Assembly: GCA_021773975.1 (NCBI GenBank)
Contig: JAJFJN010000012.1
Coordinates: forward strand, 299-64,298
DNA length: 64,000 bases
Direction: 5' to 3'
DNA from: Gammaproteobacteria bacterium
Lineage (GTDB): Bacteria > Pseudomonadota > Gammaproteobacteria > Chromatiales > Chromatiaceae
In this document: positions 1 to 64,000 of the stretch, piece by piece
How positions within the stretch are numbered: position 1 is the first letter of the stretch
Layout: the number at the start of each line of letters is the position of its first letter
Program-made: the position numbers and the translations under genes
The notes under the pieces: generated by a model
Database searches by the model: none
The model's input: only the letters and a program-made list of their open reading frames with translations
Told to the model about the DNA's origin: nothing

Positions 1-48
1 CGCACCTCGTGGACAACTCTCTTAAAATCGCACTGTGATGTGGCTTGG

Positions 49-951
49 TTACCTGCTGAAAATATCCTGACGTGCGGCTTGACTGACAGCCAGCACGGCG
101 GGGTGTTTCAATTTGCGTTCTGCGGATATGGCATAGAAGCGTTCTTGTATCTCCCCCGTGCGTCCAATAATCTCCACGTTGTACTGCCTTCGCACTTCCT
201 GCTCGATCACGGTCGGTGCGCTAAAAATCCCTACCCCTGCCTGTCCGAAGGCCTTCATCAGAGCACTATCATCAAAGGTCCCGGCAGCAATCGGGACAAC
301 CTGGATCTTCTCGAACCACTGCATCAGCGAGCTATATAGCGTGGTGTCATCACTGGGAAGCAGCATAGGCGCACGATCAAGGGAGTGGGGGAAGTTATCA
401 CGATAGGTGGCAGCCTGGCTCTTTGCTGCAAAGAAACTTACACCACACTCACCCAGTAGGTGATTAAAGGCCCGCACGCTCATGCCCGGAGGGATGGGGC
501 TATCGGTAAGGATCATGTCCAGTTTATGTATCGCAATATCGGCCAGCAGTTTGTTGAGCTTGTCCTCCCGACAGGATATATGAACCCGCTCGGAGAGCTG
601 GAGCGCCGGCTCAAGAAGCCGGTAAGCGATCAATTTGGGCACCACTTCGGTGATCCCGACACTGAACTGTACCGGGCGGCCGCTCGGTTGACCGCGAAGC
701 ACCTCTTTCAGCTCCAGACCAAGGTGAAAGATCTCATCCGCATAACTCAATACCATTCGCCCGGCCTCGGTCAACACCAAGCCTCGTCCAGCTCGCTCAA
801 ACAGCTTCACCTCCATACTTTCTTCCAGCAGGGTGATCTGGCCGCTAATGGTCTGGGGTGTCAGATGCAGCAACTTGCTGGCGTGGACAATACTGCCCTC
901 CCTGGCGACAACCCAGAAATAATGGAGATGTTTGTAATTGATATCCTTCAT
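49..951 (-). CDS. nhaR: LysR-family transcriptional activator, NhaR-like
   Basis: 300-aa ORF. The N-terminal winged HTH (HLHYFWVVAREGSIVHASKLLHLTPQTISGQI) and the overall layout resemble NhaR. It is divergent from an nhaA remnant. Confidence 0.8.
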   Translation of the reverse strand: MKDINYKHLHYFWVVAREGSIVHASKLLHLTPQTISGQITLLEESMEVKLFERAGRGLVLTEAGRMVLSYADEIFHLGLELKEVLRGQPSGRPVQFSVGITEVVPKLIAYRLLEPALQLSERVHISCREDKLNKLLADIAIHKLDMILTDSPIPPGMSVRAFNHLLGECGVSFFAAKSQAATYRDNFPHSLDRAPMLLPSDDTTLYSSLMQWFEKIQVVPIAAGTFDDSALMKAFGQAGVGIFSAPTVIEQEVRRQYNVEIIGRTGEIQERFYAISAERKLKHPAVLAVSQAARQDIFSR

Positions 952-1046
952 GACTATATGTTAGCTCGATAATTTCGAATTAATTTCACTTCAATTTAAT
1001 TTAATTTAATCTGAGCATAGAGAGGTTTGCATTTATCATCAAGCCC

Positions 1047-1283
1047 ATGTCTATCTTCATTGCCGAACTGGCCTTCTCTGGGCAGACAGAGAATCTGCTG
1101 ATAGCCAAGACCAGCATCCTGGCCGCCTCAGTGCTGGCGGGTATCTGTGGTTGCGCATCTGCAAAATCTCCATATAATGACCCTGTTTCTAGCCTAATGG
1201 TAGGTATTGGCGGATCATTGAAGCGTGGTATTGATATCACTCATGGCGCCAATAGATCGGTATTTTCGAGCAAACAGATCTGA
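1047..1283 (+). pseudogene. nhaA: 3' remnant of the Na+/H+ antiporter gene nhaA
   Basis: The first ~38 codons (MSIFIAELAFSGQTENLLIAKTSILAASVLAGICG) resemble the last TM helices of NhaA. Similarity is lost just upstream of 1047 and the frame closes at 1002-1004. Only ~95 bp separate it from the nhaR start, so roughly 340 N-terminal codons are absent. Confidence 0.55.
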
Positions 1284-1464
1284 ATATCCGAATTTATTTT
1301 CGCTCAAAATGATGTGAGCATTGTGGATTGTTACGCTTAACACTCAGCTACGCTGTCACCTTTCATCACCCCACTGTAGATCCTATCAGCCACAAAATTA
1401 GGAGTATCCGATGACCCTCTCTGCTTTTACTATTCTTCTGAATTAGATAGACCGCTCCCTCAAG

Positions 1465-1941
1465 ATGAAATCTTACAGCTTTGCTGCGCTTCTGTTCCTG
1501 TTCTGGATCTTTTTATCAGGACACTTTGACCCCCTCCTGCTGGGGTTTGGAGTGGCATCTGTCGCGCTCACGGTTTTTCTATCAAAGCGGATGAATGTCA
1601 TCGATCATAAAAGCTATCCGTTGCATCTCTCATCGAAACTCCCAGGCTTTTTTGTCTATATATTCAGGGAGATTATAAAAGCAAATGTTGATGTTATTAC
1701 CCGGGTTTTAGGCTGGAGGGGGGCGTCAATCAGCCCACAATTGATTGATATTCCACTGCTGCAAAAAACGGATCTGGGGGCGGTGATTTATGCCAATGCC
1801 ATTACATTAACACCTGGCACGGTCAGCATTGAGTTATCCAAAGAGACAATAACAATTCATGCCCTCACAAAGGAAGCAGCTGACGAGCTTCTTACAGGGA
1901 GTATGTCAAACGAGATTTCCAACCGGGTTTTCAAACAATAA
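1465..1941 (+). CDS. mrpE: Mrp/Mnh cation:proton antiporter subunit E
   Basis: 158 aa with an MnhE-type signature (ANAITLTPGTVSIEL). First gene of a translationally coupled operon. Confidence 0.85.
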   Translation: MKSYSFAALLFLFWIFLSGHFDPLLLGFGVASVALTVFLSKRMNVIDHKSYPLHLSSKLPGFFVYIFREIIKANVDVITRVLGWRGASISPQLIDIPLLQKTDLGAVIYANAITLTPGTVSIELSKETITIHALTKEAADELLTGSMSNEISNRVFKQ

Positions 1942-2240
1942 TGTTTATTGCAGCCTCACTGGCGATCCTCATCACTATGGGGCTGGCGCTGGCACGCGCC
2001 CTCGCAGGACCTACAACCTATGATCGCATTGCGGCGGTCAATATGTTTGGCACCAAGACAGTGCTGCTAATTGCTGTTTTGGCCTTTTTATCAGATCGTA
2101 ACGACCTACTGGATATAGCTCTGGTCTATGCACTCATTAATTTCATAGGGGTTGTCGCGGCACTGAAACTGGTCACTCAGGGTGATTTTTACTCCTCCGA
2201 CAGAGATAAAAGAGAAGCTGAAAAGGAGGAGCCAGAGTGA
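1941..2240 (+). CDS. mrpF: Mrp/Mnh antiporter subunit F
   Basis: 99 aa, 3 TM, MrpF-like (PTTYDRIAAVNMFGTKTVLLI). Its start overlaps the mrpE stop. Confidence 0.85.
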   Translation: MFIAASLAILITMGLALARALAGPTTYDRIAAVNMFGTKTVLLIAVLAFLSDRNDLLDIALVYALINFIGVVAALKLVTQGDFYSSDRDKREAEKEEPE

Positions 2241-2557
2241 TTATCGACATCCTCAGTTGGATCTGCCTGTTGGCTGGTGGGGTGCTGGGTATTATTGGTG
2301 GTATTGGCATCCACCGTTTTCCCGACTTTTATAGCCGCCTGCACGCCGCCGGAATAACAGATACCCTCTGCGCCATGCTAATTCTATTGGGCCTTGGGCT
2401 ACAGGCTGGCTGGAGTATTGCTGCCTTTAAATTGGCCTTGATTTTTTTGTTCCTCTTTTTTACCAGCCCAACCGCTTCACACGCATTGGCAAATGCGGCG
2501 CTGCATAGCGGCCTCACGCCCAAGCTGGATAGGGATAGTCGTGGGGCTAAATCATGA
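2237..2557 (+). CDS. mrpG: Mrp/Mnh antiporter subunit G
   Basis: 106 aa with an MnhG motif (FPDFYSRLHAAGITDTL). GTG start overlapping the mrpF stop. Confidence 0.85.
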   Translation: MIIDILSWICLLAGGVLGIIGGIGIHRFPDFYSRLHAAGITDTLCAMLILLGLGLQAGWSIAAFKLALIFLFLFFTSPTASHALANAALHSGLTPKLDRDSRGAKS

Positions 2558-3144
2558 TTGATATTTTTATTAACGTCACCTTGCTGGCCTTTCTGGCGAT
2601 CACCTCAGTGGCCATTGTGCGCATGACAAACCTGTTTGCCATCGTCATGCTGTATGGGATTTTCAGTCTGTTGTCAGCCGGCCTGTTTGTGGTTATGGAT
2701 GCCCCGGATGTGGCCTTTACCGAGGCGGCAGTAGGTGCGGGGATCTCAACGGTATTGATGTTAGCCACCCTGGCACTGATCAGAAACCAGCAAAAACCCT
2801 ACTACGCAGAGGCTCCACAGGCCCACCGCCCATGGCTGCCGTTGATTGTGGTGGCAATAACCGGTGCGGCACTGGTTTATGGCACCTGGGATATTCCAGG
2901 CTTTGGTGACCCTAATGCGCCTGCACAAACGCATGTTGCCCGCTACTATATCGAAAATGCACTCCCTGAGACTGGCGTGCCCAATATCGTTACCGCCGTG
3001 CTAGCCAGTTATCGCGGATTTGATACGTTGGGTGAGGTCACGGTTGTCTTTACCGCAGCTGTTGCCGTATTGCTGTTAATAGGCGGGAGGCGCCCAAAAC
3101 CAGCGGTTAAGCTAAAGGATAAAGGGGAGCAAGATGAAGCCTAA
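2554..3144 (+). CDS. MbhD/MbhE-like membrane subunit (equivalent to the C-terminal part of MrpA; DUF4040 plus an MnhB-related segment)
   Basis: 196 aa, multi-TM. Contains the MnhB-family motif NIVTAVLASYRGFDTLGEVTVV. It occupies the position held by MbhD/E in Mbh-type gene order. Confidence 0.7.
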   Translation: MIDIFINVTLLAFLAITSVAIVRMTNLFAIVMLYGIFSLLSAGLFVVMDAPDVAFTEAAVGAGISTVLMLATLALIRNQQKPYYAEAPQAHRPWLPLIVVAITGAALVYGTWDIPGFGDPNAPAQTHVARYYIENALPETGVPNIVTAVLASYRGFDTLGEVTVVFTAAVAVLLLIGGRRPKPAVKLKDKGEQDEA

Positions 3145-3553
3145 TCTTATCCTGCATGTTGTCGCAAAGTTCCTCATCCCGCTGATCATTCTGTTTGCAC
3201 TCTATGTGCAGTTTCATGGTGATTTTGGGCCGGGTGGCGGCTTTCAGGCTGGGGTGATTTTCAGCGCTGCGCTCATTCTTTACTCCTTGGTGTTTGGCCT
3301 TGATGCCGCAGAGCAGATCATCCCTCCACAATGGTTACGCATACTGGCTGCACTGGGTGTGGTGATCTATGCCGGGGTTGGGGTGATTACGTTACTGCTA
3401 GGCGGCAACTATCTCGATTACAGTCTGCTGGGAAGCAGCCAGATAGCCGGTCAACATCTGGGGATTCTGCTGGTGGAGCTGGGCGTTGGTATTACGGTGG
3501 CGGCGGTTATGTTGATTATCTTTTTTGCCTTTGCAGGCAGGGGCCGGACGTAA
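3134..3553 (+). CDS. mrpB: Mrp/Mnh antiporter subunit B
   Basis: 139 aa with an MnhB signature (HGDFGPGGGFQAGVIF). Confidence 0.8.
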   Translation: MKPNLILHVVAKFLIPLIILFALYVQFHGDFGPGGGFQAGVIFSAALILYSLVFGLDAAEQIIPPQWLRILAALGVVIYAGVGVITLLLGGNYLDYSLLGSSQIAGQHLGILLVELGVGITVAAVMLIIFFAFAGRGRT

Positions 3554-3909
3554 TGGATTTTTTTGTTGGGCATTATAACTACTGGGTAGTGATTTTTTTG
3601 ATGCTGGTAGGACTCTACACGGTGATAAGCCGTGGCAACCTCATTAAAAAAATAATCGGCCTGAATATTTTTCAGGTCTCGGTATTTTTTCTCTACATCA
3701 GCATGGGGACCGTGGAGGGTGGAGCTGCACCTATTATTGCTGAAGGTGTCAAGCTCTACTCAAATCCGCTACCCCATGTGTTGATCCTCACCGCCATCGT
3801 AGTGGGTGTTGCGACGACTGCGTTGGCGCTTGCTTTAGTGGTGCGCATAAAGGAGTCCTACGGCACCATTGAAGAGGATGAGATTCACGATCTGGATCAC
3901 TCGCTGTAA
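3553..3909 (+). CDS. mrpC: Mrp/Mnh antiporter subunit C (NuoK-like)
   Basis: The ORF track opens at 3331. The ATG at 3553 overlaps the mrpB stop (TAATG) and gives a 118-aa NuoK/MnhC-like protein (MDFFVGHYNYWVVIFLMLVGLYTVISRGNLIKKIIGLNIFQ). Confidence 0.8.
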   Translation: MDFFVGHYNYWVVIFLMLVGLYTVISRGNLIKKIIGLNIFQVSVFFLYISMGTVEGGAAPIIAEGVKLYSNPLPHVLILTAIVVGVATTALALALVVRIKESYGTIEEDEIHDLDHSL

Positions 3910-5384
3910 TGGGAAATAATATTAGCCTGTTGTTGGTGGTTATACCGCTTATTGCTGCCCCTGTTGTTGCTGTCTTGCCTCGTGGCCGACTGCCATGGGC
4001 CGTTGCTCTACTGGTTACCTCACTGTGTGCCGTGCTTGCTGGTATGCAGTTGTGGGCAGTGCTTTATGATGGTGTGATCAGCTATGAACTGGGTGGATGG
4101 GCACCGCCCTGGGGAATTGAATACCGCATCGATGCGGTCAATGCCTTTGTGGCATTGATTGTTGCCGCTATCGCTGCGATTACACTACCCTATGCGCTGC
4201 TTAGCGTAGAGCAAGAGATTCCTGAAGAGAAGATTCCGCTCTTCTATAGCGCCCTGTTGCTCTGTCTGACGGGGCTGCTGGGGATCACCCAAACCGGCGA
4301 TATCTTTAATGTCTTCGTCTTTCTGGAGATCTCAGCGCTCTCTTCGTATGCGCTGATTAGCCTTGGAAGGGAGCGACAAGCACTCACCTCTGCCTACCAA
4401 TATCTGATCATGGGTACGATTGGCGCTACCTTCTTTTTAATTGGTGTCGGTCTCATCTACTCACAAACCGGCACGCTGAATATGCAGGATATGGCAACCA
4501 TTCTGCCCGGGGTGGCCCACCTTAAAACGGTGGATACCGGCTTTGCATTTATCATGATTGGCATTGCGCTAAAGTTGGCGCTGTTTCCTCTGCATCTTTG
4601 GCTGCCCAATGCGTATACCTACGCACCCTCTGTGGTCACTGTTTTCCTTGCAGCAACAGCTACCAAGGTGGCCGTTTATGTGATGCTGCGCATACTGTTT
4701 ACGGTTTTTCCACATAGCTTTGCACTGGCAACTCCTGCTGAAGAGCTTTTTATCATGGCTGGTATTGCCAGTATTATCGTCGCTTCTACCTATGCCATCT
4801 ATCAGGTGGATGTTAAAAAATTGCTGGCCTACTCCAGTGTGGCGCAGATTGGCTATATGGCACTGGGGATTGGATTTGCATCGGCAACAGGTGTCACTGC
4901 GGCACTGATCCATCTGTTCAATCATGCCTTGATGAAAGGTGCACTGTTCATGGCGGTTGGCGCTATTATCTACCGTATCGGTGCATGCCGCATGGATCAG
5001 ATTCATGGCCTGGGTAGAGCGATGCCCTGGACCTTTGGCGCCATTGTTATTGGTGGGCTGAGCCTTATTGGGGTGCCAGGTACAGCCGGGTTTATCAGTA
5101 AATGGTATCTGGTTTCAGCTGCGCTGGAGCAGGAGGCCTGGATCTCTGTTGCTGTTATTTTGTTTGGCTCTCTGCTGGCCGTGGTCTATATGGGCAAGCT
5201 GATAGAGGCGCTCTACTTTAAGCCGGCCACTGACTCTGAAAAAGAGGTGACAGAGGCGCCGCTACTATTGTTGGCGCCCACTTGGGTGTTGGTATTTGCC
5301 AATATCTATTTTGGTCTGGATACGAATTTAACCGTGGGGCTTGCTGAAACAGCAGCAGCCACTCTGGGGGTTGTGAACCCATGA
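3909..5384 (+). CDS. MrpD/NuoN-type proton-conducting membrane subunit, copy 1
   Basis: 491 aa, ~14 TM, with a complex-I antiporter-like core (HLWLPNAYTYAPSVVTVFLAATATKVAVY). Confidence 0.85.
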   Translation: MGNNISLLLVVIPLIAAPVVAVLPRGRLPWAVALLVTSLCAVLAGMQLWAVLYDGVISYELGGWAPPWGIEYRIDAVNAFVALIVAAIAAITLPYALLSVEQEIPEEKIPLFYSALLLCLTGLLGITQTGDIFNVFVFLEISALSSYALISLGRERQALTSAYQYLIMGTIGATFFLIGVGLIYSQTGTLNMQDMATILPGVAHLKTVDTGFAFIMIGIALKLALFPLHLWLPNAYTYAPSVVTVFLAATATKVAVYVMLRILFTVFPHSFALATPAEELFIMAGIASIIVASTYAIYQVDVKKLLAYSSVAQIGYMALGIGFASATGVTAALIHLFNHALMKGALFMAVGAIIYRIGACRMDQIHGLGRAMPWTFGAIVIGGLSLIGVPGTAGFISKWYLVSAALEQEAWISVAVILFGSLLAVVYMGKLIEALYFKPATDSEKEVTEAPLLLLAPTWVLVFANIYFGLDTNLTVGLAETAAATLGVVNP

Positions 5385-6847
5385 GTGCAGAGATACTACT
5401 GCTGACAACACTCCTTCTTCCACTGGTTGGAGCAGCAGGGATTATCATTGCCCGCCGCATACCCGATGTTAGAGAAGGCGTAACCCTGGTAACCGCTTCA
5501 CTCATTGCCATTCTAGTGGTGCTGATAGCCGCCAGATTTATGGGTGGTGAGGCGTTTGCACTGACGCTTATTGAACCGCTACCGGGTATTGCCATCGCCT
5601 TTGAGATTGAGGCGCTGGGGATGCTATTTGCGTTGGTTGCCGGGCTGCTATGGGTTGTCACCTCAATCTATGCCATCGGCTATATGCGTAGCCATAATGA
5701 GCCAAATCAAACCCGGTTTTTCGCTGCATTTGCGGTCTCTATCGCTGCGACGATGGGGATTGCCTTCTCGGCCAACCTGTTCACGCTGTTTCTCTTCTAC
5801 GAGCTATTGACCCTTGCCACCTACCCACTGGTCACGCATGCAGGCACCCCGGAGGCAAAACGGGGCGGCCGAATCTACCTAGGTATCCTATTGGGTACAT
5901 CCATTGGCCTCTTCCTGCTGGGGATTCTGATCACATGGTCTCTCACCGGCAGTGTTGATTTTCAACACGGTGGCATACTGGCCGGACATATTGATCCCGC
6001 ATGGGCTGGTCTGCTCTATGCACTGTTTCTGTTTGGAATTGGCAAGGCGGCCGTGATGCCTTTTCACCGCTGGTTACCTGCGGCGATGGTGGCACCTACC
6101 CCGGTCAGTGCCTTGCTGCATGCGGTGGCAGTGGTTAAAGCTGGCGTGTTCACGCTGCTTAAAGTGACTATCTATATCTTTGGCGGTGATTTTATCCTCT
6201 CCAATGATGTGACGGGTGGTCTGATCTGGGTGGCAGCGGCCACCATATTGATCGCATCCCTGATCGCGATGACCAAGGACAATCTCAAGGCGCGGCTCGC
6301 ATACTCCACGGTGAGCCAACTGAGCTATATCGTGCTGGGGGCGATGCTGGCCAGCAAGGCGGGGCTGATTGGTGCCTCCATGCATATTGCGATGCATGCC
6401 TTTGCCAAGATCACCCTCTTTTTTGCCGCTGGAGCCATCTATGTTGCCAGTCATAAAAAATTGGTCAGTGAGTTGAATGGGTTGGGGCGTGCAATGCCTA
6501 TTACCTTTGCTGCCTTCTTTATTGGCACTTTAAGCATCATTGGACTGCCACCTTTCGGTGGCATGTGGAGCAAATGGTATCTGGGATTAGGTGCGGCTGA
6601 GACCGCACAGATGTGGCTACTTGCGGTGCTGATGATCAGCTCACTGCTCAATATTATCTATCTGCTACCTATCCCTATCCGCGCCTTTTTCAGTAAGCCA
6701 GAGAGTGGTCAACACTATACGGAGATAGCAGAGGCACCAAAGCCGATATTGCTGGCGATGATCATCACCTCAACCGCTTGTGTCTTCCTCTTTTTCTACC
6801 CCGATCCTTTCTATCAACTGGCAAGTTTAGCCGCTGGAGGCTCCTGA
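5381..6847 (+). CDS. MrpD/NuoM-type proton-conducting membrane subunit, copy 2
   Basis: 488 aa with the motif HRWLPAAMVAPTPVSALLHAVAVVKAGVF. Overlaps copy 1 by 4 nt. Confidence 0.85.
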   Translation: MSAEILLLTTLLLPLVGAAGIIIARRIPDVREGVTLVTASLIAILVVLIAARFMGGEAFALTLIEPLPGIAIAFEIEALGMLFALVAGLLWVVTSIYAIGYMRSHNEPNQTRFFAAFAVSIAATMGIAFSANLFTLFLFYELLTLATYPLVTHAGTPEAKRGGRIYLGILLGTSIGLFLLGILITWSLTGSVDFQHGGILAGHIDPAWAGLLYALFLFGIGKAAVMPFHRWLPAAMVAPTPVSALLHAVAVVKAGVFTLLKVTIYIFGGDFILSNDVTGGLIWVAAATILIASLIAMTKDNLKARLAYSTVSQLSYIVLGAMLASKAGLIGASMHIAMHAFAKITLFFAAGAIYVASHKKLVSELNGLGRAMPITFAAFFIGTLSIIGLPPFGGMWSKWYLGLGAAETAQMWLLAVLMISSLLNIIYLLPIPIRAFFSKPESGQHYTEIAEAPKPILLAMIITSTACVFLFFYPDPFYQLASLAAGGS

Positions 6848-6848
6848 T

Positions 6849-7103
6849 ATGTCAGATGAAAAAGAAAAGAGCTACTTATTTGACCGGCCGGAAAATGTTG
6901 AACGGCTACTCAAGGGGTTCTATGCCATCTGCATTCTATTGGTGCTGGCCGATTTTGTTCTCCACCGCCACATTGGTTTTGGTTGGGAGGAGATACCGGC
7001 CTTTTACGCCATTTACGGCTTTGCCGCTTGTGTCGTGCTGGTCGTCATCGCAAAGAAGATGCGCAATGTTGTGATGCGGAAGGAAGATTATTACGATGAG
7101 TGA
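6849..7103 (+). CDS. Small 2-TM membrane protein embedded in the mrp operon
   Basis: 84 aa with two hydrophobic helices, tightly packed between two antiporter-like subunit genes. No family recognised. Confidence 0.5.
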   Translation: MSDEKEKSYLFDRPENVERLLKGFYAICILLVLADFVLHRHIGFGWEEIPAFYAIYGFAACVVLVVIAKKMRNVVMRKEDYYDE

Positions 7104-8802
7104 GCTATCACCATTTGTGCTCTATTTTGTGACGGCACTGTTAGTTGGGTTCACCCGTGGCCTGCCACGCCAGGTAATATTGCTGGCAGCCCCCGTGGTT
7201 ACCGGACTGCACCTATGGTTAAATGTTGAGATTGGAAGCACCATCACTCACGCCATAATGAGCTATGAGTTAATCATCCTACGGGTGGATAAACTCAGCC
7301 TGCTATTCGGCTACCTCTTCTGTATTGCCAGCTTTATAGCAAGCATATTCTCTCTCCATGTAAAAGATACAAAACAACATATTGCCGGTGTGGTGTACGC
7401 AGGCAGTGCGTTGGGAGCTGTATTTGCAGGCGATCTCATTACCCTATTTGTTTTTTGGGAACTGCTGGCAATAAGTTCAGTGTTTCTTATCTGGGCACGT
7501 GGCACTGAACGAGCATTGAAGGCGGGCATGCGCTACCTGGTGTTTCAGGTGCTGTCAGGGGTGCTGCTGTTGGCTGGTGCACTGGTCTACTATCACAACA
7601 CAGGCTCACTGGCATTTGATCACATTGGCCTGGAAGCCGGTGTTGCGGGTTGGTTGATCTTTATTGCCTTTGGCATTAAAAGCGCCTTTCCATTTCTGCA
7701 CAGCTGGCTTACGGATGGTTATCCTGAAGCAACGGTTACTGGCACAGTCTTTCTCTCCGCCTTTACCACCAAGGTTGCCGTCTATGCCCTGGCTCGTGGA
7801 TTTGCGGGTGAAGAGATCCTGGTCTATATCGGCGTTAGCATGGCCTGCTTCCCGATTTTTTACGCAGTTATCGAGAACGACCTACGCAAAGTACTCGCCT
7901 ACAGCCTGATCAATCAGGTCGGCTTTATGGTGACAGGCATTGGTATTGGTACGGCACTGGCACTCAATGGAGCCATCGCCCACGCCTTTAGCGATGTAAT
8001 CTTTAAAGGGCTGCTGTTCATGTCGATGGGGGCTGTACTCTATCGGGCTGGCAATATTAATGGCTCAGATCTGGGCGGGCTCTACAAGTCCATGCCAAAA
8101 ACCACCGTACTCTGCATTATCGGCGCACTCTCCATCTCTGCATTTCCACTCTTCAGTGGCTTTGTCAGCAAGTCGATGGTGATGACCGCACTGATGCATG
8201 GGGATTATGGTTATTTGTGGTTGTTGATGCTGTTTGCCTCAGCTGGTGTGTTCCACCATGCTGGGATCAAAATCCCTTACTTCGCATTTTTTGCCCATGA
8301 CTCTGGTATTCGTACTGAAGAAGCACCTAATAATATGTTGATTGCCATGACCATAGCTGCCGTGCTTTGCATTTTTATTGGTACTCAGCCCCAATATCTC
8401 TATGCACTACTGCCTTGGGAAGTGGAGTATTGGCCCTATGATCTGACTCATGTTCTGGCCCAACTGCAATTGCTCTTTTTCTCTGCCCTGGCTTTTGTCT
8501 GGTTGAATAAAAAAGGGCTCTACCCACCTGAGCTGCCTTCCGTCAATCTGGACATGGAGTGGTTTTATCGCAAGCTATTGCCCGTGGGTGCACAACAAAC
8601 AGTAAATTTTTTGCACTGTGCAAAAAAGTCTACGCTGACCACAATAATGGCACCTATGCAGGGCATTCAAACTAAACTCGCGCAGTCTTCAGTGGCCAAA
8701 TACTATCTCTCAGAAAGCTGGCCTACCGGTAGCATGGTCTTCTGGATTTCAGCTATTCTTGCTGCTTTTATGTTGCTGGATATCTTTGGGCTGGGGCATT
8801 AA
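7096..8802 (+). CDS. MrpA/NuoL-type proton-conducting membrane subunit (N-terminal MrpA module only), copy 3
   Basis: 568 aa with a NuoL/MrpA-like core (HSWLTDGYPEATVTGTVFLSAFTTKVAVY). It lacks the MrpB-like C-terminal extension of canonical MrpA. Confidence 0.8.
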   Translation: MSELSPFVLYFVTALLVGFTRGLPRQVILLAAPVVTGLHLWLNVEIGSTITHAIMSYELIILRVDKLSLLFGYLFCIASFIASIFSLHVKDTKQHIAGVVYAGSALGAVFAGDLITLFVFWELLAISSVFLIWARGTERALKAGMRYLVFQVLSGVLLLAGALVYYHNTGSLAFDHIGLEAGVAGWLIFIAFGIKSAFPFLHSWLTDGYPEATVTGTVFLSAFTTKVAVYALARGFAGEEILVYIGVSMACFPIFYAVIENDLRKVLAYSLINQVGFMVTGIGIGTALALNGAIAHAFSDVIFKGLLFMSMGAVLYRAGNINGSDLGGLYKSMPKTTVLCIIGALSISAFPLFSGFVSKSMVMTALMHGDYGYLWLLMLFASAGVFHHAGIKIPYFAFFAHDSGIRTEEAPNNMLIAMTIAAVLCIFIGTQPQYLYALLPWEVEYWPYDLTHVLAQLQLLFFSALAFVWLNKKGLYPPELPSVNLDMEWFYRKLLPVGAQQTVNFLHCAKKSTLTTIMAPMQGIQTKLAQSSVAKYYLSESWPTGSMVFWISAILAAFMLLDIFGLGH

Positions 8803-8820
8803 GCCTGCGGTCACTGCAAA

Positions 8821-10587
8821 ATGGCATGGGAAGGCTGGTTTACCCTCGGCGTTATCGCCCTCTGTTTTAGTCTGCTGGCTTTAGGTAAGGCATCAGCCGA
8901 CATCATTATGGTCGGTGGCCTGTTGATCCTGCTGCTAGTCGGCATCCTTGATCCACAGGAAGCATTGATCGGCGCAGGCAACGAAGGCGTGGTGACGATA
9001 GGACTGCTCTTTATTGTTGCTGCCGGCCTGCGAGAAACCGGTGCCATTGCCTGGATTGCAGCTGCCATCCTGGGTCATCCAAAGAGCCTTGCGGCAGCTC
9101 AGCTGCGCTTGATGGCTCCAGTGATGGGTATGAGTGCATTTCTCAACAATACCCCTGTTGTTGCGATGATGATTCCAGCCGTCAATGATTGGGCCAGACG
9201 TCTTCAGATATCGGTGTCCAAACTGATGATCCCGCTGAGCTATGCCTCTATTGTTGGTGGCACCCTGACACTGATTGGCACCAGCACCAATCTGGTTGTT
9301 AATGGCCTGCTGATTTCACACACAGGCACCGGCATTGGCATGTGGGAGATTGCCTGGCTGGGTCTGCCTGCACTGCTTATCGTACTGGGTTATACCGTCA
9401 TTGCCAGCCGCTGGTTGCTGCCGGAGCGGGTGCCTGCGATCAGTCTATTCGACAACATGCGTGAATATACGGTGGAGATGGTGGTTGCCGATGATGGCCC
9501 ATTGGTGGGCAAGAGTATTGAAGAGGCAGGGCTGCGTCATCTGCCTGGTATGTTCTTGACCAGTATCGACCGTGATGGGCAATCGATGCTGGCAGTATCG
9601 CCCAAGGAGCAACTACAAGGCAGCGACCGTCTTATTTTTGCTGGGGTGCTTGACTCAGTGGTCGATCTGCAAAAGATCCATGGTTTGAACAGTGCCAACA
9701 ATGAGGCTAGTTGGCTTGACTCACCTCAGCATCAGCGCAATCTGGTTGAGGTGGTGATCTCTGATACCAACCCCTTTGTGGGCAAGAGTATTCGTAAAAG
9801 CCGTTTTCGCAGTCATTACAACGCAGCGGTTATTGCAGTGGCACGCAATGGAGAACGCCTCAATCAAAAACTGGGGGATGTGGTAATTACCGCCGGTGAT
9901 ACTTTGTTGTTGGAAACAACCGAAGGTTTTACCAATACACAGAAGAACTCACGGGACTTCTATCTGGTCAGCCTGCTGGAAAATTCTGGCCCTGTTCGTC
10001 ACGACCGAGCCTGGGTCTCACTTATGATACTGCTGGTTATGGTTGGCAGCGTGAGCTTTGAACTGCTCACTATGTTCAAGGCCTCCTTTCTGGCCGCTGG
10101 TCTTATGGTGCTGACAGGGTGTCTGCCTGGTGGTGTGGCTCGCCGCAGCGTGGTGTGGCAGGTGTTGATCGTAATTGCCGCCGCCATTGGTATTGGGACC
10201 GCCCTCACCAAGACGGGTGCTGCCACAGTGATCGCTGAAGAGCTGGTAGGCCTAGCCCAAGGTGATCCTCTGATGACGCTGGTGATTGTTTACCTCTTAA
10301 CCGTGCTCTGCACGGAGTTGATTACCAATAATGCAGCCGCTGTTTTGATGTTTCCCATTGCACTGACCAGTGCGCAACAGCTTGGTGTAAATCTGCTGCC
10401 TTTTGCTATCGCCATTATGTTTGCTGCCTCTTGTAGCTTTGCCACCCCGATTGGTTATCAAACCAATCTGATGGTTTATGGACCCGGTGGTTATCGCTTT
10501 GGTGATTTTCTGCGTTTTGGATTGCCGTTGACATTTCTGCTTGGCGCAGTGGCGCTGTTGATTATCCCGCAGGTGTGGCCTTTTTGA
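8821..10587 (+). CDS. SLC13/DASS-superfamily permease with two central TrkA-C (RCK C-terminal) domains
   Basis: 588 aa. Multi-TM halves flank two TrkA-C-like segments (PLVGKSIEEAGLRHLPGMFL... and NPFVGKSIRKSRFRSHYNAAVIAV...). Confidence 0.75.
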   Translation: MAWEGWFTLGVIALCFSLLALGKASADIIMVGGLLILLLVGILDPQEALIGAGNEGVVTIGLLFIVAAGLRETGAIAWIAAAILGHPKSLAAAQLRLMAPVMGMSAFLNNTPVVAMMIPAVNDWARRLQISVSKLMIPLSYASIVGGTLTLIGTSTNLVVNGLLISHTGTGIGMWEIAWLGLPALLIVLGYTVIASRWLLPERVPAISLFDNMREYTVEMVVADDGPLVGKSIEEAGLRHLPGMFLTSIDRDGQSMLAVSPKEQLQGSDRLIFAGVLDSVVDLQKIHGLNSANNEASWLDSPQHQRNLVEVVISDTNPFVGKSIRKSRFRSHYNAAVIAVARNGERLNQKLGDVVITAGDTLLLETTEGFTNTQKNSRDFYLVSLLENSGPVRHDRAWVSLMILLVMVGSVSFELLTMFKASFLAAGLMVLTGCLPGGVARRSVVWQVLIVIAAAIGIGTALTKTGAATVIAEELVGLAQGDPLMTLVIVYLLTVLCTELITNNAAAVLMFPIALTSAQQLGVNLLPFAIAIMFAASCSFATPIGYQTNLMVYGPGGYRFGDFLRFGLPLTFLLGAVALLIIPQVWPF

Positions 10588-10656
10588 CTTGGGGTTATTC
10601 GCACAGAACAAGCAATCCTTGGCAGGTAAAGCAGAACGTTAGTCCGTTAGTTTTAT

Positions 10657-11346
10657 TTATACATCCCAGGGGATGGGGGATAAAATCCCAAGAGATTTGA
10701 GGTGCTCTTCTGCTGATCCACAGAAGTAACCGGAGATATCAGAAAGTGAAGTTAAACTGTTGTATACATTGTTTTCTCGAAATATTTTCTCCTGCCTGGT
10801 TACAGCCAATACCAGTTTTGGTGTTCTTTTCCATTCGCATCTACTCCCGTTGAGAATGGTATGCACCGAAGCGTGCAAGGAAGAGAGATGTGCAGCGTAA
10901 TCTTTCAGATCGCCATCGAATCTTTCTAGTTCTATTGTTTTGCCGTTCCAAACAGATCGGCGTACTTTGCTATCATCAATTTCCGAACGTGGGGGATTCT
11001 TAAGGCCACGGTACTGATATCCATCTTTGTAGAACAGTAATTCGGGATCGCGATCAATAAAAAAACCCCACTGTGCGGTTCTGGGTTCCCATCCTTCAAA
11101 GAAAAAGAGGCCGTTTTTATCTGTCTGTGTCTCCATGATGTTCAGATGAGCAGCAGGTATGTGTCCTCCGATGGTGCTTTTGTGAAGCTGCCAATTAGCA
11201 ACGACAAGAACACCTTCAAGAGGTTTTTTTGTATCGGCGTCTATTACCCATCCTTCAATAGGAGCGGCTGAGTAGTGGTTGCATGCTGCTAGAGCAAAGA
11301 CTGCTATACCCTGCATTACAATCCGGGCTTTGATTCTTACTGCCAT
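10657..11346 (-). CDS. Hypothetical exported protein or lipoprotein
   Basis: An internal Met gives MAVRIKARIVMQGIAVFALAAC, a signal peptide with an LAAC lipobox. A possible carboxypeptidase-regulatory-like beta segment is present (VIDADTKKPLEGVLVVANW). No function assigned. Confidence 0.5.
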   Translation of the reverse strand: MAVRIKARIVMQGIAVFALAACNHYSAAPIEGWVIDADTKKPLEGVLVVANWQLHKSTIGGHIPAAHLNIMETQTDKNGLFFFEGWEPRTAQWGFFIDRDPELLFYKDGYQYRGLKNPPRSEIDDSKVRRSVWNGKTIELERFDGDLKDYAAHLSSLHASVHTILNGSRCEWKRTPKLVLAVTRQEKIFRENNVYNSLTSLSDISGYFCGSAEEHLKSLGILSPIPWDV

Positions 11347-11774
11347 GTTTTTCTCTATGATATCAATGCGCTTATTGGAGGCTAAATGGAATAACAATCT
11401 CCTGCTAAATCCTCTGATTTTCGCTCAGCTTTCTTGTCCTGTGAAAGCAAGGTATTGATCCGTAATTTATACATCTGGCTGAAGAAGCAAAGAATAGAAT
11501 GCCAAAAGATTTAACCACTGTGCAGCGTTATGCTAAGCAGATAAAAACATTATTAAAAGTAGATTATTATTTCCGTATTGCTCGTATTTTACGAATGCTC
11601 AGATGTTAGTTTAAATTTGCTGAAAGTCTTTTAGATTGGCTGCTTATCTCCTTGAGATAAGCCGCTAGTGGGGGGATATTACCTATTGCGGACAAGCTGG
11701 TTACGGTGCTGTTGACGTTTACCGTACTCTGTTGGATTCTGATATGTGACAGGCGCAGTGGCTGCGGCTATAAA

Positions 11775-12593
11775 CTAACGCTGCAATAGCGTCTTGATCT
11801 CCTGGATTTCGCTGCGCAATGAATTGATCTCACTATGTAGCATTTGAGTGTCTTCATCCAACCTGGTTGTAACAACCTGCTGGCTTGCTTCAAGCTCATT
11901 GTGCTGCTCCAGCTGTACCGCATTGACGATGACAGCGATAAAAAGATTCAGCATGGTAAAGGTGGCAATCAGGATAAATGTAATAAAAAAGAGCCAGGCA
12001 TTTGGATAAACTTCCATCACTGGCCGGACAATGCCCATCGACCAGGACTCTAGCGTCATCACTTGAAACAGGGTGTAGCCCGTGGCTGCCAGGCTACCAA
12101 ACCAATCTGGAAACTGCTCACCAAAAAGGTTGGTTGCAATAACGGCTGAGACATAAAAAATAACCAGCATAATGGCCATGACAGATCCCAGCCCTGGGAT
12201 TGCCGCCATCATGCCACCGATGACTCGGCGCATTGAGGGAACCATGGTGAGCAGACGTAAAACCCGTAGCACGCGCAATGCACGCAGTACGGCCAAAGGG
12301 CCGGATGCAGGCACCAAGGCGATAGCAACTACTGTAAAATCAAACAGGCTCCAAGGATCACGAAAAAAGCTCAGACGATGCACCAGGATGCGCAACACAA
12401 TCTCAACTACAAAAACCACCAGAATTATTGCATCAATAGCGTGCAGTAACCCTCCCCACTGCTGCATCAGGCTCTGACTTGTCTCTAACCCAAGGATAAT
12501 GGCATTAATGATGATCAGTGTAATAATGAATCGCTGAACGGGCGTGGATTCAATAAAAACAGCTGATTTCTCAGACCAGTTATGGGATTCCAC
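11775..12593 (-). CDS. Bacterial voltage-gated sodium channel (NaChBac/BacNav family)
   Basis: 272 aa, 6 TM. S4 carries Arg every third residue (LRALRVLRVLRLLTMVPSMRRV). The pore filter LFQVMTLESWSMGIVRP matches the NaChBac TLESW filter. A C-terminal coiled coil is present. Confidence 0.85.
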   Translation of the reverse strand: MESHNWSEKSAVFIESTPVQRFIITLIIINAIILGLETSQSLMQQWGGLLHAIDAIILVVFVVEIVLRILVHRLSFFRDPWSLFDFTVVAIALVPASGPLAVLRALRVLRVLRLLTMVPSMRRVIGGMMAAIPGLGSVMAIMLVIFYVSAVIATNLFGEQFPDWFGSLAATGYTLFQVMTLESWSMGIVRPVMEVYPNAWLFFITFILIATFTMLNLFIAVIVNAVQLEQHNELEASQQVVTTRLDEDTQMLHSEINSLRSEIQEIKTLLQR

Positions 12594-12602
12594 TAAAGTT
12601 AC

Positions 12603-13586
12603 TCATCGGTTTTTTTGCCGCTCCAGTTGTGACATCAGCCAATAGACAGCACCGAGTACACCCAATGCAACAACCAGGAACCACTGCGCCTCAAGTGCAT
12701 CACTCTTGAGTGAGGTGATTAGTAACTTGCGTATGACGGCTACCAATGCAACACCAACAAATACCTTGATGGCAAACCTTTTTGCCCCCTGCAGGTGCTC
12801 AACCTCAGTATCTACCAACTCAATGACCACCCATAACATCAAGAGTGCACCCAACGTCGCCAGTACCCCTTTTTCCAGGTCACCTTTAAATATTTCAATT
12901 ACATCAACGGTAAACAGGGCCAGAACAATAACCCCCAGGAAAACCAAGCCAAATACCAACAGCAGATTAAGCCCGTAGGAAAAACGTTTAGCAAAACTGA
13001 TCAGCTTGCCTTCTGTTTTTTTAGATATAAAAAAGTGGTTTAGCTCTTCTCTAATATAGGATGCTGTCAAAATATCCAGGTTAATATCCAACATCTTGCC
13101 CAATGCTGCCAGCATATCTCCCCGCTCGCTGCAATCTGAAACCTCACTGTTAATCAGGTTTGTGCAGTAACTACGTACAAAGCTGATGGACGAATTAACA
13201 TAATGCGAGGGCAACCCTACCTTTACATGAGCGTAACCGATCCCTTCCAGATAACGCAGATAATCATCATCAAAAACATCAAAAAGTTTAACAAACCAGC
13301 TTTTTAAGGCACGTTTGTGCCTTTGGATAACCTGATCATTCTTCAGATATTTTGAACCACTTTTATACTGTAGGGTGTGCTGGTAGAAGGCTTCAATAAA
13401 GTCCTCTTTATGCCCTTCCATAAGGGGAGCCATTTTAATCAGAATGGTCTCATCCCAATCAGTAAGCCCATAGTGTTTTATATACCGCTGCTTATTCTCT
13501 TCGGCCATAGTGGTCACATCAATAATAGGGTCAGTTGCAAAGTGAATGGAGCCAAACGGCCATCCAGCATGATGGTATATTGTCAT
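12603..13586 (-). CDS. Globin-coupled-sensor (protoglobin) domain fused to a PsiE-like 4-TM membrane domain
   Basis: The N-terminal part has the GCS globin signature with a candidate proximal His (LEGIGYAHVKVGLPSHYV). The C-terminal 130 aa resemble PsiE (LLMLWVVIELVD...KVFVGVALVAVIRKLLI). The gene ends 9 nt before the BacNav start. Confidence 0.65.
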   Translation of the reverse strand: MTIYHHAGWPFGSIHFATDPIIDVTTMAEENKQRYIKHYGLTDWDETILIKMAPLMEGHKEDFIEAFYQHTLQYKSGSKYLKNDQVIQRHKRALKSWFVKLFDVFDDDYLRYLEGIGYAHVKVGLPSHYVNSSISFVRSYCTNLINSEVSDCSERGDMLAALGKMLDINLDILTASYIREELNHFFISKKTEGKLISFAKRFSYGLNLLLVFGLVFLGVIVLALFTVDVIEIFKGDLEKGVLATLGALLMLWVVIELVDTEVEHLQGAKRFAIKVFVGVALVAVIRKLLITSLKSDALEAQWFLVVALGVLGAVYWLMSQLERQKNR

Positions 13587-13952
13587 GCTTGATTACACAG
13601 TGTCAATATGTGTTGTCATACAGCCAAGTGTAATAATCTAAATGACACCTTTAACCACAGGCAATGCACATCTCTCTGGAACTCTCTCATTATTATGGAA
13701 CTTTCTCAATCACTGCCTAAGAGAGGGCCTGCTGAATGGCAACGTGGAGTTACTATTGTTCCATTGCTTGGCTCAGCAAAGTTACTGCTACACGATGAAC
13801 TTTTTATCTCCTGCAATTGAAGGCAAATCTGCAGAGGCTGTAGGTTATTCTGAATATTTCCCAGCTATTGACACTGATGTCAGTACTATTCCAGTGAGTT
13901 GTGATGCACCACTTTGAGGTATATTAATGACTAAAGCCCCATGTACGCAGTG

Positions 13953-14585
13953 CTATACAATGGGTTGAAAAGCGCCCTCAACAGGATCAAGAGATAAAAG
14001 ATTGCCCGCTTCTAAATCATAGTGCCAACCGTGTAGCTGGAGCCTGCCACACTCCACCTCTTTTGCAATCCATGGGAAGGTTTGCAGATTAAGCAATGAT
14101 GTCTCTATCGACTCCAGCTCACAGGCATGGCACTGTTCGTCAAATGATTGAAGATCTGTACGATGCAAAATCCGCTGACGGGCATCATCTGCGATACTTA
14201 TCCAGGAGGCAATGAAATCCTTATTAGCATCTGCTGGCTTGGGCTGTTGAAGGAGCGCCTTGATCCCACCGCACTGGCTATGCCCCAATACAATAATATG
14301 TTCCACTTGCAGATTACATACGGCAAACTGCAAAGCGGCACTGGTGCCGTGCCAAACGCCCTCACTCTCATAGGGTGGCACCAAATTGGCTACATTACGT
14401 ATTACAAACAGTTCACCGGGTGTACTTTGGGTGATTATGGCGGGGTCGAGACGGGAATCGCAGCAGGCAATAACAGCGACTTTGGGTGATTGACCCTGTT
14501 GGGCCAGTTCGATCAGACGCTCACTATTCTTCTTATAGTAGCCATTTCTAAAGCATCGGTATCCTGTAATGAGTCTCTCAATCAT
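13953..14585 (-). CDS. can: Beta-class carbonic anhydrase
   Basis: 210 aa with the zinc-ligand motifs CCDSRLDP and GHSQCGGI. Confidence 0.85.
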   Translation of the reverse strand: MIERLITGYRCFRNGYYKKNSERLIELAQQGQSPKVAVIACCDSRLDPAIITQSTPGELFVIRNVANLVPPYESEGVWHGTSAALQFAVCNLQVEHIIVLGHSQCGGIKALLQQPKPADANKDFIASWISIADDARQRILHRTDLQSFDEQCHACELESIETSLLNLQTFPWIAKEVECGRLQLHGWHYDLEAGNLLSLDPVEGAFQPIV

Positions 14586-14638
14586 TTGGGTTCCTTTTTT
14601 AGATTTTGATATTCGTTATTTGCATTAAATATCGCTAG

Positions 14639-14672
14639 AAAAAAAGGCACATCCCAATCCAGTGGATGCACC
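14639..14672 (-). terminator. Rho-independent terminator downstream of icd
   Basis: On the minus strand a 9-bp stem forms (GGTGCATCC / GGATGTGCC, including two G-U pairs) with a 9-nt loop, followed by TTTTTTT. It lies 31 nt after the icd stop. Confidence 0.6.
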
Positions 14673-14702
14673 TTACCGTGGGAACTTATAGACACATAGC
14701 GG

Positions 14703-16943
<2,241 letters not shown>

Positions 16944-17038
16944 TCAGTGAAAAAGTTTTGGGAAAGTGCAATAGTCCCTGCCTTCAAGAATGTTGTGGTC
17001 TATTGCACTTACTGTTGCTGTTATGCCGCACTCAGGTA

Positions 17039-17746
17039 TCAGTCATCCCCACCCAATACACCGAGTAGATGCAGCAGGCTGGTGAAGAGATTAAAAATGG
17101 AGACATACAGGGTCACAGTGGCCATGATGTAGTTGGTCTCTCCGCCGTGAATGATCTCACTGGTCTGATACAGAATTAGCCCTGCCATCAGGAGAACAAA
17201 CATGGCTGAGACGGCTAGGGAGAGTCCAGGCATTTCAAAAAACAGAGCGCCTAGTCCAGCCAGAAAGGCCACCAGGATACCCACCATCAAAAAGCCCCCC
17301 ATGAAACTGAAATCCTTGCGACTGGTGAGGGCATAGCCAGACAGCCCCAGGAAAATAGCGCCAGTAGCGCCCAAGGCATTCATCACGACCTGTCCACCAT
17401 TGGGCAGACTAAGATAAGCGTTGAGTATTGGGCCGAGTGTGTAACCCATGAAGCCGGTTAGAGCAAAAACAAAAGCCAGACCCAGTGTGCTATCACGGAA
17501 TTTTGAGGTCAAAAACAGCAACCCGAAATAGCCGCCAAGGGTGAGCAATATCCCTGGATGAGGAAGGTTCAAAGCCATTGATGTGCCTGCAGCTAATGCA
17601 CTAAACAGCAGGGTCATGGAGAGTAACATGTAGGTATTGCGGATGACCTTGTTGGTGGCCAGCACCCCAGTCTGCGCACGGGCCGCAGCAGTTGCAGCCG
17701 ATTGTATATTCATGATGGAAAAACTCCTATTTGATTCAAGATTCAT
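17039..17746 (-). CDS. Bax-inhibitor-1/YccA family membrane protein
   Basis: 235 aa, 7 TM, with a BI-1 type C-terminus (IIHGGETNYIMATVTLYVSIFNLF). Confidence 0.85.
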   Translation of the reverse strand: MNLESNRSFSIMNIQSAATAAARAQTGVLATNKVIRNTYMLLSMTLLFSALAAGTSMALNLPHPGILLTLGGYFGLLFLTSKFRDSTLGLAFVFALTGFMGYTLGPILNAYLSLPNGGQVVMNALGATGAIFLGLSGYALTSRKDFSFMGGFLMVGILVAFLAGLGALFFEMPGLSLAVSAMFVLLMAGLILYQTSEIIHGGETNYIMATVTLYVSIFNLFTSLLHLLGVLGGDD

Positions 17747-18094
17747 TCAGGGCAAGCTTGCGTTGGGTGACAGTCCCCCACTACGCTCCATTACCTGTCG
17801 GCGCCTGAGGCGGCGGGCCACAGCACGTCCTGCGCGGCCCGTACCCCGACTGATGGCACTGTAAAGATCACTCTCCGTATCCTCGATTACTACGTCGGGC
17901 AGGCCTTCAAGTACAACTTGGATTTGGCAGCGTTTATCCGAGCCGCCGCGTGGTCCATTGATATCGGACAGCCGCACCATCACACGCTGAATATGATGTG
18001 CGCTGGAAGTGAGCGCAAAGCGCAACCGCCGCTGGATGTGGCTGCGCAGTGCATTGGTCAGGGAAAAACTCCGAGCCTGGATATTTATCTGCAT
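17747..18094 (-). CDS. HPF/RaiA-family ribosome-associated protein (short form)
   Basis: From the internal Met the protein begins MQINIQARSFSLTNALRSHIQRRL, an HPF-like N-terminus. An Arg-rich tail follows. The stop abuts the next gene's start. Confidence 0.6.
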   Translation of the reverse strand: MQINIQARSFSLTNALRSHIQRRLRFALTSSAHHIQRVMVRLSDINGPRGGSDKRCQIQVVLEGLPDVVIEDTESDLYSAISRGTGRAGRAVARRLRRRQVMERSGGLSPNASLP

Positions 18095-18240
18095 GGCATT
18101 CTCCAATAGGTTTAACTAAGGAGTCATACTAAGCAGATACAAGCACCTGAAAAAGTCGATTATTTCTTAGTTACTCTTCGTATTATACGAACAATTGAGT
18201 GCACATAATAAGTAAGACACAGCTTCCTCGAGAGTGTTGA

Positions 18241-18450
18241 CGATATGATGGTGCAGCTGCCAAAGAGACGGAACGCCTGGTGCACAGTACCAAATCGGCT
18301 GGTGCAAATGTCTGTGCTACAACCCTGTTGGAGCTAGCGCAACTGATGGAAAGGTGGGCGAATAACAGTGAGTTGGAGAGAGTAGAGAAACAGCTGGATG
18401 CACTTGAAGCTGAATTTGAGCGGATGAAAAAAGCATTGGCAGCAATGTAG
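18241..18450 (+). pseudogene. Start-less fragment of an Hpt (histidine phosphotransfer) domain
   Basis: A 69-codon open frame begins immediately after a TGA and has no ATG/GTG/TTG. It encodes ...ERLVHSTKSAGANVCATTLLELAQLMERW..., matching the Hpt pattern H-x-x-K-G/S-x-x-x-x-x-G/C-A-x-x-L. Confidence 0.45.
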
Positions 18451-18919
18451 CTGCTTTTATTAAGGCCAAAGCATTGCTTGATTATTTCCGAAATGATGAA
18501 AACATCCAGGTAAAAATACCAGGAAATACCGGCTGTATAGAATCACAGCCAGCATCTAACAACTGCCGCCAAAAGTGGCATCGATAGAGTGACAGGGATG
18601 TAACTGCGTGATTAATGCAGGAAATTAAAGTCGGGGAACGCTTTTGCCCGAACCTTTTGCTAGCTTTTGTGCCAATTGAGTGCAATCTTGAATACTGATG
18701 AATGAAAGGCTGCTTAGGGTTGCTGACAGCTAAACTCCATCTGAATCTGAATGTCTCCTGTGTGTATTCAGCTGCCATACATCAGTATTTAATGAATGGC
18801 TCTTTCTGACAGGTTCTTGCTTATTCCCCCCTTTGGTTTAACTAAATTACCGCCCAAGTCAACCACGGCGCTATAATCTACCGATTCATTCAACTCAAAA
18901 AACAATCAAGAGTACCGCC

Positions 18920-20893
18920 ATGCAAAACCGCTGGAATGACCAGGATGCCGCCCTTCATACAACAGACCTTGCCTTACGTGTCTATACCTCTCGCTTATTA
19001 GGTCAGGACACAACCTTAGTGCTGCATGGTGGAGGAAACACCTCGGTAAAGGTCACAGAGACCAACCTGGTTGGTGATGAAGAAGAGATTCTTTATGTAA
19101 AGGGTAGTGGTTGGGATTTAGAGACTATTGAGGAAGCCGGCTTTGCTCCAGTACGCATGGCACATCTATTAAAGTTGGCGCAGCTTGAGCGCCTAACTGA
19201 TCCACAGATGGTTAATGAACTGAAGACCAATATGACCCTGGCTTCCGCTCCCTCCCCTTCAGTTGAGACTATTCTGCACGCCGCCCTGCCCTATAAATAT
19301 GTTGACCACACCCACGCTGATGCCGTAGTCACCATCACCAACAGTCAGAATGGGCTGGCACGCATCCAAGAGATCTACGGGGAAGATATGGTCATCATCC
19401 CCTACGTAATGCCTGGTTTTGACCTGGCTAGACTCTGTGCAGAACACTTTGCGGCCAATGCAACAGAGAAAACCATCGGCATGGTTCTAATGAATCACGG
19501 CATCTTCTCTTTTGGTGAGACAGCTAAAGAGTCCTATGACCGTATGATTGAGCTGGTTGGTCGCGCTGAAGATTATCTCAAAGCCAATGAAGCATGGGCA
19601 CTCCCAGCCCCAAAAGCCGCAGCAACAGACAAATCACTTCGAGAAGAGATCAGTAAACTACGCCATGAGATCTCTGCAGCCGCTGGTTTCCCCCTATTAC
19701 TCTCCTGCGACATGACATCTGCCTGCCTGGCCTTTGCCCAGCGTGATGATGTTGCAACCCTTTCGCAGCAAGGGCCGGCTACACCAGACCATGTTATTCG
19801 TACAAAACGCCTACCACTTTTAGGGCGTGATATTGAAGGTTATGTAGCGGCCTACCGCAGCTATTTTGAAGAGAATGCAGCCCAGGCTAAAGATGAGAAA
19901 ACCATGCTCGATCCAGCACCCCGCATGGTACTTGATCCTGAGCTTGGTCTCTGTAGCATTGGCCGCCGTGCCAAGGATACTGCCATTATTAACGACATCT
20001 ATCATCACACCCAGGAGATCATCCAGCGCGCTACTCTACTGGGGGGATATCAGGCGCTGCCAGCCAGCGATATCTTTGATGTGGAATATTGGGATCTAGA
20101 ACAAGCCAAACTACGCAAAGGGGGGAAGCCAGCACAGTTTAGCGGTGAGGTGGCATTGGTAACAGGTGCTGCATCCGGCATCGGCAAGGCTTGCGTAGAG
20201 ACACTCTTACAGCGTGGTGCAGCTGTGGTCGGGCTGGATATTGATACTAACATTGAGCAACTCTACCAATGCCCGGACTTTCTCGGTTTGATCTGCGATG
20301 TAGCGGATGAAACGCAAATAACCCAAGCCCTGGAAAGTGCTGTACGCCATTTTGGTGGCCTGGATATGCTGATTCTTAATGCAGGCATTTTTCCTGGTGG
20401 CTGCCGCATTGATGAGCTGACAACGGAACAATGGCGCAAGGTAATCAACATCAACCTGGATTCCAATCTGATACTGATGCGCGAATGCTATCCACTATTA
20501 AAATTAGCGCCTACTAGCGGCAGGGTCGTTGTTATCGGATCTAAAAATGTGCCCGCTCCTGGCCCCGGTGCGGCAGCCTATTCTGCTTCAAAAGCCGCCC
20601 TCAACCAGCTTGCCCGTGTTGCTGCGCTCGAGTGGGGCAGCGATGGCATCCGTATCAACTCTCTGCACCCAGATGCCGTATTTGATACCGCCCTCTGGAC
20701 AGATGAGGTGTTGCAGAGTCGAGCAACTCACTATAACCTTACTGTAAAGGAGTATAAACATAAAAATCTTATGCAGGTTGAGGTTTGCAGCCACGATGTG
20801 GCTAATCTTGCAGCTGAGATGTGCGGCTCCTTATTTGCCAAGACCACAGCAGCACAGGTTCCAGTGGACGGCGGCAATGACAGAGTCATCTAA
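18920..20893 (+). CDS. Bifunctional class II aldolase/adducin-domain plus short-chain dehydrogenase protein (rhamnulose-1-phosphate aldolase/alcohol dehydrogenase-like)
   Basis: 657 aa. The N-terminal aldolase_II region is followed by an SDR with TGAASGIGKA and YSASKAA motifs. Confidence 0.85.
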   Translation: MQNRWNDQDAALHTTDLALRVYTSRLLGQDTTLVLHGGGNTSVKVTETNLVGDEEEILYVKGSGWDLETIEEAGFAPVRMAHLLKLAQLERLTDPQMVNELKTNMTLASAPSPSVETILHAALPYKYVDHTHADAVVTITNSQNGLARIQEIYGEDMVIIPYVMPGFDLARLCAEHFAANATEKTIGMVLMNHGIFSFGETAKESYDRMIELVGRAEDYLKANEAWALPAPKAAATDKSLREEISKLRHEISAAAGFPLLLSCDMTSACLAFAQRDDVATLSQQGPATPDHVIRTKRLPLLGRDIEGYVAAYRSYFEENAAQAKDEKTMLDPAPRMVLDPELGLCSIGRRAKDTAIINDIYHHTQEIIQRATLLGGYQALPASDIFDVEYWDLEQAKLRKGGKPAQFSGEVALVTGAASGIGKACVETLLQRGAAVVGLDIDTNIEQLYQCPDFLGLICDVADETQITQALESAVRHFGGLDMLILNAGIFPGGCRIDELTTEQWRKVININLDSNLILMRECYPLLKLAPTSGRVVVIGSKNVPAPGPGAAAYSASKAALNQLARVAALEWGSDGIRINSLHPDAVFDTALWTDEVLQSRATHYNLTVKEYKHKNLMQVEVCSHDVANLAAEMCGSLFAKTTAAQVPVDGGNDRVI

Positions 20894-20905
20894 CCTCAGC
20901 GAGTA

Positions 20906-21823
20906 TTGATCATGCCTTCAGTGAGTGAAAATCGTCCAACGCTAGAAGATGTCAGCAATGCACTGGATGGTTTAAACAATGCCATCATCGACCATACCAA
21001 ATGGGTTGCATCCTGGAGCCGCAGTGCCATCTGCAACACCCCCATGTCCAAAGAGTACATTTCTGGTCACTCCAGTCATGAATGCAAATTTGGTCAATGG
21101 TATTACAGCCCTCATCATGATTTTCTAAGAGAGAACCCCGCGTTTATCGCATTAGAAAAACTACACGATGTAATGCATGACTGCGTACGGAAAATTATCA
21201 GTAAAATATCCACTGGCAAGACCCTCGCATCAAGGGAATATGATAAATTTTTAAGGCATGAGGTTCATTTCGCCACGACATTGGCGAAATTACGAGATGA
21301 GCTACTTGGCCTCTCTCACTCATACGACTACCTCACTGGCACCCTCAACCGCCAAGCTTTTTTTCAACTATTAAGCCAAGAGCATGCCCGCATTAAAAGG
21401 ACAAGTGAGTTTTGCTGCCTCATGCTGGTAGATATTGATCACTTCAAAAAGGTTAATGACAAATATGGGCATAAAGCTGGGGATCTTGTTCTGCGCCACA
21501 TTGCAGATTTCCTCAATAATAATTTACGCCCCTATGATCTTACCTGCCGGTATGGTGGCGAGGAGTTTCTAGTCTGCCTGCCTAATACCACAGCAGGCAT
21601 TGCCCGAACTGCAATTGAGCGGCTTCGAGAGAAAATTAGTCAAACAAACATATCGGTTACTGATGATATTACAATTAACGTGACCGCCTCATTTGGGATC
21701 ACACTATTATCTGCAGATGAAGATTGGAGCATGTCGATTGAACATGCAGATGCAGCCATGTATCAGGCCAAAGCCAGAGGCAGAAATCGAGTCGTTGTTT
21801 GGAAGGAGAAGTTTGAAGAATAA
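20906..21823 (+). CDS. Diguanylate cyclase with an N-terminal CZB (chemoreceptor zinc-binding) domain
   Basis: CZB motif HECKFGQWYY...LHDVMHDC, then a GGDEF domain with an intact RYGGEEF active site. Confidence 0.8.
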   Translation: MIMPSVSENRPTLEDVSNALDGLNNAIIDHTKWVASWSRSAICNTPMSKEYISGHSSHECKFGQWYYSPHHDFLRENPAFIALEKLHDVMHDCVRKIISKISTGKTLASREYDKFLRHEVHFATTLAKLRDELLGLSHSYDYLTGTLNRQAFFQLLSQEHARIKRTSEFCCLMLVDIDHFKKVNDKYGHKAGDLVLRHIADFLNNNLRPYDLTCRYGGEEFLVCLPNTTAGIARTAIERLREKISQTNISVTDDITINVTASFGITLLSADEDWSMSIEHADAAMYQAKARGRNRVVVWKEKFEE

Positions 21824-21824
21824 A

Positions 21825-22370
21825 CTAAGGCTTGTTAGCACAAGCCTCATCAAAAATAGCTTCTAATTTTTGATTAATACCACGCAACTGATCAATCACC
21901 TGTTTGGCCCAATCAAAGTAATCACGCTTTCTTTGTAGACTCCAATCTGGCGGCGGGCAATCTGCAACATCTCTTAGATTACAGATCTTATCAGCAAGCT
22001 TTACCAGCTTAGCCTGATCACTGATATGGGCAGCATGCTCAATCTGCAATCGCTTTCTATCTGCTTTTGGTAGATTAAAATCATCTGTAACCTCCATAAC
22101 AATCTGGCTGATGCGCTTTCCAAACGCCTGCTCTAATTCCTCTTGGGTGGTTTCAGTGTCTTCCACAGTATCATGCAGTAGAGCGCTGCAAATTGTCTCT
22201 ATATCTATTATGTCAGCCTCACAGCTGAGAATTTCAGCAAGCGCAATAGGATGATTAATATAAGGTGAGGCGGCTGGATCTTTACGGCGTTGATCGCGGT
22301 GTTTTTTTGCTGCAAACGCCAGCGCCTTGAAAACTATTGCTAGGTGCTCTTGTTCTACTTTACCAATCAT
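21825..22370 (-). CDS. HD-domain (p)ppGpp hydrolase-only protein (Mesh1/SpoT-hydrolase-like)
   Basis: Motifs AAKKHRDQRRKD...PYINHPIALAEIL...LLHDTVEDT. The internal Met at 22370 removes the 70-nt overlap with the upstream gene. Confidence 0.75.
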   Translation of the reverse strand: MIGKVEQEHLAIVFKALAFAAKKHRDQRRKDPAASPYINHPIALAEILSCEADIIDIETICSALLHDTVEDTETTQEELEQAFGKRISQIVMEVTDDFNLPKADRKRLQIEHAAHISDQAKLVKLADKICNLRDVADCPPPDWSLQRKRDYFDWAKQVIDQLRGINQKLEAIFDEACANKP

Positions 22371-22371
22371 A

Positions 22372-23115
22372 TTAATGAATTGTTTTAGGAATACCGCAAC
22401 ATTTGCTGAACAGTTTCTCACTACCACATGGGCAAGGCTCATCTGGATCTATATATGTAGCTGATGCTTCCTCTTGGTCATCTTGATCCAATTCCAAATA
22501 TGCAAGGTATAGAGCACGCCCCATGCGACCATAACTTGCCATTGCTTCATCAAATATCTCAAGAACACTCTCAGCTAATTGCTCCATTGAGCGCTCTTCT
22601 GTTCGTGCATCTTCCTGATATGCCTCAGCTAACTTTATATCTGCAAAAAAACTTAGCACCATCAAACATGAGTCCAACTCATCTTCCCACTCTTCTTCCT
22701 GCACAACTGCATCCCAAACATCCTCAAGATATGAATGCCCAATCAAAAAACCATTTGCCCATTGATGCAGCGGAGATTCATCTGAAAAATTCTCCATTGG
22801 CGGTGATATAGGAGCACAACTAAGCGGGAGAACAGCATTACCATCAACAATCTGCTGGTTACATTGATTGTAGATAATCATAATTGTTTCAATAATGGTG
22901 TTAGCTTCATCACTATCACGATAATTCGCCTCATCATTGGCAAATATTACGGGCACCCAATCACTTGGCGGTATCATTTCCGGTGAGCTGGCTATTGTAA
23001 ACAAAAAACCTAGCAACTCATTGTAGCTAAATGTGTCTACTGGTCGATCTGTTGACTCTAAAAAAGACCTGAGTCTATCAAAGGCCTCAGGGCTGGTTTT
23101 TTCAGAAAATATCAT
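22372..23115 (-). CDS. YecA/UPF0149-family protein with a C-terminal SEC-C metal-binding motif
   Basis: 247 aa, acidic, with a C-terminal PCPCGSEKLFSKCCG. Confidence 0.75.
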   Translation of the reverse strand: MIFSEKTSPEAFDRLRSFLESTDRPVDTFSYNELLGFLFTIASSPEMIPPSDWVPVIFANDEANYRDSDEANTIIETIMIIYNQCNQQIVDGNAVLPLSCAPISPPMENFSDESPLHQWANGFLIGHSYLEDVWDAVVQEEEWEDELDSCLMVLSFFADIKLAEAYQEDARTEERSMEQLAESVLEIFDEAMASYGRMGRALYLAYLELDQDDQEEASATYIDPDEPCPCGSEKLFSKCCGIPKTIH

Positions 23116-23178
23116 GCATCTCTCTTCAATAACATAGGGGGAATAACTTACAGTGAATGGTTTTGGGTGGTTCTAATA

Positions 23179-23466
23179 CTATTGAGCTTTATCCCATTCT
23201 TGACTTTCAATCTCATTAATTTCTGATGTAAGCAAGCTTAGCTTTTCAACACGAGACTGCTTTTTTATTGCCGCCTCTCTGCAACTTGCAGAACTACGCG
23301 TGTGGCTATTCTCAATATACACCACTCTTTTAGGTGTATGTCCACGAAAGAATTTAGCACCCTGCTTATTAAGATGCTGGGAAAAACGCCTTTGGATATT
23401 ATTGGTAATTCCTGTGTACAGCGAATCATCAGTGCATTGAATGATATAAACAGACCAATTTGTCAT
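23179..23466 (-). CDS. GIY-YIG nuclease-family protein (UPF0213/YhbQ-like)
   Basis: 95 aa with VYIIQCTDDSLYTGITNNIQRRFSQH. Confidence 0.8.
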   Translation of the reverse strand: MTNWSVYIIQCTDDSLYTGITNNIQRRFSQHLNKQGAKFFRGHTPKRVVYIENSHTRSSASCREAAIKKQSRVEKLSLLTSEINEIESQEWDKAQ

Positions 23467-23622
23467 CTTTTATAAATCACCTTATTATCTTAATAGTTAA
23501 TAAGTTACAGCATAGAATATGCTTTTTTAGCCTTGCAAAACATCCACACTTCAGTTGCTCGTCGGCTTTTATGATGACACATTGTAAAAATGAAAAAAGT
23601 CAGTTTATCTGAATAATTTTGA

Positions 23623-24036
23623 TTAAACCATTAGATCATCAAACCAACTTCTTACCTGCTCCACTCGCTCATTTAACTTACACTCCAGATAAGGTTTCAC
23701 GGGTACTGCCCCCCAAATAGGCGCTGGCCATGCTGCATCATCCCGATATCGCACAACGTGGTGGATATGCAATTGAGGAACCATATTCCCAAGTGCTGCA
23801 ATATTGATTTTATCCGCCTCGAATCCAGTAGCGATAATCTCTGCCAACTGGCTAGACTCCCTCATCAGCTGCTGCTGATCTTGGGCTGACAACTGAAAAA
23901 TCTCACCTATCTCATCCCGATCTGGCACCAAAATAAACCAGGGGTAATTGGCATCCTTCATAAGAAGCAGATGACACAGTGGGAAACGCCCAATAACAAC
24001 GCAATCCTGTTTTAATTGAGGATGAATTTCTGCCAT
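23623..24036 (-). CDS. HIT-family (histidine triad) hydrolase
   Basis: 137 aa with the histidine triad PQLHIHHVV. Confidence 0.8.
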   Translation of the reverse strand: MAEIHPQLKQDCVVIGRFPLCHLLLMKDANYPWFILVPDRDEIGEIFQLSAQDQQQLMRESSQLAEIIATGFEADKINIAALGNMVPQLHIHHVVRYRDDAAWPAPIWGAVPVKPYLECKLNERVEQVRSWFDDLMV

Positions 24037-24155
24037 TTTGGATGCCCTGTAGTTTTCTAATATGAAAGGTTCGTTTCAAGGAATTTCCTGGCTATAATCC
24101 CACATCTCATATAATTGGCAACCAGCGATAATATCTGCCCAAATAGCAATTCAAT

Positions 24156-24956
24156 ATGTTTAATCTATTCAGCAACAAACCCTTACTTGATACAGAAACA
24201 ACACAATGGCTATTTGATGCCTATGCCTGGGCACTAGAGAGCTTTGGCAGTGATTTTTTCAATGAAGATACAACCCTAATCACACCGACCAAGGAGCACT
24301 TTCCTACCGAGGTCAACAGTCGTAGCTCAATGGCTAATAGCATTTTTGACCAGATGGTTCGCTATGCTGGCATGCAAAACTGGCCATTGGAACTCATTGA
24401 ACTAACGCCAGAATATGAATCAACCTACCCATCAAGCACCCGCTACAACGGTATTCCTCGGGGAGCAGCAACAGCGCTCTCTCTTGAAGGTGACACACAA
24501 GCATTCCATATTGCCTACTCACCAGACCTAACAAGAGATCCCAGCGTTCTAACCACCGTTATTGCCCGTCAGCTTGCCACCCACTTAGCCAGTGCAAGCA
24601 ACACTCCCGGTCCTGGTGGTGAAGAGCTGCACGGTCACCTTATTGACCTGCTGGCAATATTCATGGGGTTTGGCCTATTTCTAACAAACAATGCTGTCAT
24701 GATCCAACGAGGGTGTTCTGGATGTGGCAAATCAGTGCAAGCAACCGGATTTCTCTCTGAAGATCAGATGATCTATGCACTGGCTATTTTTTGCTGCTTA
24801 AAAAAGATACCAAACAAGGCTATTCTGGCTCACCTAAAAAGCCCACTGCGTCCGGTATTTAAAAAAGCCCTTAAAGAGATTAGTGGTAACAGTAGCAAAA
24901 TAGAGCAGCTTACCCAAATCACCTACTCCATTAAATCAACATCGAGTACGACTTAA
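24156..24956 (+). CDS. Hypothetical protein
   Basis: 266-aa ORF with coding-like composition and one predicted hydrophobic segment. No family recognised. Confidence 0.5.
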   Translation: MFNLFSNKPLLDTETTQWLFDAYAWALESFGSDFFNEDTTLITPTKEHFPTEVNSRSSMANSIFDQMVRYAGMQNWPLELIELTPEYESTYPSSTRYNGIPRGAATALSLEGDTQAFHIAYSPDLTRDPSVLTTVIARQLATHLASASNTPGPGGEELHGHLIDLLAIFMGFGLFLTNNAVMIQRGCSGCGKSVQATGFLSEDQMIYALAIFCCLKKIPNKAILAHLKSPLRPVFKKALKEISGNSSKIEQLTQITYSIKSTSSTT

Positions 24957-24957
24957 C

Positions 24958-25314
24958 ATGCGAAAACATCTTCTATTGATACTGGTTGTTTTTTTTCTTA
25001 CTGCTTGTGGTTTCTCCCCAGACAAAGCAGAGGTTAAAACACTCATCAATCAGGCCTTAAATATTGACTGCCCTAGCAACTTCACCATATTAAAAAGCTA
25101 TAACGCCAGAGCAATGGATGATTATCTGGAAGCTGTTGTTATTGAATTTTCTAAAGAGGAGTTCATATCGCTAACAAACCAAATTAATCTAAGCGAGTGG
25201 GAACAAAACAATAATGAATATACCTATTCAACAACATTAAGTGATCGCTATAGCGCAATGCTCACAGTCAATACTGATAACTACAAACTACGTTATGAGC
25301 GGCTGCACAAATAG
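24958..25314 (+). CDS. Hypothetical lipoprotein
   Basis: 118 aa with a signal peptide and lipobox (FFLTAC). Starts 2 nt after the previous stop. Confidence 0.5.
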   Translation: MRKHLLLILVVFFLTACGFSPDKAEVKTLINQALNIDCPSNFTILKSYNARAMDDYLEAVVIEFSKEEFISLTNQINLSEWEQNNNEYTYSTTLSDRYSAMLTVNTDNYKLRYERLHK

Positions 25315-25389
25315 CTGAACAAGCCATTGTTAATTCTAAAGCACTGCATTTAGCAAAGAACATTGTGACCTCTGATTCCCAACCCAACG

Positions 25390-25973
25390 GTGAACGGACG
25401 ATTGCTGCTGGTGCTAGATGACTTTATCAACCCCAAAACAGGCAAAAAGATTTTTGGGTGCGCCTCATTTTTCGATCATGCCGCCAAAGTCAACCAATCA
25501 AAATACCCTTGGTCTCAGAATGTTGTCTCTATCGGTTTGTTAAAGGTCGCCAAAGGAAAGGCCGCTGGGCATGTTTACCTTTAGCCTTTCGCTTCTATCA
25601 TATGAAAAAAGACATTGATGCTGGGAACGTCAAAATTGATGGCAAAACGTTATCCTTCCAAACTAAGTTCGAGCAGGCCATTGAGATGCTGTGCAACGTA
25701 TCAGAAGCGTTTCGTGCCCCCCCTATATTGGTCGTCACGGACAGTTGGTTTGGAAATGATGGCTTATTCAAACCCATGCGTACTATCGTCGGTCAACATG
25801 GTCATATCCTCTCCAGGTTACGCGTCAATGCTTCACTATTTGATTCACCGCCCATACGGTGTAAAAACCAACGAGGTCGGCAAAAGCTACGGAGAAATTT
25901 GGCGGCAATATGGGGGGTGGGAATCAAATTATGTCACCCATACCCACATAGCTCATCATTGATCCAACATTGA
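25390..25973 (+). mobile_element. Degraded DDE transposase gene (IS4/IS701-like), truncated at both ends and frameshifted
   Basis: Two frames together read ...LLLVLDDFINPKTGKKIFGCASFFDH... and ...PPILVVTDSWFGNDGLFKPM..., the first two acidic motifs of a DDE transposase. A frameshift lies near 25560-25590. No N-terminal region or third catalytic motif is present, and no terminal repeats were found. Confidence 0.6.
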
Positions 25974-26042
25974 AGACCTTTATGCTGAATTATGCACTTC
26001 AGCAGGGTTAACTTATTTTTTTAGGTTGTACTAATACGGTCA

Positions 26043-26116
26043 TTGATTATGCGACACATAGAGGTTAAAAACACGGATATTCACTGCTGAAATAGAATGC
26101 AATGTCGCATAATCAA
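26043..26116. repeat. 14-bp perfect inverted repeat (TTGATTATGCGACA ... TGTCGCATAATCAA) with a 46-bp spacer
   Basis: Read directly: 26043-26056 is the reverse complement of 26103-26116. The right arm supplies the apparent ATG of the truncated sigma54-activator ORF. Confidence 0.7.
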
Positions 26117-26677
26117 CGTACTTATAGTAGCTTATTAATGGAGGGTCTACTCAGTCGACTTCAACTGGTGGCTAATAGTGATGTTAGTGTCTTTATTAGT
26201 GGTGAAAGTAGGACAGGAAAAGAGCTGCTGGCTCACGCTGTTCACCTGGCTAATCCAAGAGTCAACAACCCATTCCTAGCGGTTAACTGTGGTGCTATGC
26301 CGGAACAGTTATTGGAATCTGAGATATTTGGCCATAGTAAAGGGGCATTTACGGGCACCACATCAAATCACCAAGGGCTGTTTGAGGCGACTCATGGAGG
26401 GACTCTGTTTCTGGATGAAATTGGTGATATGTCTTTTAGTTTGCAAGTCAAGCTATTGAGAGTGTTATAGGAACATGAAGTGCGTCCTGTTGGTTCTACC
26501 AAAAGCATCTCTGTGGATATTAGGGTTGTCTCTGCCACTCACCGTAACCTGGAACGGGCAATGGCTGCGCGGGATTTTCGTGAGAATCTGTACTATCGAT
26601 TAAATGTGCTTGCTCTGGAGATACCCTCGTTGAAACATTTACTAGACTGTTCAATGCATTGTTTATTCATTCATTAG
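26102..26677 (+). pseudogene. Sigma54-dependent transcriptional activator remnant (AAA+ core only)
   Basis: The fragment reads VFISGESRTGKELLAHAVH...GAFTG...LFLDEIGDM...LLRVL*EHEVRPVGS...IRVVSATHRNL. There is an in-frame TAG at 26468-26470. The receiver/sensor and DNA-binding domains are missing. The Walker A motif reads GESRTGKE instead of GESGTGKE. Confidence 0.75.
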
Positions 26678-27071
26678 AAATAAATGACAAATTAAAAAAC
26701 ATTTCTCTCAACTTTAATAAGGGGAAATTTTCTTTAGCAATTGGGATTATTTTTAACCTCTCATGCATTTCTAAAACCACCTGTTCTTCTTCTTTTATGC
26801 TGGAGTAAACAGGACTCATTTCATCTATTTTCTTTTCTTTATATCCAAGTTTTAAAATTGCGAGTCCCTTTTCTTTTATCATAATTTTTTCTTCAATTAA
26901 TATTGCCGCCTCTTCTGAAAACTCCTGAATCTCTTCGGTTAATTTAACAGAAAATTTATGTATTCCCCTTGAACGCTTGATGTGTTTTTTGCATTCATCC
27001 CTAAATTGTTGTGATTCAGCTAAAATATTTCTTATTCTATCAGCAGCTGATGATTCGTTTTTAATACCCAT
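26667..27071 (-). CDS. Hypothetical protein (AT-rich, predicted helical)
   Basis: 134-aa ORF rich in Lys/Glu/Ile. No family recognised, and it could be non-coding. Confidence 0.4.
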   Translation of the reverse strand: MGIKNESSAADRIRNILAESQQFRDECKKHIKRSRGIHKFSVKLTEEIQEFSEEAAILIEEKIMIKEKGLAILKLGYKEKKIDEMSPVYSSIKEEEQVVLEMHERLKIIPIAKENFPLLKLREMFFNLSFISNE

Positions 27072-27493
27072 GATTAACCTTTTTCGCTTAATATTGATAA
27101 CAGTTGCTATGCGAACCCATTCGGACCGTATAGTTAAAATAAAACGTTTCTAATATTGATATTTCATTGATTAAAAAACAGATCGTAGTATTCCTGTCTC
27201 ATTATCAAATTGAGCAAATCGGAGTCCAGGTTTGCGGTTTACAATTCACCTCAGTAAACTCAATGAGGTCAGTTTTGGTGCCAACCCTCAGTTGGCTAGG
27301 TCGAGCATATAATCGAACGGTTGCTTTGAGTCGGAGACAACCAACTTCATCTTGATTATAAATCATGCCTTTTGTATGGAAGTGTCATTGGACTGAATTG
27401 GTCTGCGCAGCTGTGCACCTTTCTGGGCTTGAGAAGTTTTGACACTGCCTGTCAAATCAAATCTAAAGTACTGCATTTTTAGTTGGTAGCATT

Positions 27494-28153
27494 CTACTTC
27501 TTATTATTAGCCACCCAAACCGCTGCTTCTAATCTAGATCGTAAATTCAGCTTTTTTAGCAGGTGTTTTACGTGCACTTTCACTGTTCCTTCTGTTATAT
27601 CCAGCTTACGCGCAATAAGTTTATTACTATAGCCATTAGCAATGAGTTTTAATATCTGCTCTTCTCTTTGCGTAAGCCCGGCTTTTGATGGGGTTTTTGG
27701 TGCAGCATCCTCACGTAAGGCATGCGCCATTAACTCAGTTAGCTTATCGCAAATCACAAACTGACCATTTGCTGCAGTTTGCAGTCGTTCCAAAATATCC
27801 TCCGGCTCCATATCTTTAAGAAGATAACCATCTGCGCCCGCGCGCAATGCTGCAACTACATTTTCTTCATTATCCGATACCGTTAACATAATGACACGTG
27901 AATCGACGTCTGTAGCTTTAATTGCTTCAAGCGTCTCAATGCCACCCATGCCTTTCATGTTCATATCAAGCAAAATCAAATCTGGATTAAGCTTTACCGC
28001 TAATTCTAATCCTTCTTGACCCGACGCAGCCTCCCCCACTAGCGTCAATGAATCTACCAATGAAATAAGGTCAGCAACTCCTTTTCTGAACAAAGGGTGG
28101 TCATCAATTGCTATAATAGTATTTGTTTTTTTATCATTCATCATTAGACTCAT
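27494..28153 (-). CDS. narL: NarL/FixJ-family response regulator (REC plus LuxR-type HTH)
   Basis: 219 aa. The receiver carries DLILLDMNMKGMGG. The C-terminus carries LTQREEQILKLIANGYSNKLIARKLDITEGTVKVHVKHLLKKL. It overlaps the kinase gene by 4 nt. Confidence 0.85.
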   Translation of the reverse strand: MSLMMNDKKTNTIIAIDDHPLFRKGVADLISLVDSLTLVGEAASGQEGLELAVKLNPDLILLDMNMKGMGGIETLEAIKATDVDSRVIMLTVSDNEENVVAALRAGADGYLLKDMEPEDILERLQTAANGQFVICDKLTELMAHALREDAAPKTPSKAGLTQREEQILKLIANGYSNKLIARKLDITEGTVKVHVKHLLKKLNLRSRLEAAVWVANNKK

Positions 28154-30147
28154 TTATTTTGTGCATCTTTTACAACTGCGGTATCTACGATAACGTCTTG
28201 TGAGATCACCTGCTTAAAATCTACGATATTCTTAGCATCTGTTGAAAATTCCAACTTTACTCGTGTTCCACCCTTTTCACGTCGTGATAGCTCAATTTCC
28301 CCCCCGAGCCTACCTGCTCGCTCATTTATTATTGCTAAGCCATAATGATTACGGCGCTGTGCTAACTCTGATATTCCAATACCATCATCCTCAATACTAA
28401 TTGTGACTCGGCAACTATTACTATCAAAAAGCAACTTAACTTGAACGTTTTCTGCTTTCGAATGATTAACTGCATTAGACAATACTTCTCTCACCACCTG
28501 CAGGACATGAATCTCTTGATGTGCATTTAACTGACATTCATCTAATTCATTTTCTAAAGTAATATTTATTTCACTTCGTTTTCGCCAATCTTCAACTGTA
28601 TTCTCTACAGATTGAATCAAACCACTGCCTTCCATTTTAATACGAAAGGTTGTTAACAACTCCCGCAGCTGACGGTACGCTGAGCTAATACCTTCTCGCA
28701 TTTCACCTATAATGATTTGAACTTCCTGCTCTGTATCGGGCTTAGCTATAGTCATATCCAGACGTGTTGCTTGAATTTTCAGATATGACAACGACTGTGC
28801 TAACGAATCATGCAATTCACGTGCAATCACACTGCGCTCCTCCAACAATGCTAAGCGCCTGGATTCTGTAACACGTTGGGTCAGATTCAGTGCCATACCG
28901 ACATGACGGGCAACTGTTTCTAACATTTGTGTTTGTCGCTCTTCTACTCCACCACCAGGCAACACCTCCATAAATAACACACCAACCTGTGCATCTTTAT
29001 CTTTAATAGGAGTCGAGACAAGCTCTACCTCATGATCACCCGTCGTTGCCTTAAATATGTGGGTAGCACCATCAGCGTAACATTCATTACAATTAAGGTG
29101 AGAGCAGACATCAGGGATATCATCTACAGCATCCCTGGTAGAGGCCAACACAAGCTGGCTGGTAAGCGCATTTTTCCCTAAACAAATTGCACCCGGTCCA
29201 AATCCAAGTGGCTTCTCAATATCTTTTAATAGGTTTTCATACGTTGCATCTGACAGTGGAGCCTCACTCAAACGCCTAATCGTGTTATACAATAACTCTA
29301 ACGATTGGTTGCTACGCTCTAAATCAATTGTTTTATCTTTTACCCTTGCTTCTAAGTTCGCATACATCTTAGATAGATCTTCAGACATCTCATTAAAAGA
29401 AGCGCCTAACTGGCCTAATTCATCGTTAGCAATGTAATGAGTTCTAACAGAAAAATCCCCCATCCTTGCACTATTAGCACAAACCAATAACCTATCTAAC
29501 GGTGCCAGCACCTTTCGTGCAAGCAAGATAACGCTAAACAGCGCAGCACACAGCGTTAAAGCAAGAGAGACAATCATAGCCAGCTTCAAACTTTGAATCT
29601 TTGCCTCAGAGGTCTCTTCCAGTAGAGTTACAAAATTATCTATATCAAAAACAAAATCATTTATCACTGAGAGATATTCTTGCCTGACATTACTACGCAG
29701 ACCAGGGGAACTATCACCATATAGATTCCTAAGATCTTCCTTATATTTACGAGATTCAGCATAAGCCAAAAATGTGGGTTTAATCTCGCTGTTCCATCTT
29801 TGACTTAAGCGCCAATATGCATCTTGTAACTTATCCTTAGGGTTAACCGGAAGTGCCTCAACCAGCGCAGGATGAGTAAGACGATAATCAAATTCTAACA
29901 GCTCTGCCTCAATAGCCCGTGCAATCGAAGCGTTCTTACTCCTGATATCCTGATCTAGATCAATAACAGAGAGAATACGAAAGGATTGCATGCGTAAAGT
30001 ACCAGCCTGATTAATAGCACCTGCATCTCCACGAATAATCTCAGTTGTAAATACAGAACTCAACATGCCTACAAATGCCAAGGTTGTGATGGCCGCCATA
30101 GCCATACCAAGCCGCCGTAAGGTGGGCTTTTTATACAACCCAATCAT
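28150..30147 (-). CDS. narX: NarX/NarQ-type sensor histidine kinase
   Basis: 665 aa. The periplasmic domain carries a NarX P-box-like AINQAGTLRMQSFRI between two TM helices. It is followed by HAMP, a central Cys-containing GAF-like module (CSHLNCNEC), HisKA_3 (RELHDSLAQSLS) and HATPase domains. Confidence 0.8.
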   Translation of the reverse strand: MIGLYKKPTLRRLGMAMAAITTLAFVGMLSSVFTTEIIRGDAGAINQAGTLRMQSFRILSVIDLDQDIRSKNASIARAIEAELLEFDYRLTHPALVEALPVNPKDKLQDAYWRLSQRWNSEIKPTFLAYAESRKYKEDLRNLYGDSSPGLRSNVRQEYLSVINDFVFDIDNFVTLLEETSEAKIQSLKLAMIVSLALTLCAALFSVILLARKVLAPLDRLLVCANSARMGDFSVRTHYIANDELGQLGASFNEMSEDLSKMYANLEARVKDKTIDLERSNQSLELLYNTIRRLSEAPLSDATYENLLKDIEKPLGFGPGAICLGKNALTSQLVLASTRDAVDDIPDVCSHLNCNECYADGATHIFKATTGDHEVELVSTPIKDKDAQVGVLFMEVLPGGGVEERQTQMLETVARHVGMALNLTQRVTESRRLALLEERSVIARELHDSLAQSLSYLKIQATRLDMTIAKPDTEQEVQIIIGEMREGISSAYRQLRELLTTFRIKMEGSGLIQSVENTVEDWRKRSEINITLENELDECQLNAHQEIHVLQVVREVLSNAVNHSKAENVQVKLLFDSNSCRVTISIEDDGIGISELAQRRNHYGLAIINERAGRLGGEIELSRREKGGTRVKLEFSTDAKNIVDFKQVISQDVIVDTAVVKDAQNK

Positions 30148-30599
30148 TTAGAACACCAAAACCCATAACACTTAATCAACCAAGTCCGTGTATTTAAAAA
30201 AACAAATGTAACCATACAGCCCCCATTTTATTACTGTATAAATGAGAAGTTAATAACTCAATCACCTATAAAATTTAAGACCAAAAAAAGAATATATAAA
30301 AAACAACTCAAGACATATCGCTGTCAATTATTTGTTATTTATCATTTATCCAGCAATGCTCAATTAACTTAGTTAATAGTATTATATAGGCATCATATCT
30401 AACATATTTCTATTCTTTAACTATGACAACTAAAGACCTTACCTTTTCTGCCATAAAAAAATGGTAGAAAAACCTTATATTTGCTCTTAAAAAAGCTATA
30501 CCCCCAAATAACTCATTAGCATATTACACACCATAAACAGCATCAGATTAATAAGAACTTTCACAAGTATTTTCAGTAACTTACAAAACACTACCCAAG

Positions 30600-30615
30600 T
30601 ACCCATAAAGAGGTA
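30600..30615. promoter_or_regulatory. Candidate NarL/NarP 7-2-7 binding site (TACCCAT-AA-AGAGGTA)
   Basis: Both heptamers fit the NarL consensus TACYYMT; the second reads TACCTCT on the other strand. They are inverted with a 2-bp spacer, 126 bp upstream of the operon ATG. A third near-consensus heptamer, TACCCAA, lies at 30592-30598. Confidence 0.5.
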
Positions 30616-30740
30616 TCATTCAACCGAAAAACAGTCCCATTGAAAAAAGCCAGCGTAAATATTCCTTGCCAAAAGGGGGTGTTATTCATATCGTAGCGAC
30701 ACCCAAATTTCAGTGCTCAAAACTGCAAACGGGAGTCTAA

Positions 30741-31619
30741 ATGTCATCAGAAAATAAACATGAGAGTTCCACTCACCATCTGCGTGAGTATGGAGTTCAA
30801 ACGCCGGGGACAAAGGGTATTCCTGGCAAAAGACGTTACTCAATGGTCATCGACCTCAGGAAATGCATTGGGTGCATGTCCTGTGTAGTAGCTTGCAAAG
30901 CCGAATATGGCGTTCCTCTAGGAGTCTGGCGAACCTGGGTTATGGTCGCAGATAAGGGGAGGTATCCAGATAGCAGACGCATCTTCATGCCTCGCCTGTG
31001 TAATCACTGCGATTACCCAATCTGCGTACGCAACTGCCCCACACAAGCCACCTTCAAACATGCAGAAGGCTTCGTGCTACAACGGTATAACCGTTGTATC
31101 GGATGTCGGACCTGCGTCATAGCCTGTCCATACAACGCCAGGCATTTCCTTCCAGCAAAACGCACCAACAACAACCTTCCCAAACTGGTTGTCGATAAGT
31201 GCACCTTCTGTATCCATAGGGTTAAGAAGGGATTGGTACCTGCATGCGTACAAGCCTGTGTTGGTGGCGCACGCATCTTTGGTGATGTTAACGATCCCAA
31301 GAGCGAAGTAGCAAAACTTACTGCAAAAGAGAAGGTTACAGTACTAAAACCTGAACTAGGCACAAGTCCATCCGTCTACTACATTGGTGGCGACTGGGAG
31401 ATTATGGATGAAACCCATAACTACAAACATCGCTCAGCTCAGCAGAAGGCAGAGTTCAATACCTTTAAACGCAATCATCACGGAGATGCATTCGCTGATA
31501 TCGTTGAAGGTGAGAACACCATGCACCATGTAGGCAAAAACATGTCTGACTTCCTGGCGTCAATACCACACAAGTTCCATGATGTGGTTGCTGCGCTCAA
31601 GAAGCTGCTGTTTGCATAA
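30741..31619 (+). CDS. Four-cluster [4Fe-4S] ferredoxin subunit of a complex iron-sulfur molybdoenzyme (PsrB/DmsB/TtrB-like)
   Basis: Four Cys groups are present: CIGCMSCVVAC, CNHCDYPICVRNCP, CIGCRTCVIACP and CTFC...ACVQAC. There is no signal peptide. A C-terminal extension of ~80 aa is His-rich. Confidence 0.85.
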   Translation: MSSENKHESSTHHLREYGVQTPGTKGIPGKRRYSMVIDLRKCIGCMSCVVACKAEYGVPLGVWRTWVMVADKGRYPDSRRIFMPRLCNHCDYPICVRNCPTQATFKHAEGFVLQRYNRCIGCRTCVIACPYNARHFLPAKRTNNNLPKLVVDKCTFCIHRVKKGLVPACVQACVGGARIFGDVNDPKSEVAKLTAKEKVTVLKPELGTSPSVYYIGGDWEIMDETHNYKHRSAQQKAEFNTFKRNHHGDAFADIVEGENTMHHVGKNMSDFLASIPHKFHDVVAALKKLLFA

Positions 31620-31631
31620 GGGGGGGCAACA

Positions 31632-32537
31632 ATGGAAACCTTAATTACATATAACGCCGTCCACCACAATCCGTGGGGGACACCCATTACCATTTACTTC
31701 TGGCTGGTTGGCGCCAGTGCCGGTTCATTTGTACTCTCCGCTTTTGGCTGGGTATTCGGCATCAAACGCTACAAACCACTAGCTCTGAGCGCATCAGTAT
31801 TGGCTATTGGCATGCTGATGATCGTTCCAGTGCTGCTGATTTGGGATCTGGGTAAACCATTCAGGTTTATCTACCTCATGCTACCAGGATACTGGCACGG
31901 CACGGCTCCCATGGCCTGGGGTTCTCTGCTGATCTTAAGCTACCCAGTCTCGATGTTTGTCTATACCTACTTTGTCATTAAAAATGACCAAAAATGGGCG
32001 AAAATAATAGGCATCATCGCTATTGTTCTAGCGCTCTCTACACACTGGTATACCGGTGTTGTTATGGAGCTGAACCCTGGCCGCTACATCAACCATACAC
32101 CGCTTGCTCCACTGTTATTTTTAACAGGTGCATTTATATCGGGTATCGGCTTGATGATCCTAGTGCTCTGGATCAAGAACTTCTTTATGAGTGAGGAGAA
32201 GAAGATCAAGTGGGCGCTTATGGAAGAGATGGCTCAATATATGATGTATGGCATCGTATTTGACTGCTTCCTGCTCTTTCTCGACTTCATGCAAACACAG
32301 TACGGAACCGCAAGCGAAAATATAGGGCATCATGAAGTATTGATGAATATTTTCTTCACTCCGTACATAATGCTTGAGACTGTTATCGGCCTGCTTCTTC
32401 CACTAGTTATTCTGTGTTCACCACTCAAACGCACAAGACTTGGCGTATATGGCGCCTCCCTCTTGGTCGCTGGCGGTGTATATGGCATGCGTATCTGGTG
32501 GGTTATGGGCGGCCAATACATGCAGTCCTTCTATTGA
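31632..32537 (+). CDS. NrfD/PsrC-type integral membrane quinone-interacting subunit
   Basis: 301 aa with about 8 TM helices, lying between the FeS and molybdopterin subunit genes. SD GGGGGG is upstream. Confidence 0.85.
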   Translation: METLITYNAVHHNPWGTPITIYFWLVGASAGSFVLSAFGWVFGIKRYKPLALSASVLAIGMLMIVPVLLIWDLGKPFRFIYLMLPGYWHGTAPMAWGSLLILSYPVSMFVYTYFVIKNDQKWAKIIGIIAIVLALSTHWYTGVVMELNPGRYINHTPLAPLLFLTGAFISGIGLMILVLWIKNFFMSEEKKIKWALMEEMAQYMMYGIVFDCFLLFLDFMQTQYGTASENIGHHEVLMNIFFTPYIMLETVIGLLLPLVILCSPLKRTRLGVYGASLLVAGGVYGMRIWWVMGGQYMQSFY

Positions 32538-32553
32538 TTTGGAGAATAGAATA

Positions 32554-34902
32554 ATGTCAAAAATCAACAGACGAGACTTCTTAAAAGCAGGCGCAGTTGC
32601 AACTACCGCAGCAGCAGTTCCCGGTGTGGGATCAGCTATGGAGCTAAAACTCGGTGGCGCCGACTTTCATCAAATCAGGACCTTTCATGAGCGCAAAAAG
32701 ACACCATATCTTTGCACCATGTGTCCCTATTTTGATGGCGGATTCTGCTACGAAGAAGCCGGTGAAATTGTTAAGGTCGAGGGCAACCCTGACCATATCG
32801 CATCCCGCGGTAAATTCTGTACCAAAGGACTAGCATCATTCTTCGGCGCATCTGACCCCGACAGAATCCTCGCTCCTATGAAACGCTCAGGTCCACGTGG
32901 CTCAGGCCAATGGAAAGAGATCAGCTGGGATGAAGCCATCGCTGAGGTTTCTTCAAAGGTACAAGCCGCTGTCGATGCCAATCCAGACAGCGTTGTCCTA
33001 AACGAAGGCGCCTTCAAAGAGGGTGGCACAACCCGTTTTATGGATACACTGGGTTCAAGCTCAGTCATCCGTAGTCGGGTTCCATCCATCAGCAGCGTGG
33101 CTAAACAGGCGGTGCTTAAAAAGACCTTTGGTGTGGACTCCACACTGCCGGACTTTGAAAACACCAAGTATGTCCTAAACTTCGGCGAAAACATTATTGA
33201 GACAGCCCTTCCATTTGCTCAACGTCTCACAGATGGCATCGTCAACAACCGCTTGAAGCTTGTCACCTTTGACGTGCGTATGTCACACACTGCAGGAAGA
33301 AGTAGTGAATGGATACCTGTATTTCCAGGTAGTGACGGTATTATCGCACTGGCTATGGCCAATGTGATCATGGAAAAAAATCTGGCAAATGTTGACTTTA
33401 TAAATAGCTGGACTAATACCACTGCAAGTGAGTTGGCTCAGCAATTGAAAGCCTACACACCAGCCAAGGCTCAAAAGGCGAGTGGTGTCTCAGCAAAGGA
33501 TATCAAACGTCTTGCCATTGAGTTTGCCAAAAGCAAACCAGCAATAGTCGTTAGTCAAAATGGCCTGAGCTTCCATAAAGGTGGTGTAGATGCAGAAGCA
33601 GCAGCTCAGCTTCTGACCATCATAACTGGCAATATTGATATTGAAGGTGGTAACTGTCTGCCACGCCAGTTTGATATCGCTTCAATCCAACCCGCTCCTG
33701 CTGCTTCAGGCAGTGCCTCACGCCAGCTGAACCACACCTTTCCATTTGAGGTAAAAGGCGGCAAACGTAAGGTACAGGTAATGTTCAACCATATGAGCAA
33801 TCCAGCCTACTCATCTCCTGCAGCAAGCGTCTGGCGCGATGTGCTAAAAGAAGAGAGCCTGATTCCATATCTGGTTGATTTCAGCCCCTTCATGAGTGAA
33901 ACATCTGCATTGGCAGATATCATCCTTCCTGATGTGGTTCCAACAGAGCGGCATGATGTTGGCAGCAGTCCAACAGCACTGCACCCATGGCTCACCAAGA
34001 CCATCCCTGGTGTTAAAGCTCGAGGCCAGGCACAGGATGTTCGTGAAACCCTGAAAAAGATTGTCGAAACCATCGATGCAGATGGTAGCCGTGGCATGAA
34101 AGAGTTTTGGTCCTTTAAAAATGCCAAAGACTGGGTCAAACAAGAGGTGGCTGGTATCGGGCTGGATAAAAAAGCTCTCAAAGCACTCGAAAAAGGTGTT
34201 TATCCGGCCTACGGTAAGATTGACCCCAACACGCGAAAGATTGTCAAAAAAGGCGAGCCTATCCCTGCTGATTACAAAACCTACGAATCAGCTGGATTTG
34301 CAACACCCTCTGGCAAGGTTGAGGTCTCTACACCAACATGGACAGAAAACTCACGACTCTCTAACATTAAGTCAAATGAGTTTGTTTTAACCACCTTCAA
34401 GGTGAGCTATCAAAGCCTCTCTCGCACATCCAATCTGAAATTATTGTCAGAGTTATGGCATGCCAATCCACTATGGATCAATAAAGAAATTGCTCTAAAA
34501 CTGGGAATCGGCGATGGCGAACTGGTTAGAGTTAAGAGCGAGGTGGGTTACCTGGTAACTAAAGCCTGGCTGACTCAGGGCATTCATCCTCAGGTCATCG
34601 GGTTCTCTACCTCTGTAGGGCGCTCTGCCTATGGTCGTGTTGCTCAAGCTGATCCTACTGCAAAAACACCACTTGCAGATGACTCACAGGCAGATGAGGA
34701 TATTCTTGCCAACCTCTGGTGGAGAGATGGTGGTATCAACCCCAACGACATCATCCCACTAGCCATTGATCCAGCATCTGGAGCACAGGCCTGGAATGAT
34801 ACGGTGGTAACGATCTCACCTTCAGAATCAGGCGACAAATATGGTGACATCAAAGTCGATAACGCCAAACATGAAGCCATATATAAGAGACAAATGGGTT
34901 AA
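32554..34902 (+). CDS. Tat-exported molybdopterin (bis-MGD) oxidoreductase-type catalytic subunit, substrate unknown
   Basis: The start is set at the ATG at 32554 (SD GGAGA 9 nt upstream), giving the twin-arginine signal MSKINRRDFLKAGAVATTAAAVPG. An N-terminal FeS motif CTMCPYFDGGFC-x23-C is present. Typical CISM segments occur (GNPDHIASRGKFCTKG, KEISWDEA). 782 aa. Confidence 0.85.
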   Translation: MSKINRRDFLKAGAVATTAAAVPGVGSAMELKLGGADFHQIRTFHERKKTPYLCTMCPYFDGGFCYEEAGEIVKVEGNPDHIASRGKFCTKGLASFFGASDPDRILAPMKRSGPRGSGQWKEISWDEAIAEVSSKVQAAVDANPDSVVLNEGAFKEGGTTRFMDTLGSSSVIRSRVPSISSVAKQAVLKKTFGVDSTLPDFENTKYVLNFGENIIETALPFAQRLTDGIVNNRLKLVTFDVRMSHTAGRSSEWIPVFPGSDGIIALAMANVIMEKNLANVDFINSWTNTTASELAQQLKAYTPAKAQKASGVSAKDIKRLAIEFAKSKPAIVVSQNGLSFHKGGVDAEAAAQLLTIITGNIDIEGGNCLPRQFDIASIQPAPAASGSASRQLNHTFPFEVKGGKRKVQVMFNHMSNPAYSSPAASVWRDVLKEESLIPYLVDFSPFMSETSALADIILPDVVPTERHDVGSSPTALHPWLTKTIPGVKARGQAQDVRETLKKIVETIDADGSRGMKEFWSFKNAKDWVKQEVAGIGLDKKALKALEKGVYPAYGKIDPNTRKIVKKGEPIPADYKTYESAGFATPSGKVEVSTPTWTENSRLSNIKSNEFVLTTFKVSYQSLSRTSNLKLLSELWHANPLWINKEIALKLGIGDGELVRVKSEVGYLVTKAWLTQGIHPQVIGFSTSVGRSAYGRVAQADPTAKTPLADDSQADEDILANLWWRDGGINPNDIIPLAIDPASGAQAWNDTVVTISPSESGDKYGDIKVDNAKHEAIYKRQMG

Positions 34903-34943
34903 CCCTGGTCTCTTAAATAGATACGATAACGGAGGATGGAAGA

Positions 34944-35609
34944 TTGAAGACAACAACTAAAGCCATGCTTTTGATCATTGGTGCAATCGTCCTGGTTCTG
35001 CTCTTTTCTGCTCTGAGCTGTACCAGTGATCGATTCCAACGAATCAGCGCATGCACCGTATGCCATGAAATATTTGTTGATTATGACGAATACAAACCCA
35101 TCGGCATCGCAAGTGAAGAGATTGAAGACTACAAACCAAGAGAAGTCTTTGAGCCCGGTGCATTCGACGTAACAGTTGGCTGCGCAGAGTGTCATGCCTA
35201 CCCTTACGAGGAGTACCGTGAATCACCTCACTATGACAATGAGCTTGAGGTACGTCCTGGCTGCGTTGGCTGCCACGAACCACACAGCGTACGTGAGATC
35301 CTGCACTGGAAGTTTATTTACCTGAACCAAGGTGTTGTAGGAGAAAGCCCATTCCATGCTGTCTCTAACAGCTTGCGCGATATCGAGATGTGGGAAGAGG
35401 AGCTTCGACCTAAAATGGCTGCAAAAGTACGTCAGCAAATGGTTGAAGAGAAAAGTGAAAAGTGCCAGGTCTGCCATAAGACTGAAAGTGAGTGGTGGCA
35501 GGATATAGGCCAGCACAAAACCATGAAGGAAAAAGGCGTCTCCTGCATCAACTGCCACTACAACCTTGTTCACGCAGAGGTTCCATGGCCAGAGATGGAA
35601 GAGGAGTAA
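34944..35609 (+). CDS. Membrane-anchored NapC/NirT-family cytochrome c with five haem motifs
   Basis: TTG start 7 nt after SD GGAGGA, and an N-terminal TM helix. Five CXXCH motifs: CTVCH, CAECH, CVGCH, CQVCH and CINCH. The last four align with the NapC pattern (C..CH..YxEY...HY, C..CH.PH, C..CH, CI.CH....H). Confidence 0.8.
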   Translation: MKTTTKAMLLIIGAIVLVLLFSALSCTSDRFQRISACTVCHEIFVDYDEYKPIGIASEEIEDYKPREVFEPGAFDVTVGCAECHAYPYEEYRESPHYDNELEVRPGCVGCHEPHSVREILHWKFIYLNQGVVGESPFHAVSNSLRDIEMWEEELRPKMAAKVRQQMVEEKSEKCQVCHKTESEWWQDIGQHKTMKEKGVSCINCHYNLVHAEVPWPEMEEE

Positions 35610-35775
35610 CCACTAAATGTGTAGCCTAGCTGTGGCTATGAACTTATCCATAGCTGGGTTACTCTAAAGCTCTATTCATCATAGATACCTTATGCTGAAT
35701 ATAGTATTAACCAGCGGGGGCTTACCCCTAACAACTTGTATTTCTTCGAACTATCAAGTATCCGTGGAGGAAACC

Positions 35776-36168
35776 ATGAAGCGATTGAAAAAGAGTATCA
35801 ACATAGCAGCAGCAATTGCAGTAGCTTTAACTATGGGCTTAACTACCGGCCTTGCTGTCGCAGCTGACTGCGATGATGAAGATGCCGTCAAAACTGTACA
35901 GAAAAAGGTCTACAAAAAGAGTTGTAAAAAATGCCATGGTTCCAAAGGCAACGGCAAAGGTCCAGGTGCTAAAGGCATGGATCCTGCGCCACCTGATTGG
36001 ACTGCTGGCACAGAAAAATCCGATGATGATCTTTACCAGATCATTATGGAAGGCAGCAAAGACACCGAAATGAAGGGTTGGAAAGCTGGTGTCGCTAAAG
36101 CAGGTAAAGAGGTCTCTGAAGATGAAGCGCATACTCTGGTATGCATCGTCCATGGCTTCAAAAAATAA
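35776..36168 (+). CDS. Periplasmic monohaem class I c-type cytochrome
   Basis: Start set at the ATG at 35776 (SD GGAGG 5 nt upstream). The signal peptide reads ...GLAVAA. A single CKKCH is present, with a Met-containing segment downstream (IIMEGSKDTEMKGW). Confidence 0.75.
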   Translation: MKRLKKSINIAAAIAVALTMGLTTGLAVAADCDDEDAVKTVQKKVYKKSCKKCHGSKGNGKGPGAKGMDPAPPDWTAGTEKSDDDLYQIIMEGSKDTEMKGWKAGVAKAGKEVSEDEAHTLVCIVHGFKK

Positions 36169-36180
36169 TTAGCCACAATA

Positions 36181-36214
36181 ACATTCAAGGGGGCTTTAAA
36201 GCCCCCTTGAATGT
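36181..36214. repeat. 34-nt perfect palindrome (17-bp arms, no spacer) between the monohaem and first hexahaem genes
   Basis: ACATTCAAGGGGGCTTT/AAAGCCCCCTTGAATGT, read directly. It starts 13 nt after the cytochrome c stop and ends 36 nt before the next ATG. It is followed by only a weak T tract (TTGC). Confidence 0.75.
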
Positions 36215-36250
36215 TTGCACCATAATAAAATTATCCGGGAGGGTAGAGTA

Positions 36251-37264
36251 ATGCTGAATAAGCGTAGCACATGGCTGCTGTCGGTAATGCTGACTGCAAG
36301 CCTATTCTTGTTTACAGGTGCAGTACATTCTGCAGCAAAAGCAGCGCCGGCACCGGCCCCTAAAGCAGCGGCACCCGCTGCTCCCGCAGTAGATGACGAC
36401 ACCGTAAATCTCGTATATGGCGATATCGTCATGACCAGAACCAGAGAAGGTATGGAAGAGGGCGAAGTAGAAGCTGTCGTGTTTCCACACTGGTTCCACC
36501 GAATTCGTTTCCGCTGCAAGGTCTGCCATGAAGATACCTTTGTAACCAACAAAGGCGAAAATATTGTCGACATGGATCAGATCAGTGCTGGCGAGAAATG
36601 TGGCATGTGCCATGATGGCTCCGTTGCATGGGACCCACTTGAGTGCGAAAACTGCCACTACTATCCAATGGAACAGCTAGATGCTGAAGCAGCGCCACCA
36701 CCTGAAGAGACCAACCCTGCCAACCTGCTATTCGCTGGTCGTGGCGGAAAGATAGCTGGCAAAGGCGATCGTCGTAAACCATCAGGTTCTGCCTTCAAAT
36801 GGGGCGGCGGCTGGCAACCACGTGCTTTCTCCATGGCGGGTCTTCCAAAAGATAAATATGGTCTCGTAGATTGGATCAAGATCACCAAAAACGGCATGCT
36901 TCTACCAAAGGGTTCAATCGATCCAGAAGCCCCACTGTATGAATCTCCTGTTCACTATGAATTTGATGCGGACGGTGAAGAGGACATCGAAGACATGGTG
37001 ATCAAAGTAAAGAGCAAGAGCATTGCTGAAGTGCTCTTTCCTCACACCTTGCACACTTGGTGGCTAAACTGTAAAAGCTGTCATCCACACCGTTTTGTCC
37101 GTACCGCGGGTGATACCCCAATGACCATGAGAGAGATGGCCAAAGGCAAGTACTGCGGCGAGTGTCACGGTAAAGTCGCATTCCCGCTTGAGGATTGCGG
37201 TAAATGCCACAACAGAGAGAAAGTTGCCGCATGCAAAGCAAGCGATAACTGCACATTTGACTAA
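36251..37264 (+). CDS. Periplasmic hexahaem cytochrome built from two c7-type trihaem domains
   Basis: Start at the ATG at 36251 (SD GGGAGGG). Signal peptide, then an Ala/Pro-rich linker (AAKAAPAPAPKAAAPAAPA). Two units of the pattern FPHxxH..C..CH...M....G..CG.CH.G..A....C..CH are present, giving CKVCH, CGMCH, CENCH, CKSCH, CGECH and CGKCH. Confidence 0.8.
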   Translation: MLNKRSTWLLSVMLTASLFLFTGAVHSAAKAAPAPAPKAAAPAAPAVDDDTVNLVYGDIVMTRTREGMEEGEVEAVVFPHWFHRIRFRCKVCHEDTFVTNKGENIVDMDQISAGEKCGMCHDGSVAWDPLECENCHYYPMEQLDAEAAPPPEETNPANLLFAGRGGKIAGKGDRRKPSGSAFKWGGGWQPRAFSMAGLPKDKYGLVDWIKITKNGMLLPKGSIDPEAPLYESPVHYEFDADGEEDIEDMVIKVKSKSIAEVLFPHTLHTWWLNCKSCHPHRFVRTAGDTPMTMREMAKGKYCGECHGKVAFPLEDCGKCHNREKVAACKASDNCTFD

Positions 37265-37294
37265 ATTGGCATAGTAAACGTAGTGGGAGTGGTC

Positions 37295-38491
37295 ATGATG
37301 AATAAAATATTGAGATGTATAACCATCGCCTTGTTCTTATTCTCATGTACCACTCCTTTTGCTTTTGCCGAGGAGAGAGTTCTTCCCAAAAAGATGACAC
37401 CTGCCAAGTTGGAAAAGTCAGTCCATCGCCAGCTTAAATATATTGATAAACGCCTTCTTGCAGGTAAAAGTGCCGATCAAATCCTAAATAGTGGAAACGA
37501 TAAAGCCATATTCATCCTGAATGAAAGCAAGAAAAAGCGCGATATTATTGCCAAACAGATCGAAGAAGGAGAGATGGAACCAGCCTATTGGGCATTAAAA
37601 GATCTTGGCAATGAACTTCGTGCTGCCTCAAAACTTGTACGCGCAAAAAACGTATCCGCAAAAAAGATAAAGGATGACCTAGACCTAGCAAAAATTAAAA
37701 GTGATGCATACGAAGAACGCGCCAAGCAACGCGGCATTCATGATGGTAGCGGTGGCAAAGAGGCGCACGACCTATTTGAACAAGCTGAAGAAAAGCGCAA
37801 AGAAGCCCGCCAACTTGAAAAAAACAAGAAGTATAAAGAATCCACCAGCGCCTATCTCAGCTCAACTGAATTTATAAAAAAAGCCATTGCCACATCAAAA
37901 CGGCAAGGATATAGCAGCAGCAAAATCAATAAAGAAGAAAAAAGAGTACTGCCTAAAGGGATGACGCCAGAAAAATTGAAAAAATCCGTAATCAGGCAAT
38001 TCAAATATATAGACACCCGCCAGCTTTCAGATAAAAGTCACCAAAAAATAAAAGATAGCCAGAATAGTGAAGCTATAACCATTTTTAACCGGGGACGTAA
38101 ACGCATTAACACTATTGCAAGCAAGATTGATGAAGAGCAGTATGAAGAGGCTTATTGGGCGCTACAAAAACTTGCCAGCTCCTTAAAAGACGCCATGAAA
38201 CTAGCTCTAGCTAAAAAAACTGAAGCTAAAAACGACAAGAACGAAATGGATAGTGCTCGCATCACAAGTGATGCCTACCTCGAACGTGCAAGACAGAGAG
38301 GCATTCATGAAGGCAAAGGTGGTGCCGAAGCCCTGGAGCTTTTTAAACGCGCAGAAGCTGAGCGCACTGATGCCATCAACGCACAATCAAAAGAACAATA
38401 TAAATGGGCATCAAAAGGCTACCAGCTTTCAACTGAATTCCTAAAGAAATCCATTACATCAGCAAAAGAGTGGCAGAAATCCAACGAATAA
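37295..38491 (+). CDS. Secreted helical protein made of two tandem ~185-aa repeats, unknown function
   Basis: The signal peptide MMNKILRCITIALFLFSCTTPFAFA has a possible AFA/E cleavage site or LFSC lipobox. The halves starting at nt 37370 and 37934 align end to end (RVLPKKMTPAKLEKSV../RVLPKGMTPEKLKKSV.., AYWALKDL/AYWALQKL, SDAYEERAKQRGIHDG/SDAYLERARQRGIHEG, LSSTEFIKKAI/LSTEFLKKSI). Confidence 0.7.
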   Translation: MMNKILRCITIALFLFSCTTPFAFAEERVLPKKMTPAKLEKSVHRQLKYIDKRLLAGKSADQILNSGNDKAIFILNESKKKRDIIAKQIEEGEMEPAYWALKDLGNELRAASKLVRAKNVSAKKIKDDLDLAKIKSDAYEERAKQRGIHDGSGGKEAHDLFEQAEEKRKEARQLEKNKKYKESTSAYLSSTEFIKKAIATSKRQGYSSSKINKEEKRVLPKGMTPEKLKKSVIRQFKYIDTRQLSDKSHQKIKDSQNSEAITIFNRGRKRINTIASKIDEEQYEEAYWALQKLASSLKDAMKLALAKKTEAKNDKNEMDSARITSDAYLERARQRGIHEGKGGAEALELFKRAEAERTDAINAQSKEQYKWASKGYQLSTEFLKKSITSAKEWQKSNE

Positions 38492-38563
38492 ATCACATCG
38501 AAGAGGCATTAAAAAACATACATTGACCATGGCAAATCCTGATTCACTGCGCGAGTCCACTGC

Positions 38564-39748
38564 ATGAAGCAACTCAAGTTACTTCATGCATTACTGTGGC
38601 TTTTTACTGCCCTGCCCTTCACCCTATTTCTTTCAACAGCAAGCTATGCTGAAGACACACCTTTCCGCATTAATTTCGTTACGAACTATAAGTCATTTCA
38701 ATTCAAAGCACAGGAAGAACTCATAAAAAGTAGCAAGGCAATCATGCCTGGTGAAATAGAAGCGCTTATTAACGATGCAATGTCGGCAGAAATCAGCCTA
38801 GGGCAAAAAATGTTTATGCTGGATGCTGCCAATGCTATGGCCAGCGGTTACAACCACTATCATGGTGGGGGGAAAAAATTACTTCGCAAAATCAACAAAC
38901 TCATAAAAGAAGAGCTAGAAAAAGAGAAAGCAAAAAATGCAGAATTAATGAAGTGGAATGATGAAGAGCGTTTTCTTGGTAACTTTGTCATGAAAACCCG
39001 TGAAAAAGAGATGGCCGAAAAAGGACTCGCTCCTGTCATCTACCCTCATTGGGTGCATCGTATCTGGTTTGAATGCAAAGTCTGTCACCAAGACATCTTT
39101 ATTATGAAGCGGTGGCGTAATGACATCACCCAAGCAAAAATTGAAGCCGGACAGCAATGCGGAAAATGCCACAATGGTGAACTTGCCTTTGGCGTTAAAG
39201 ATAACTGTGACCGCTGTCACCTCGCAGGAAAGCCAGAAGCTGACAAACTACATAATGCAAAGCGTGTTGACCATAAGGCTATAAAAGAAGTTGCTAAAAA
39301 AGTAGGTGCCGAATGGAATTTTGACAAACTTCCCAACGGCCAGCTTCCTGTCGATCGCTTTGGATTTATCGATTGGTTAAATATGAAAAAAGTGGGGGTA
39401 TTCAAACCAATACACTCGCTAAATGAAAATTATAAACCTGAAACCAGGGACAATATAATTCTCTTTGAATCTAAAAGTAAGGCGAAAAATGTTCTTTTTA
39501 GCCACGACGTACATTCAAGCTGGATCAAATGCTCATCCTGCCATCCTGAAGTTTTTACTAAAACATTAACCAACAATGTAAAAATGGTCAGGATGTCAAA
39601 GGGACAGTACTGCGGCCACTGCCACGGCAAGGTCTCTTTTACATTTGCAGACTGCACACGCTGTCATATGCAGGAAAAAGGAGTCATGGTTGACGGCGCC
39701 CTACTTCATAAAGGAAAACCTAAAAAGAAGAAAAAGAAGAAACCCTAA
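38564..39748 (+). CDS. Periplasmic hexahaem cytochrome: N-terminal helical domain plus two c7-type trihaem domains and a poly-Lys tail
   Basis: Signal peptide ending SYA/E. Six motifs: CKVCH, CGKCH, CDRCH, CSSCH, CGHCH and CTRCH. The C-terminus reads KGKPKKKKKKKP. Confidence 0.8.
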   Translation: MKQLKLLHALLWLFTALPFTLFLSTASYAEDTPFRINFVTNYKSFQFKAQEELIKSSKAIMPGEIEALINDAMSAEISLGQKMFMLDAANAMASGYNHYHGGGKKLLRKINKLIKEELEKEKAKNAELMKWNDEERFLGNFVMKTREKEMAEKGLAPVIYPHWVHRIWFECKVCHQDIFIMKRWRNDITQAKIEAGQQCGKCHNGELAFGVKDNCDRCHLAGKPEADKLHNAKRVDHKAIKEVAKKVGAEWNFDKLPNGQLPVDRFGFIDWLNMKKVGVFKPIHSLNENYKPETRDNIILFESKSKAKNVLFSHDVHSSWIKCSSCHPEVFTKTLTNNVKMVRMSKGQYCGHCHGKVSFTFADCTRCHMQEKGVMVDGALLHKGKPKKKKKKKP

Positions 39749-39772
39749 ATTTCACACAACGAGGTCATTATT

Positions 39773-40195
39773 ATGAGCGACACAATCAACCATCCAGAAG
39801 ACATCCGCTTCTACAAAAAACTTATACGACTAACTGACCAACAACTTGCATCGATCCATAAGAATCTTGCAAGAGATGCTAGTTTCTTCCATAAACATCT
39901 ATTTCTATTTCGAAATGTTCTTTTCAAAAAAACCATTCTTAAACTGCTAACTCAGAAAGAAGCTCGGGTCGATGAAAAAGAAGCACTTAATGAAATGATG
40001 GCCGAACTAAAGTTTATAGAAGCAGATAATAATGAATGGAAAACGCATGGCAAAGATGAGATTGATTACATTCGGATAATGGTTCATGGTTTGCGTGATA
40101 TCTCAGGTGAAGAAGTTAAAGAAGAAACCGAAACAAAAGGAGAGAAAAAAGCAAGCAAGCTCACATACCGGCTCAAGATCAACGAATGTAGTTAA
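39773..40195 (+). CDS. Hypothetical protein without a signal peptide inside the cytochrome operon
   Basis: 140 aa, SD GAGGT upstream, no Cys-rich or haem motif, acidic/basic helical C-terminus. No family recognised. Confidence 0.5.
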   Translation: MSDTINHPEDIRFYKKLIRLTDQQLASIHKNLARDASFFHKHLFLFRNVLFKKTILKLLTQKEARVDEKEALNEMMAELKFIEADNNEWKTHGKDEIDYIRIMVHGLRDISGEEVKEETETKGEKKASKLTYRLKINECS

Positions 40196-40227
40196 GTAAC
40201 GCTAACAAACAAATATTCAAGCATTTT

Positions 40228-41181
40228 ATGCTACATGCCACAAAATTCCTGTTTAGTTGCCTAATCCTATTATCAGCTAATGCCTACGCTGAATATGGCG
40301 ACATCATCTTAAACAGAACAGCTGATGCCATGCGTGAGGCAGAGGTTGATGATGTAGTCTTTCCCCATTGGTTCCATCGTATACGTTTTCGTTGCAGTGT
40401 ATGCCATGAAAATATATTTAAAATAAAAGCTGGCTCGAATGAAATTTCAATGTCTACCATCACAGAAGACAAACAAGCTTGCGGCGTATGCCATGATGGA
40501 CTGGTTGCTTGGGAACCACTTGAATGTGAGCGCTGCCACGCACTAGAAGAGGGCTGGAGTTCTGGTGCTATTCAGCATTCCATCCGAGAAGATGAAAAAA
40601 AGAACATTTTACTTGGAATTGTTGGAACAGTTGCCAAGCCCTACTCAAAATTCATGGAAATTGGCACGGGCTGGCATCCTTTGGCTCTAGCTAAAAGTGG
40701 GTTACCACTCGACAAATATGGCCTTGTAAACTGGGCCGATGCCGTACGCAAAAAAATAGTTAACCCACTATGGAGCCTCAACCCAGAAGATGATATTTCA
40801 GAGCACGAGCTAAGAGATACAAATATTCTATTTACAGCTAAAGGAGATAGCATGCCTGATGTTATCTTCCCGCATGACATCCATAGCTATTGGCTAGAAT
40901 GTAAAATTTGTCACGGCACACAAGATGGCCCTATGTTTATTAAAGAATTAGGAGCCAATAATGTAACCATGATGGAAATTGGCCAGGGAAAATGGTGTGC
41001 CAGATGTCATGACAAAATTGCATTCCCCATAAGCGATTGCAATCGCTGCCATAACCACCCAAAGGGCAAACCAATTTCCAATAGCGTATTAATACGCCCT
41101 CTTAAGGTAGCTCCACCCCCTACTCTTCCCCCCATTGATGAACCTGCACAGCAAAATTCTGTTGATAGCGATTTTTTCTAG
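40228..41181 (+). CDS. Periplasmic hexahaem cytochrome (two c7-type domains), paralogue of 36251-37264
   Basis: Signal peptide ending AYA/E. Six motifs: CSVCH, CGVCH, CERCH, CKICH, CARCH and CNRCH. It shares VVFPHWFHRIRFRC.VCHE with the first paralogue. The C-terminus is Pro-rich (KVAPPPTLPPIDEPAQ). Confidence 0.8.
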   Translation: MLHATKFLFSCLILLSANAYAEYGDIILNRTADAMREAEVDDVVFPHWFHRIRFRCSVCHENIFKIKAGSNEISMSTITEDKQACGVCHDGLVAWEPLECERCHALEEGWSSGAIQHSIREDEKKNILLGIVGTVAKPYSKFMEIGTGWHPLALAKSGLPLDKYGLVNWADAVRKKIVNPLWSLNPEDDISEHELRDTNILFTAKGDSMPDVIFPHDIHSYWLECKICHGTQDGPMFIKELGANNVTMMEIGQGKWCARCHDKIAFPISDCNRCHNHPKGKPISNSVLIRPLKVAPPPTLPPIDEPAQQNSVDSDFF

Positions 41182-41259
41182 ATCAAAAAGTACAAAAGCC
41201 ATACAATGTCCCGCTTATAATCATCCAACAGCCATCTTTAGTTACGAGAAATACACATA

Positions 41260-41604
41260 ATGACCAGAGTATTACAGTCCATAGCGCTTTTCGTAGCTTT
41301 AACTACCCAAGCATTAGCAATTGATACAATTAACATTATCTTTGACTCAAAGGTAAGTAGTATGAAAGAAGCGGGCTTAGGAGCTGTCACATATCCGCAT
41401 AAGTTACACGAAGAACTCTATCAGTGTGATGATTGCCACCCAAGAATATTCATCGAAAAAAAGGGCGGGAATGACGTCAATATGCAAAAAAACATGACTG
41501 AACAATATTGTGGTTTTTCAGGGTGTCACAATAGCGCATACGCTTTTCCATTATATCTTTGTGACTACTGCCATGAGGTTTTACCAACTGCAGGTAAGAA
41601 ATAG
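41260..41604 (+). CDS. Periplasmic single-domain c7-type trihaem cytochrome
   Basis: 114 aa with a signal peptide ending ALA/I. The pattern is VTYPHKLHEELYQCDDCH ... YCGFSGCH ... CDYCH. The middle site is CX4CH rather than CXXCH. Confidence 0.75.
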   Translation: MTRVLQSIALFVALTTQALAIDTINIIFDSKVSSMKEAGLGAVTYPHKLHEELYQCDDCHPRIFIEKKGGNDVNMQKNMTEQYCGFSGCHNSAYAFPLYLCDYCHEVLPTAGKK

Positions 41605-41848
41605 ATATAAAAACCACTTACACGATAAACCTCTAGAATCGCATAATAATGCTCACCAACGCCTACACTTCGCTATATTTCGCCATTTCAAATAGACTTG
41701 GTTTATAACCTCTAATATCATTTCTTAGCATTCCCCCCACCTCTCATTCATCGCTACACCCCTGGTACTTAGCTCTGCTTAACTTACTATCTACAACAAC
41801 CCGCCTTATTAATTATGAATTTCTGGTGTTTTTTCATAAACAAACCTA

Positions 41849-42517
41849 ATGAATAATAACAATCCAATGCTCAATAAATCAGATTTAATGATGTTTTTTC
41901 AAACGTTACTAGATGCCTATGGTGCTCAAGAATGGTGGCCAGGTGAAACGACATTTGAAGTAATAATTGGAGCCATTCTGACTCAAAACACAGCTTGGCC
42001 AAATGTTGAAAAAGCAATCAAAAACCTAAAGCGAGCAGATATCTTTTCTGAGGCAGCTCTGCTTGTTGCTTCCCATGATGAAGTAGCTCAACTGATTCGC
42101 CCCTCTGGTTACTTTAACATCAAGGCAACTCGCCTTAAGACATTTTGCACCTTTCTTCAGCAACAGGGAGGAGAGCAAGCCTTGAGACAACTGGAGACAA
42201 CAGCATTACGGAAGTTACTACTTAGCGTAAAAGGGATAGGCCCTGAAACAGCAGATGATATTCTTTTGTATGCATTTCAACGCCCAGTCTTTGTGATTGA
42301 TGCTTATACCCGCAGGATCTTTTCACGCCTTGGCAAAGTGGCGGGGGGTGAGCCTTATGAAGAACTGCGCGCAGAGTTCGAATTAGCGCTAGAGCCTGAT
42401 TCTGCCCTATTTAATGAATATCATGCATTAATTGTTTGTCATGCAAAACGCTTTTGTAAAAGCAAGCCAACGTGCATTGACTGTCCATTAAAAAGCTTAT
42501 GCACTATCCCTGAATAA
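41849..42517 (+). CDS. Endonuclease III-related HhH-GPD DNA glycosylase-family protein
   Basis: 222 aa with an HhH segment (LLSVKGIGPETADDILLYAF) and a C-terminal FeS loop CKSKPTCIDCPLKSLC. Confidence 0.75.
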   Translation: MNNNNPMLNKSDLMMFFQTLLDAYGAQEWWPGETTFEVIIGAILTQNTAWPNVEKAIKNLKRADIFSEAALLVASHDEVAQLIRPSGYFNIKATRLKTFCTFLQQQGGEQALRQLETTALRKLLLSVKGIGPETADDILLYAFQRPVFVIDAYTRRIFSRLGKVAGGEPYEELRAEFELALEPDSALFNEYHALIVCHAKRFCKSKPTCIDCPLKSLCTIPE

Positions 42518-43436
42518 CCTGATTACGCCCGCTGTTTTTTGCCTTATATAAGGCTTTATCTGTACGTTCAAACAAGCTGCTTAAGTTATCATTTTCATTA
42601 ACTGCTGACACGCCAAGGCTTGCCGTAATTTGCAATGTTCTATGCGGCGCAAATGAAAGTGCCTCTACTTTTTTTCTAATGCGCTCTGCTAACAGAGTGG
42701 CACCTTCCATCTCTGTGCAGCTAAGCATAATGAGAAACTCTTCTCCGCCGAAACGAAAGAACATATCACTGCCACGAATAGTTTCACTGACACATTGAGC
42801 CACTGCCTGTAAAACAAAGTCGCCACCGGCATGACCAAAATTATCATTTACTAATTTAAAGTGATCAATATCCAACAACATAATACACATTGGAGCGTTG
42901 TGGCGGTGTGACAGTTCTATCTCCCGCTTTAGCGCTGCATCCATTCCAGCTCGATTTCTAGCGCCTGTTAATGGATCAACAAGTGCCGATTGGAGTGCGC
43001 TATGGTAGAGAGTGGCATTGCGAAGTGGATAGACCAATGCACACAGTAAATTCTCAATAACTGCTAGCTCTTCTGTATTAAAAGGTGTTTTGCTAAAAAG
43101 TGTTAGCTCACCCAGCGAGTTATCTTCAATAACTAATTTGTAAGTACATTTGTGAGCTGATCGCTTGCCAATGAAAGTCTCTATTTCTTTGGCACTATTG
43201 TGATAGTGCATGCCCCGCTGTTGAATATCATGACTGAGTTCATCAGCAAACAGGGAGATAAGCTCCTGAACATCCAGGGTGGTTTGTAGCTTGCCACTAA
43301 GCTCTAGAGTCCGATGACCCAGTTGTGCAGCTAAGGCAGGCTCCATGTTCTGACTGGCATTAAGTGCAGCAACCGTACCCTGATAGCCTGAGGTAGCATG
43401 TGTTTGAATAGCCATATAATCGATCCTTTTCTCCAT
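42504..43436 (-). CDS. Diguanylate cyclase (GGDEF) with an N-terminal sensory (GAF-like) region
   Basis: 310 aa with the active site RFGGEEF and a DPLTGARNR linker. Confidence 0.8.
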   Translation of the reverse strand: MEKRIDYMAIQTHATSGYQGTVAALNASQNMEPALAAQLGHRTLELSGKLQTTLDVQELISLFADELSHDIQQRGMHYHNSAKEIETFIGKRSAHKCTYKLVIEDNSLGELTLFSKTPFNTEELAVIENLLCALVYPLRNATLYHSALQSALVDPLTGARNRAGMDAALKREIELSHRHNAPMCIMLLDIDHFKLVNDNFGHAGGDFVLQAVAQCVSETIRGSDMFFRFGGEEFLIMLSCTEMEGATLLAERIRKKVEALSFAPHRTLQITASLGVSAVNENDNLSSLFERTDKALYKAKNSGRNQVIQG

Positions 43437-43658
43437 CGAGTAAGTTTACATCTTGGGAAAAGAAATACAATATGCATGCCAACATCAATAAATCAATTAT
43501 TTTCAGTTGGTTAGAGTGGGAGTTTAATTCCGAGACAAATAAATGCCGCTTATTTTGATTGGTTAACGCGCATTACTGTTGTAGTAATGCCTAAAAAATG
43601 ACGCTCCTGTAAGGGAACTACTAAGAAAATTAGGATAGATATTTGAGAGACTTGATCT

Positions 43659-44417
43659 CTATTTTTGGAATTCCCATGTTTCAGCCTCTATTGCCTCTCC
43701 ATGTGTCCCAATGCTCTCTTGCCCCATTAACCATAGATAGAGCGGCATAAGTGCTTCTGGAGTCTTGACTGTATTTGGGTCTTCCCCAGGATATGATCCA
43801 GATCTGAGTAGGGTTCGAGTTGGACCTGGATTGATGCTATTCACACGGATATTACTGCTATCACGGGTCTCATCTGCCAACACCTGCATAAACCCTTCAA
43901 TACCAAATTTTGAGATGGCATAAGCGCCCCAATAAGCCTTGCCTTTACGACCTGTAGCGTCTGAAGTAAAAACTACAGAAGCATCTTTTGCTTTACGAAG
44001 TAACGGCATACAAGCCTGGGTAAGCATGAAGGGGGCATTAAGATTGACTTGCATCACTTTATAATAAGCCTTCAAGTCATAATCATCGATTCGAGCCAAT
44101 GCAGGTGACTGAGCTGCATTGTGAAGGATGCCTTCTAGCGAGCCGAACTCCTTCTCAACTGTTTCTGCCAGTTTATAACAATCAGTATCTTTAGCTGTTT
44201 CAAGATTCAATGGATAGATTGCAGGTTGTGGCCCTCCGGCATCATCAATCGCATCGTAAACCTTCTCCAATTTTGGAATGGTATGACCAAGCAAGATAAC
44301 CGTTGCGCCATACTTACCAAAGGTTTCAGCAGCAACGCGGCCAATGCCATCACCCGCTCCTGTTACCAAAATGGTGCGTCCGGCAAGTAGATCTTTTGGG
44401 GGATTGTAATTATTCAT
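43659..44417 (-). CDS. yciK: YciK-like short-chain dehydrogenase/reductase
   Basis: 252 aa with the N-terminus PKDLLAGRTILVTGAGDGIGRVAAETFGKYGATVILLG, typical of YciK. Confidence 0.8.
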   Translation of the reverse strand: MNNYNPPKDLLAGRTILVTGAGDGIGRVAAETFGKYGATVILLGHTIPKLEKVYDAIDDAGGPQPAIYPLNLETAKDTDCYKLAETVEKEFGSLEGILHNAAQSPALARIDDYDLKAYYKVMQVNLNAPFMLTQACMPLLRKAKDASVVFTSDATGRKGKAYWGAYAISKFGIEGFMQVLADETRDSSNIRVNSINPGPTRTLLRSGSYPGEDPNTVKTPEALMPLYLWLMGQESIGTHGEAIEAETWEFQK

Positions 44418-44461
44418 AGGTCTTATTCTAACGATACTGGAGTAAAGGTTCGAGTGATGAA

Positions 44462-45295
44462 TTATCTATATTGTCGATACATACGCCAGCTAACCCACAG
44501 TTTTTGCAGTGGGATTAAACTTGTGTGCTGAGTCAGTACGGAAAAATTTGTTCTTTCTAACTTAGATAACAGGCTGTTATGTGATGCAGCCAATGCCAGT
44601 GCAGGAATTAGAGCTGGATACTTATTGTCTAGCAACTCATTATGTATCGATATATTCCACTCTTTTGCAACTACAGCAAGCTTTATTAGAGTGGCCTGCA
44701 ATGCTTTTTCATTTTCAGGCTTAGCAAGTTGTGTGGGCTGAATCTCGTGCTGCTTCATTATATCAAGTGGCAGAAAACAGCCTCCCAGTTGAAAATCCTG
44801 TCCAACATTTTTAATTATCTCTATAAGCCGAATATAAGCACCCAGTTGCCTCGAACACATCAACTCCTGCTCATTGCCTCCACATATTCTGGTAACCAGC
44901 TGTAGTAGATTGCCACTGCCTAGTTGTCCATAATCTTTTAGTGCAGATATATCCTTTGGAATAACACCCCTAATTTCCATCTCTACCGCATCTGCCATCT
45001 CAATGAATGCTTGGGGTGGCAACTGAAAAGAGTTCGCAGCCTCTGCAAGCAGGATAAGCAAAGGGTGTTGTGTCTGACCATTTAGCGCCCTGGATAATTC
45101 ATCCCGATACCATTGAAGCTTAGTTAGAGCTACCCCTGGATCAGTGCCGCGATAATAGATAGATTGCAGTTCCCACTGCCATTCAAATATTAATGCAACA
45201 TGATTGCGTAGATTAGCAGGAGCCATACGAACAGCGTAATAACGGCTTGAGCCAGGTGCTGTTGCCCTAGCTGAAAAGCAATATCCATCATTCAC
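44462..45295 (-). CDS. Squalene/phytoene synthase-family protein
   Basis: 277 aa, all-helical, with an N-terminal SSRYYAVRMAP...ALIFEWQWELQSI pattern like the trans-isoprenyl diphosphate synthase head-to-head family. Function not assigned. Confidence 0.6.
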   Translation of the reverse strand: MNDGYCFSARATAPGSSRYYAVRMAPANLRNHVALIFEWQWELQSIYYRGTDPGVALTKLQWYRDELSRALNGQTQHPLLILLAEAANSFQLPPQAFIEMADAVEMEIRGVIPKDISALKDYGQLGSGNLLQLVTRICGGNEQELMCSRQLGAYIRLIEIIKNVGQDFQLGGCFLPLDIMKQHEIQPTQLAKPENEKALQATLIKLAVVAKEWNISIHNELLDNKYPALIPALALAASHNSLLSKLERTNFSVLTQHTSLIPLQKLWVSWRMYRQYR

Positions 45296-45995
45296 TAGAA
45301 TGACCTATATCCAGCCACTCTAATATCTGCTCTGGATGATCTACAGCACCATCTGCACCCCACGTTTCAGGCTGATCATCAGACCCAAGATACCCAAAAA
45401 GAGCAACCAGTGTGGCAGTGCCTGCATTAATACCTGATTCAATATCACGCTGCGCATCGCCAACATAAAGGCATTCCCTGGGATTGTGTCCGCCTGCAAG
45501 TTTGCAGCCATAAAGAATTGGTTCTGGGTGTGGCTTACTGTTAGCCGTTGTATCACCACTGACAACACAAGCGGCACGATCCATCAGCCCCATACTTTTA
45601 ATCAGAGGGTCAGTAAATCTAGCGGGCTTGTTTGTAACAATACCCCAGGCAATGTCCTGTTGTTCCAGCTGTTGAAGCACCGCCTCCATGCCGGGAAAAA
45701 GCGTAGTCTCCCGATGAATATTTGCACTATAGGTCTGTAGCAAATCCTGTAATAACGGATCAAAACCTTCATTATCTGAGGTAAGACCAAAGCCCAAACG
45801 AATTAATGCTGAAGCGCCATGGGAAACCTTTGGTTTTATTTGCTCATAGGGAAGAGGGCTTCGGCCATGCTTCTCCAGCGTCTGATTTAATGCATAAGCT
45901 AAATCAGGGGCCGTATCAGCAAGAGTGCCATCCAGGTCAAAAAGGACGACACGTATCTGTTTTGCTGTTGTCACAGATAAAGTGTTACTCATCAA
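45288..45995 (-). CDS. gph: Phosphoglycolate phosphatase (HAD superfamily)
   Basis: 235 aa with [21 protein letters not shown] and the [10 protein letters not shown] motif. Confidence 0.8.
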
Positions 45996-46701
45996 TATTT
46001 TTACGGCAACTCACCATGTAGTTAACACTGATATCAGGGCCAAGGCTATATTTTTGACTGAATGGGTTATAGACCAGCCCGGTAATTTCATCTGTATCTA
46101 ACTCCGCTGCACGTATCCAAACATCCAGCTCCGCAGGGCGTATGAATTTTGAAAACTCATGTGTGCCTTTAGGGAGTAGTTTGAGAAGGTATTCAGCACC
46201 AATAATGGCAAATAGATAAGCTTTGGGGTTTCTATTAAGGGTAGAGAAAAATAGGTGCCCGCCAGGTTTTGTCAGTTTTGCGCAGGCTTTAATAATCGAC
46301 TCTGGATCAGGCACATGCTCTAACATCTCCATACAGGTGACGATATCAAATGATTCTGGTAGCTCTTCTGCCAGTTGCTCAACCGGGATACGTTTGTAAT
46401 CAACATCCACACCAGACTCCAATAGATGCAAACGTGCGACCTCCAGTGGTGCTTCACCCATATCAATGCCGCTTACGGTAGCGCCCCGCTGAGCCATGCT
46501 TTCAGCAAGAATGCCTCCGCCGCAGCCAACATCCAAAACCTTCTTCCCCGTTAGCTTTGCAGTTTGATCAATGAAATTCAGGCGAAGCGGGTTGATCTCA
46601 TGCAGTGGTTTGAATTCACTATTGGCATCCCACCAGCGATGGGCAAGCTCTTCAAATTTCTTGATTTCTGCTTCATCAACATTGATGGCGCTGTTGCTCA
46701 T
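45985..46701 (-). CDS. ubiG: Ubiquinone biosynthesis O-methyltransferase
   Basis: 238 aa with [10 protein letters not shown]...[15 protein letters not shown] and the SAM motif [13 protein letters not shown]. Confidence 0.9.
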
Positions 46702-46804
46702 GATCTCTACTGCCTATGCCTGAAAAATGCGAAATTATACCTGTTTGGAAGGCGTGTTGGACAATATTTAACCCTGTAGTAGTAACAGATTACGATAAAC
46801 AACC

Positions 46805-47374
46805 CTACCCTGCTTTAGCTGGCTTTACTTTCACTCCATTGGCAAACTTTGCAACCAGCACACCTGCAGCCATGCCTGAAGCATGCCCAATCCACGAAAT
46901 ATGTGGCCTGACATCCACTAAACCTATGATTAAACCGCCATATAAAAAGACGGTTACTGTAGCCAGTATTATATTTTTAGGGGAGCGCGAATAGTAGGCA
47001 TCAGCCAGGAGATAGGCCCAATAGCCAAACACAACGCCACTGGCACCTGCATGGTAAGCACTGGAGCCAAAGCCCCAAGTCCCCAGGCCGCCAACAATAA
47101 CCAGTAGGAGCGTAACCTCCCAAAACAGTACGCGCCCTTTACTTTGGATTAACCAGCCAAGTAGAAGGAATGGCACAGAATTGCCCAACAGATGCCAAAC
47201 TCCATGATGTATCCAGGGTGCAAGAACTATGTGCCATAGCCCACCTGTGGTGCGTGGAACAATACCGTAGGCTCCAAGCTCAAAACCCAGGAAGGTTTGT
47301 GCAACCTGAATTACCCACATCAATATCAGTAGATAAAATGCATCAGGGATGCGCAGGGTAGCTATTTTAGACAC
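46805..47374 (-). CDS. Rhomboid-family intramembrane serine protease
   Basis: 189 aa, 6 TM, with HLLGNSVPFLLLG and the catalytic GASGVVFG. Confidence 0.75.
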   Translation of the reverse strand: MSKIATLRIPDAFYLLILMWVIQVAQTFLGFELGAYGIVPRTTGGLWHIVLAPWIHHGVWHLLGNSVPFLLLGWLIQSKGRVLFWEVTLLLVIVGGLGTWGFGSSAYHAGASGVVFGYWAYLLADAYYSRSPKNIILATVTVFLYGGLIIGLVDVRPHISWIGHASGMAAGVLVAKFANGVKVKPAKAG

Positions 47375-48459
47375 GCCATAACCTGTTCATCTGTGATTGT
47401 TTGGTCATCTGTAAGCAAGGTAATAATGGCATCACCACTACATACGGTGGTGCGCTCAGGATTACACCGTACTTCACCATCAGCAACATAGGCCATTGGT
47501 ATCCCAATACCTGAAGTCACAAATTTACAGATAAGATCTTGCCAACATTGATTATGAAAGCTGATATCACAACGATGCATATGGGCATTGTCATGTGTAA
47601 AGAAATCCTCTAGCACCTCTTCTGTTCCCGGTGCAACCAGCGAGCGTACTAAAAACCCAGGATAGGCACGGATTGGACGTACTACAATATTTGCCCCCGC
47701 CCTTTGCAGACGCTTTCTATTATCATCATTGATTGCTTCTGCCAAAACCATAGCTTTAGTACCAATCTCCTTGATACGATCCAGCACATCAAACGTAAGG
47801 CTATCAGAGTGCTGATCAGTATGGTCACTTGCAACAACAATGATATAAGTGGCATCAGATACATTCACAGCAGATAGATTATCTGAATTTTCTGCATTAC
47901 CGGAAAAATGCACTACACCCAGCTCTGCAAGCTCTTTAGGAAGTGCCTCTTTAAATTTATCTGTCAGGATTTGAACTGGGTATTCTGACAGCGTGGGGGT
48001 AGCCCTGATTTGCTGAACCAGTTTACGTAGGTAATTATCTGAATCAATCGTTGGGGTATTGATAATCAGGATATGATCGTTCATATTCCATCTCCATCTG
48101 CCATATTTTTTTTCTGCACTAATCCACAATCGATGCTCAATAAACTCTGAAATAATATGAGCTAAAATAGAGATCCCTAAAGCATAGAGACAAACAACTG
48201 TAACGATACGTCCACCCGTGGTACTGGGGCTTATATCGCCATAGCCCACTGTGGTGATGGTTGTCACACCCATCCATAACGCATCACCTAATGACTGCCC
48301 TTCAAAAAACATCATGCCTGCTGCATCAACAAAGACAAGCAGAATCAAAAGAGCAACTAATTTTATAAGCCTGACAGAAAAGTCTGGCATGTTATGATCA
48401 GTATATTTACTGTAGCGACGTTTTTTCCAACGTCTATCCAACAAGTGAGAAAAGATCAA
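47362..48459 (-). CDS. 2-TM potassium channel with a cytoplasmic RCK/TrkA-N domain
   Basis: 365 aa with the selectivity filter TTITTVGYGDISP, followed by a Rossmann-like RCK region (HILIINTPT...). Confidence 0.8.
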   Translation of the reverse strand: MIFSHLLDRRWKKRRYSKYTDHNMPDFSVRLIKLVALLILLVFVDAAGMMFFEGQSLGDALWMGVTTITTVGYGDISPSTTGGRIVTVVCLYALGISILAHIISEFIEHRLWISAEKKYGRWRWNMNDHILIINTPTIDSDNYLRKLVQQIRATPTLSEYPVQILTDKFKEALPKELAELGVVHFSGNAENSDNLSAVNVSDATYIIVVASDHTDQHSDSLTFDVLDRIKEIGTKAMVLAEAINDDNRKRLQRAGANIVVRPIRAYPGFLVRSLVAPGTEEVLEDFFTHDNAHMHRCDISFHNQCWQDLICKFVTSGIGIPMAYVADGEVRCNPERTTVCSGDAIITLLTDDQTITDEQVMACLK

Positions 48460-48788
48460 CGAGGCTTGTCCTCATGAGTTTGGTAAAATTGATTCACTTC
48501 CTCTAATACTTTGCATTTAATCTCTGCCTCATCAGCTATCTCCAGGCCATAATGCTTGGCCAGCTGAACCAGCTCTTCCTGATTAAATGACAATCCAATG
48601 CGTGGCCGCTGTACTTTCACATAGGGCAATCCAATAATTTTGCGGACAATATCACTGGGCACTATAGATGCATCTGCTGCGTCATAACGGATTTTACGCA
48701 GCGTATCCTGCTGGAAGGTAAAGTGCATTTGTAGCTTGCGGAGAACACTCTTCTCCTTTGACCATTTGTTATTCACTTTACTGCTCAC
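48456..48788 (-). CDS. Hypothetical protein
   Basis: 110-aa ORF overlapping both neighbours by a few nt, which suggests translational coupling. No family recognised. Confidence 0.45.
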   Translation of the reverse strand: MSSKVNNKWSKEKSVLRKLQMHFTFQQDTLRKIRYDAADASIVPSDIVRKIIGLPYVKVQRPRIGLSFNQEELVQLAKHYGLEIADEAEIKCKVLEEVNQFYQTHEDKPR

Positions 48789-49407
48789 TGGGCCACATCT
48801 CCTCTATGACATCAACGGGGCAGAAAGCAACCAAAGAAACATCAGTATCACCGTCCCCCCATATTTCAACAGAGAGATAACGTGAATCTACATCGCCCAC
48901 GCATTCGTGATAACGCAGCTCTTCACCTTCATCATCTTCAGGGACTACTCCGCCACAATCTTTATTGTAGTAGTAGGCCTCACCCTCTTTCATGCGCTGG
49001 GTGTAACTATCTGCAAGCCAGCTTGCCAGCTCTGCGGGCTTCTCTTTTACGGTCAATGTAACGAACTCTTCACCCCAGAGTTCTGAAAACTCATTTTCAT
49101 CAAACAGGGTAAACAGTTTTTTCTCTGGCAGTTTAATAGAGAAACAGAGCAGTGGGTCACCATCATTATCATCAACAGAGAGATAGTAGGTTTTGCTGTC
49201 TTCACTACGCAGAGTAAGCTCTTTGGTAATCTCTGTTTCAGAGTATTGATAACCAGCTACCTTGGTAACTTCAAGCTGTTGACCCTGCAACTCATCTGGC
49301 AATGAACGGCGCTGTTTAAAGGCAATAATATCACCCACTTGCAACTGACTGGGTTCAGTTAATGCCCGAGGCCCACTTTTATCGCCACCAAAGATTTTTT
49401 TAAACAT
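48778..49407 (-). CDS. Hypothetical acidic protein associated with the PspA cluster (possibly YjfK/DUF-type)
   Basis: 209 aa lying immediately downstream of the pspA-like gene. The family assignment is a guess from position only. Confidence 0.45.
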   Translation of the reverse strand: MFKKIFGGDKSGPRALTEPSQLQVGDIIAFKQRRSLPDELQGQQLEVTKVAGYQYSETEITKELTLRSEDSKTYYLSVDDNDGDPLLCFSIKLPEKKLFTLFDENEFSELWGEEFVTLTVKEKPAELASWLADSYTQRMKEGEAYYYNKDCGGVVPEDDEGEELRYHECVGDVDSRYLSVEIWGDGDTDVSLVAFCPVDVIEEMWPSEQ

Positions 49408-49456
49408 TCATCTCACCTGAAAAGACAAAGGCGCCTTTCGGCGCCTTATAGGTTTG

Positions 49457-50155
49457 TTAGCCCACTTTCTGTTTTGCTTTAAGCTTCTCAAGAATAGAAC
49501 TCTTCTTGGAACCAGCAGAGCCGCCAAGGCCACTCTGTTTTAGACGGGCATCCAGATCATCGCCCTGCTCTTGCGTATCCATCCACTCACCGGCTTCCAT
49601 ATTGTCACGCCAGTTCTGCTGCTTGGCTTTGACTCTATCCAGGGCCTTTGAAACACGATGCTGACTGGAGCTGGTAGCGGCAACGTTATCAGAGATACTT
49701 GTCGTTGCCTTTTGCACCTCCTTTATAGTCTTTACCTTTTCCAGCTCGCGCTTGTTTTTCTGAATGATCTTTTCACGTGAACGGATCAGTTTATTGATGC
49801 CATTCACTTCACTCTCAAGCGTACTGTGCTCAGCACTTTTTTCATCACGTTCAGTGGCGATCTCTTCCAGGCGTCCGGCAACCTCTTCAGCCAGCGCCTC
49901 TTCACCCATATTCAAGGCTTCAATCGCTTTGGCTTCATAGTCATCATAGTCAGTGTTCAGACTATTGATTTCACGCTTCAATTTAATCTCAGAGCTTTTT
50001 AGACGGGTTAGGCTCTGTTTTGCTTTTGCGATGGCACTCTCTGCATCACGGACTTCCTGCTCAAGAATACGTATGGCATTGGCATCAACAATTGCCTCAC
50101 CAGCTTCACTGGCACCGCCACGCATGGCAGTAAAAATATCTTTTAGAATACTCAT
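49457..50155 (-). CDS. PspA/IM30-family protein (YjfJ-like)
   Basis: 232 aa, long coiled coil, with a PspA-like N-terminus (SILKDIFTAMRGGASEAGEAIVDANAIRILEQEVRDAE). Confidence 0.8.
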   Translation of the reverse strand: MSILKDIFTAMRGGASEAGEAIVDANAIRILEQEVRDAESAIAKAKQSLTRLKSSEIKLKREINSLNTDYDDYEAKAIEALNMGEEALAEEVAGRLEEIATERDEKSAEHSTLESEVNGINKLIRSREKIIQKNKRELEKVKTIKEVQKATTSISDNVAATSSSQHRVSKALDRVKAKQQNWRDNMEAGEWMDTQEQGDDLDARLKQSGLGGSAGSKKSSILEKLKAKQKVG

Positions 50156-50168
50156 ATTAAACCTCAGA

Positions 50169-50606
50169 TTATGCGAGTAAGGATTGGATGGCTTCTAAAA
50201 CATCAATCGTGTTTTCTGCCTGAACTTCCAATTCATGAACAATAATTTCAAAGCTGGTACCCAAGGCCATAGCACCAAACAGAATGTAGGTATCATCCTG
50301 CAAACCAAAAGCACTTAGCGGCACAGCTGGAGCAAGTTGCAATAACACTTTGTTGAGGTTATCAACTTCATTGGGTATCACCTCACTCACATTAAACAGC
50401 GGAGTAACAGCCAATAGTTGCGTATCCGTCTGTGCCAAATGAAGTGGAAACTCATCATTATTTGAGCAGACAACTTCCAGCACACCATTGTCCATCAGCA
50501 AGGCATCAAAGGAGGTGCCTTCATCCGTTACATGGTCGTTTAAACGAAACGCCAACTCTTCAAGCGTAATGGTCATACAATGCTCCTGTGTAGTATCGGC
50601 TGCCAT
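50169..50606 (-). CDS. Hypothetical cytoplasmic protein, in the YjfI-like position upstream of the pspA-like gene
   Basis: 145-aa acidic ORF. The family was not verified. Confidence 0.45.
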   Translation of the reverse strand: MAADTTQEHCMTITLEELAFRLNDHVTDEGTSFDALLMDNGVLEVVCSNNDEFPLHLAQTDTQLLAVTPLFNVSEVIPNEVDNLNKVLLQLAPAVPLSAFGLQDDTYILFGAMALGTSFEIIVHELEVQAENTIDVLEAIQSLLA

Positions 50607-50656
50607 AATATGGCAGTTACCCTGAAAGATATGTCATATTATGACATGCGTCAAAT

Positions 50657-52381
50657 CTAATTTTTCATATTTGCAAAAAAAACGCCATTCTGTTTTGCCC
50701 AGGCCTCATGGTGATACTGATAAACTTGATGGCTCCCCAGACGATTAATCTCAATGTTTTCAGCGCCTTCAAAGTAGGAGGGTGCAAAAATAAATGCCGC
50801 CTCTAATATCGCCTTTGAGAGCCAGGGATTTATTACCGGCAGTTCACTGATCTGAGCCATCCGTTGTGATGGCATCATCCCCCGGACTGTTCCAATCGTC
50901 CAGCCCCACTCCCCAAAGGTCGGCACATTAGTATGATATTGCTCGGTTAAATAGCCCGCCGCACGCATTGTTTTCCCAATAGAAACAAAGGCTTTCTTTG
51001 CATGATAGGGTGATGTCGACTGCACGACTATCGCCCCATCACCTGAAAGCAGCTCTTTAAGACGGGCATAAAAGAAATCGGAATAGAGCTTATTCAGATC
51101 AGGATGACTGGGGTCAGGAAGATCAACAATAATGCTGTCAAAATGACGCCCTTCCGAGACCAGTTTCTCCACCTCAATAAAGGCATCACCAATAATGATC
51201 GATACCCTTGGATCATTAAAGGCATCCTGATTCAAACTCAACAACGCCTGCTCAACATCAGCCGGTGCATCAGGATCTTCTCCTTTGAAGAGAGAGACCA
51301 TGCCTTCGTCCAAATCAATCAGCGTTACACGCTTGGGATTCCAACGCAAGATATCCCGCACCGCCATACCATCACCACCGCCTATCACCAGCACATTGTC
51401 ATGCCGAGCAGATGAGAGCAGGGCAGGATAGGTCAGATAACTGTGGTAGATATTCTCATCACTGCTGGAAAACTGTAGCCGCCCATTGATATAGAGGCTC
51501 AACAAGCTGGGCAACCCCTGCCCTACATGGCGACGGGTCACTGTAAGGTGCTGATAGGGTGTCACCTTACTGTAGATCGGTGTGTCCTTAAACAGGGTGT
51601 AGTTCATCTGTAGAACCCAACCACTGCCATTCAAAGCCAACACAAGCAAAACAATAGCCAGCCCTGCATGTACAATCCAGAGCCGAATAGGCCGAATAAT
51701 TTCTGACTGATAACGCCAGAGAAAGATCAGGCCAACGACCAGGTTAACGGCTGCTGTCCCTATTGCCGCCGTCATAATCGGAATATTGAGACAGACGCCC
51801 ACCCAGATCGCTGCGCCAATCCCAGCACCAATATAGTCAGCACCATAGATGGTGCCGATATTGTGAGCCAAGTGTTTGCCATGAACCTGCTCACGTATTC
51901 GTGCAATCAGTGGGATCTCCATCCCGATCATTGCACCTAATATAAATCCAGCAACAAAGGGGGTATAGAAGGCAATATTTTGCAGTGCAGCAATGACACC
52001 ACCGTCTGTAGTAATCGAAGGGTGCAGCCCATAGATCTGCTGCAACCACACCGGCAGGGTGTATGTGAGGGCAAGCATCCCTGCCATTATTAGAATGGAG
52101 CAGCCACCCAATAGACCGATGCCTACCTCAAGCCAGGCAAAGCCGGTAAAGGGGCATTTAACCCATCGAGCCAGAAAGGCGCCAATCCCCATCGCCACAA
52201 TCATGATGCCAATCATGGCGTAGATGGTGCTCTCTACCGCACCAAGAATGCGCCCTGCATAGTGCGCTAATAGATACTCATAAATCAGTCCGCATCCGGC
52301 CAAGATCAGCATACTGCCGATCAGCAGTACATCATGGCCTAATAACCGCCTGGGTGACGGAGCAGTGGCTTCCATAGTCAA
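50657..52381 (-). CDS. Membrane-fused spermidine/spermine synthase-like aminopropyltransferase
   Basis: 574 aa. About 7 N-terminal TM helices are followed by a SpeE-type domain (VLVIGGGDGMAVRDILRW, IIVDLPDP). Confidence 0.8.
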   Translation of the reverse strand: MTMEATAPSPRRLLGHDVLLIGSMLILAGCGLIYEYLLAHYAGRILGAVESTIYAMIGIMIVAMGIGAFLARWVKCPFTGFAWLEVGIGLLGGCSILIMAGMLALTYTLPVWLQQIYGLHPSITTDGGVIAALQNIAFYTPFVAGFILGAMIGMEIPLIARIREQVHGKHLAHNIGTIYGADYIGAGIGAAIWVGVCLNIPIMTAAIGTAAVNLVVGLIFLWRYQSEIIRPIRLWIVHAGLAIVLLVLALNGSGWVLQMNYTLFKDTPIYSKVTPYQHLTVTRRHVGQGLPSLLSLYINGRLQFSSSDENIYHSYLTYPALLSSARHDNVLVIGGGDGMAVRDILRWNPKRVTLIDLDEGMVSLFKGEDPDAPADVEQALLSLNQDAFNDPRVSIIIGDAFIEVEKLVSEGRHFDSIIVDLPDPSHPDLNKLYSDFFYARLKELLSGDGAIVVQSTSPYHAKKAFVSIGKTMRAAGYLTEQYHTNVPTFGEWGWTIGTVRGMMPSQRMAQISELPVINPWLSKAILEAAFIFAPSYFEGAENIEINRLGSHQVYQYHHEAWAKQNGVFFANMKN

Positions 52382-52391
52382 CTAGAGAGCA

Positions 52392-53279
52392 CTACCCAAG
52401 CAGAGAGCTTACAATCAACCCAACTGCAATAAAGAGCGAAGCCTCAATGCAGGCCACACCGACATTCTGCTGATCATCCACCTCTTCAACCACATTAATA
52501 TTGATCAACACAGCATGACGGGCAAGTGCAGCAAGCCCACTGATCAGTGCTGTAATAACCAAAGCAACAAACAACCAGTTGAAGACCAGCCCAACTATTG
52601 CAAGCGAGTGAAAAGCAACCAAACCAGAAGCAGCTTTAACACCAAATGCTGCACTCATAAGGTGTCCAAAATAACGAATGGCCAGCGCACTATTACCATT
52701 CTCAAGTGCCTGTTGCAGAACCTCTCCGTTATGCCGTTTCTCGTAGATTCGGCCACGCAAGCGGGTAACTGCCAGCAGTACAATCTGCGCCACAAAGAAG
52801 ACCAGGATCACAGAAAAGACACCTGTCCATGTATCAGACTCAACCCAATGAGCTGCGGTATTGATGATCAAACCCAGTGCAATCAGATTGGCCGCCTGCA
52901 CAATACCCGCCGCAATATTATTTTCATGCACCTGCTGTTTCAGTGAGAAGTGATGGAAGATCACCTGATCATTAATGATCGTTCCTACCTTCAATAACAC
53001 AATACCAACAACGGCATAAATGAGTACATTCCAGGCCTCAGCCAACAGTCCGGCAGATGCCTCACCACTCACTGCACCTGCTAAAACCAAAGCCAATGCC
53101 AAGGTGCCACCCGCCACCGAGATGCCAAAGGCGTAGTTGTCTCGCGTTGCCAGTTCAGTTGTTGTATCCACACCTGCCAGCAAGCCTTGAAGGTAACGCA
53201 ACGCACAGATAGCACCCACGGCAATAAGCAGATCAATAAAGATAATACCAACCGCCCATAGTGAAAAATCATTATTCAT
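52392..53279 (-). CDS. Multi-TM membrane protein, likely a duplicated DUF350/YjfL-type domain
   Basis: 295 aa with about 8 TM helices. The position and composition resemble YjfL-family proteins. Assignment is tentative. Confidence 0.5.
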   Translation of the reverse strand: MNNDFSLWAVGIIFIDLLIAVGAICALRYLQGLLAGVDTTTELATRDNYAFGISVAGGTLALALVLAGAVSGEASAGLLAEAWNVLIYAVVGIVLLKVGTIINDQVIFHHFSLKQQVHENNIAAGIVQAANLIALGLIINTAAHWVESDTWTGVFSVILVFFVAQIVLLAVTRLRGRIYEKRHNGEVLQQALENGNSALAIRYFGHLMSAAFGVKAASGLVAFHSLAIVGLVFNWLFVALVITALISGLAALARHAVLININVVEEVDDQQNVGVACIEASLFIAVGLIVSSLLG

Positions 53280-53299
53280 TTTGTTTCTCCGGTACTAAA

Positions 53300-54298
53300 T
53301 TATTTTCCGCCACTAAAGCTGCGGCTGGTGCGTGAATATGAGCTACGAGCACTTGATTGGCTGGAACGGCTTTTGGCAAATTTACTCGGTGTTTTAAAGC
53401 TGCTCCGTTTGCTCTTGCTTGAAAACTTGTTTGCAGATTTAACAGCGCTTCGCTTAGCCGTAGTCGATCCACCTGCCCTCGTTTTGGCATAAGGGCTTTT
53501 GAATGACTTGCCACTTTTTTGAAACTTCTGTTTTGTCTTGGTCGCCTGAGCCTGCTGACCCTTACGCTGTGAAGGTGAGGTGTAGTAATTACGCCCGTAA
53601 TCGCTGTAGTAACTATAGCCACGGTTACCTGCCCAACTACCATAATGGATAGGCGAGCTAAAGAGATTACTGAACATAGCGTACATGCCATACCACTCCC
53701 AAAAGGAGCGTCCCTGGCTGTCTTGCTTCCAACCACCATAATTGGGATTACCTACCAACTGGCTGCCTGGCCCATAATCACCGGCTTGATTGGCCTGAAG
53801 CGTGGCTTCCTTACTCATCGCCTCAACACGCGCCAACTTGCCCTTCGACATATCGGCCAACACATTGATGGGATCGGTCAGCATCATGCCAAACAGCACC
53901 GGATCAGCTGCCACTTGAATCGCATTCAACTCCTGCTGTAGCTCAAGCACTGCTTTTTCACCCCCTTTGACCGCTTGGGGGACAGCCTTGGTTGCACTCT
54001 CCAGCCGCTCTTGTAATCCTTTTACAATAGGGCCATTCACTGTTGCATCAGTTGCCAATGTATCAACAATCTCACGTAGATCTGGAGATTGCTGTTTTAC
54101 AACATCCGCATAAGATTTCAGCAACTTGGTATTTCTAATAGATTGCTGATCAATCTTAACCACTAGCCGCTTTACTTCAGCCGCTGCTTCAGATGCCCCT
54201 GACTGAAGCGACTGTTGCCACAGCTCTTCATCCGAAGTACATCCACTGAGTCCAAGCTGGACAAGCAAAAGGACGCACATCATCGAGATAATTCTCAT
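53300..54298 (-). CDS. Lipoprotein with a helical N-terminal half and a basic Ser/Lys/Arg-rich C-terminal tail
   Basis: The internal Met gives MRIISMMCVLLLVQLGLSGC, with an LSGC lipobox. The C-terminal ~110 aa are low complexity (KSFKSPYAKTRAGGSTTAKRSAVKSANKFSSKSKRSSFKTPSKFAKSRSS...). It may be YjfM/DUF1190-like. Confidence 0.55.
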   Translation of the reverse strand: MRIISMMCVLLLVQLGLSGCTSDEELWQQSLQSGASEAAAEVKRLVVKIDQQSIRNTKLLKSYADVVKQQSPDLREIVDTLATDATVNGPIVKGLQERLESATKAVPQAVKGGEKAVLELQQELNAIQVAADPVLFGMMLTDPINVLADMSKGKLARVEAMSKEATLQANQAGDYGPGSQLVGNPNYGGWKQDSQGRSFWEWYGMYAMFSNLFSSPIHYGSWAGNRGYSYYSDYGRNYYTSPSQRKGQQAQATKTKQKFQKSGKSFKSPYAKTRAGGSTTAKRSAVKSANKFSSKSKRSSFKTPSKFAKSRSSQSSARSSYSRTSRSFSGGK

Positions 54299-54315
54299 AG
54301 CTCTCCCGTAGATCA

Positions 54316-54753
54316 TCATGAATTTTGTATCGCTACCTCACCCAGCACTGAAGGAGTCAGACTGAAGTTGAGAAGTTGAGAAGTTGAGAGGTTCGCAGGA
54401 ACATTCCCTGCATTGATAGGCAGACCGCGTTCAATGCTTTGCACCGAGGTCACGGCATCTGGACAGGCAGCGGTAATGACATCAGCCGCCTGCATAGGCT
54501 TGCAGTCGCCACACATAAAAATGTCGAAGGCGGCATAATCATGCTCAGGCCAGGTATGCACCGTAATATGAGACTCGGCCAAAAGCACAACCCCGGTTAT
54601 GCCCTTGCCTGCGCCAAAGGGATGAAAATGAGCCTGCAACACAGAGGCACCACCCGCTTCTGCTGCAGATACAAGCAGTGTCTCCAGCTCCTGCTCACTG
54701 AGATGGGCATGCCGGCCCTGACATTCAATAATTAGATGATGACCAATATTCAA
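54316..54753 (-). CDS. speD: S-adenosylmethionine decarboxylase proenzyme (small, pyruvoyl-dependent bacterial type)
   Basis: 145 aa with the self-cleavage/active-site motif LLAESHITVHTWPE. Confidence 0.8.
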   Translation of the reverse strand: MNIGHHLIIECQGRHAHLSEQELETLLVSAAEAGGASVLQAHFHPFGAGKGITGVVLLAESHITVHTWPEHDYAAFDIFMCGDCKPMQAADVITAACPDAVTSVQSIERGLPINAGNVPANLSTSQLLNFSLTPSVLGEVAIQNS

Positions 54754-54832
54754 CAGTTACCTCACTTTGCCTGCGTCATAATATGACGTAGGGTATAGCT
54801 AACCAGCGATTTGTCAATCAATAGACTAAAGT

Positions 54833-55303
54833 CTATTCCTCTAAAAGCACCACCGCGTAACTGGCAATCCCCTCCCCGCGCCCGGCAAAACCCATCTTCT
54901 CCGTCGTCGTGGCCTTAATATTGACATGAGATTCGCCAATCTGAAGATCAGCAGCAAGACGTTCCCGCATGGTAGGAATGTGCGGAGCAAGCTTGGGCGC
55001 CTGCGCCACAATGGTGGTATCCACATTATGCACCCGCAGTCCCATCCCGTGCAGCAACTCCACCACCCGGCGCAGCAGGATACGACTATCGATATCTTTA
55101 AAATCATCGCTGTTATCAGGAAAGTGCCGACCAATATCACCCTGCCCCGCCGCACCCAGCAGCGCATCACACAGAGCGTGAATCAGAACGTCACCATCCG
55201 AATGAGCAGCCATTCCCAGACCATGTTCTATCTCAACCCCACCCAACACCAACCGCCGATCGGCAGCAAAACGGTGTGCATCATAACCCTGACCGATGCG
55301 CAT
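54833..55303 (-). CDS. ispF: 2-C-methyl-D-erythritol 2,4-cyclodiphosphate synthase
   Basis: 156 aa with MRIGQGYDAHRF...HSDGDVLIHALCDALLGA. Confidence 0.92.
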   Translation of the reverse strand: MRIGQGYDAHRFAADRRLVLGGVEIEHGLGMAAHSDGDVLIHALCDALLGAAGQGDIGRHFPDNSDDFKDIDSRILLRRVVELLHGMGLRVHNVDTTIVAQAPKLAPHIPTMRERLAADLQIGESHVNIKATTTEKMGFAGRGEGIASYAVVLLEE

Positions 55304-55910
55304 AACTCTTTACCTGTATTTAAAAGCCGGAGGGTGATTATCCTTAAAAGTGGGGAAAGTTGCATTAGTGTTGATTTGTTTGAGCCAACACTTTGTTTTT
55401 AATGGCACAAGCCCCAGATAAGTGACGGAGATACTTTAGCGATAAAACAGGAAGCAGTAGAACGGGAATTGATAGAAAGGGCTAAAAACGCCTTTCAGGC
55501 GCCTTCAGGGCAACGCATCGGAAATGTGGTCTTTGCTGAATTGGTCAAGGCTGTTGAAGTAGTAAAACAATCAAGGGAATAAACAAAAAAGGGGAAAATT
55601 ATAAAACTATAACGCCCCCGATAGCATTAGCTACCTTTCACGGTCATCGGCTCTTCAGCCTGTACCGCATATCCAAATTATCATGCAGATAGAAAATTAC
55701 ATAGAGAAAAAATAGAAGGATATTACTGGTTCTGAATTAAATTCAAAATAAACCACAAAAGCACTTCCCCCTGAAGACGCTTTTTCGTATCCTCTCAGGA
55801 AGATTAGAAATCCTGCTCACCTACGCCAATAGATGAGCAGGGTGTGGGTATCATTTTAGAGGCGACTCCCCACTTGTGTCTTAACTAACGACACCGTCAA
55901 TATAGAATAT

Positions 55911-55930
55911 GTTTGCATTCCAATGCAAAC
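55911..55930. repeat. 20-bp palindrome GTTTGCATT-CC-AATGCAAAC
   Basis: Perfect 9-bp arms with a 2-bp spacer, read directly. It is followed by TTTTGCATTG, which repeats half of the motif. It lies in an ORF-free region ~70 bp upstream of a small SD-preceded ORF. Confidence 0.6.
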
Positions 55931-55997
55931 TTTTGCATTGATTAATTCTTGGTCGCCTCGCTTTTAATTGATTTCTAACGAAACCAGGAGGTGATAT

Positions 55998-56096
55998 TTG
56001 GCAGTTGATAAATCCAAACCTAAAACCCCACGAAGTTGGGGATTCTGGCTAAAGTGGCGGAGTTTCTCTTTCCGCTTCCGTAGAAAATCCAAATAA
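55998..56096 (+). CDS. Candidate 32-aa highly basic, Trp/Phe-rich small protein
   Basis: A consensus SD AGGAGG (55986-55991) lies 6 nt before a TTG start. The product is MAVDKSKPKTPRSWGFWLKWRSFSFRFRRKSK. An in-frame TGA sits immediately upstream, and a hairpin plus T-rich tract follows. There is no homology evidence. Confidence 0.3.
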   Translation: MAVDKSKPKTPRSWGFWLKWRSFSFRFRRKSK

Positions 56097-56110
56097 ATTT
56101 TAAATTTTGG

Positions 56111-56152
56111 CTCCCCCCCTCTGCAAATTAGCAGGGGGGTTAGCTCCTTTTC
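56111..56152 (+). terminator. Candidate intrinsic terminator after the small ORF
   Basis: The sequence GCTCCCCCCCTCTGC-AAATTA-GCAGGGGGGTTAGC forms an imperfect GC-rich stem (CCCCCC/GGGGGG plus TGC/GCA). It is followed by TCCTTTTCTTT. Confidence 0.4.
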
Positions 56153-56208
56153 TTTGCAAGGATTATTGCGAGATACAAAGCTAACCCCACTATCACAAGA
56201 CTAAGCCC

Positions 56209-56321
56209 GTAGGTTGATGAGATGGCCTCCTCCCCCCTTCTAATTCGGCGTCGTAATGCGCCATGATGGAGATGTAAACAACCATCAAACAAAAGTGGAG
56301 GAGACCATCTCATCAACCTAC
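56209..56321. repeat. 25-bp inverted repeat (1 mismatch) enclosing 63 bp
   Basis: GTAGGTTGATGAGATGGCCTCCTCC (56209-56233) pairs with GGAGGAGACCATCTCATCAACCTAC (56297-56321). The single mismatch would be C-A in a plus-strand RNA and G-U in a minus-strand RNA. The repeat ends 80 bp upstream of the next gene. Confidence 0.7.
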
Positions 56322-56400
56322 AAACTTAACTAGCCAGGAACCAACAGAGAAAAAACCAGTCTAGCATTAACACTACACCCCATTATCCGGATGAAGAACA

Positions 56401-56823
56401 ATGACAACACCACAAAGCACAGATCAGAAAAACCCCATAGTGAAAAAACTACTGGTGATTCTATTTTCAGCTATCGTTATCCTGGCCTTTTCCTGGGCCA
56501 TGCTGCCCCAAGGCTACAGCACTGATATCACAAAAATTGGAAAAGGAAAGCCCGCTGTTGTCATTATCTATGACGCTAATAACGCAGGAAGCGATCACAT
56601 CATGGGAAGCCTTACTCAAGTACGAGGCGAATTTGAAGGCCAGGTTGAATTCATTATCGTTGATGTCAATGCACCTGGAGGACAAGTCTTCGCAAATACC
56701 AACGCTGTTCCTGCAGCTAGTGCGCTATTTTTATCTCGCGAGGGAAAGCGGATAACAGTGGTATATCCACCTCAGGAAGCAGCTGAGTTCAATCAAACAA
56801 TACGCCAGGCATTCAACTTATAG
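56401..56823 (+). CDS. Hypothetical membrane-anchored protein (thioredoxin-fold-like, no CXXC)
   Basis: 140 aa with one N-terminal TM helix and a soluble alpha/beta-looking domain. No catalytic motif is present. Confidence 0.45.
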   Translation: MTTPQSTDQKNPIVKKLLVILFSAIVILAFSWAMLPQGYSTDITKIGKGKPAVVIIYDANNAGSDHIMGSLTQVRGEFEGQVEFIIVDVNAPGGQVFANTNAVPAASALFLSREGKRITVVYPPQEAAEFNQTIRQAFNL

Positions 56824-56992
56824 CCCTGCCGTTGGCATTTTGGTTAGACCAAACGCTTCAACACCTGCTTAGTATATGGTGCAATCTCATCAAACCGCCC
56901 TTCCCTCACCTTGTTCACTCATTCTGGCTCAGCCTGCAATGCACGTCCTACAGTACCATAGCTAAAATCAATACTAGAATTTTATTATCAGC

Positions 56993-57781
56993 CTAGTTTT
57001 TAATTTGGGTATTTACGTATGCTCGCGTTATCTCATCCATGCTTTTTAAGATTTGATCTGTAATACTCAACACACTTACTGGAAGGCCTCCTTTCTCAAT
57101 ATCAAGAAAGAATTTACTAACAAGCTTCCAAAGCATATCTACTCTAGATAGCATGCTAGATATTTGTGAAGTATTTTGCTTTGATTGAACGAGTATTTTA
57201 TGTGCTTCTTCAAACTCTTTTACTGCCAATTTAAGCTGAGTTACTGTATTTTCATCTTTAAACCCGGCTTGGTATGCAATGTAATATTTTGCAATTCTCT
57301 GGGAGAGCATGCGCTGCCGACCAGAAACGTTAATGATTTTTTCTTTCTTGAATTTTGACATGGATTCAAGTCTTTTAACTATGGCATTGCTGCTTTCTAA
57401 TATTGTCTCACTTAAGTCAAGAGCTTCAGCTCCACCATTCTTATCATACGGTTTAGTCACAATATCCGAATACAAGCCAAGCATTTGTTCAAGGAATGCA
57501 AGCATATCTTGAACTTCCGCATCTGAGATTGATCGTTTCAGGTAAGCATGGTTTTTTTGAAATAGCTTAAGACTTTCTTCTAACTGACCACTTGATTTAT
57601 CTGCTCTAACACCCATACCAAGAAATAAATATGCCTTTACAATTCGCTGAGATAGCATCCTTTGCATACCTGCAGTATTGATTGCTGATGATAAATCACC
57701 TTGACTCTCTGCATAAGCGTTAAAAGGCAGCAATAGCGCAATGAGCAAAGAAAAGAAAAGCTGTTTTTTTAAATTAATCAT
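56993..57781 (-). CDS. Stand-alone periplasmic protein with two NarX/PilJ-type (P-box) sensor repeats
   Basis: The internal Met gives the signal peptide MINLKKQLFFSLLIALLLPFNAYA. Two P-box-like segments are present: AINTAGMQRMLSQRIVKAY and INVSGRQRMLSQRIAKYY. There is no TM or output domain. Confidence 0.7.
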   Translation of the reverse strand: MINLKKQLFFSLLIALLLPFNAYAESQGDLSSAINTAGMQRMLSQRIVKAYLFLGMGVRADKSSGQLEESLKLFQKNHAYLKRSISDAEVQDMLAFLEQMLGLYSDIVTKPYDKNGGAEALDLSETILESSNAIVKRLESMSKFKKEKIINVSGRQRMLSQRIAKYYIAYQAGFKDENTVTQLKLAVKEFEEAHKILVQSKQNTSQISSMLSRVDMLWKLVSKFFLDIEKGGLPVSVLSITDQILKSMDEITRAYVNTQIKN

Positions 57782-58171
57782 TATGTATTCCAAGTGCATA
57801 TAGTCTTTAACGCCTTCATATTACTATGCCATTAAAGAAGTTTAATTGACTTTGCTTGTTATTAATTATCAGTCTTTATATGAAGAGCGGAATAATAACA
57901 AAAAAACAAGTTTAAGAAAATAGCGCACATAGTGCACATAAAGTTAAACATAAATGTCTCACTCACCAAAAGCCAGCAGCCCACGAATTACGATTACAAT
58001 CTATTAACCAAAGATCTTTGCACGAACAACTATGTTAGCGATTAATCAACCAATAACTGAGTAAATACATCCACCTAACAAGATAAAGAGAACATACTAA
58101 TCGAGCGACTCGCTATCGCATAGCGATCCACTCGGGGGCGATGATCCAATACTAATATCCAGCTCTACAAT

Positions 58172-58549
58172 TTATTGTTCTTCCTTCTTACCATGGTTGA
58201 GCATGTCAGCCAGTCCAGCAAAAGGATTGGAGGTGGCGCTCTTCTGCTCCGCTTTAGCCAAACCATCATGACCGCGCACATGGTTTACATAGCGCTGATG
58301 TTCATTATCATGACAATAGAGGCATAGATTCTCCCAGTTACTGCCATCTGATGGGTTATTGTCATGATTATGATTTTTGTGGTGCACAGTCAGCTCATGA
58401 AGATTCGCTCGAGTGAACTCTCGACTACAGCGGCCACATATCCAGGGATGAATTCGGAGAGATTGCTCTCGGTAAGTCAGAGAACGCTCCTCTGCTGCAC
58501 GCCGTGCATCAATAACTATTTGATCAAGTTTTGACGTATCTTTTGACAT
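58172..58549 (-). CDS. yajD: HNH endonuclease-family protein YajD
   Basis: 125 aa with CGRCS...HHKNHNHDNNPSDGSNWENLCLYCHDNEH. Confidence 0.85.
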   Translation of the reverse strand: MSKDTSKLDQIVIDARRAAEERSLTYREQSLRIHPWICGRCSREFTRANLHELTVHHKNHNHDNNPSDGSNWENLCLYCHDNEHQRYVNHVRGHDGLAKAEQKSATSNPFAGLADMLNHGKKEEQ

Positions 58550-58591
58550 ACTTAACTCTTTAAAAAAATTTATGGTCAGGACATATTCTGT

Positions 58592-59245
58592 CTATATTAG
58601 CTTCAATAAGTCACGGACAGTATTCTCTGCGCCCTGCGCAATCTGACTGATGGAGGCATCCAGCATATAGCAGGGCGATGTCACCAACTTGTGTTGCTCA
58701 TCAACAACCACCTCAGCATGAGTAACTTGCTGATGAGTACCACCCATCGCTTCAATAGCACCAATGGTTCCTGCATCACTGCCAATTGTCACCTTAGCCC
58801 CTTTTAGAATTTTGGCAAGCACGGCTGGTGCAATGCATAGTGCGCCGATAGGTTTAGCTGCATTGACCATTGCATTAACAGCATTTGAAACATCTGTATT
58901 GACCGCACAACCAGAGCCATCAAAAGCCAGGGTTGAAAGATTTTTGGCTACCCCAAACCCACCAGGAAGGAGCAGAGCATCAAACATTGTTACATCAAAT
59001 TCACTTAAGGATTTTATATCACCTCGTGCAATCCGTGCTGACTCTACCAATACATTTCTTGATTCTGGCATCTCATCACCTGTTAGGTGATTGATAACAT
59101 GGTGCTGCGCAATATCTGGTGCAAAGCACTGATACTTTGCCCCCTGACGATCCAACGCTAACAAAGCTAAAACCGACTCATGAATTTCAGCTCCATCATA
59201 AAAGCCGCATCCCGATAAAATAACCGCTACTTTTTTATTTGACAT
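58592..59245 (-). CDS. elbB: ElbB (DJ-1/PfpI-family glyoxalase-like protein)
   Basis: 217 aa with KKVAVILSGCGFYDGAEIHESVLALLALDR. Confidence 0.85.
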   Translation of the reverse strand: MSNKKVAVILSGCGFYDGAEIHESVLALLALDRQGAKYQCFAPDIAQHHVINHLTGDEMPESRNVLVESARIARGDIKSLSEFDVTMFDALLLPGGFGVAKNLSTLAFDGSGCAVNTDVSNAVNAMVNAAKPIGALCIAPAVLAKILKGAKVTIGSDAGTIGAIEAMGGTHQQVTHAEVVVDEQHKLVTSPCYMLDASISQIAQGAENTVRDLLKLI

Positions 59246-59259
59246 GACACTCTCCTCGA

Positions 59260-61083
59260 TTATTCGCTATCACTCCACAGCAGATCATGCAGGCCTGTGG
59301 TTCTAGAAAGTTTTCGCTGAACTGCAGTCGACAATATTTCATCTTTGGCATAAAGCTCAAACCGATTACGTGCCCGTGTTATTCCAGTATAAACAAGCTC
59401 TCGGCTGAGTAATGGATTATCCTCATCTGGTAGAACCAACAACACCTGTTCAAATTCAGAACCCTGGCTTTTATGCACGGTCATGGCATATACCACTTCA
59501 TGCTCAGGTAGAGAGGCCGGTGCAATCTTCCGAACTACACCATCACTTCCTTGAAAACAGGCACGCAAACGGCCATTACATTCTGGATCTGGCAGCAGCA
59601 AACCAACATCACCATTATAGAGGCGCAAACCATAATCATTGCGGGTAACCATAATGGCTTGCCCTGCATAATGATCTCTTCCATCCTGAATAAAATGACG
59701 CGATGCAAGCACCTTTTCAATCTTTTCATTCAAAGAAGCAACACCATAAGGCCCACCCCGAATCGCACACAAAACCCTAAAGCTATTGAACGCAGTGAAG
59801 ATACAATCTAACGCCTCTCCTCGCTTCAGACATTGAAGATAACGTTGATACCCATCAGCCGCCCGCTCAGCAATAGCATCATAATTTTCATGCAGAGAGA
59901 TATCAGCCATAGCCTCATTTTTTAGTAATGAAATTGCCTGTTTACCCTCTCCCTGATTAACTGACTTGGCCAGCTGCCCAATACCACTTTCATCTGTAAA
60001 GCGGTAGCTCTGATGCAGTAGCATAATCGAATCTGCCATAGGCCATGGCGGCTCTTTTTTGGATGGCAAATCTTCCCCGATCAATCCTGTTAACTTGATA
60101 CGAAAAGCTTCAGAGAATACCTGTTGATTACCACAAATGTCCCCCAGTACAGCACCAGCTTCAACCGAAGAGAGTTGATCCTTATCACCTAACATAATAA
60201 GTCGAGTCTTCTCAGGCAGTGCCCACATCAGTTTAGCCATCAGAGCAATATCCACCATGGAGGCCTCATCCAATATCAACACATCAATGGGCAACGGGGT
60301 ATCCTGATTATGGCGAAAATAGACAGAATGCATGCTGGCACCCAGCAAACGATGCAATGTAGTAGCCTGTTCGGGTATAGCATCACGAATTAATTCATCC
60401 ACAGGCAAGGCCTCTTTTGCCTGATGAATGGCTTCCTGCATACGCGCAGCAGCCTTACCTGTTGGCGCAGCTAAAGCAATTTTAAGATCCAACCCATTGG
60501 GTTGCTGACGTAACAATGCCAGGATGCGAATCACCGTACTGGTTTTTCCCGTTCCTGGGCCACCAGAGATAACAGTAAATCGATTAAGCAGTGCAGCAGC
60601 AGCGGCCACTTTTTGCCAATTTGTTTTTGTAGATGATGCAGGAAACAGTTGCTTCAAACCTTGCTGAAGTTGAATCTCATCAACTGATGATACAACTGCA
60701 CCCGACCGCTTGATCAGCGCTTTAGCAATATCCTGTTCATATTTCCAGTATCGATAAAGATAAAGCCTGCCAGACTTATCAAGAATAAGCGGGCAATAGT
60801 CACCCGGCTTACCTAAGACTGACATCTTTTGCAGTGCCACTATCCACGTTTTATATTCAGGTAACTGAAAAGATACCGCATCCTCAACAAGGTAGAGCTT
60901 TTTGCCTGCTTCACAATGCAAATCAAGACAGGCATGGCCATTAGTGGTGGCATTACTTACTAATGCAGCGGCCAATGACAGCTCATTGGATTCATTTTCA
61001 GATAAACGACACATCAATTGAGCAAAGCTTACATCTAATGAAGTCAATTGCCCTTGTTTTTGCAATGCTTGTAGTTGTTTCAT
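59260..61083 (-). CDS. recD: Exodeoxyribonuclease V alpha subunit
   Basis: 607 aa with Walker A ISGGPGTGKTSTV, DEASMVD, and C-terminal SF1 motifs (MTVHKSQGSEF, YTGITRAR). Confidence 0.9.
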   Translation of the reverse strand: MKQLQALQKQGQLTSLDVSFAQLMCRLSENESNELSLAAALVSNATTNGHACLDLHCEAGKKLYLVEDAVSFQLPEYKTWIVALQKMSVLGKPGDYCPLILDKSGRLYLYRYWKYEQDIAKALIKRSGAVVSSVDEIQLQQGLKQLFPASSTKTNWQKVAAAAALLNRFTVISGGPGTGKTSTVIRILALLRQQPNGLDLKIALAAPTGKAAARMQEAIHQAKEALPVDELIRDAIPEQATTLHRLLGASMHSVYFRHNQDTPLPIDVLILDEASMVDIALMAKLMWALPEKTRLIMLGDKDQLSSVEAGAVLGDICGNQQVFSEAFRIKLTGLIGEDLPSKKEPPWPMADSIMLLHQSYRFTDESGIGQLAKSVNQGEGKQAISLLKNEAMADISLHENYDAIAERAADGYQRYLQCLKRGEALDCIFTAFNSFRVLCAIRGGPYGVASLNEKIEKVLASRHFIQDGRDHYAGQAIMVTRNDYGLRLYNGDVGLLLPDPECNGRLRACFQGSDGVVRKIAPASLPEHEVVYAMTVHKSQGSEFEQVLLVLPDEDNPLLSRELVYTGITRARNRFELYAKDEILSTAVQRKLSRTTGLHDLLWSDSE

Positions 61084-61085
61084 AT

Positions 61086-64000
61086 CTATTGTGCAATCAG
61101 GTAGTGATCCATTGCCTCAATCAACTGTTTTGAGGGTTTATCCCAATAGACACCGCATGCCGATCCGGTGGACGGATTCATGCCTCGTACAAATAGGTAG
61201 AATGCACCACCAAAGTGCAGATCATAATCATAATCTGGAAGGCGCAAACTCAGGTAACGGTGCAATGCCAAAATGTAAAAAAGATATTGAAGATAGTAGT
61301 TTTCATGCGCCATTGCCTGCACCAAGTGATCACTCGAATAGGCACTTGGATCATCACCCAACCAATTAGATTTATAGTCAGCCAGATAGAAGCATCCGTC
61401 AACCTCAAAAACCAGATCAATAAACCCCTTCATAAAGCCATTGACATCCGCAAAATTAATACGCTCAATGGCTTGGCGCATTACATCTGCAGATGCAAAC
61501 TCATATTCCAATAAAAGAGTACGCAGCCCTTCTGCATTAATAGCAGCTAAAGGATAGTAAAACTCCAGCTCAACTAGGCGCTGTTTTACACCAACTGATT
61601 TAAGATACAGTATTTTACCTGTATCCAATGGAGTAGATAAAACAGACTCTACCATGTCAGCAATCACCAGCATCCAGTCTGTTTCAAAGCCATTGGCTAT
61701 CAACACATCTTCAACCAGCAGTTCAAGCTTTTCTCGCTCATAGGTTGCAAAGTCAATCTGCTCAAAGATGCTATGAATACAACAACCAGCACGTGCTCCT
61801 CGTGGAAATCCAAAGATGTCATGTGCCGCTGGTCTATCTATCCGTGCTGGCAATTGTTCATCATAATCTGGCTGATCACCCACTTTCTCCGAAGTTAGTG
61901 CAGTAAAACTGGTCACACGCGACCGCGTATCAAATCGTCTGCTAAATAATCTGACTGAGCCTGTTTCATATTGGCTGTTGCATGACTGAACTACCTTCCC
62001 ATCCTCTTCAGGGATAGAGCCGACCCAAACTCCGTTATCAGATTTTTTTACCCACTCAGAAAGCTCCGCTTGCGAATTGCTCGCATCTGCCGAACTCTTA
62101 TCTGAATGCAGCAGCCATGCCAAGGCTGATTGTTCTGTGCCACTAATATTGCCCCAGGTTATATAGCAGCGATATTGCGCACGAGTCATCGCCACATAGA
62201 GTAGACGCAGGTTTTCAGCTCGCTCTTCCTGAATAGCAAACTTACGGTCCTCTTCAAAACGTTCTGATCCTAACTCTAATACCGGCTTATAACTCTCTTT
62301 TTCATCATGGAAAAAGAAGGGTCTTTTTTTACTCTCTGCATAAGTTTTATCTGCCCATACAAAAGGGCAAAAAACGATGGGGTACTCCAGCCCTTTACTC
62401 TTATGAATGGTAATGATCTGCACAAGATCCTCATCACTCTCAAGACGTAGCTCCTGTTCTTCGCTTGTCTGCACTCTGTTTTGACACTGGCGTGATAGCC
62501 ACTTTACCAATCCTTCCATCCCGGATTGAGTCACACTATCATGTTGATGAACCAGTTCACCCAGATGCTGTAAATTGGTATAGCATCGCTCCCCATTCGC
62601 TCTGCTCAATAGTCGTTTAGCTATCTGTTCATGCGACAGTAGTTGGTGAAACATTCTGACAAAGCCTCGCTCTTGCCAGAGTTGATGATAATTTCGAAAT
62701 GATTCCAATTGTAGTTCAAGCGCCTGTTCATCCACTTGCAGATGCTCAATATCGTGGCCATCCAAGCCCAGCATATCAGTTACCAAAGCTGCCTTAATAC
62801 GTGTCTGCTTTGCAGGCTCTGCAATCGCAGTCAGCACACATAGCAGCTCCATTGCTTCATGTGAATGAAAAATATTCTCTCGTGATTGCTGAACGCTATA
62901 GACGCCTAACTCACTCAACTGCTGAGCAATGATTGTTGCCTGCCGGTGCTCATGCACCAGTACTGCAATATCTCCACCACTTAATTTTCGGTCACCAATT
63001 CGAACTTGCCCCTCCTGCCCCTGTTTCAACAATCGAGCAATCTCTACTACTGTGGCACGGGCTGCCAACTGCTCAGCATCTGCCTTAGCTACGCTCTCTT
63101 CACCCTCAATAAGCCACACCCTAAATGGCGCATCCAGATAAATTGAGTCATGCAGATCGTCTCGTTGTTTTGCAGCTGCTTCAACTTCATAAAAAGGAAT
63201 CCAGTCATAGAAAAAGCTGGCATGTGATTGCTTAAAGAGCGCGTTAACCGCCTTAATTAATTTTGGATCAGAGCGCCAATTGGTTTTTAGTGTGTAGCAA
63301 TTTTTGGCATCCTTACGGGCATCATGGTAAGCAAAAATATCAGCACCACGAAAACTGTAAATCGCCTGCTTTGGATCACCAACTAAAAAAACCGGCAGTT
63401 CACTATCGTGAGTAATCATTGAGAAAATATGATATTGGATAGGATCAGTATCCTGAAATTCATCAATCAATACAGCAGAGTAACGCTGGCGTATGGCCTC
63501 AATCAGCACAGCACCATGTTCACCAGACAAGGCGCTATCCAAGTCCAGCAGCAAATCATCAAAGGATTGAATACGTGCCTTGGCCTTACGGACAGATAAC
63601 TCTTGATTGCAGTAGGTCAGTAGATTCTGCTTCAGAGTAACCAGTGCCTGAGCATAACCGAGCGCTAATGCACCCCATATTTCTGCCAACGCTTCACAAG
63701 CGTCAAAGAAGACATGCTTAGGGGGGGGCTTACCTTTTTTAACCGAAGCTGCCAATTCACTAGATGTGAATTTGATGAACTTATCGAAGGGTGTACCCGA
63801 CTGTGAATTCAGATAGTCATTCATCTGCTGAAACCAGTTCACCAGTGATGATTTACGATACTTATTACCATTCAAACTGGCGTCAGATTGCAGCAGATCT
63901 TGAATATCCTGTCGAGTATCTGCCCAGATGCTCCGCGCCTGCTTATAGGCGTTGAGAAACATTGCCTCCTGTGAAGCAAGATCAGCTGGCAATGCCATAC
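61086..64000 (-). CDS. recB: Exodeoxyribonuclease V beta subunit (partial; the N-terminus lies beyond the window edge)
   Basis: UvrD-type motifs (VLIDEFQDTDPIQYHIF, FLVGDPKQAIYSFRGADI) and the C-terminal RecB nuclease motif (GFIDLVFEVDGCFYLADYKSN). The open frame runs to the end of the window. Confidence 0.9.
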   Translation of the reverse strand, partial: MALPADLASQEAMFLNAYKQARSIWADTRQDIQDLLQSDASLNGNKYRKSSLVNWFQQMNDYLNSQSGTPFDKFIKFTSSELAASVKKGKPPPKHVFFDACEALAEIWGALALGYAQALVTLKQNLLTYCNQELSVRKAKARIQSFDDLLLDLDSALSGEHGAVLIEAIRQRYSAVLIDEFQDTDPIQYHIFSMITHDSELPVFLVGDPKQAIYSFRGADIFAYHDARKDAKNCYTLKTNWRSDPKLIKAVNALFKQSHASFFYDWIPFYEVEAAAKQRDDLHDSIYLDAPFRVWLIEGEESVAKADAEQLAARATVVEIARLLKQGQEGQVRIGDRKLSGGDIAVLVHEHRQATIIAQQLSELGVYSVQQSRENIFHSHEAMELLCVLTAIAEPAKQTRIKAALVTDMLGLDGHDIEHLQVDEQALELQLESFRNYHQLWQERGFVRMFHQLLSHEQIAKRLLSRANGERCYTNLQHLGELVHQHDSVTQSGMEGLVKWLSRQCQNRVQTSEEQELRLESDEDLVQIITIHKSKGLEYPIVFCPFVWADKTYAESKKRPFFFHDEKESYKPVLELGSERFEEDRKFAIQEERAENLRLLYVAMTRAQYRCYITWGNISGTEQSALAWLLHSDKSSADASNSQAELSEWVKKSDNGVWVGSIPEEDGKVVQSCNSQYETGSVRLFSRRFDTRSRVTSFTALTSEKVGDQPDYDEQLPARIDRPAAHDIFGFPRGARAGCCIHSIFEQIDFATYEREKLELLVEDVLIANGFETDWMLVIADMVESVLSTPLDTGKILYLKSVGVKQRLVELEFYYPLAAINAEGLRTLLLEYEFASADVMRQAIERINFADVNGFMKGFIDLVFEVDGCFYLADYKSNWLGDDPSAYSSDHLVQAMAHENYYLQYLFYILALHRYLSLRLPDYDYDLHFGGAFYLFVRGMNPSTGSACGVYWDKPSKQLIEAMDHYLIAQ

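Follow-up and report, generated by a model that had tools for sequence, protein, structure and literature searches.

The window analysed here, 64,000 nt of gammaproteobacterial DNA, contains four related plus-strand reading frames for c7-type cytochromes, three with two c7 domains (hex1, hex2 and hex3) and one with a single domain (tri). An earlier note made from the sequence alone had claimed as much, and matches to PF14522, TIGR04257 and the GSU1996 structure bear this out. The four genes lie in the distal half of a run of 11 same-strand genes with gaps of 12–166 bp and no plus-strand terminator predicted between them, and the 11 are predicted to be co-transcribed (Table 1). This operon context, absent from the earlier note, holds most of the functional information. 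Two non-haem genes interleaved among the cytochrome genes, helrep and sm140, had also been missed.

Table 1. Features of the locus, in window coordinates
Feature	Position	Strand	Description
narL	27494-28153	-	321.9 bits (cut-off 250)
narX	28150-30147	-	narX/narQ-like sensor kinase, divergent from operon
NarL-type box	30600-30615	+	7-2-7 box TACCCATAAAGAGGTA, exact; 126 bp upstream of FeS_B start codon
FeS_B	30741-31619	+	First operon gene; four-cluster ferredoxin subunit, TtrB/DsrO/ArrB-like
NrfD_C	31632-32537	+	NrfD/PsrC-family membrane subunit, eight hydrophobic segments
Mo_A	32554-34902	+	TAT-exported molybdopterin-oxidoreductase-family subunit, Psr/Phs/Arr-like
NNT	34944-35609	+	NapC/NirT family (PF03264, 89.5 bits), one N-terminal membrane helix, five CxxCH
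cytc1	35776-36168	+	Monohaem class-I cytochrome c, signal peptide
hex1	36251-37264	+	Hexahaem c7-type cytochrome, 337 aa; PF14522, TIGR04257
hex1 head motif	36842-36874	+	LPKDKYGLVDW
helrep	37283-38491	+	Helical protein, 402 aa, signal peptide, no haem site
hex2	38564-39748	+	Hexahaem c7-type cytochrome, 394 aa; PF14522, TIGR04257
hex2 head motif	39344-39376	+	LPVDRFGFIDW
sm140	39773-40195	+	140 aa, no signal peptide, no haem site
hex3	40228-41181	+	Hexahaem c7-type cytochrome, 317 aa; PF14522, TIGR04257
hex3 head motif	40702-40734	+	LPLDKYGLVNW
tri	41260-41604	+	Single-domain trihaem c7-type cytochrome, 114 aa; PF14522, TIGR04257

Domain identity and haem sites

The HMM searches that the earlier note had proposed place all four proteins above the 40-bit cut-off of TIGR04257, the 'c(7)-type cytochrome triheme domain' (hex1 128, hex2 132, hex3 107 and tri 56 bits, with two stretches per hexahaem protein). 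PF14522 is also matched above its cut-off by each (E = 6.8e-22, 6.7e-26, 2.8e-21 and 4.5e-10, respectively), and by these scores the c7 domain matches are far beyond chance. The best PDB match is to the domains of GSU1996 (3OV0, E = 9e-33, four stretches). A fold search gives the c7-type assignment weak backing, and the AlphaFold model is mediocre (mean pLDDT 67, without haems). All four cytochromes fall in the c7 'haem-wire' domain family known from Geobacter, in which they are uncharacterised; close homologues are already annotated at NCBI as 'c(7)-type cytochrome triheme domain-containing protein'. The earlier note had allowed that they might belong to a well-described family of known function and partners; the domain family is well described, but the literature searched assigns no function or partner to any member of the hexahaem family or of the operon.

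The FPHxxH-x5-CxxCH pattern described in the earlier note is found in 7/7 domains. Each domain also has the claimed three haem sites, six per hexahaem protein and three in tri (21 haems in all), although not all are CxxCH: tri has CGFSGCH, a CX4CH motif, at its second position, as do 6/6 tri orthologues. Every domain would carry one His/Met haem and two bis-His haems, the latter with distal ligands probably supplied by the (F/Y)(P/S)HxxH box. In alignment, hex3 M75 and M248 correspond to the axial Met209 and Met287 of GSU1996 (PMC10138318) and are nearly invariant or invariant among 44 aligned sequences; the axial Met is kept in 6/7 domains. In the hex2 N-domain, Q, H, S or K takes its place (9/9 hex2-type sequences), and a conserved Met (FIMKRW) lies nine residues upstream. 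Hydrophobic N-termini with AxA-type cleavage sites constitute Sec signal peptides, pointing to a periplasmic location for all four proteins.

Architecture and age of the paralogues

As the earlier note described, hex1, hex2 and hex3 each carry two units separated by a ~100-aa linker with a common motif. First comes an N-type c7 domain (YGD...FPHWFHRIRFRC), then the linker, containing LPxD(K/R)(Y/F)GxxDW, and last a C-type domain (FPHxxHxxWLxC). The motif belongs to a 'head' element (LPxDxxGxxDW...P with a beta segment), in which L159, P160, D162, G165, W169 and P180 are invariant among the 44 aligned sequences. It is carried by 54/54 close homologues found, but treating it as a mark of these paralogues overstated its specificity: it forms the head of a C-type c7 module that is widespread (393 clusters at E ≤ 1e-30) and occurs, across several phyla, in proteins with 3, 6, 9 or 27 haems. 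In other phyla the head-plus-c7 module adjoins a membrane cytochrome b (L009-L011) or lies inside a PPIase/NHL/multihaem cluster (L012), settings that are periplasmic carrier contexts.

The terminal decorations differ among paralogues, as had been claimed. Hex1 has an Ala/Pro-rich spacer after its signal peptide and a conserved C-terminal CKASDNCT(F/Y); hex2 carries a helical domain of ~110 aa (HYHGGGKK) at its N-terminus and a polybasic tail; hex3 has a Pro-rich tail ending in DSDFF. Because these decorations are conserved inside each orthologous group, distinct partners or locations for the paralogues are plausible.

The earlier note's proposal of an old duplication under purifying selection is upheld. 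The hexahaem proteins are 30–43% identical to one another, and each has its own syntenic orthologue, at 55–92% identity, in Sedimenticola, Polarisedimenticolaceae and unclassified gammaproteobacterial MAG loci; every relative comes from a MAG or a metagenome. Positions 36479-36514 and 40357-40392 both encode VFPHWFHRIRFR, yet 8/12 codons differ, all at third positions. For the c7 genes dN/dS is 0.04–0.07, equal to that of the Mo, FeS and NrfD genes. In a tree of trihaem domains, an analysis also suggested earlier, all N-domains form one clade and all C-domains another, with tri as sister to the N-type domains. As both clades include hexahaem proteins of other phyla, the two-domain fusion is older than the paralogue split, and on this sequence evidence the three proteins are paralogues of ancient origin that share a two-module design found widely.

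Eight MAG loci are syntenic. The full gene order is kept in L001-L006, where most proteins are 51–93% identical to those of the window (sm140, helrep and cytc1 of L001, 37–42%); the Thiohalophilus locus, L007, has hex3 and tri only. At least eight further contigs, matched up by identical length, appear to have a hex3 homologue together with a Mo_A homologue. The non-haem genes are also kept in synteny: in helrep a ~190-aa unit is duplicated internally (50% identity, E = 3e-56), with a single unit in L001, and sm140 shows 37–80% identity. Neither matches a Pfam or NCBIfam family.

The membrane core and its possible regulation

The sequence relatives of the proximal genes lie among the Psr, Phs and Ttr enzymes, with PsrA (2VPW, E = 3e-33) and PhsA (254 bits) closest to Mo_A and TtrB (215 bits) closest to FeS_B. 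An 8-helix membrane subunit is common to these systems, and the ttrBCA gene order matches the B-C-A order of the core. All scores nevertheless fall under curated cut-offs, PsrA C173 (the Cys Mo ligand) and R332 are not conserved in Mo_A, and the core always includes a NapC/NirT-type pentahaem, which PsrABC, PhsABC and TtrBCA lack. At the Mo-ligand position Mo_A has neither Cys nor any conserved residue. Because it keeps the TAT signal, an FS0-type motif (CX2CX3D...C) and 31% of positions at ≥95% conservation, it may have retained the cofactor. If Mo_A is catalytic, the cytochromes could instead serve its substrate chemistry.

QrcABCD, the menaquinone reductase of Desulfovibrio, and alternative complex III (ACIII, ActABCDEF) unite a Mo-bisPGD-like protein, a four-cluster FeS protein, an NrfD-family subunit and a penta- or hexahaem; ACIII adds a monohaem c, and both complexes exchange electrons with periplasmic cytochromes (PMC6303296). 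The core has the same subunit combination, including a Mo_A family without a conserved Mo-ligand residue, but its NrfD subunit has eight hydrophobic helices rather than ten. The QrcA, QrcB and QrcC models score far under their cut-offs, and the PDB sequence matches at E ≤ 1e-10 include no ACIII chain.

In six loci the FeS-NrfD-Mo-NNT core adjoins nirS (PF02239) and a ~145-aa monohaem c, 3' of nirS, that is homologous to cytc1: Thiohalophilus L007, Magnetaquicoccaceae L014, L013 (a 4.68-Mb genome), L016, L017 and a Halieaceae contig. Haem-d1 biosynthesis genes come next in the nirS clusters of L014, L016 and L017, and in L007 hex3 and tri lie on the opposite flank of the core from nirS. NNT shares its membrane-anchored family with NirT of Pseudomonas stutzeri (nirSTBM), but has five haem sites rather than four and invariably accompanies FeS-NrfD-Mo genes; in the window it is followed by c7 cytochromes, with no nirS or other terminal reductase in the 64,000 nt. 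Beggiatoaceae, Magnetococcales and other taxa have the core without any c7 gene, so the c7 proteins are dispensable for its basic function.

The NarL-type box upstream of FeS_B is a candidate site for NarL control of the operon. The box is partly conserved in relatives (at least two mismatches), and its count over the whole window at ≤1 mismatch is not significant. In L001, a gene with a PilJ/NarX-type sensor domain adjoins the operon.

Possible roles of the c7 cytochromes

The four haem proteins probably carry electrons to or from the membrane complex. We lean towards a model in which they form the periplasmic relay and distribution chain of a core hub in anaerobic, nitrate/nitrite-regulated respiration. 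FeS_B, the 8-helix NrfD protein, the TAT-exported Mo-family protein, the NapC/NirT-family pentahaem and the monohaem c would constitute this inner-membrane, periplasm-facing hub, through which the c7 proteins could pass electrons between the quinone pool and periplasmic redox partners; the direction of flow and the partners are read from sequence only. PpcA-E of Geobacter and Desulfuromonas, which share the fold class and the FPHxxH-x5-CxxCH signature, shuttle electrons through the periplasm between quinol oxidoreductases of the inner membrane and acceptors further downstream. Every haem of PpcA has bis-His ligation (PMC10138318). Orthology to PpcA was rejected (equivalog NF043011, 31–34 bits against a cut-off of 120).

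Closer likeness is found in the GSU1996, GSU0592 and GSU2210 proteins of Geobacter sulfurreducens (TIGR04257; 3OV0, 3OUE, 1RWJ), which have the same trihaem domain, with three haem sites, an FxHxxH distal-His box and an aligned axial Met, and are likewise periplasmic with several domains per chain. The Geobacter polymers, however, repeat near-identical domains with short linkers and carry 12 or 27 haems, whereas the six-haem proteins here combine N and C subtypes across ~100 aa with the head motif, in a gammaproteobacterial host and co-operonic with a Psr-like complex. That GSU1996, the closest solved relative, is read as an electron-storage device (PMC10138318) suggests that the c7 proteins might be a periplasmic capacitor that buffers electrons as acceptors fluctuate, a role put forward for periplasmic 'nanowires' of the GSU1996 type. 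Haem capacity is raised by the three conserved paralogues and, in L003 and L004, by an additional hex2-like copy, and MAG names point to redox-fluctuating sediment and vent hosts. We consider this unlikely: it leaves unexplained both the paralogue-specific conserved decorations and the strict operon linkage to one membrane complex, and storage is in any case compatible with a relay. A little less likely still is the periplasmic leg of an extracellular conduit, connecting the hub to an outer-membrane porin-cytochrome and minerals or electrodes, for uptake or delivery. UetD/E/G of 'Ca. Tenderia electrophaga' are c7 trihaems with a proposed conduit role in Tenderiales (10.1101/2022.05.06.490989) and, compared by description, also place several periplasmic c7 paralogues in one gammaproteobacterial electron-transfer cluster. 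The L012 relatives lie in a Uet-module-like cluster of PPIase, multihaem, NHL-repeat and 670-aa (no Pfam match) proteins, and 21 haems in series-capable proteins exceed the needs of a simple shuttle. Yet the Uet cluster, which lacks a Psr-like complex, includes genes for a porin, an undecahaem, NHL and PPIase proteins, whereas genes for a beta-barrel, an outer-membrane cytochrome, an NHL protein or a PPIase are absent from the operon and from all eight syntenic loci; the sole invariant partner is the inner-membrane core, tied elsewhere to soluble periplasmic NirS.

The c7 proteins might alternatively be fixed subunits, equivalent to QrcA/ActA, rather than diffusible carriers, in a single large supercomplex of several cytochromes for which the two helical proteins serve as scaffold. 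Qrc and ACIII do join their Mo-like, FeS and NrfD subunits to a membrane-anchored penta- or hexahaem (PMC6303296), helical non-haem genes are interleaved here, and the flexible spacer after the hydrophobic N-terminus of hex1 and the polybasic tail of hex2 could hold both at the membrane. We regard this arrangement as improbable, since the QrcA/ActA place is already taken by NNT, the only cytochrome always accompanying the core; cleavage sites in the signal peptides look plausible, and the weak match of the hex3 C-domain to the QrcA model (27.7 bits) is far under the cut-off of 180. Highly improbable is that one of the cytochromes acts as an enzyme, such as a small-molecule reductase with an open-coordination haem. 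The missing axial Met of the hex2 N-domain would fit such a role, and a Beggiatoaceae Psr-like ABC set adjoins an octahaem Otr-like enzyme (PMC6449678), but the FIMKRW Met could replace the ligand, no catalytic member of the c7 fold is known and the model gives no substrate-pocket evidence.

Within the favoured relay, the paralogues could be specialised by their decorations: hex1 by a flexible N-terminal tether, hex2 by its helical domain and polybasic tail, and hex3 by its Pro-rich, acidic-ended tail. The host is an uncultured marine bacterium of the sulfur-oxidiser type.

Seven c7-type domains and their haem sites

The plus strand between 36251 and 41604 comprises six ORFs: four c-type cytochromes, namely three hexahaem proteins (hex1, hex2 and hex3) and one single-domain trihaem protein (tri), and two non-haem genes, helrep and sm140, interleaved with them (table). 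By profile score, the cytochrome domains belong squarely to the c7-type family. TIGR04257, the NCBIfam ‘c(7)-type cytochrome triheme domain’ (cut-off 40 bits), scores 128.1, 132.2, 107.2 and 56.4 bits for hex1, hex2, hex3 and tri, each hexahaem matching the profile at two places, and PF14522 (cut-off 24.8) scores 77.5, 90.3, 75.5 and 39.6 bits in the same order. All seven domains hold three haem motifs in ~75 aa and place a His box (FxHxxH, in the form (F/Y)(P/S)HxxH) before the first haem site. The earlier note had read a c7-type pattern, three linker motifs and distinct terminal decorations from the DNA; each is borne out in the ORF translations or matches its description, and we regard its observation as real and its interpretation as correct overall. 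Close homologues already carry a c7-type label in databases.

Features of the operon, its surroundings and the rest of the window (window coordinates)
Feature	Position	Strand	Description
Antiporter cluster	1465-8802		Mrp/Mbh-type multisubunit cation/proton antiporter (MnhE, MbhD/E, NuoK-like, three Proton_antipo_M subunits)
Sensor-like fusion	12603-13586	-	protoglobin domain + PsiE-family membrane domain (PF11563 + PF06146)
Gene fragments	25458-26470		DDE-transposase-like fragment + truncated sigma-54 activator AAA domain, in a lower-GC stretch
NarL box	30600-30615		exact 7-2-7 match
FeS_B	30741-31619	+	four-cluster FeS protein; TtrB 215 bits, DsrO 204 bits
NrfD_C	31632-32537	+	NrfD-family, eight hydrophobic segments
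Mo_A	32554-34902	+	TAT-signal molybdopterin-family subunit
NNT	34944-35609	+	NapC/NirT-family cytochrome; one membrane helix, five CxxCH
cytc1	35776-36168	+	monohaem c
hex1	36251-37264	+	337 aa; 6 haem sites
hex1 C-terminus	37214-37264		Cys pair
helrep	37283-38491	+	402 aa, secreted, helical; two ~190-aa repeats, 50% identical
hex2	38564-39748	+	394 aa; 6 haem sites
hex2 N-domain	39041-39160		variant axial-Met position
sm140	39773-40195	+	140 aa, without signal peptide
hex3	40228-41181	+	317 aa; 6 haem sites
tri	41260-41604	+	114 aa; 3 haem sites
tri middle haem site	41509-41529		residues 84-90, CX4CH

The closest solved structure is the Geobacter dodecahaem cytochrome GSU1996 (3OV0; E 9e-33, over four stretches). 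Unlike PpcA, it has one His/Met haem per domain, with axial Met209 and Met287 (PMC10138318). A phmmer alignment pairs Met209 with hex3 M75, the C-domain counterpart of which is M248; in an alignment of 44 homologues, M248 never varies and M75 hardly does. We infer a ligation scheme in which the (F/Y)(P/S)HxxH box supplies the distal His pair. The axial-Met position aligned with Met209/Met287 is kept in six of the seven domains, the exception being the N-domain of hex2, where Q, H, S or K takes its place in each of the nine hex2-type sequences, which share a Met nine residues upstream (FIMKRW); ligation of this haem may be altered or open. A detail absent from the earlier note is that tri and all its orthologues have CX4CH in place of CxxCH at the middle haem site (CGFSGCH, CGYAGCH, CGSSGCH, CGAAGCH and others).

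These proteins depart from both familiar Geobacter designs. PpcA (NF043011) is a single ~70-aa domain in which all haems are bis-His, whereas the window cytochromes have a predicted axial Met, score 34.0, 31.2 and 32.5 bits against 120, and are matched only weakly by PpcA-type c7 proteins; judged on these comparisons, they are not PpcA orthologues. The GSU1996-type ‘nanowire’ strings tandem, near-identical c7 domains on short linkers into a continuous haem chain, whereas the N and C domains of the hexahaems are 34-41% identical, belong to different subtypes and lie 93-127 aa apart. A fold search with the AlphaFold model of hex3 returned exclusively c7/GSU1996-type matches, none with E <=0.001, and no match to the linker and its head element.

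We take the four cytochromes to be periplasmic because at each N-terminus an AxA-like site follows a hydrophobic segment of the signal type. Their decorations are paralogue-specific: hex1 has a variable, low-complexity tether (AP-rich in the window, K/A/P-rich at the related locus L006 and containing 110 acidic residues at L001), hex2 a helical domain and a polybasic tail, and hex3 a Pro-rich tail with a DSDFF end. The hex1 C-terminus, CK(A/E)S(D/E)(N/D)CT(F/Y), also carries two Cys five residues apart that are kept in all hex1 orthologues, a possible disulfide or metal site. Both non-haem genes are kept in synteny, helrep being reduced to one repeat in L001, and neither has a family in Pfam or NCBIfam, where searches gave sub-threshold noise only (GerD, DUF1805, HEPN). 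A relationship of helrep to sm140 or to the helical N-domain of hex2 was rejected (BLASTP E at least 2; hhalign probability 0.2%, with a repeat profile made of the window's two units and the L001 unit only).

Descent of the hexahaem design

The suggestion that the family arose by an old duplication under purifying selection is supported by several lines of evidence. The paralogues are only 30-43% identical to one another, and each has its own orthologue in relatives (69-92% identity for hex1, 54-86% for hex2, 55-82% for hex3 and 49-79% for tri). The whole gene order recurs in metagenome-assembled genomes (MAGs) named Candidatus Polarisedimenticolaceae, Sedimenticola and Gammaproteobacteria, and part of it in a Thiohalophilus MAG. 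Cytochrome dN/dS is 0.04-0.07 (Nei-Gojobori, against two relatives), a range equalled by the FeS, NrfD and molybdopterin genes, and the codon comparison on which the suggestion had drawn is correct, with 8 of 12 codons differing and every difference in the third position.

When the 43 trihaem domains are treated singly, a neighbour-joining tree, built without bootstrap, separates clean N-type and C-type clades and places tri as sister to the N-type clade. The split also holds for hexahaems elsewhere, including a Thermodesulfobacteriota protein and several metagenome proteins. Because the tree divides N from C across lineages, the N+C fusion is, on this topology, ancient and older than the separation of hex1, hex2 and hex3, which would be later products of whole-gene duplication. 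In two relatives, a further hexahaem gene of the hex2 type, with 68-69% identity to hex2, lies 1-2.5 kb downstream of tri (L003, 13904-15064; L004, 12383-13552). At a further locus (L008, 3746-5710), separate adjacent genes encode an N-type domain of 127 aa and two head-plus-C-type modules of 267 and 225 aa, an arrangement that looks like a split form of the hexahaem architecture.

One reading did not hold: the linker motif is not special to this paralogue family. A profile built from the motif and the C-type domain identifies it as a widespread ‘head’ (LPxDxxGxxDW): this profile matches 780 proteins in a word-indexed search and, when run exhaustively against 1.84 billion cluster representatives, 1546 at E<=1e-3, 875 at 1e-10 and 393 at 1e-30. 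Among the members are trihaem proteins of ~210 aa, made of the head and a single domain, hexahaems of ~250-260 aa and 9-haem proteins with the motif ahead of each domain; in a 27-haem polymer, a segment resembling the head (LPQHPKDGPDW...GVIKP), outside the strict motif, stands at the start only. N-type domains occur standalone too. In the AlphaFold2 model of hex3, which is mediocre as a whole (mean pLDDT 67), head and C-domain are confident (pLDDT 75-87, residues ~160-260), and the head forms short strands and one short helix. Together, head and C-type domain provide a signature for sorting hundreds of unannotated multihaem proteins.

A membrane core related to several known complexes

Five genes precede hex1 on its strand, spaced 12-166 bp apart: the core (FeS_B, NrfD_C, Mo_A and NNT) and the monohaem cytc1. 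Their haem sites and those of the c7 cytochromes come to 27 c-type sites for the operon. NNT belongs to the NapC/NirT family (PF03264, 89.5 bits; cut-off 24.1) and falls below the NapC, NirT and TorC equivalog cut-offs; its hydrophobic helix spans residues 8-26, and its five CxxCH motifs are one above the family norm of four. Divergent from the operon are narL (321.9 bits; cut-off 250) and a narX/narQ-like kinase gene. Between the operon and this narXL pair, 126 bp before the FeS_B start codon, lies an exact NarL 7-2-7 box, TACCCATAAAGAGGTA, the sole match in the 64-kb window. As a regulatory site it is suggestive, because it is conserved only in part among relatives, whose counterparts have at least two mismatches.

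Mo_A is closest to PsrA (2VPW), ArrA and PhsA and reaches no curated family cut-off. Its orthologues (59-95% identity) occur in Sedimenticola, Ca. Halobeggiatoa, Ca. Marithrix, many Magnetococcales, Rhodospirillaceae and Halieaceae. Among them, the residues aligned with Cys173, the Mo ligand of PsrA, vary (SISS, GIGT, SIGT or SLSN), with SIC retained in a 46%-identical outlier (P0455); PsrA Arg332 aligns with Gly in Mo_A, and most family members have Asp as their third FS0 ligand (CX2CX3D). The TAT motif is kept, and 244 of 782 positions (31%) are at least 95% conserved. Two other assignments, a conserved Ser as Mo ligand and an FS0 motif of CX2CX7C, were ruled out by the family alignment. QrcB and ActB are of the cofactor-less scaffold type (PMC6303296), and the Mo_A sequences fit either such a scaffold or an enzyme with an unusual active site.

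Measured against characterized complexes, the operon does not qualify as Qrc, ACIII or Psr/Phs/Ttr, even as its parts list resembles all three. For Qrc, we compared QrcA/B/C equivalog scores, the 10-helix QrcD and the cofactor-less QrcB: scores are 27.7 against 180 for QrcA, 168.8 against 440 for QrcB and 127.9 against 400 for QrcC, and NrfD_C has eight hydrophobic segments rather than ten helices. At the Mo-ligand position, Mo_A has no conserved residue. ACIII combines a fused Mo-like/FeS ActB, 10-helix ActC and ActF, pentahaem ActA and monohaem ActE, whereas the window has separate Mo and FeS genes and one 8-segment NrfD gene, and no ACIII chains are among the PDB matches at E<=1e-10. The pentahaem with a membrane helix and the monohaem c are shared but the gene make-up differs, and the likeness to ACIII is therefore architectural only. 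Psr/Phs/Ttr enzymes have a Cys ligand to Mo and a CX2CX3C...C FS0 site, whereas the Mo_A family is mostly without either, and the scores are 253.8 against 694 for PhsA, 98.1 against 1750 for TtrA and 214.7 against 416 for TtrB. The Uet/hexahaem systems of Tenderiales and the NrfD-FeS-hexahaem complex of Ferrigenium are analogous to the operon, not identical.

At six loci from other lineages (Thiohalophilus L007, Magnetaquicoccaceae FCR-1 L014, a 4.68-Mb genome L013, L016, L017 and a Halieaceae contig), the core lies directly beside nirS, identified by Pfam PF02239 (NCBIfam gave no name), and a ~145-aa monohaem c homologous to cytc1. In L014, L016 and L017, nirE/C/F/D/L/G/H/J-type (haem-d1 biosynthesis) genes come next, and in L007 hex3 and tri occupy the opposite flank of the same core. 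Given these neighbours, the core behaves as a putative membrane hub trading electrons with periplasmic haem proteins, to which the c7 genes are, by their distribution, a lineage-specific addition. In the one Ca. Halobeggiatoa locus examined, the core stands alone, with no adjacent nirS; in a Guaymas Beggiatoaceae genome, a Psr-like ABC set adjoins an octahaem Otr-like gene (PMC6449678). The literature searched, which included few subscription journals, held no description of the hexahaem design, the operon or a Psr-like module in nir clusters. In our view, the core module and its nirS link are a more interesting lead than the cytochromes themselves.

Possible roles and neighbouring loci

We propose that the four cytochromes would form a periplasmic chain that relays and distributes electrons for this hub in nitrate/nitrite-regulated anaerobic respiration, with the paralogue-specific decorations fixing the position or partner of hex1, hex2 and hex3. 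We consider this the most likely role and give it somewhat better than even chances. The same cytochromes could instead constitute an extracellular-electron-transfer leg, but nine loci contain no outer-membrane component. Service as an electron capacitor would be compatible with a relay, yet leaves the decorations unexplained. Ranked likewise below the relay and distribution chain are proposals that the c7 cytochromes are fixed QrcA-like subunits and that a hex2 haem is catalytic.

More broadly, the core could be a third, independently evolved quinol:cytochrome c oxidoreductase of the Qrc/ACIII type, whose Mo subunit has lost or radically changed its active site and which, in many Proteobacteria, serves as electron input for cd1 nitrite reductase; in Sedimenticolaceae-like bacteria it would then have been reconnected to a 21-haem c7 chain of its own, made up of three specialised hexahaems and the trihaem, with two private helical accessory proteins. 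Taken as a whole this combined proposal is speculative, and we think it rather unlikely to hold in every part. If true, anaerobic respiration in sulfur oxidisers would have a periplasmic haem-wire branch that has so far gone unrecognised. A functional link between core and nirS would also identify the route, missing until now, by which electrons reach cd1 nitrite reductase in organisms such as Magnetococcales, Thiohalophilus and possibly Beggiatoaceae, and show how such a route can be extended by a multihaem relay. To our knowledge, c7-type haem wires have been studied almost exclusively in Geobacter; here the building block occurs in uncultured marine gammaproteobacteria, in a conserved two-subtype hexahaem design tied to a widespread, undescribed Psr-like/NirT-like membrane module that elsewhere sits within nirS clusters.

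Plasmids gave no blastn match to the cytochrome region, and neither Rfam nor tRNA scans had any hit in the window. Just beyond narL, a stretch of lower GC (0.39-0.41) holds what is probably decayed or inserted DNA: a fragment resembling a DDE transposase (PF13546, below cut-off) and 122 aa of a truncated AAA domain from a sigma-54 activator (PF00158, E 2e-43). Elsewhere, the window encodes a multisubunit antiporter cluster and, in one protein, an unusual sensor-like fusion of a protoglobin domain with a PsiE-family membrane domain.
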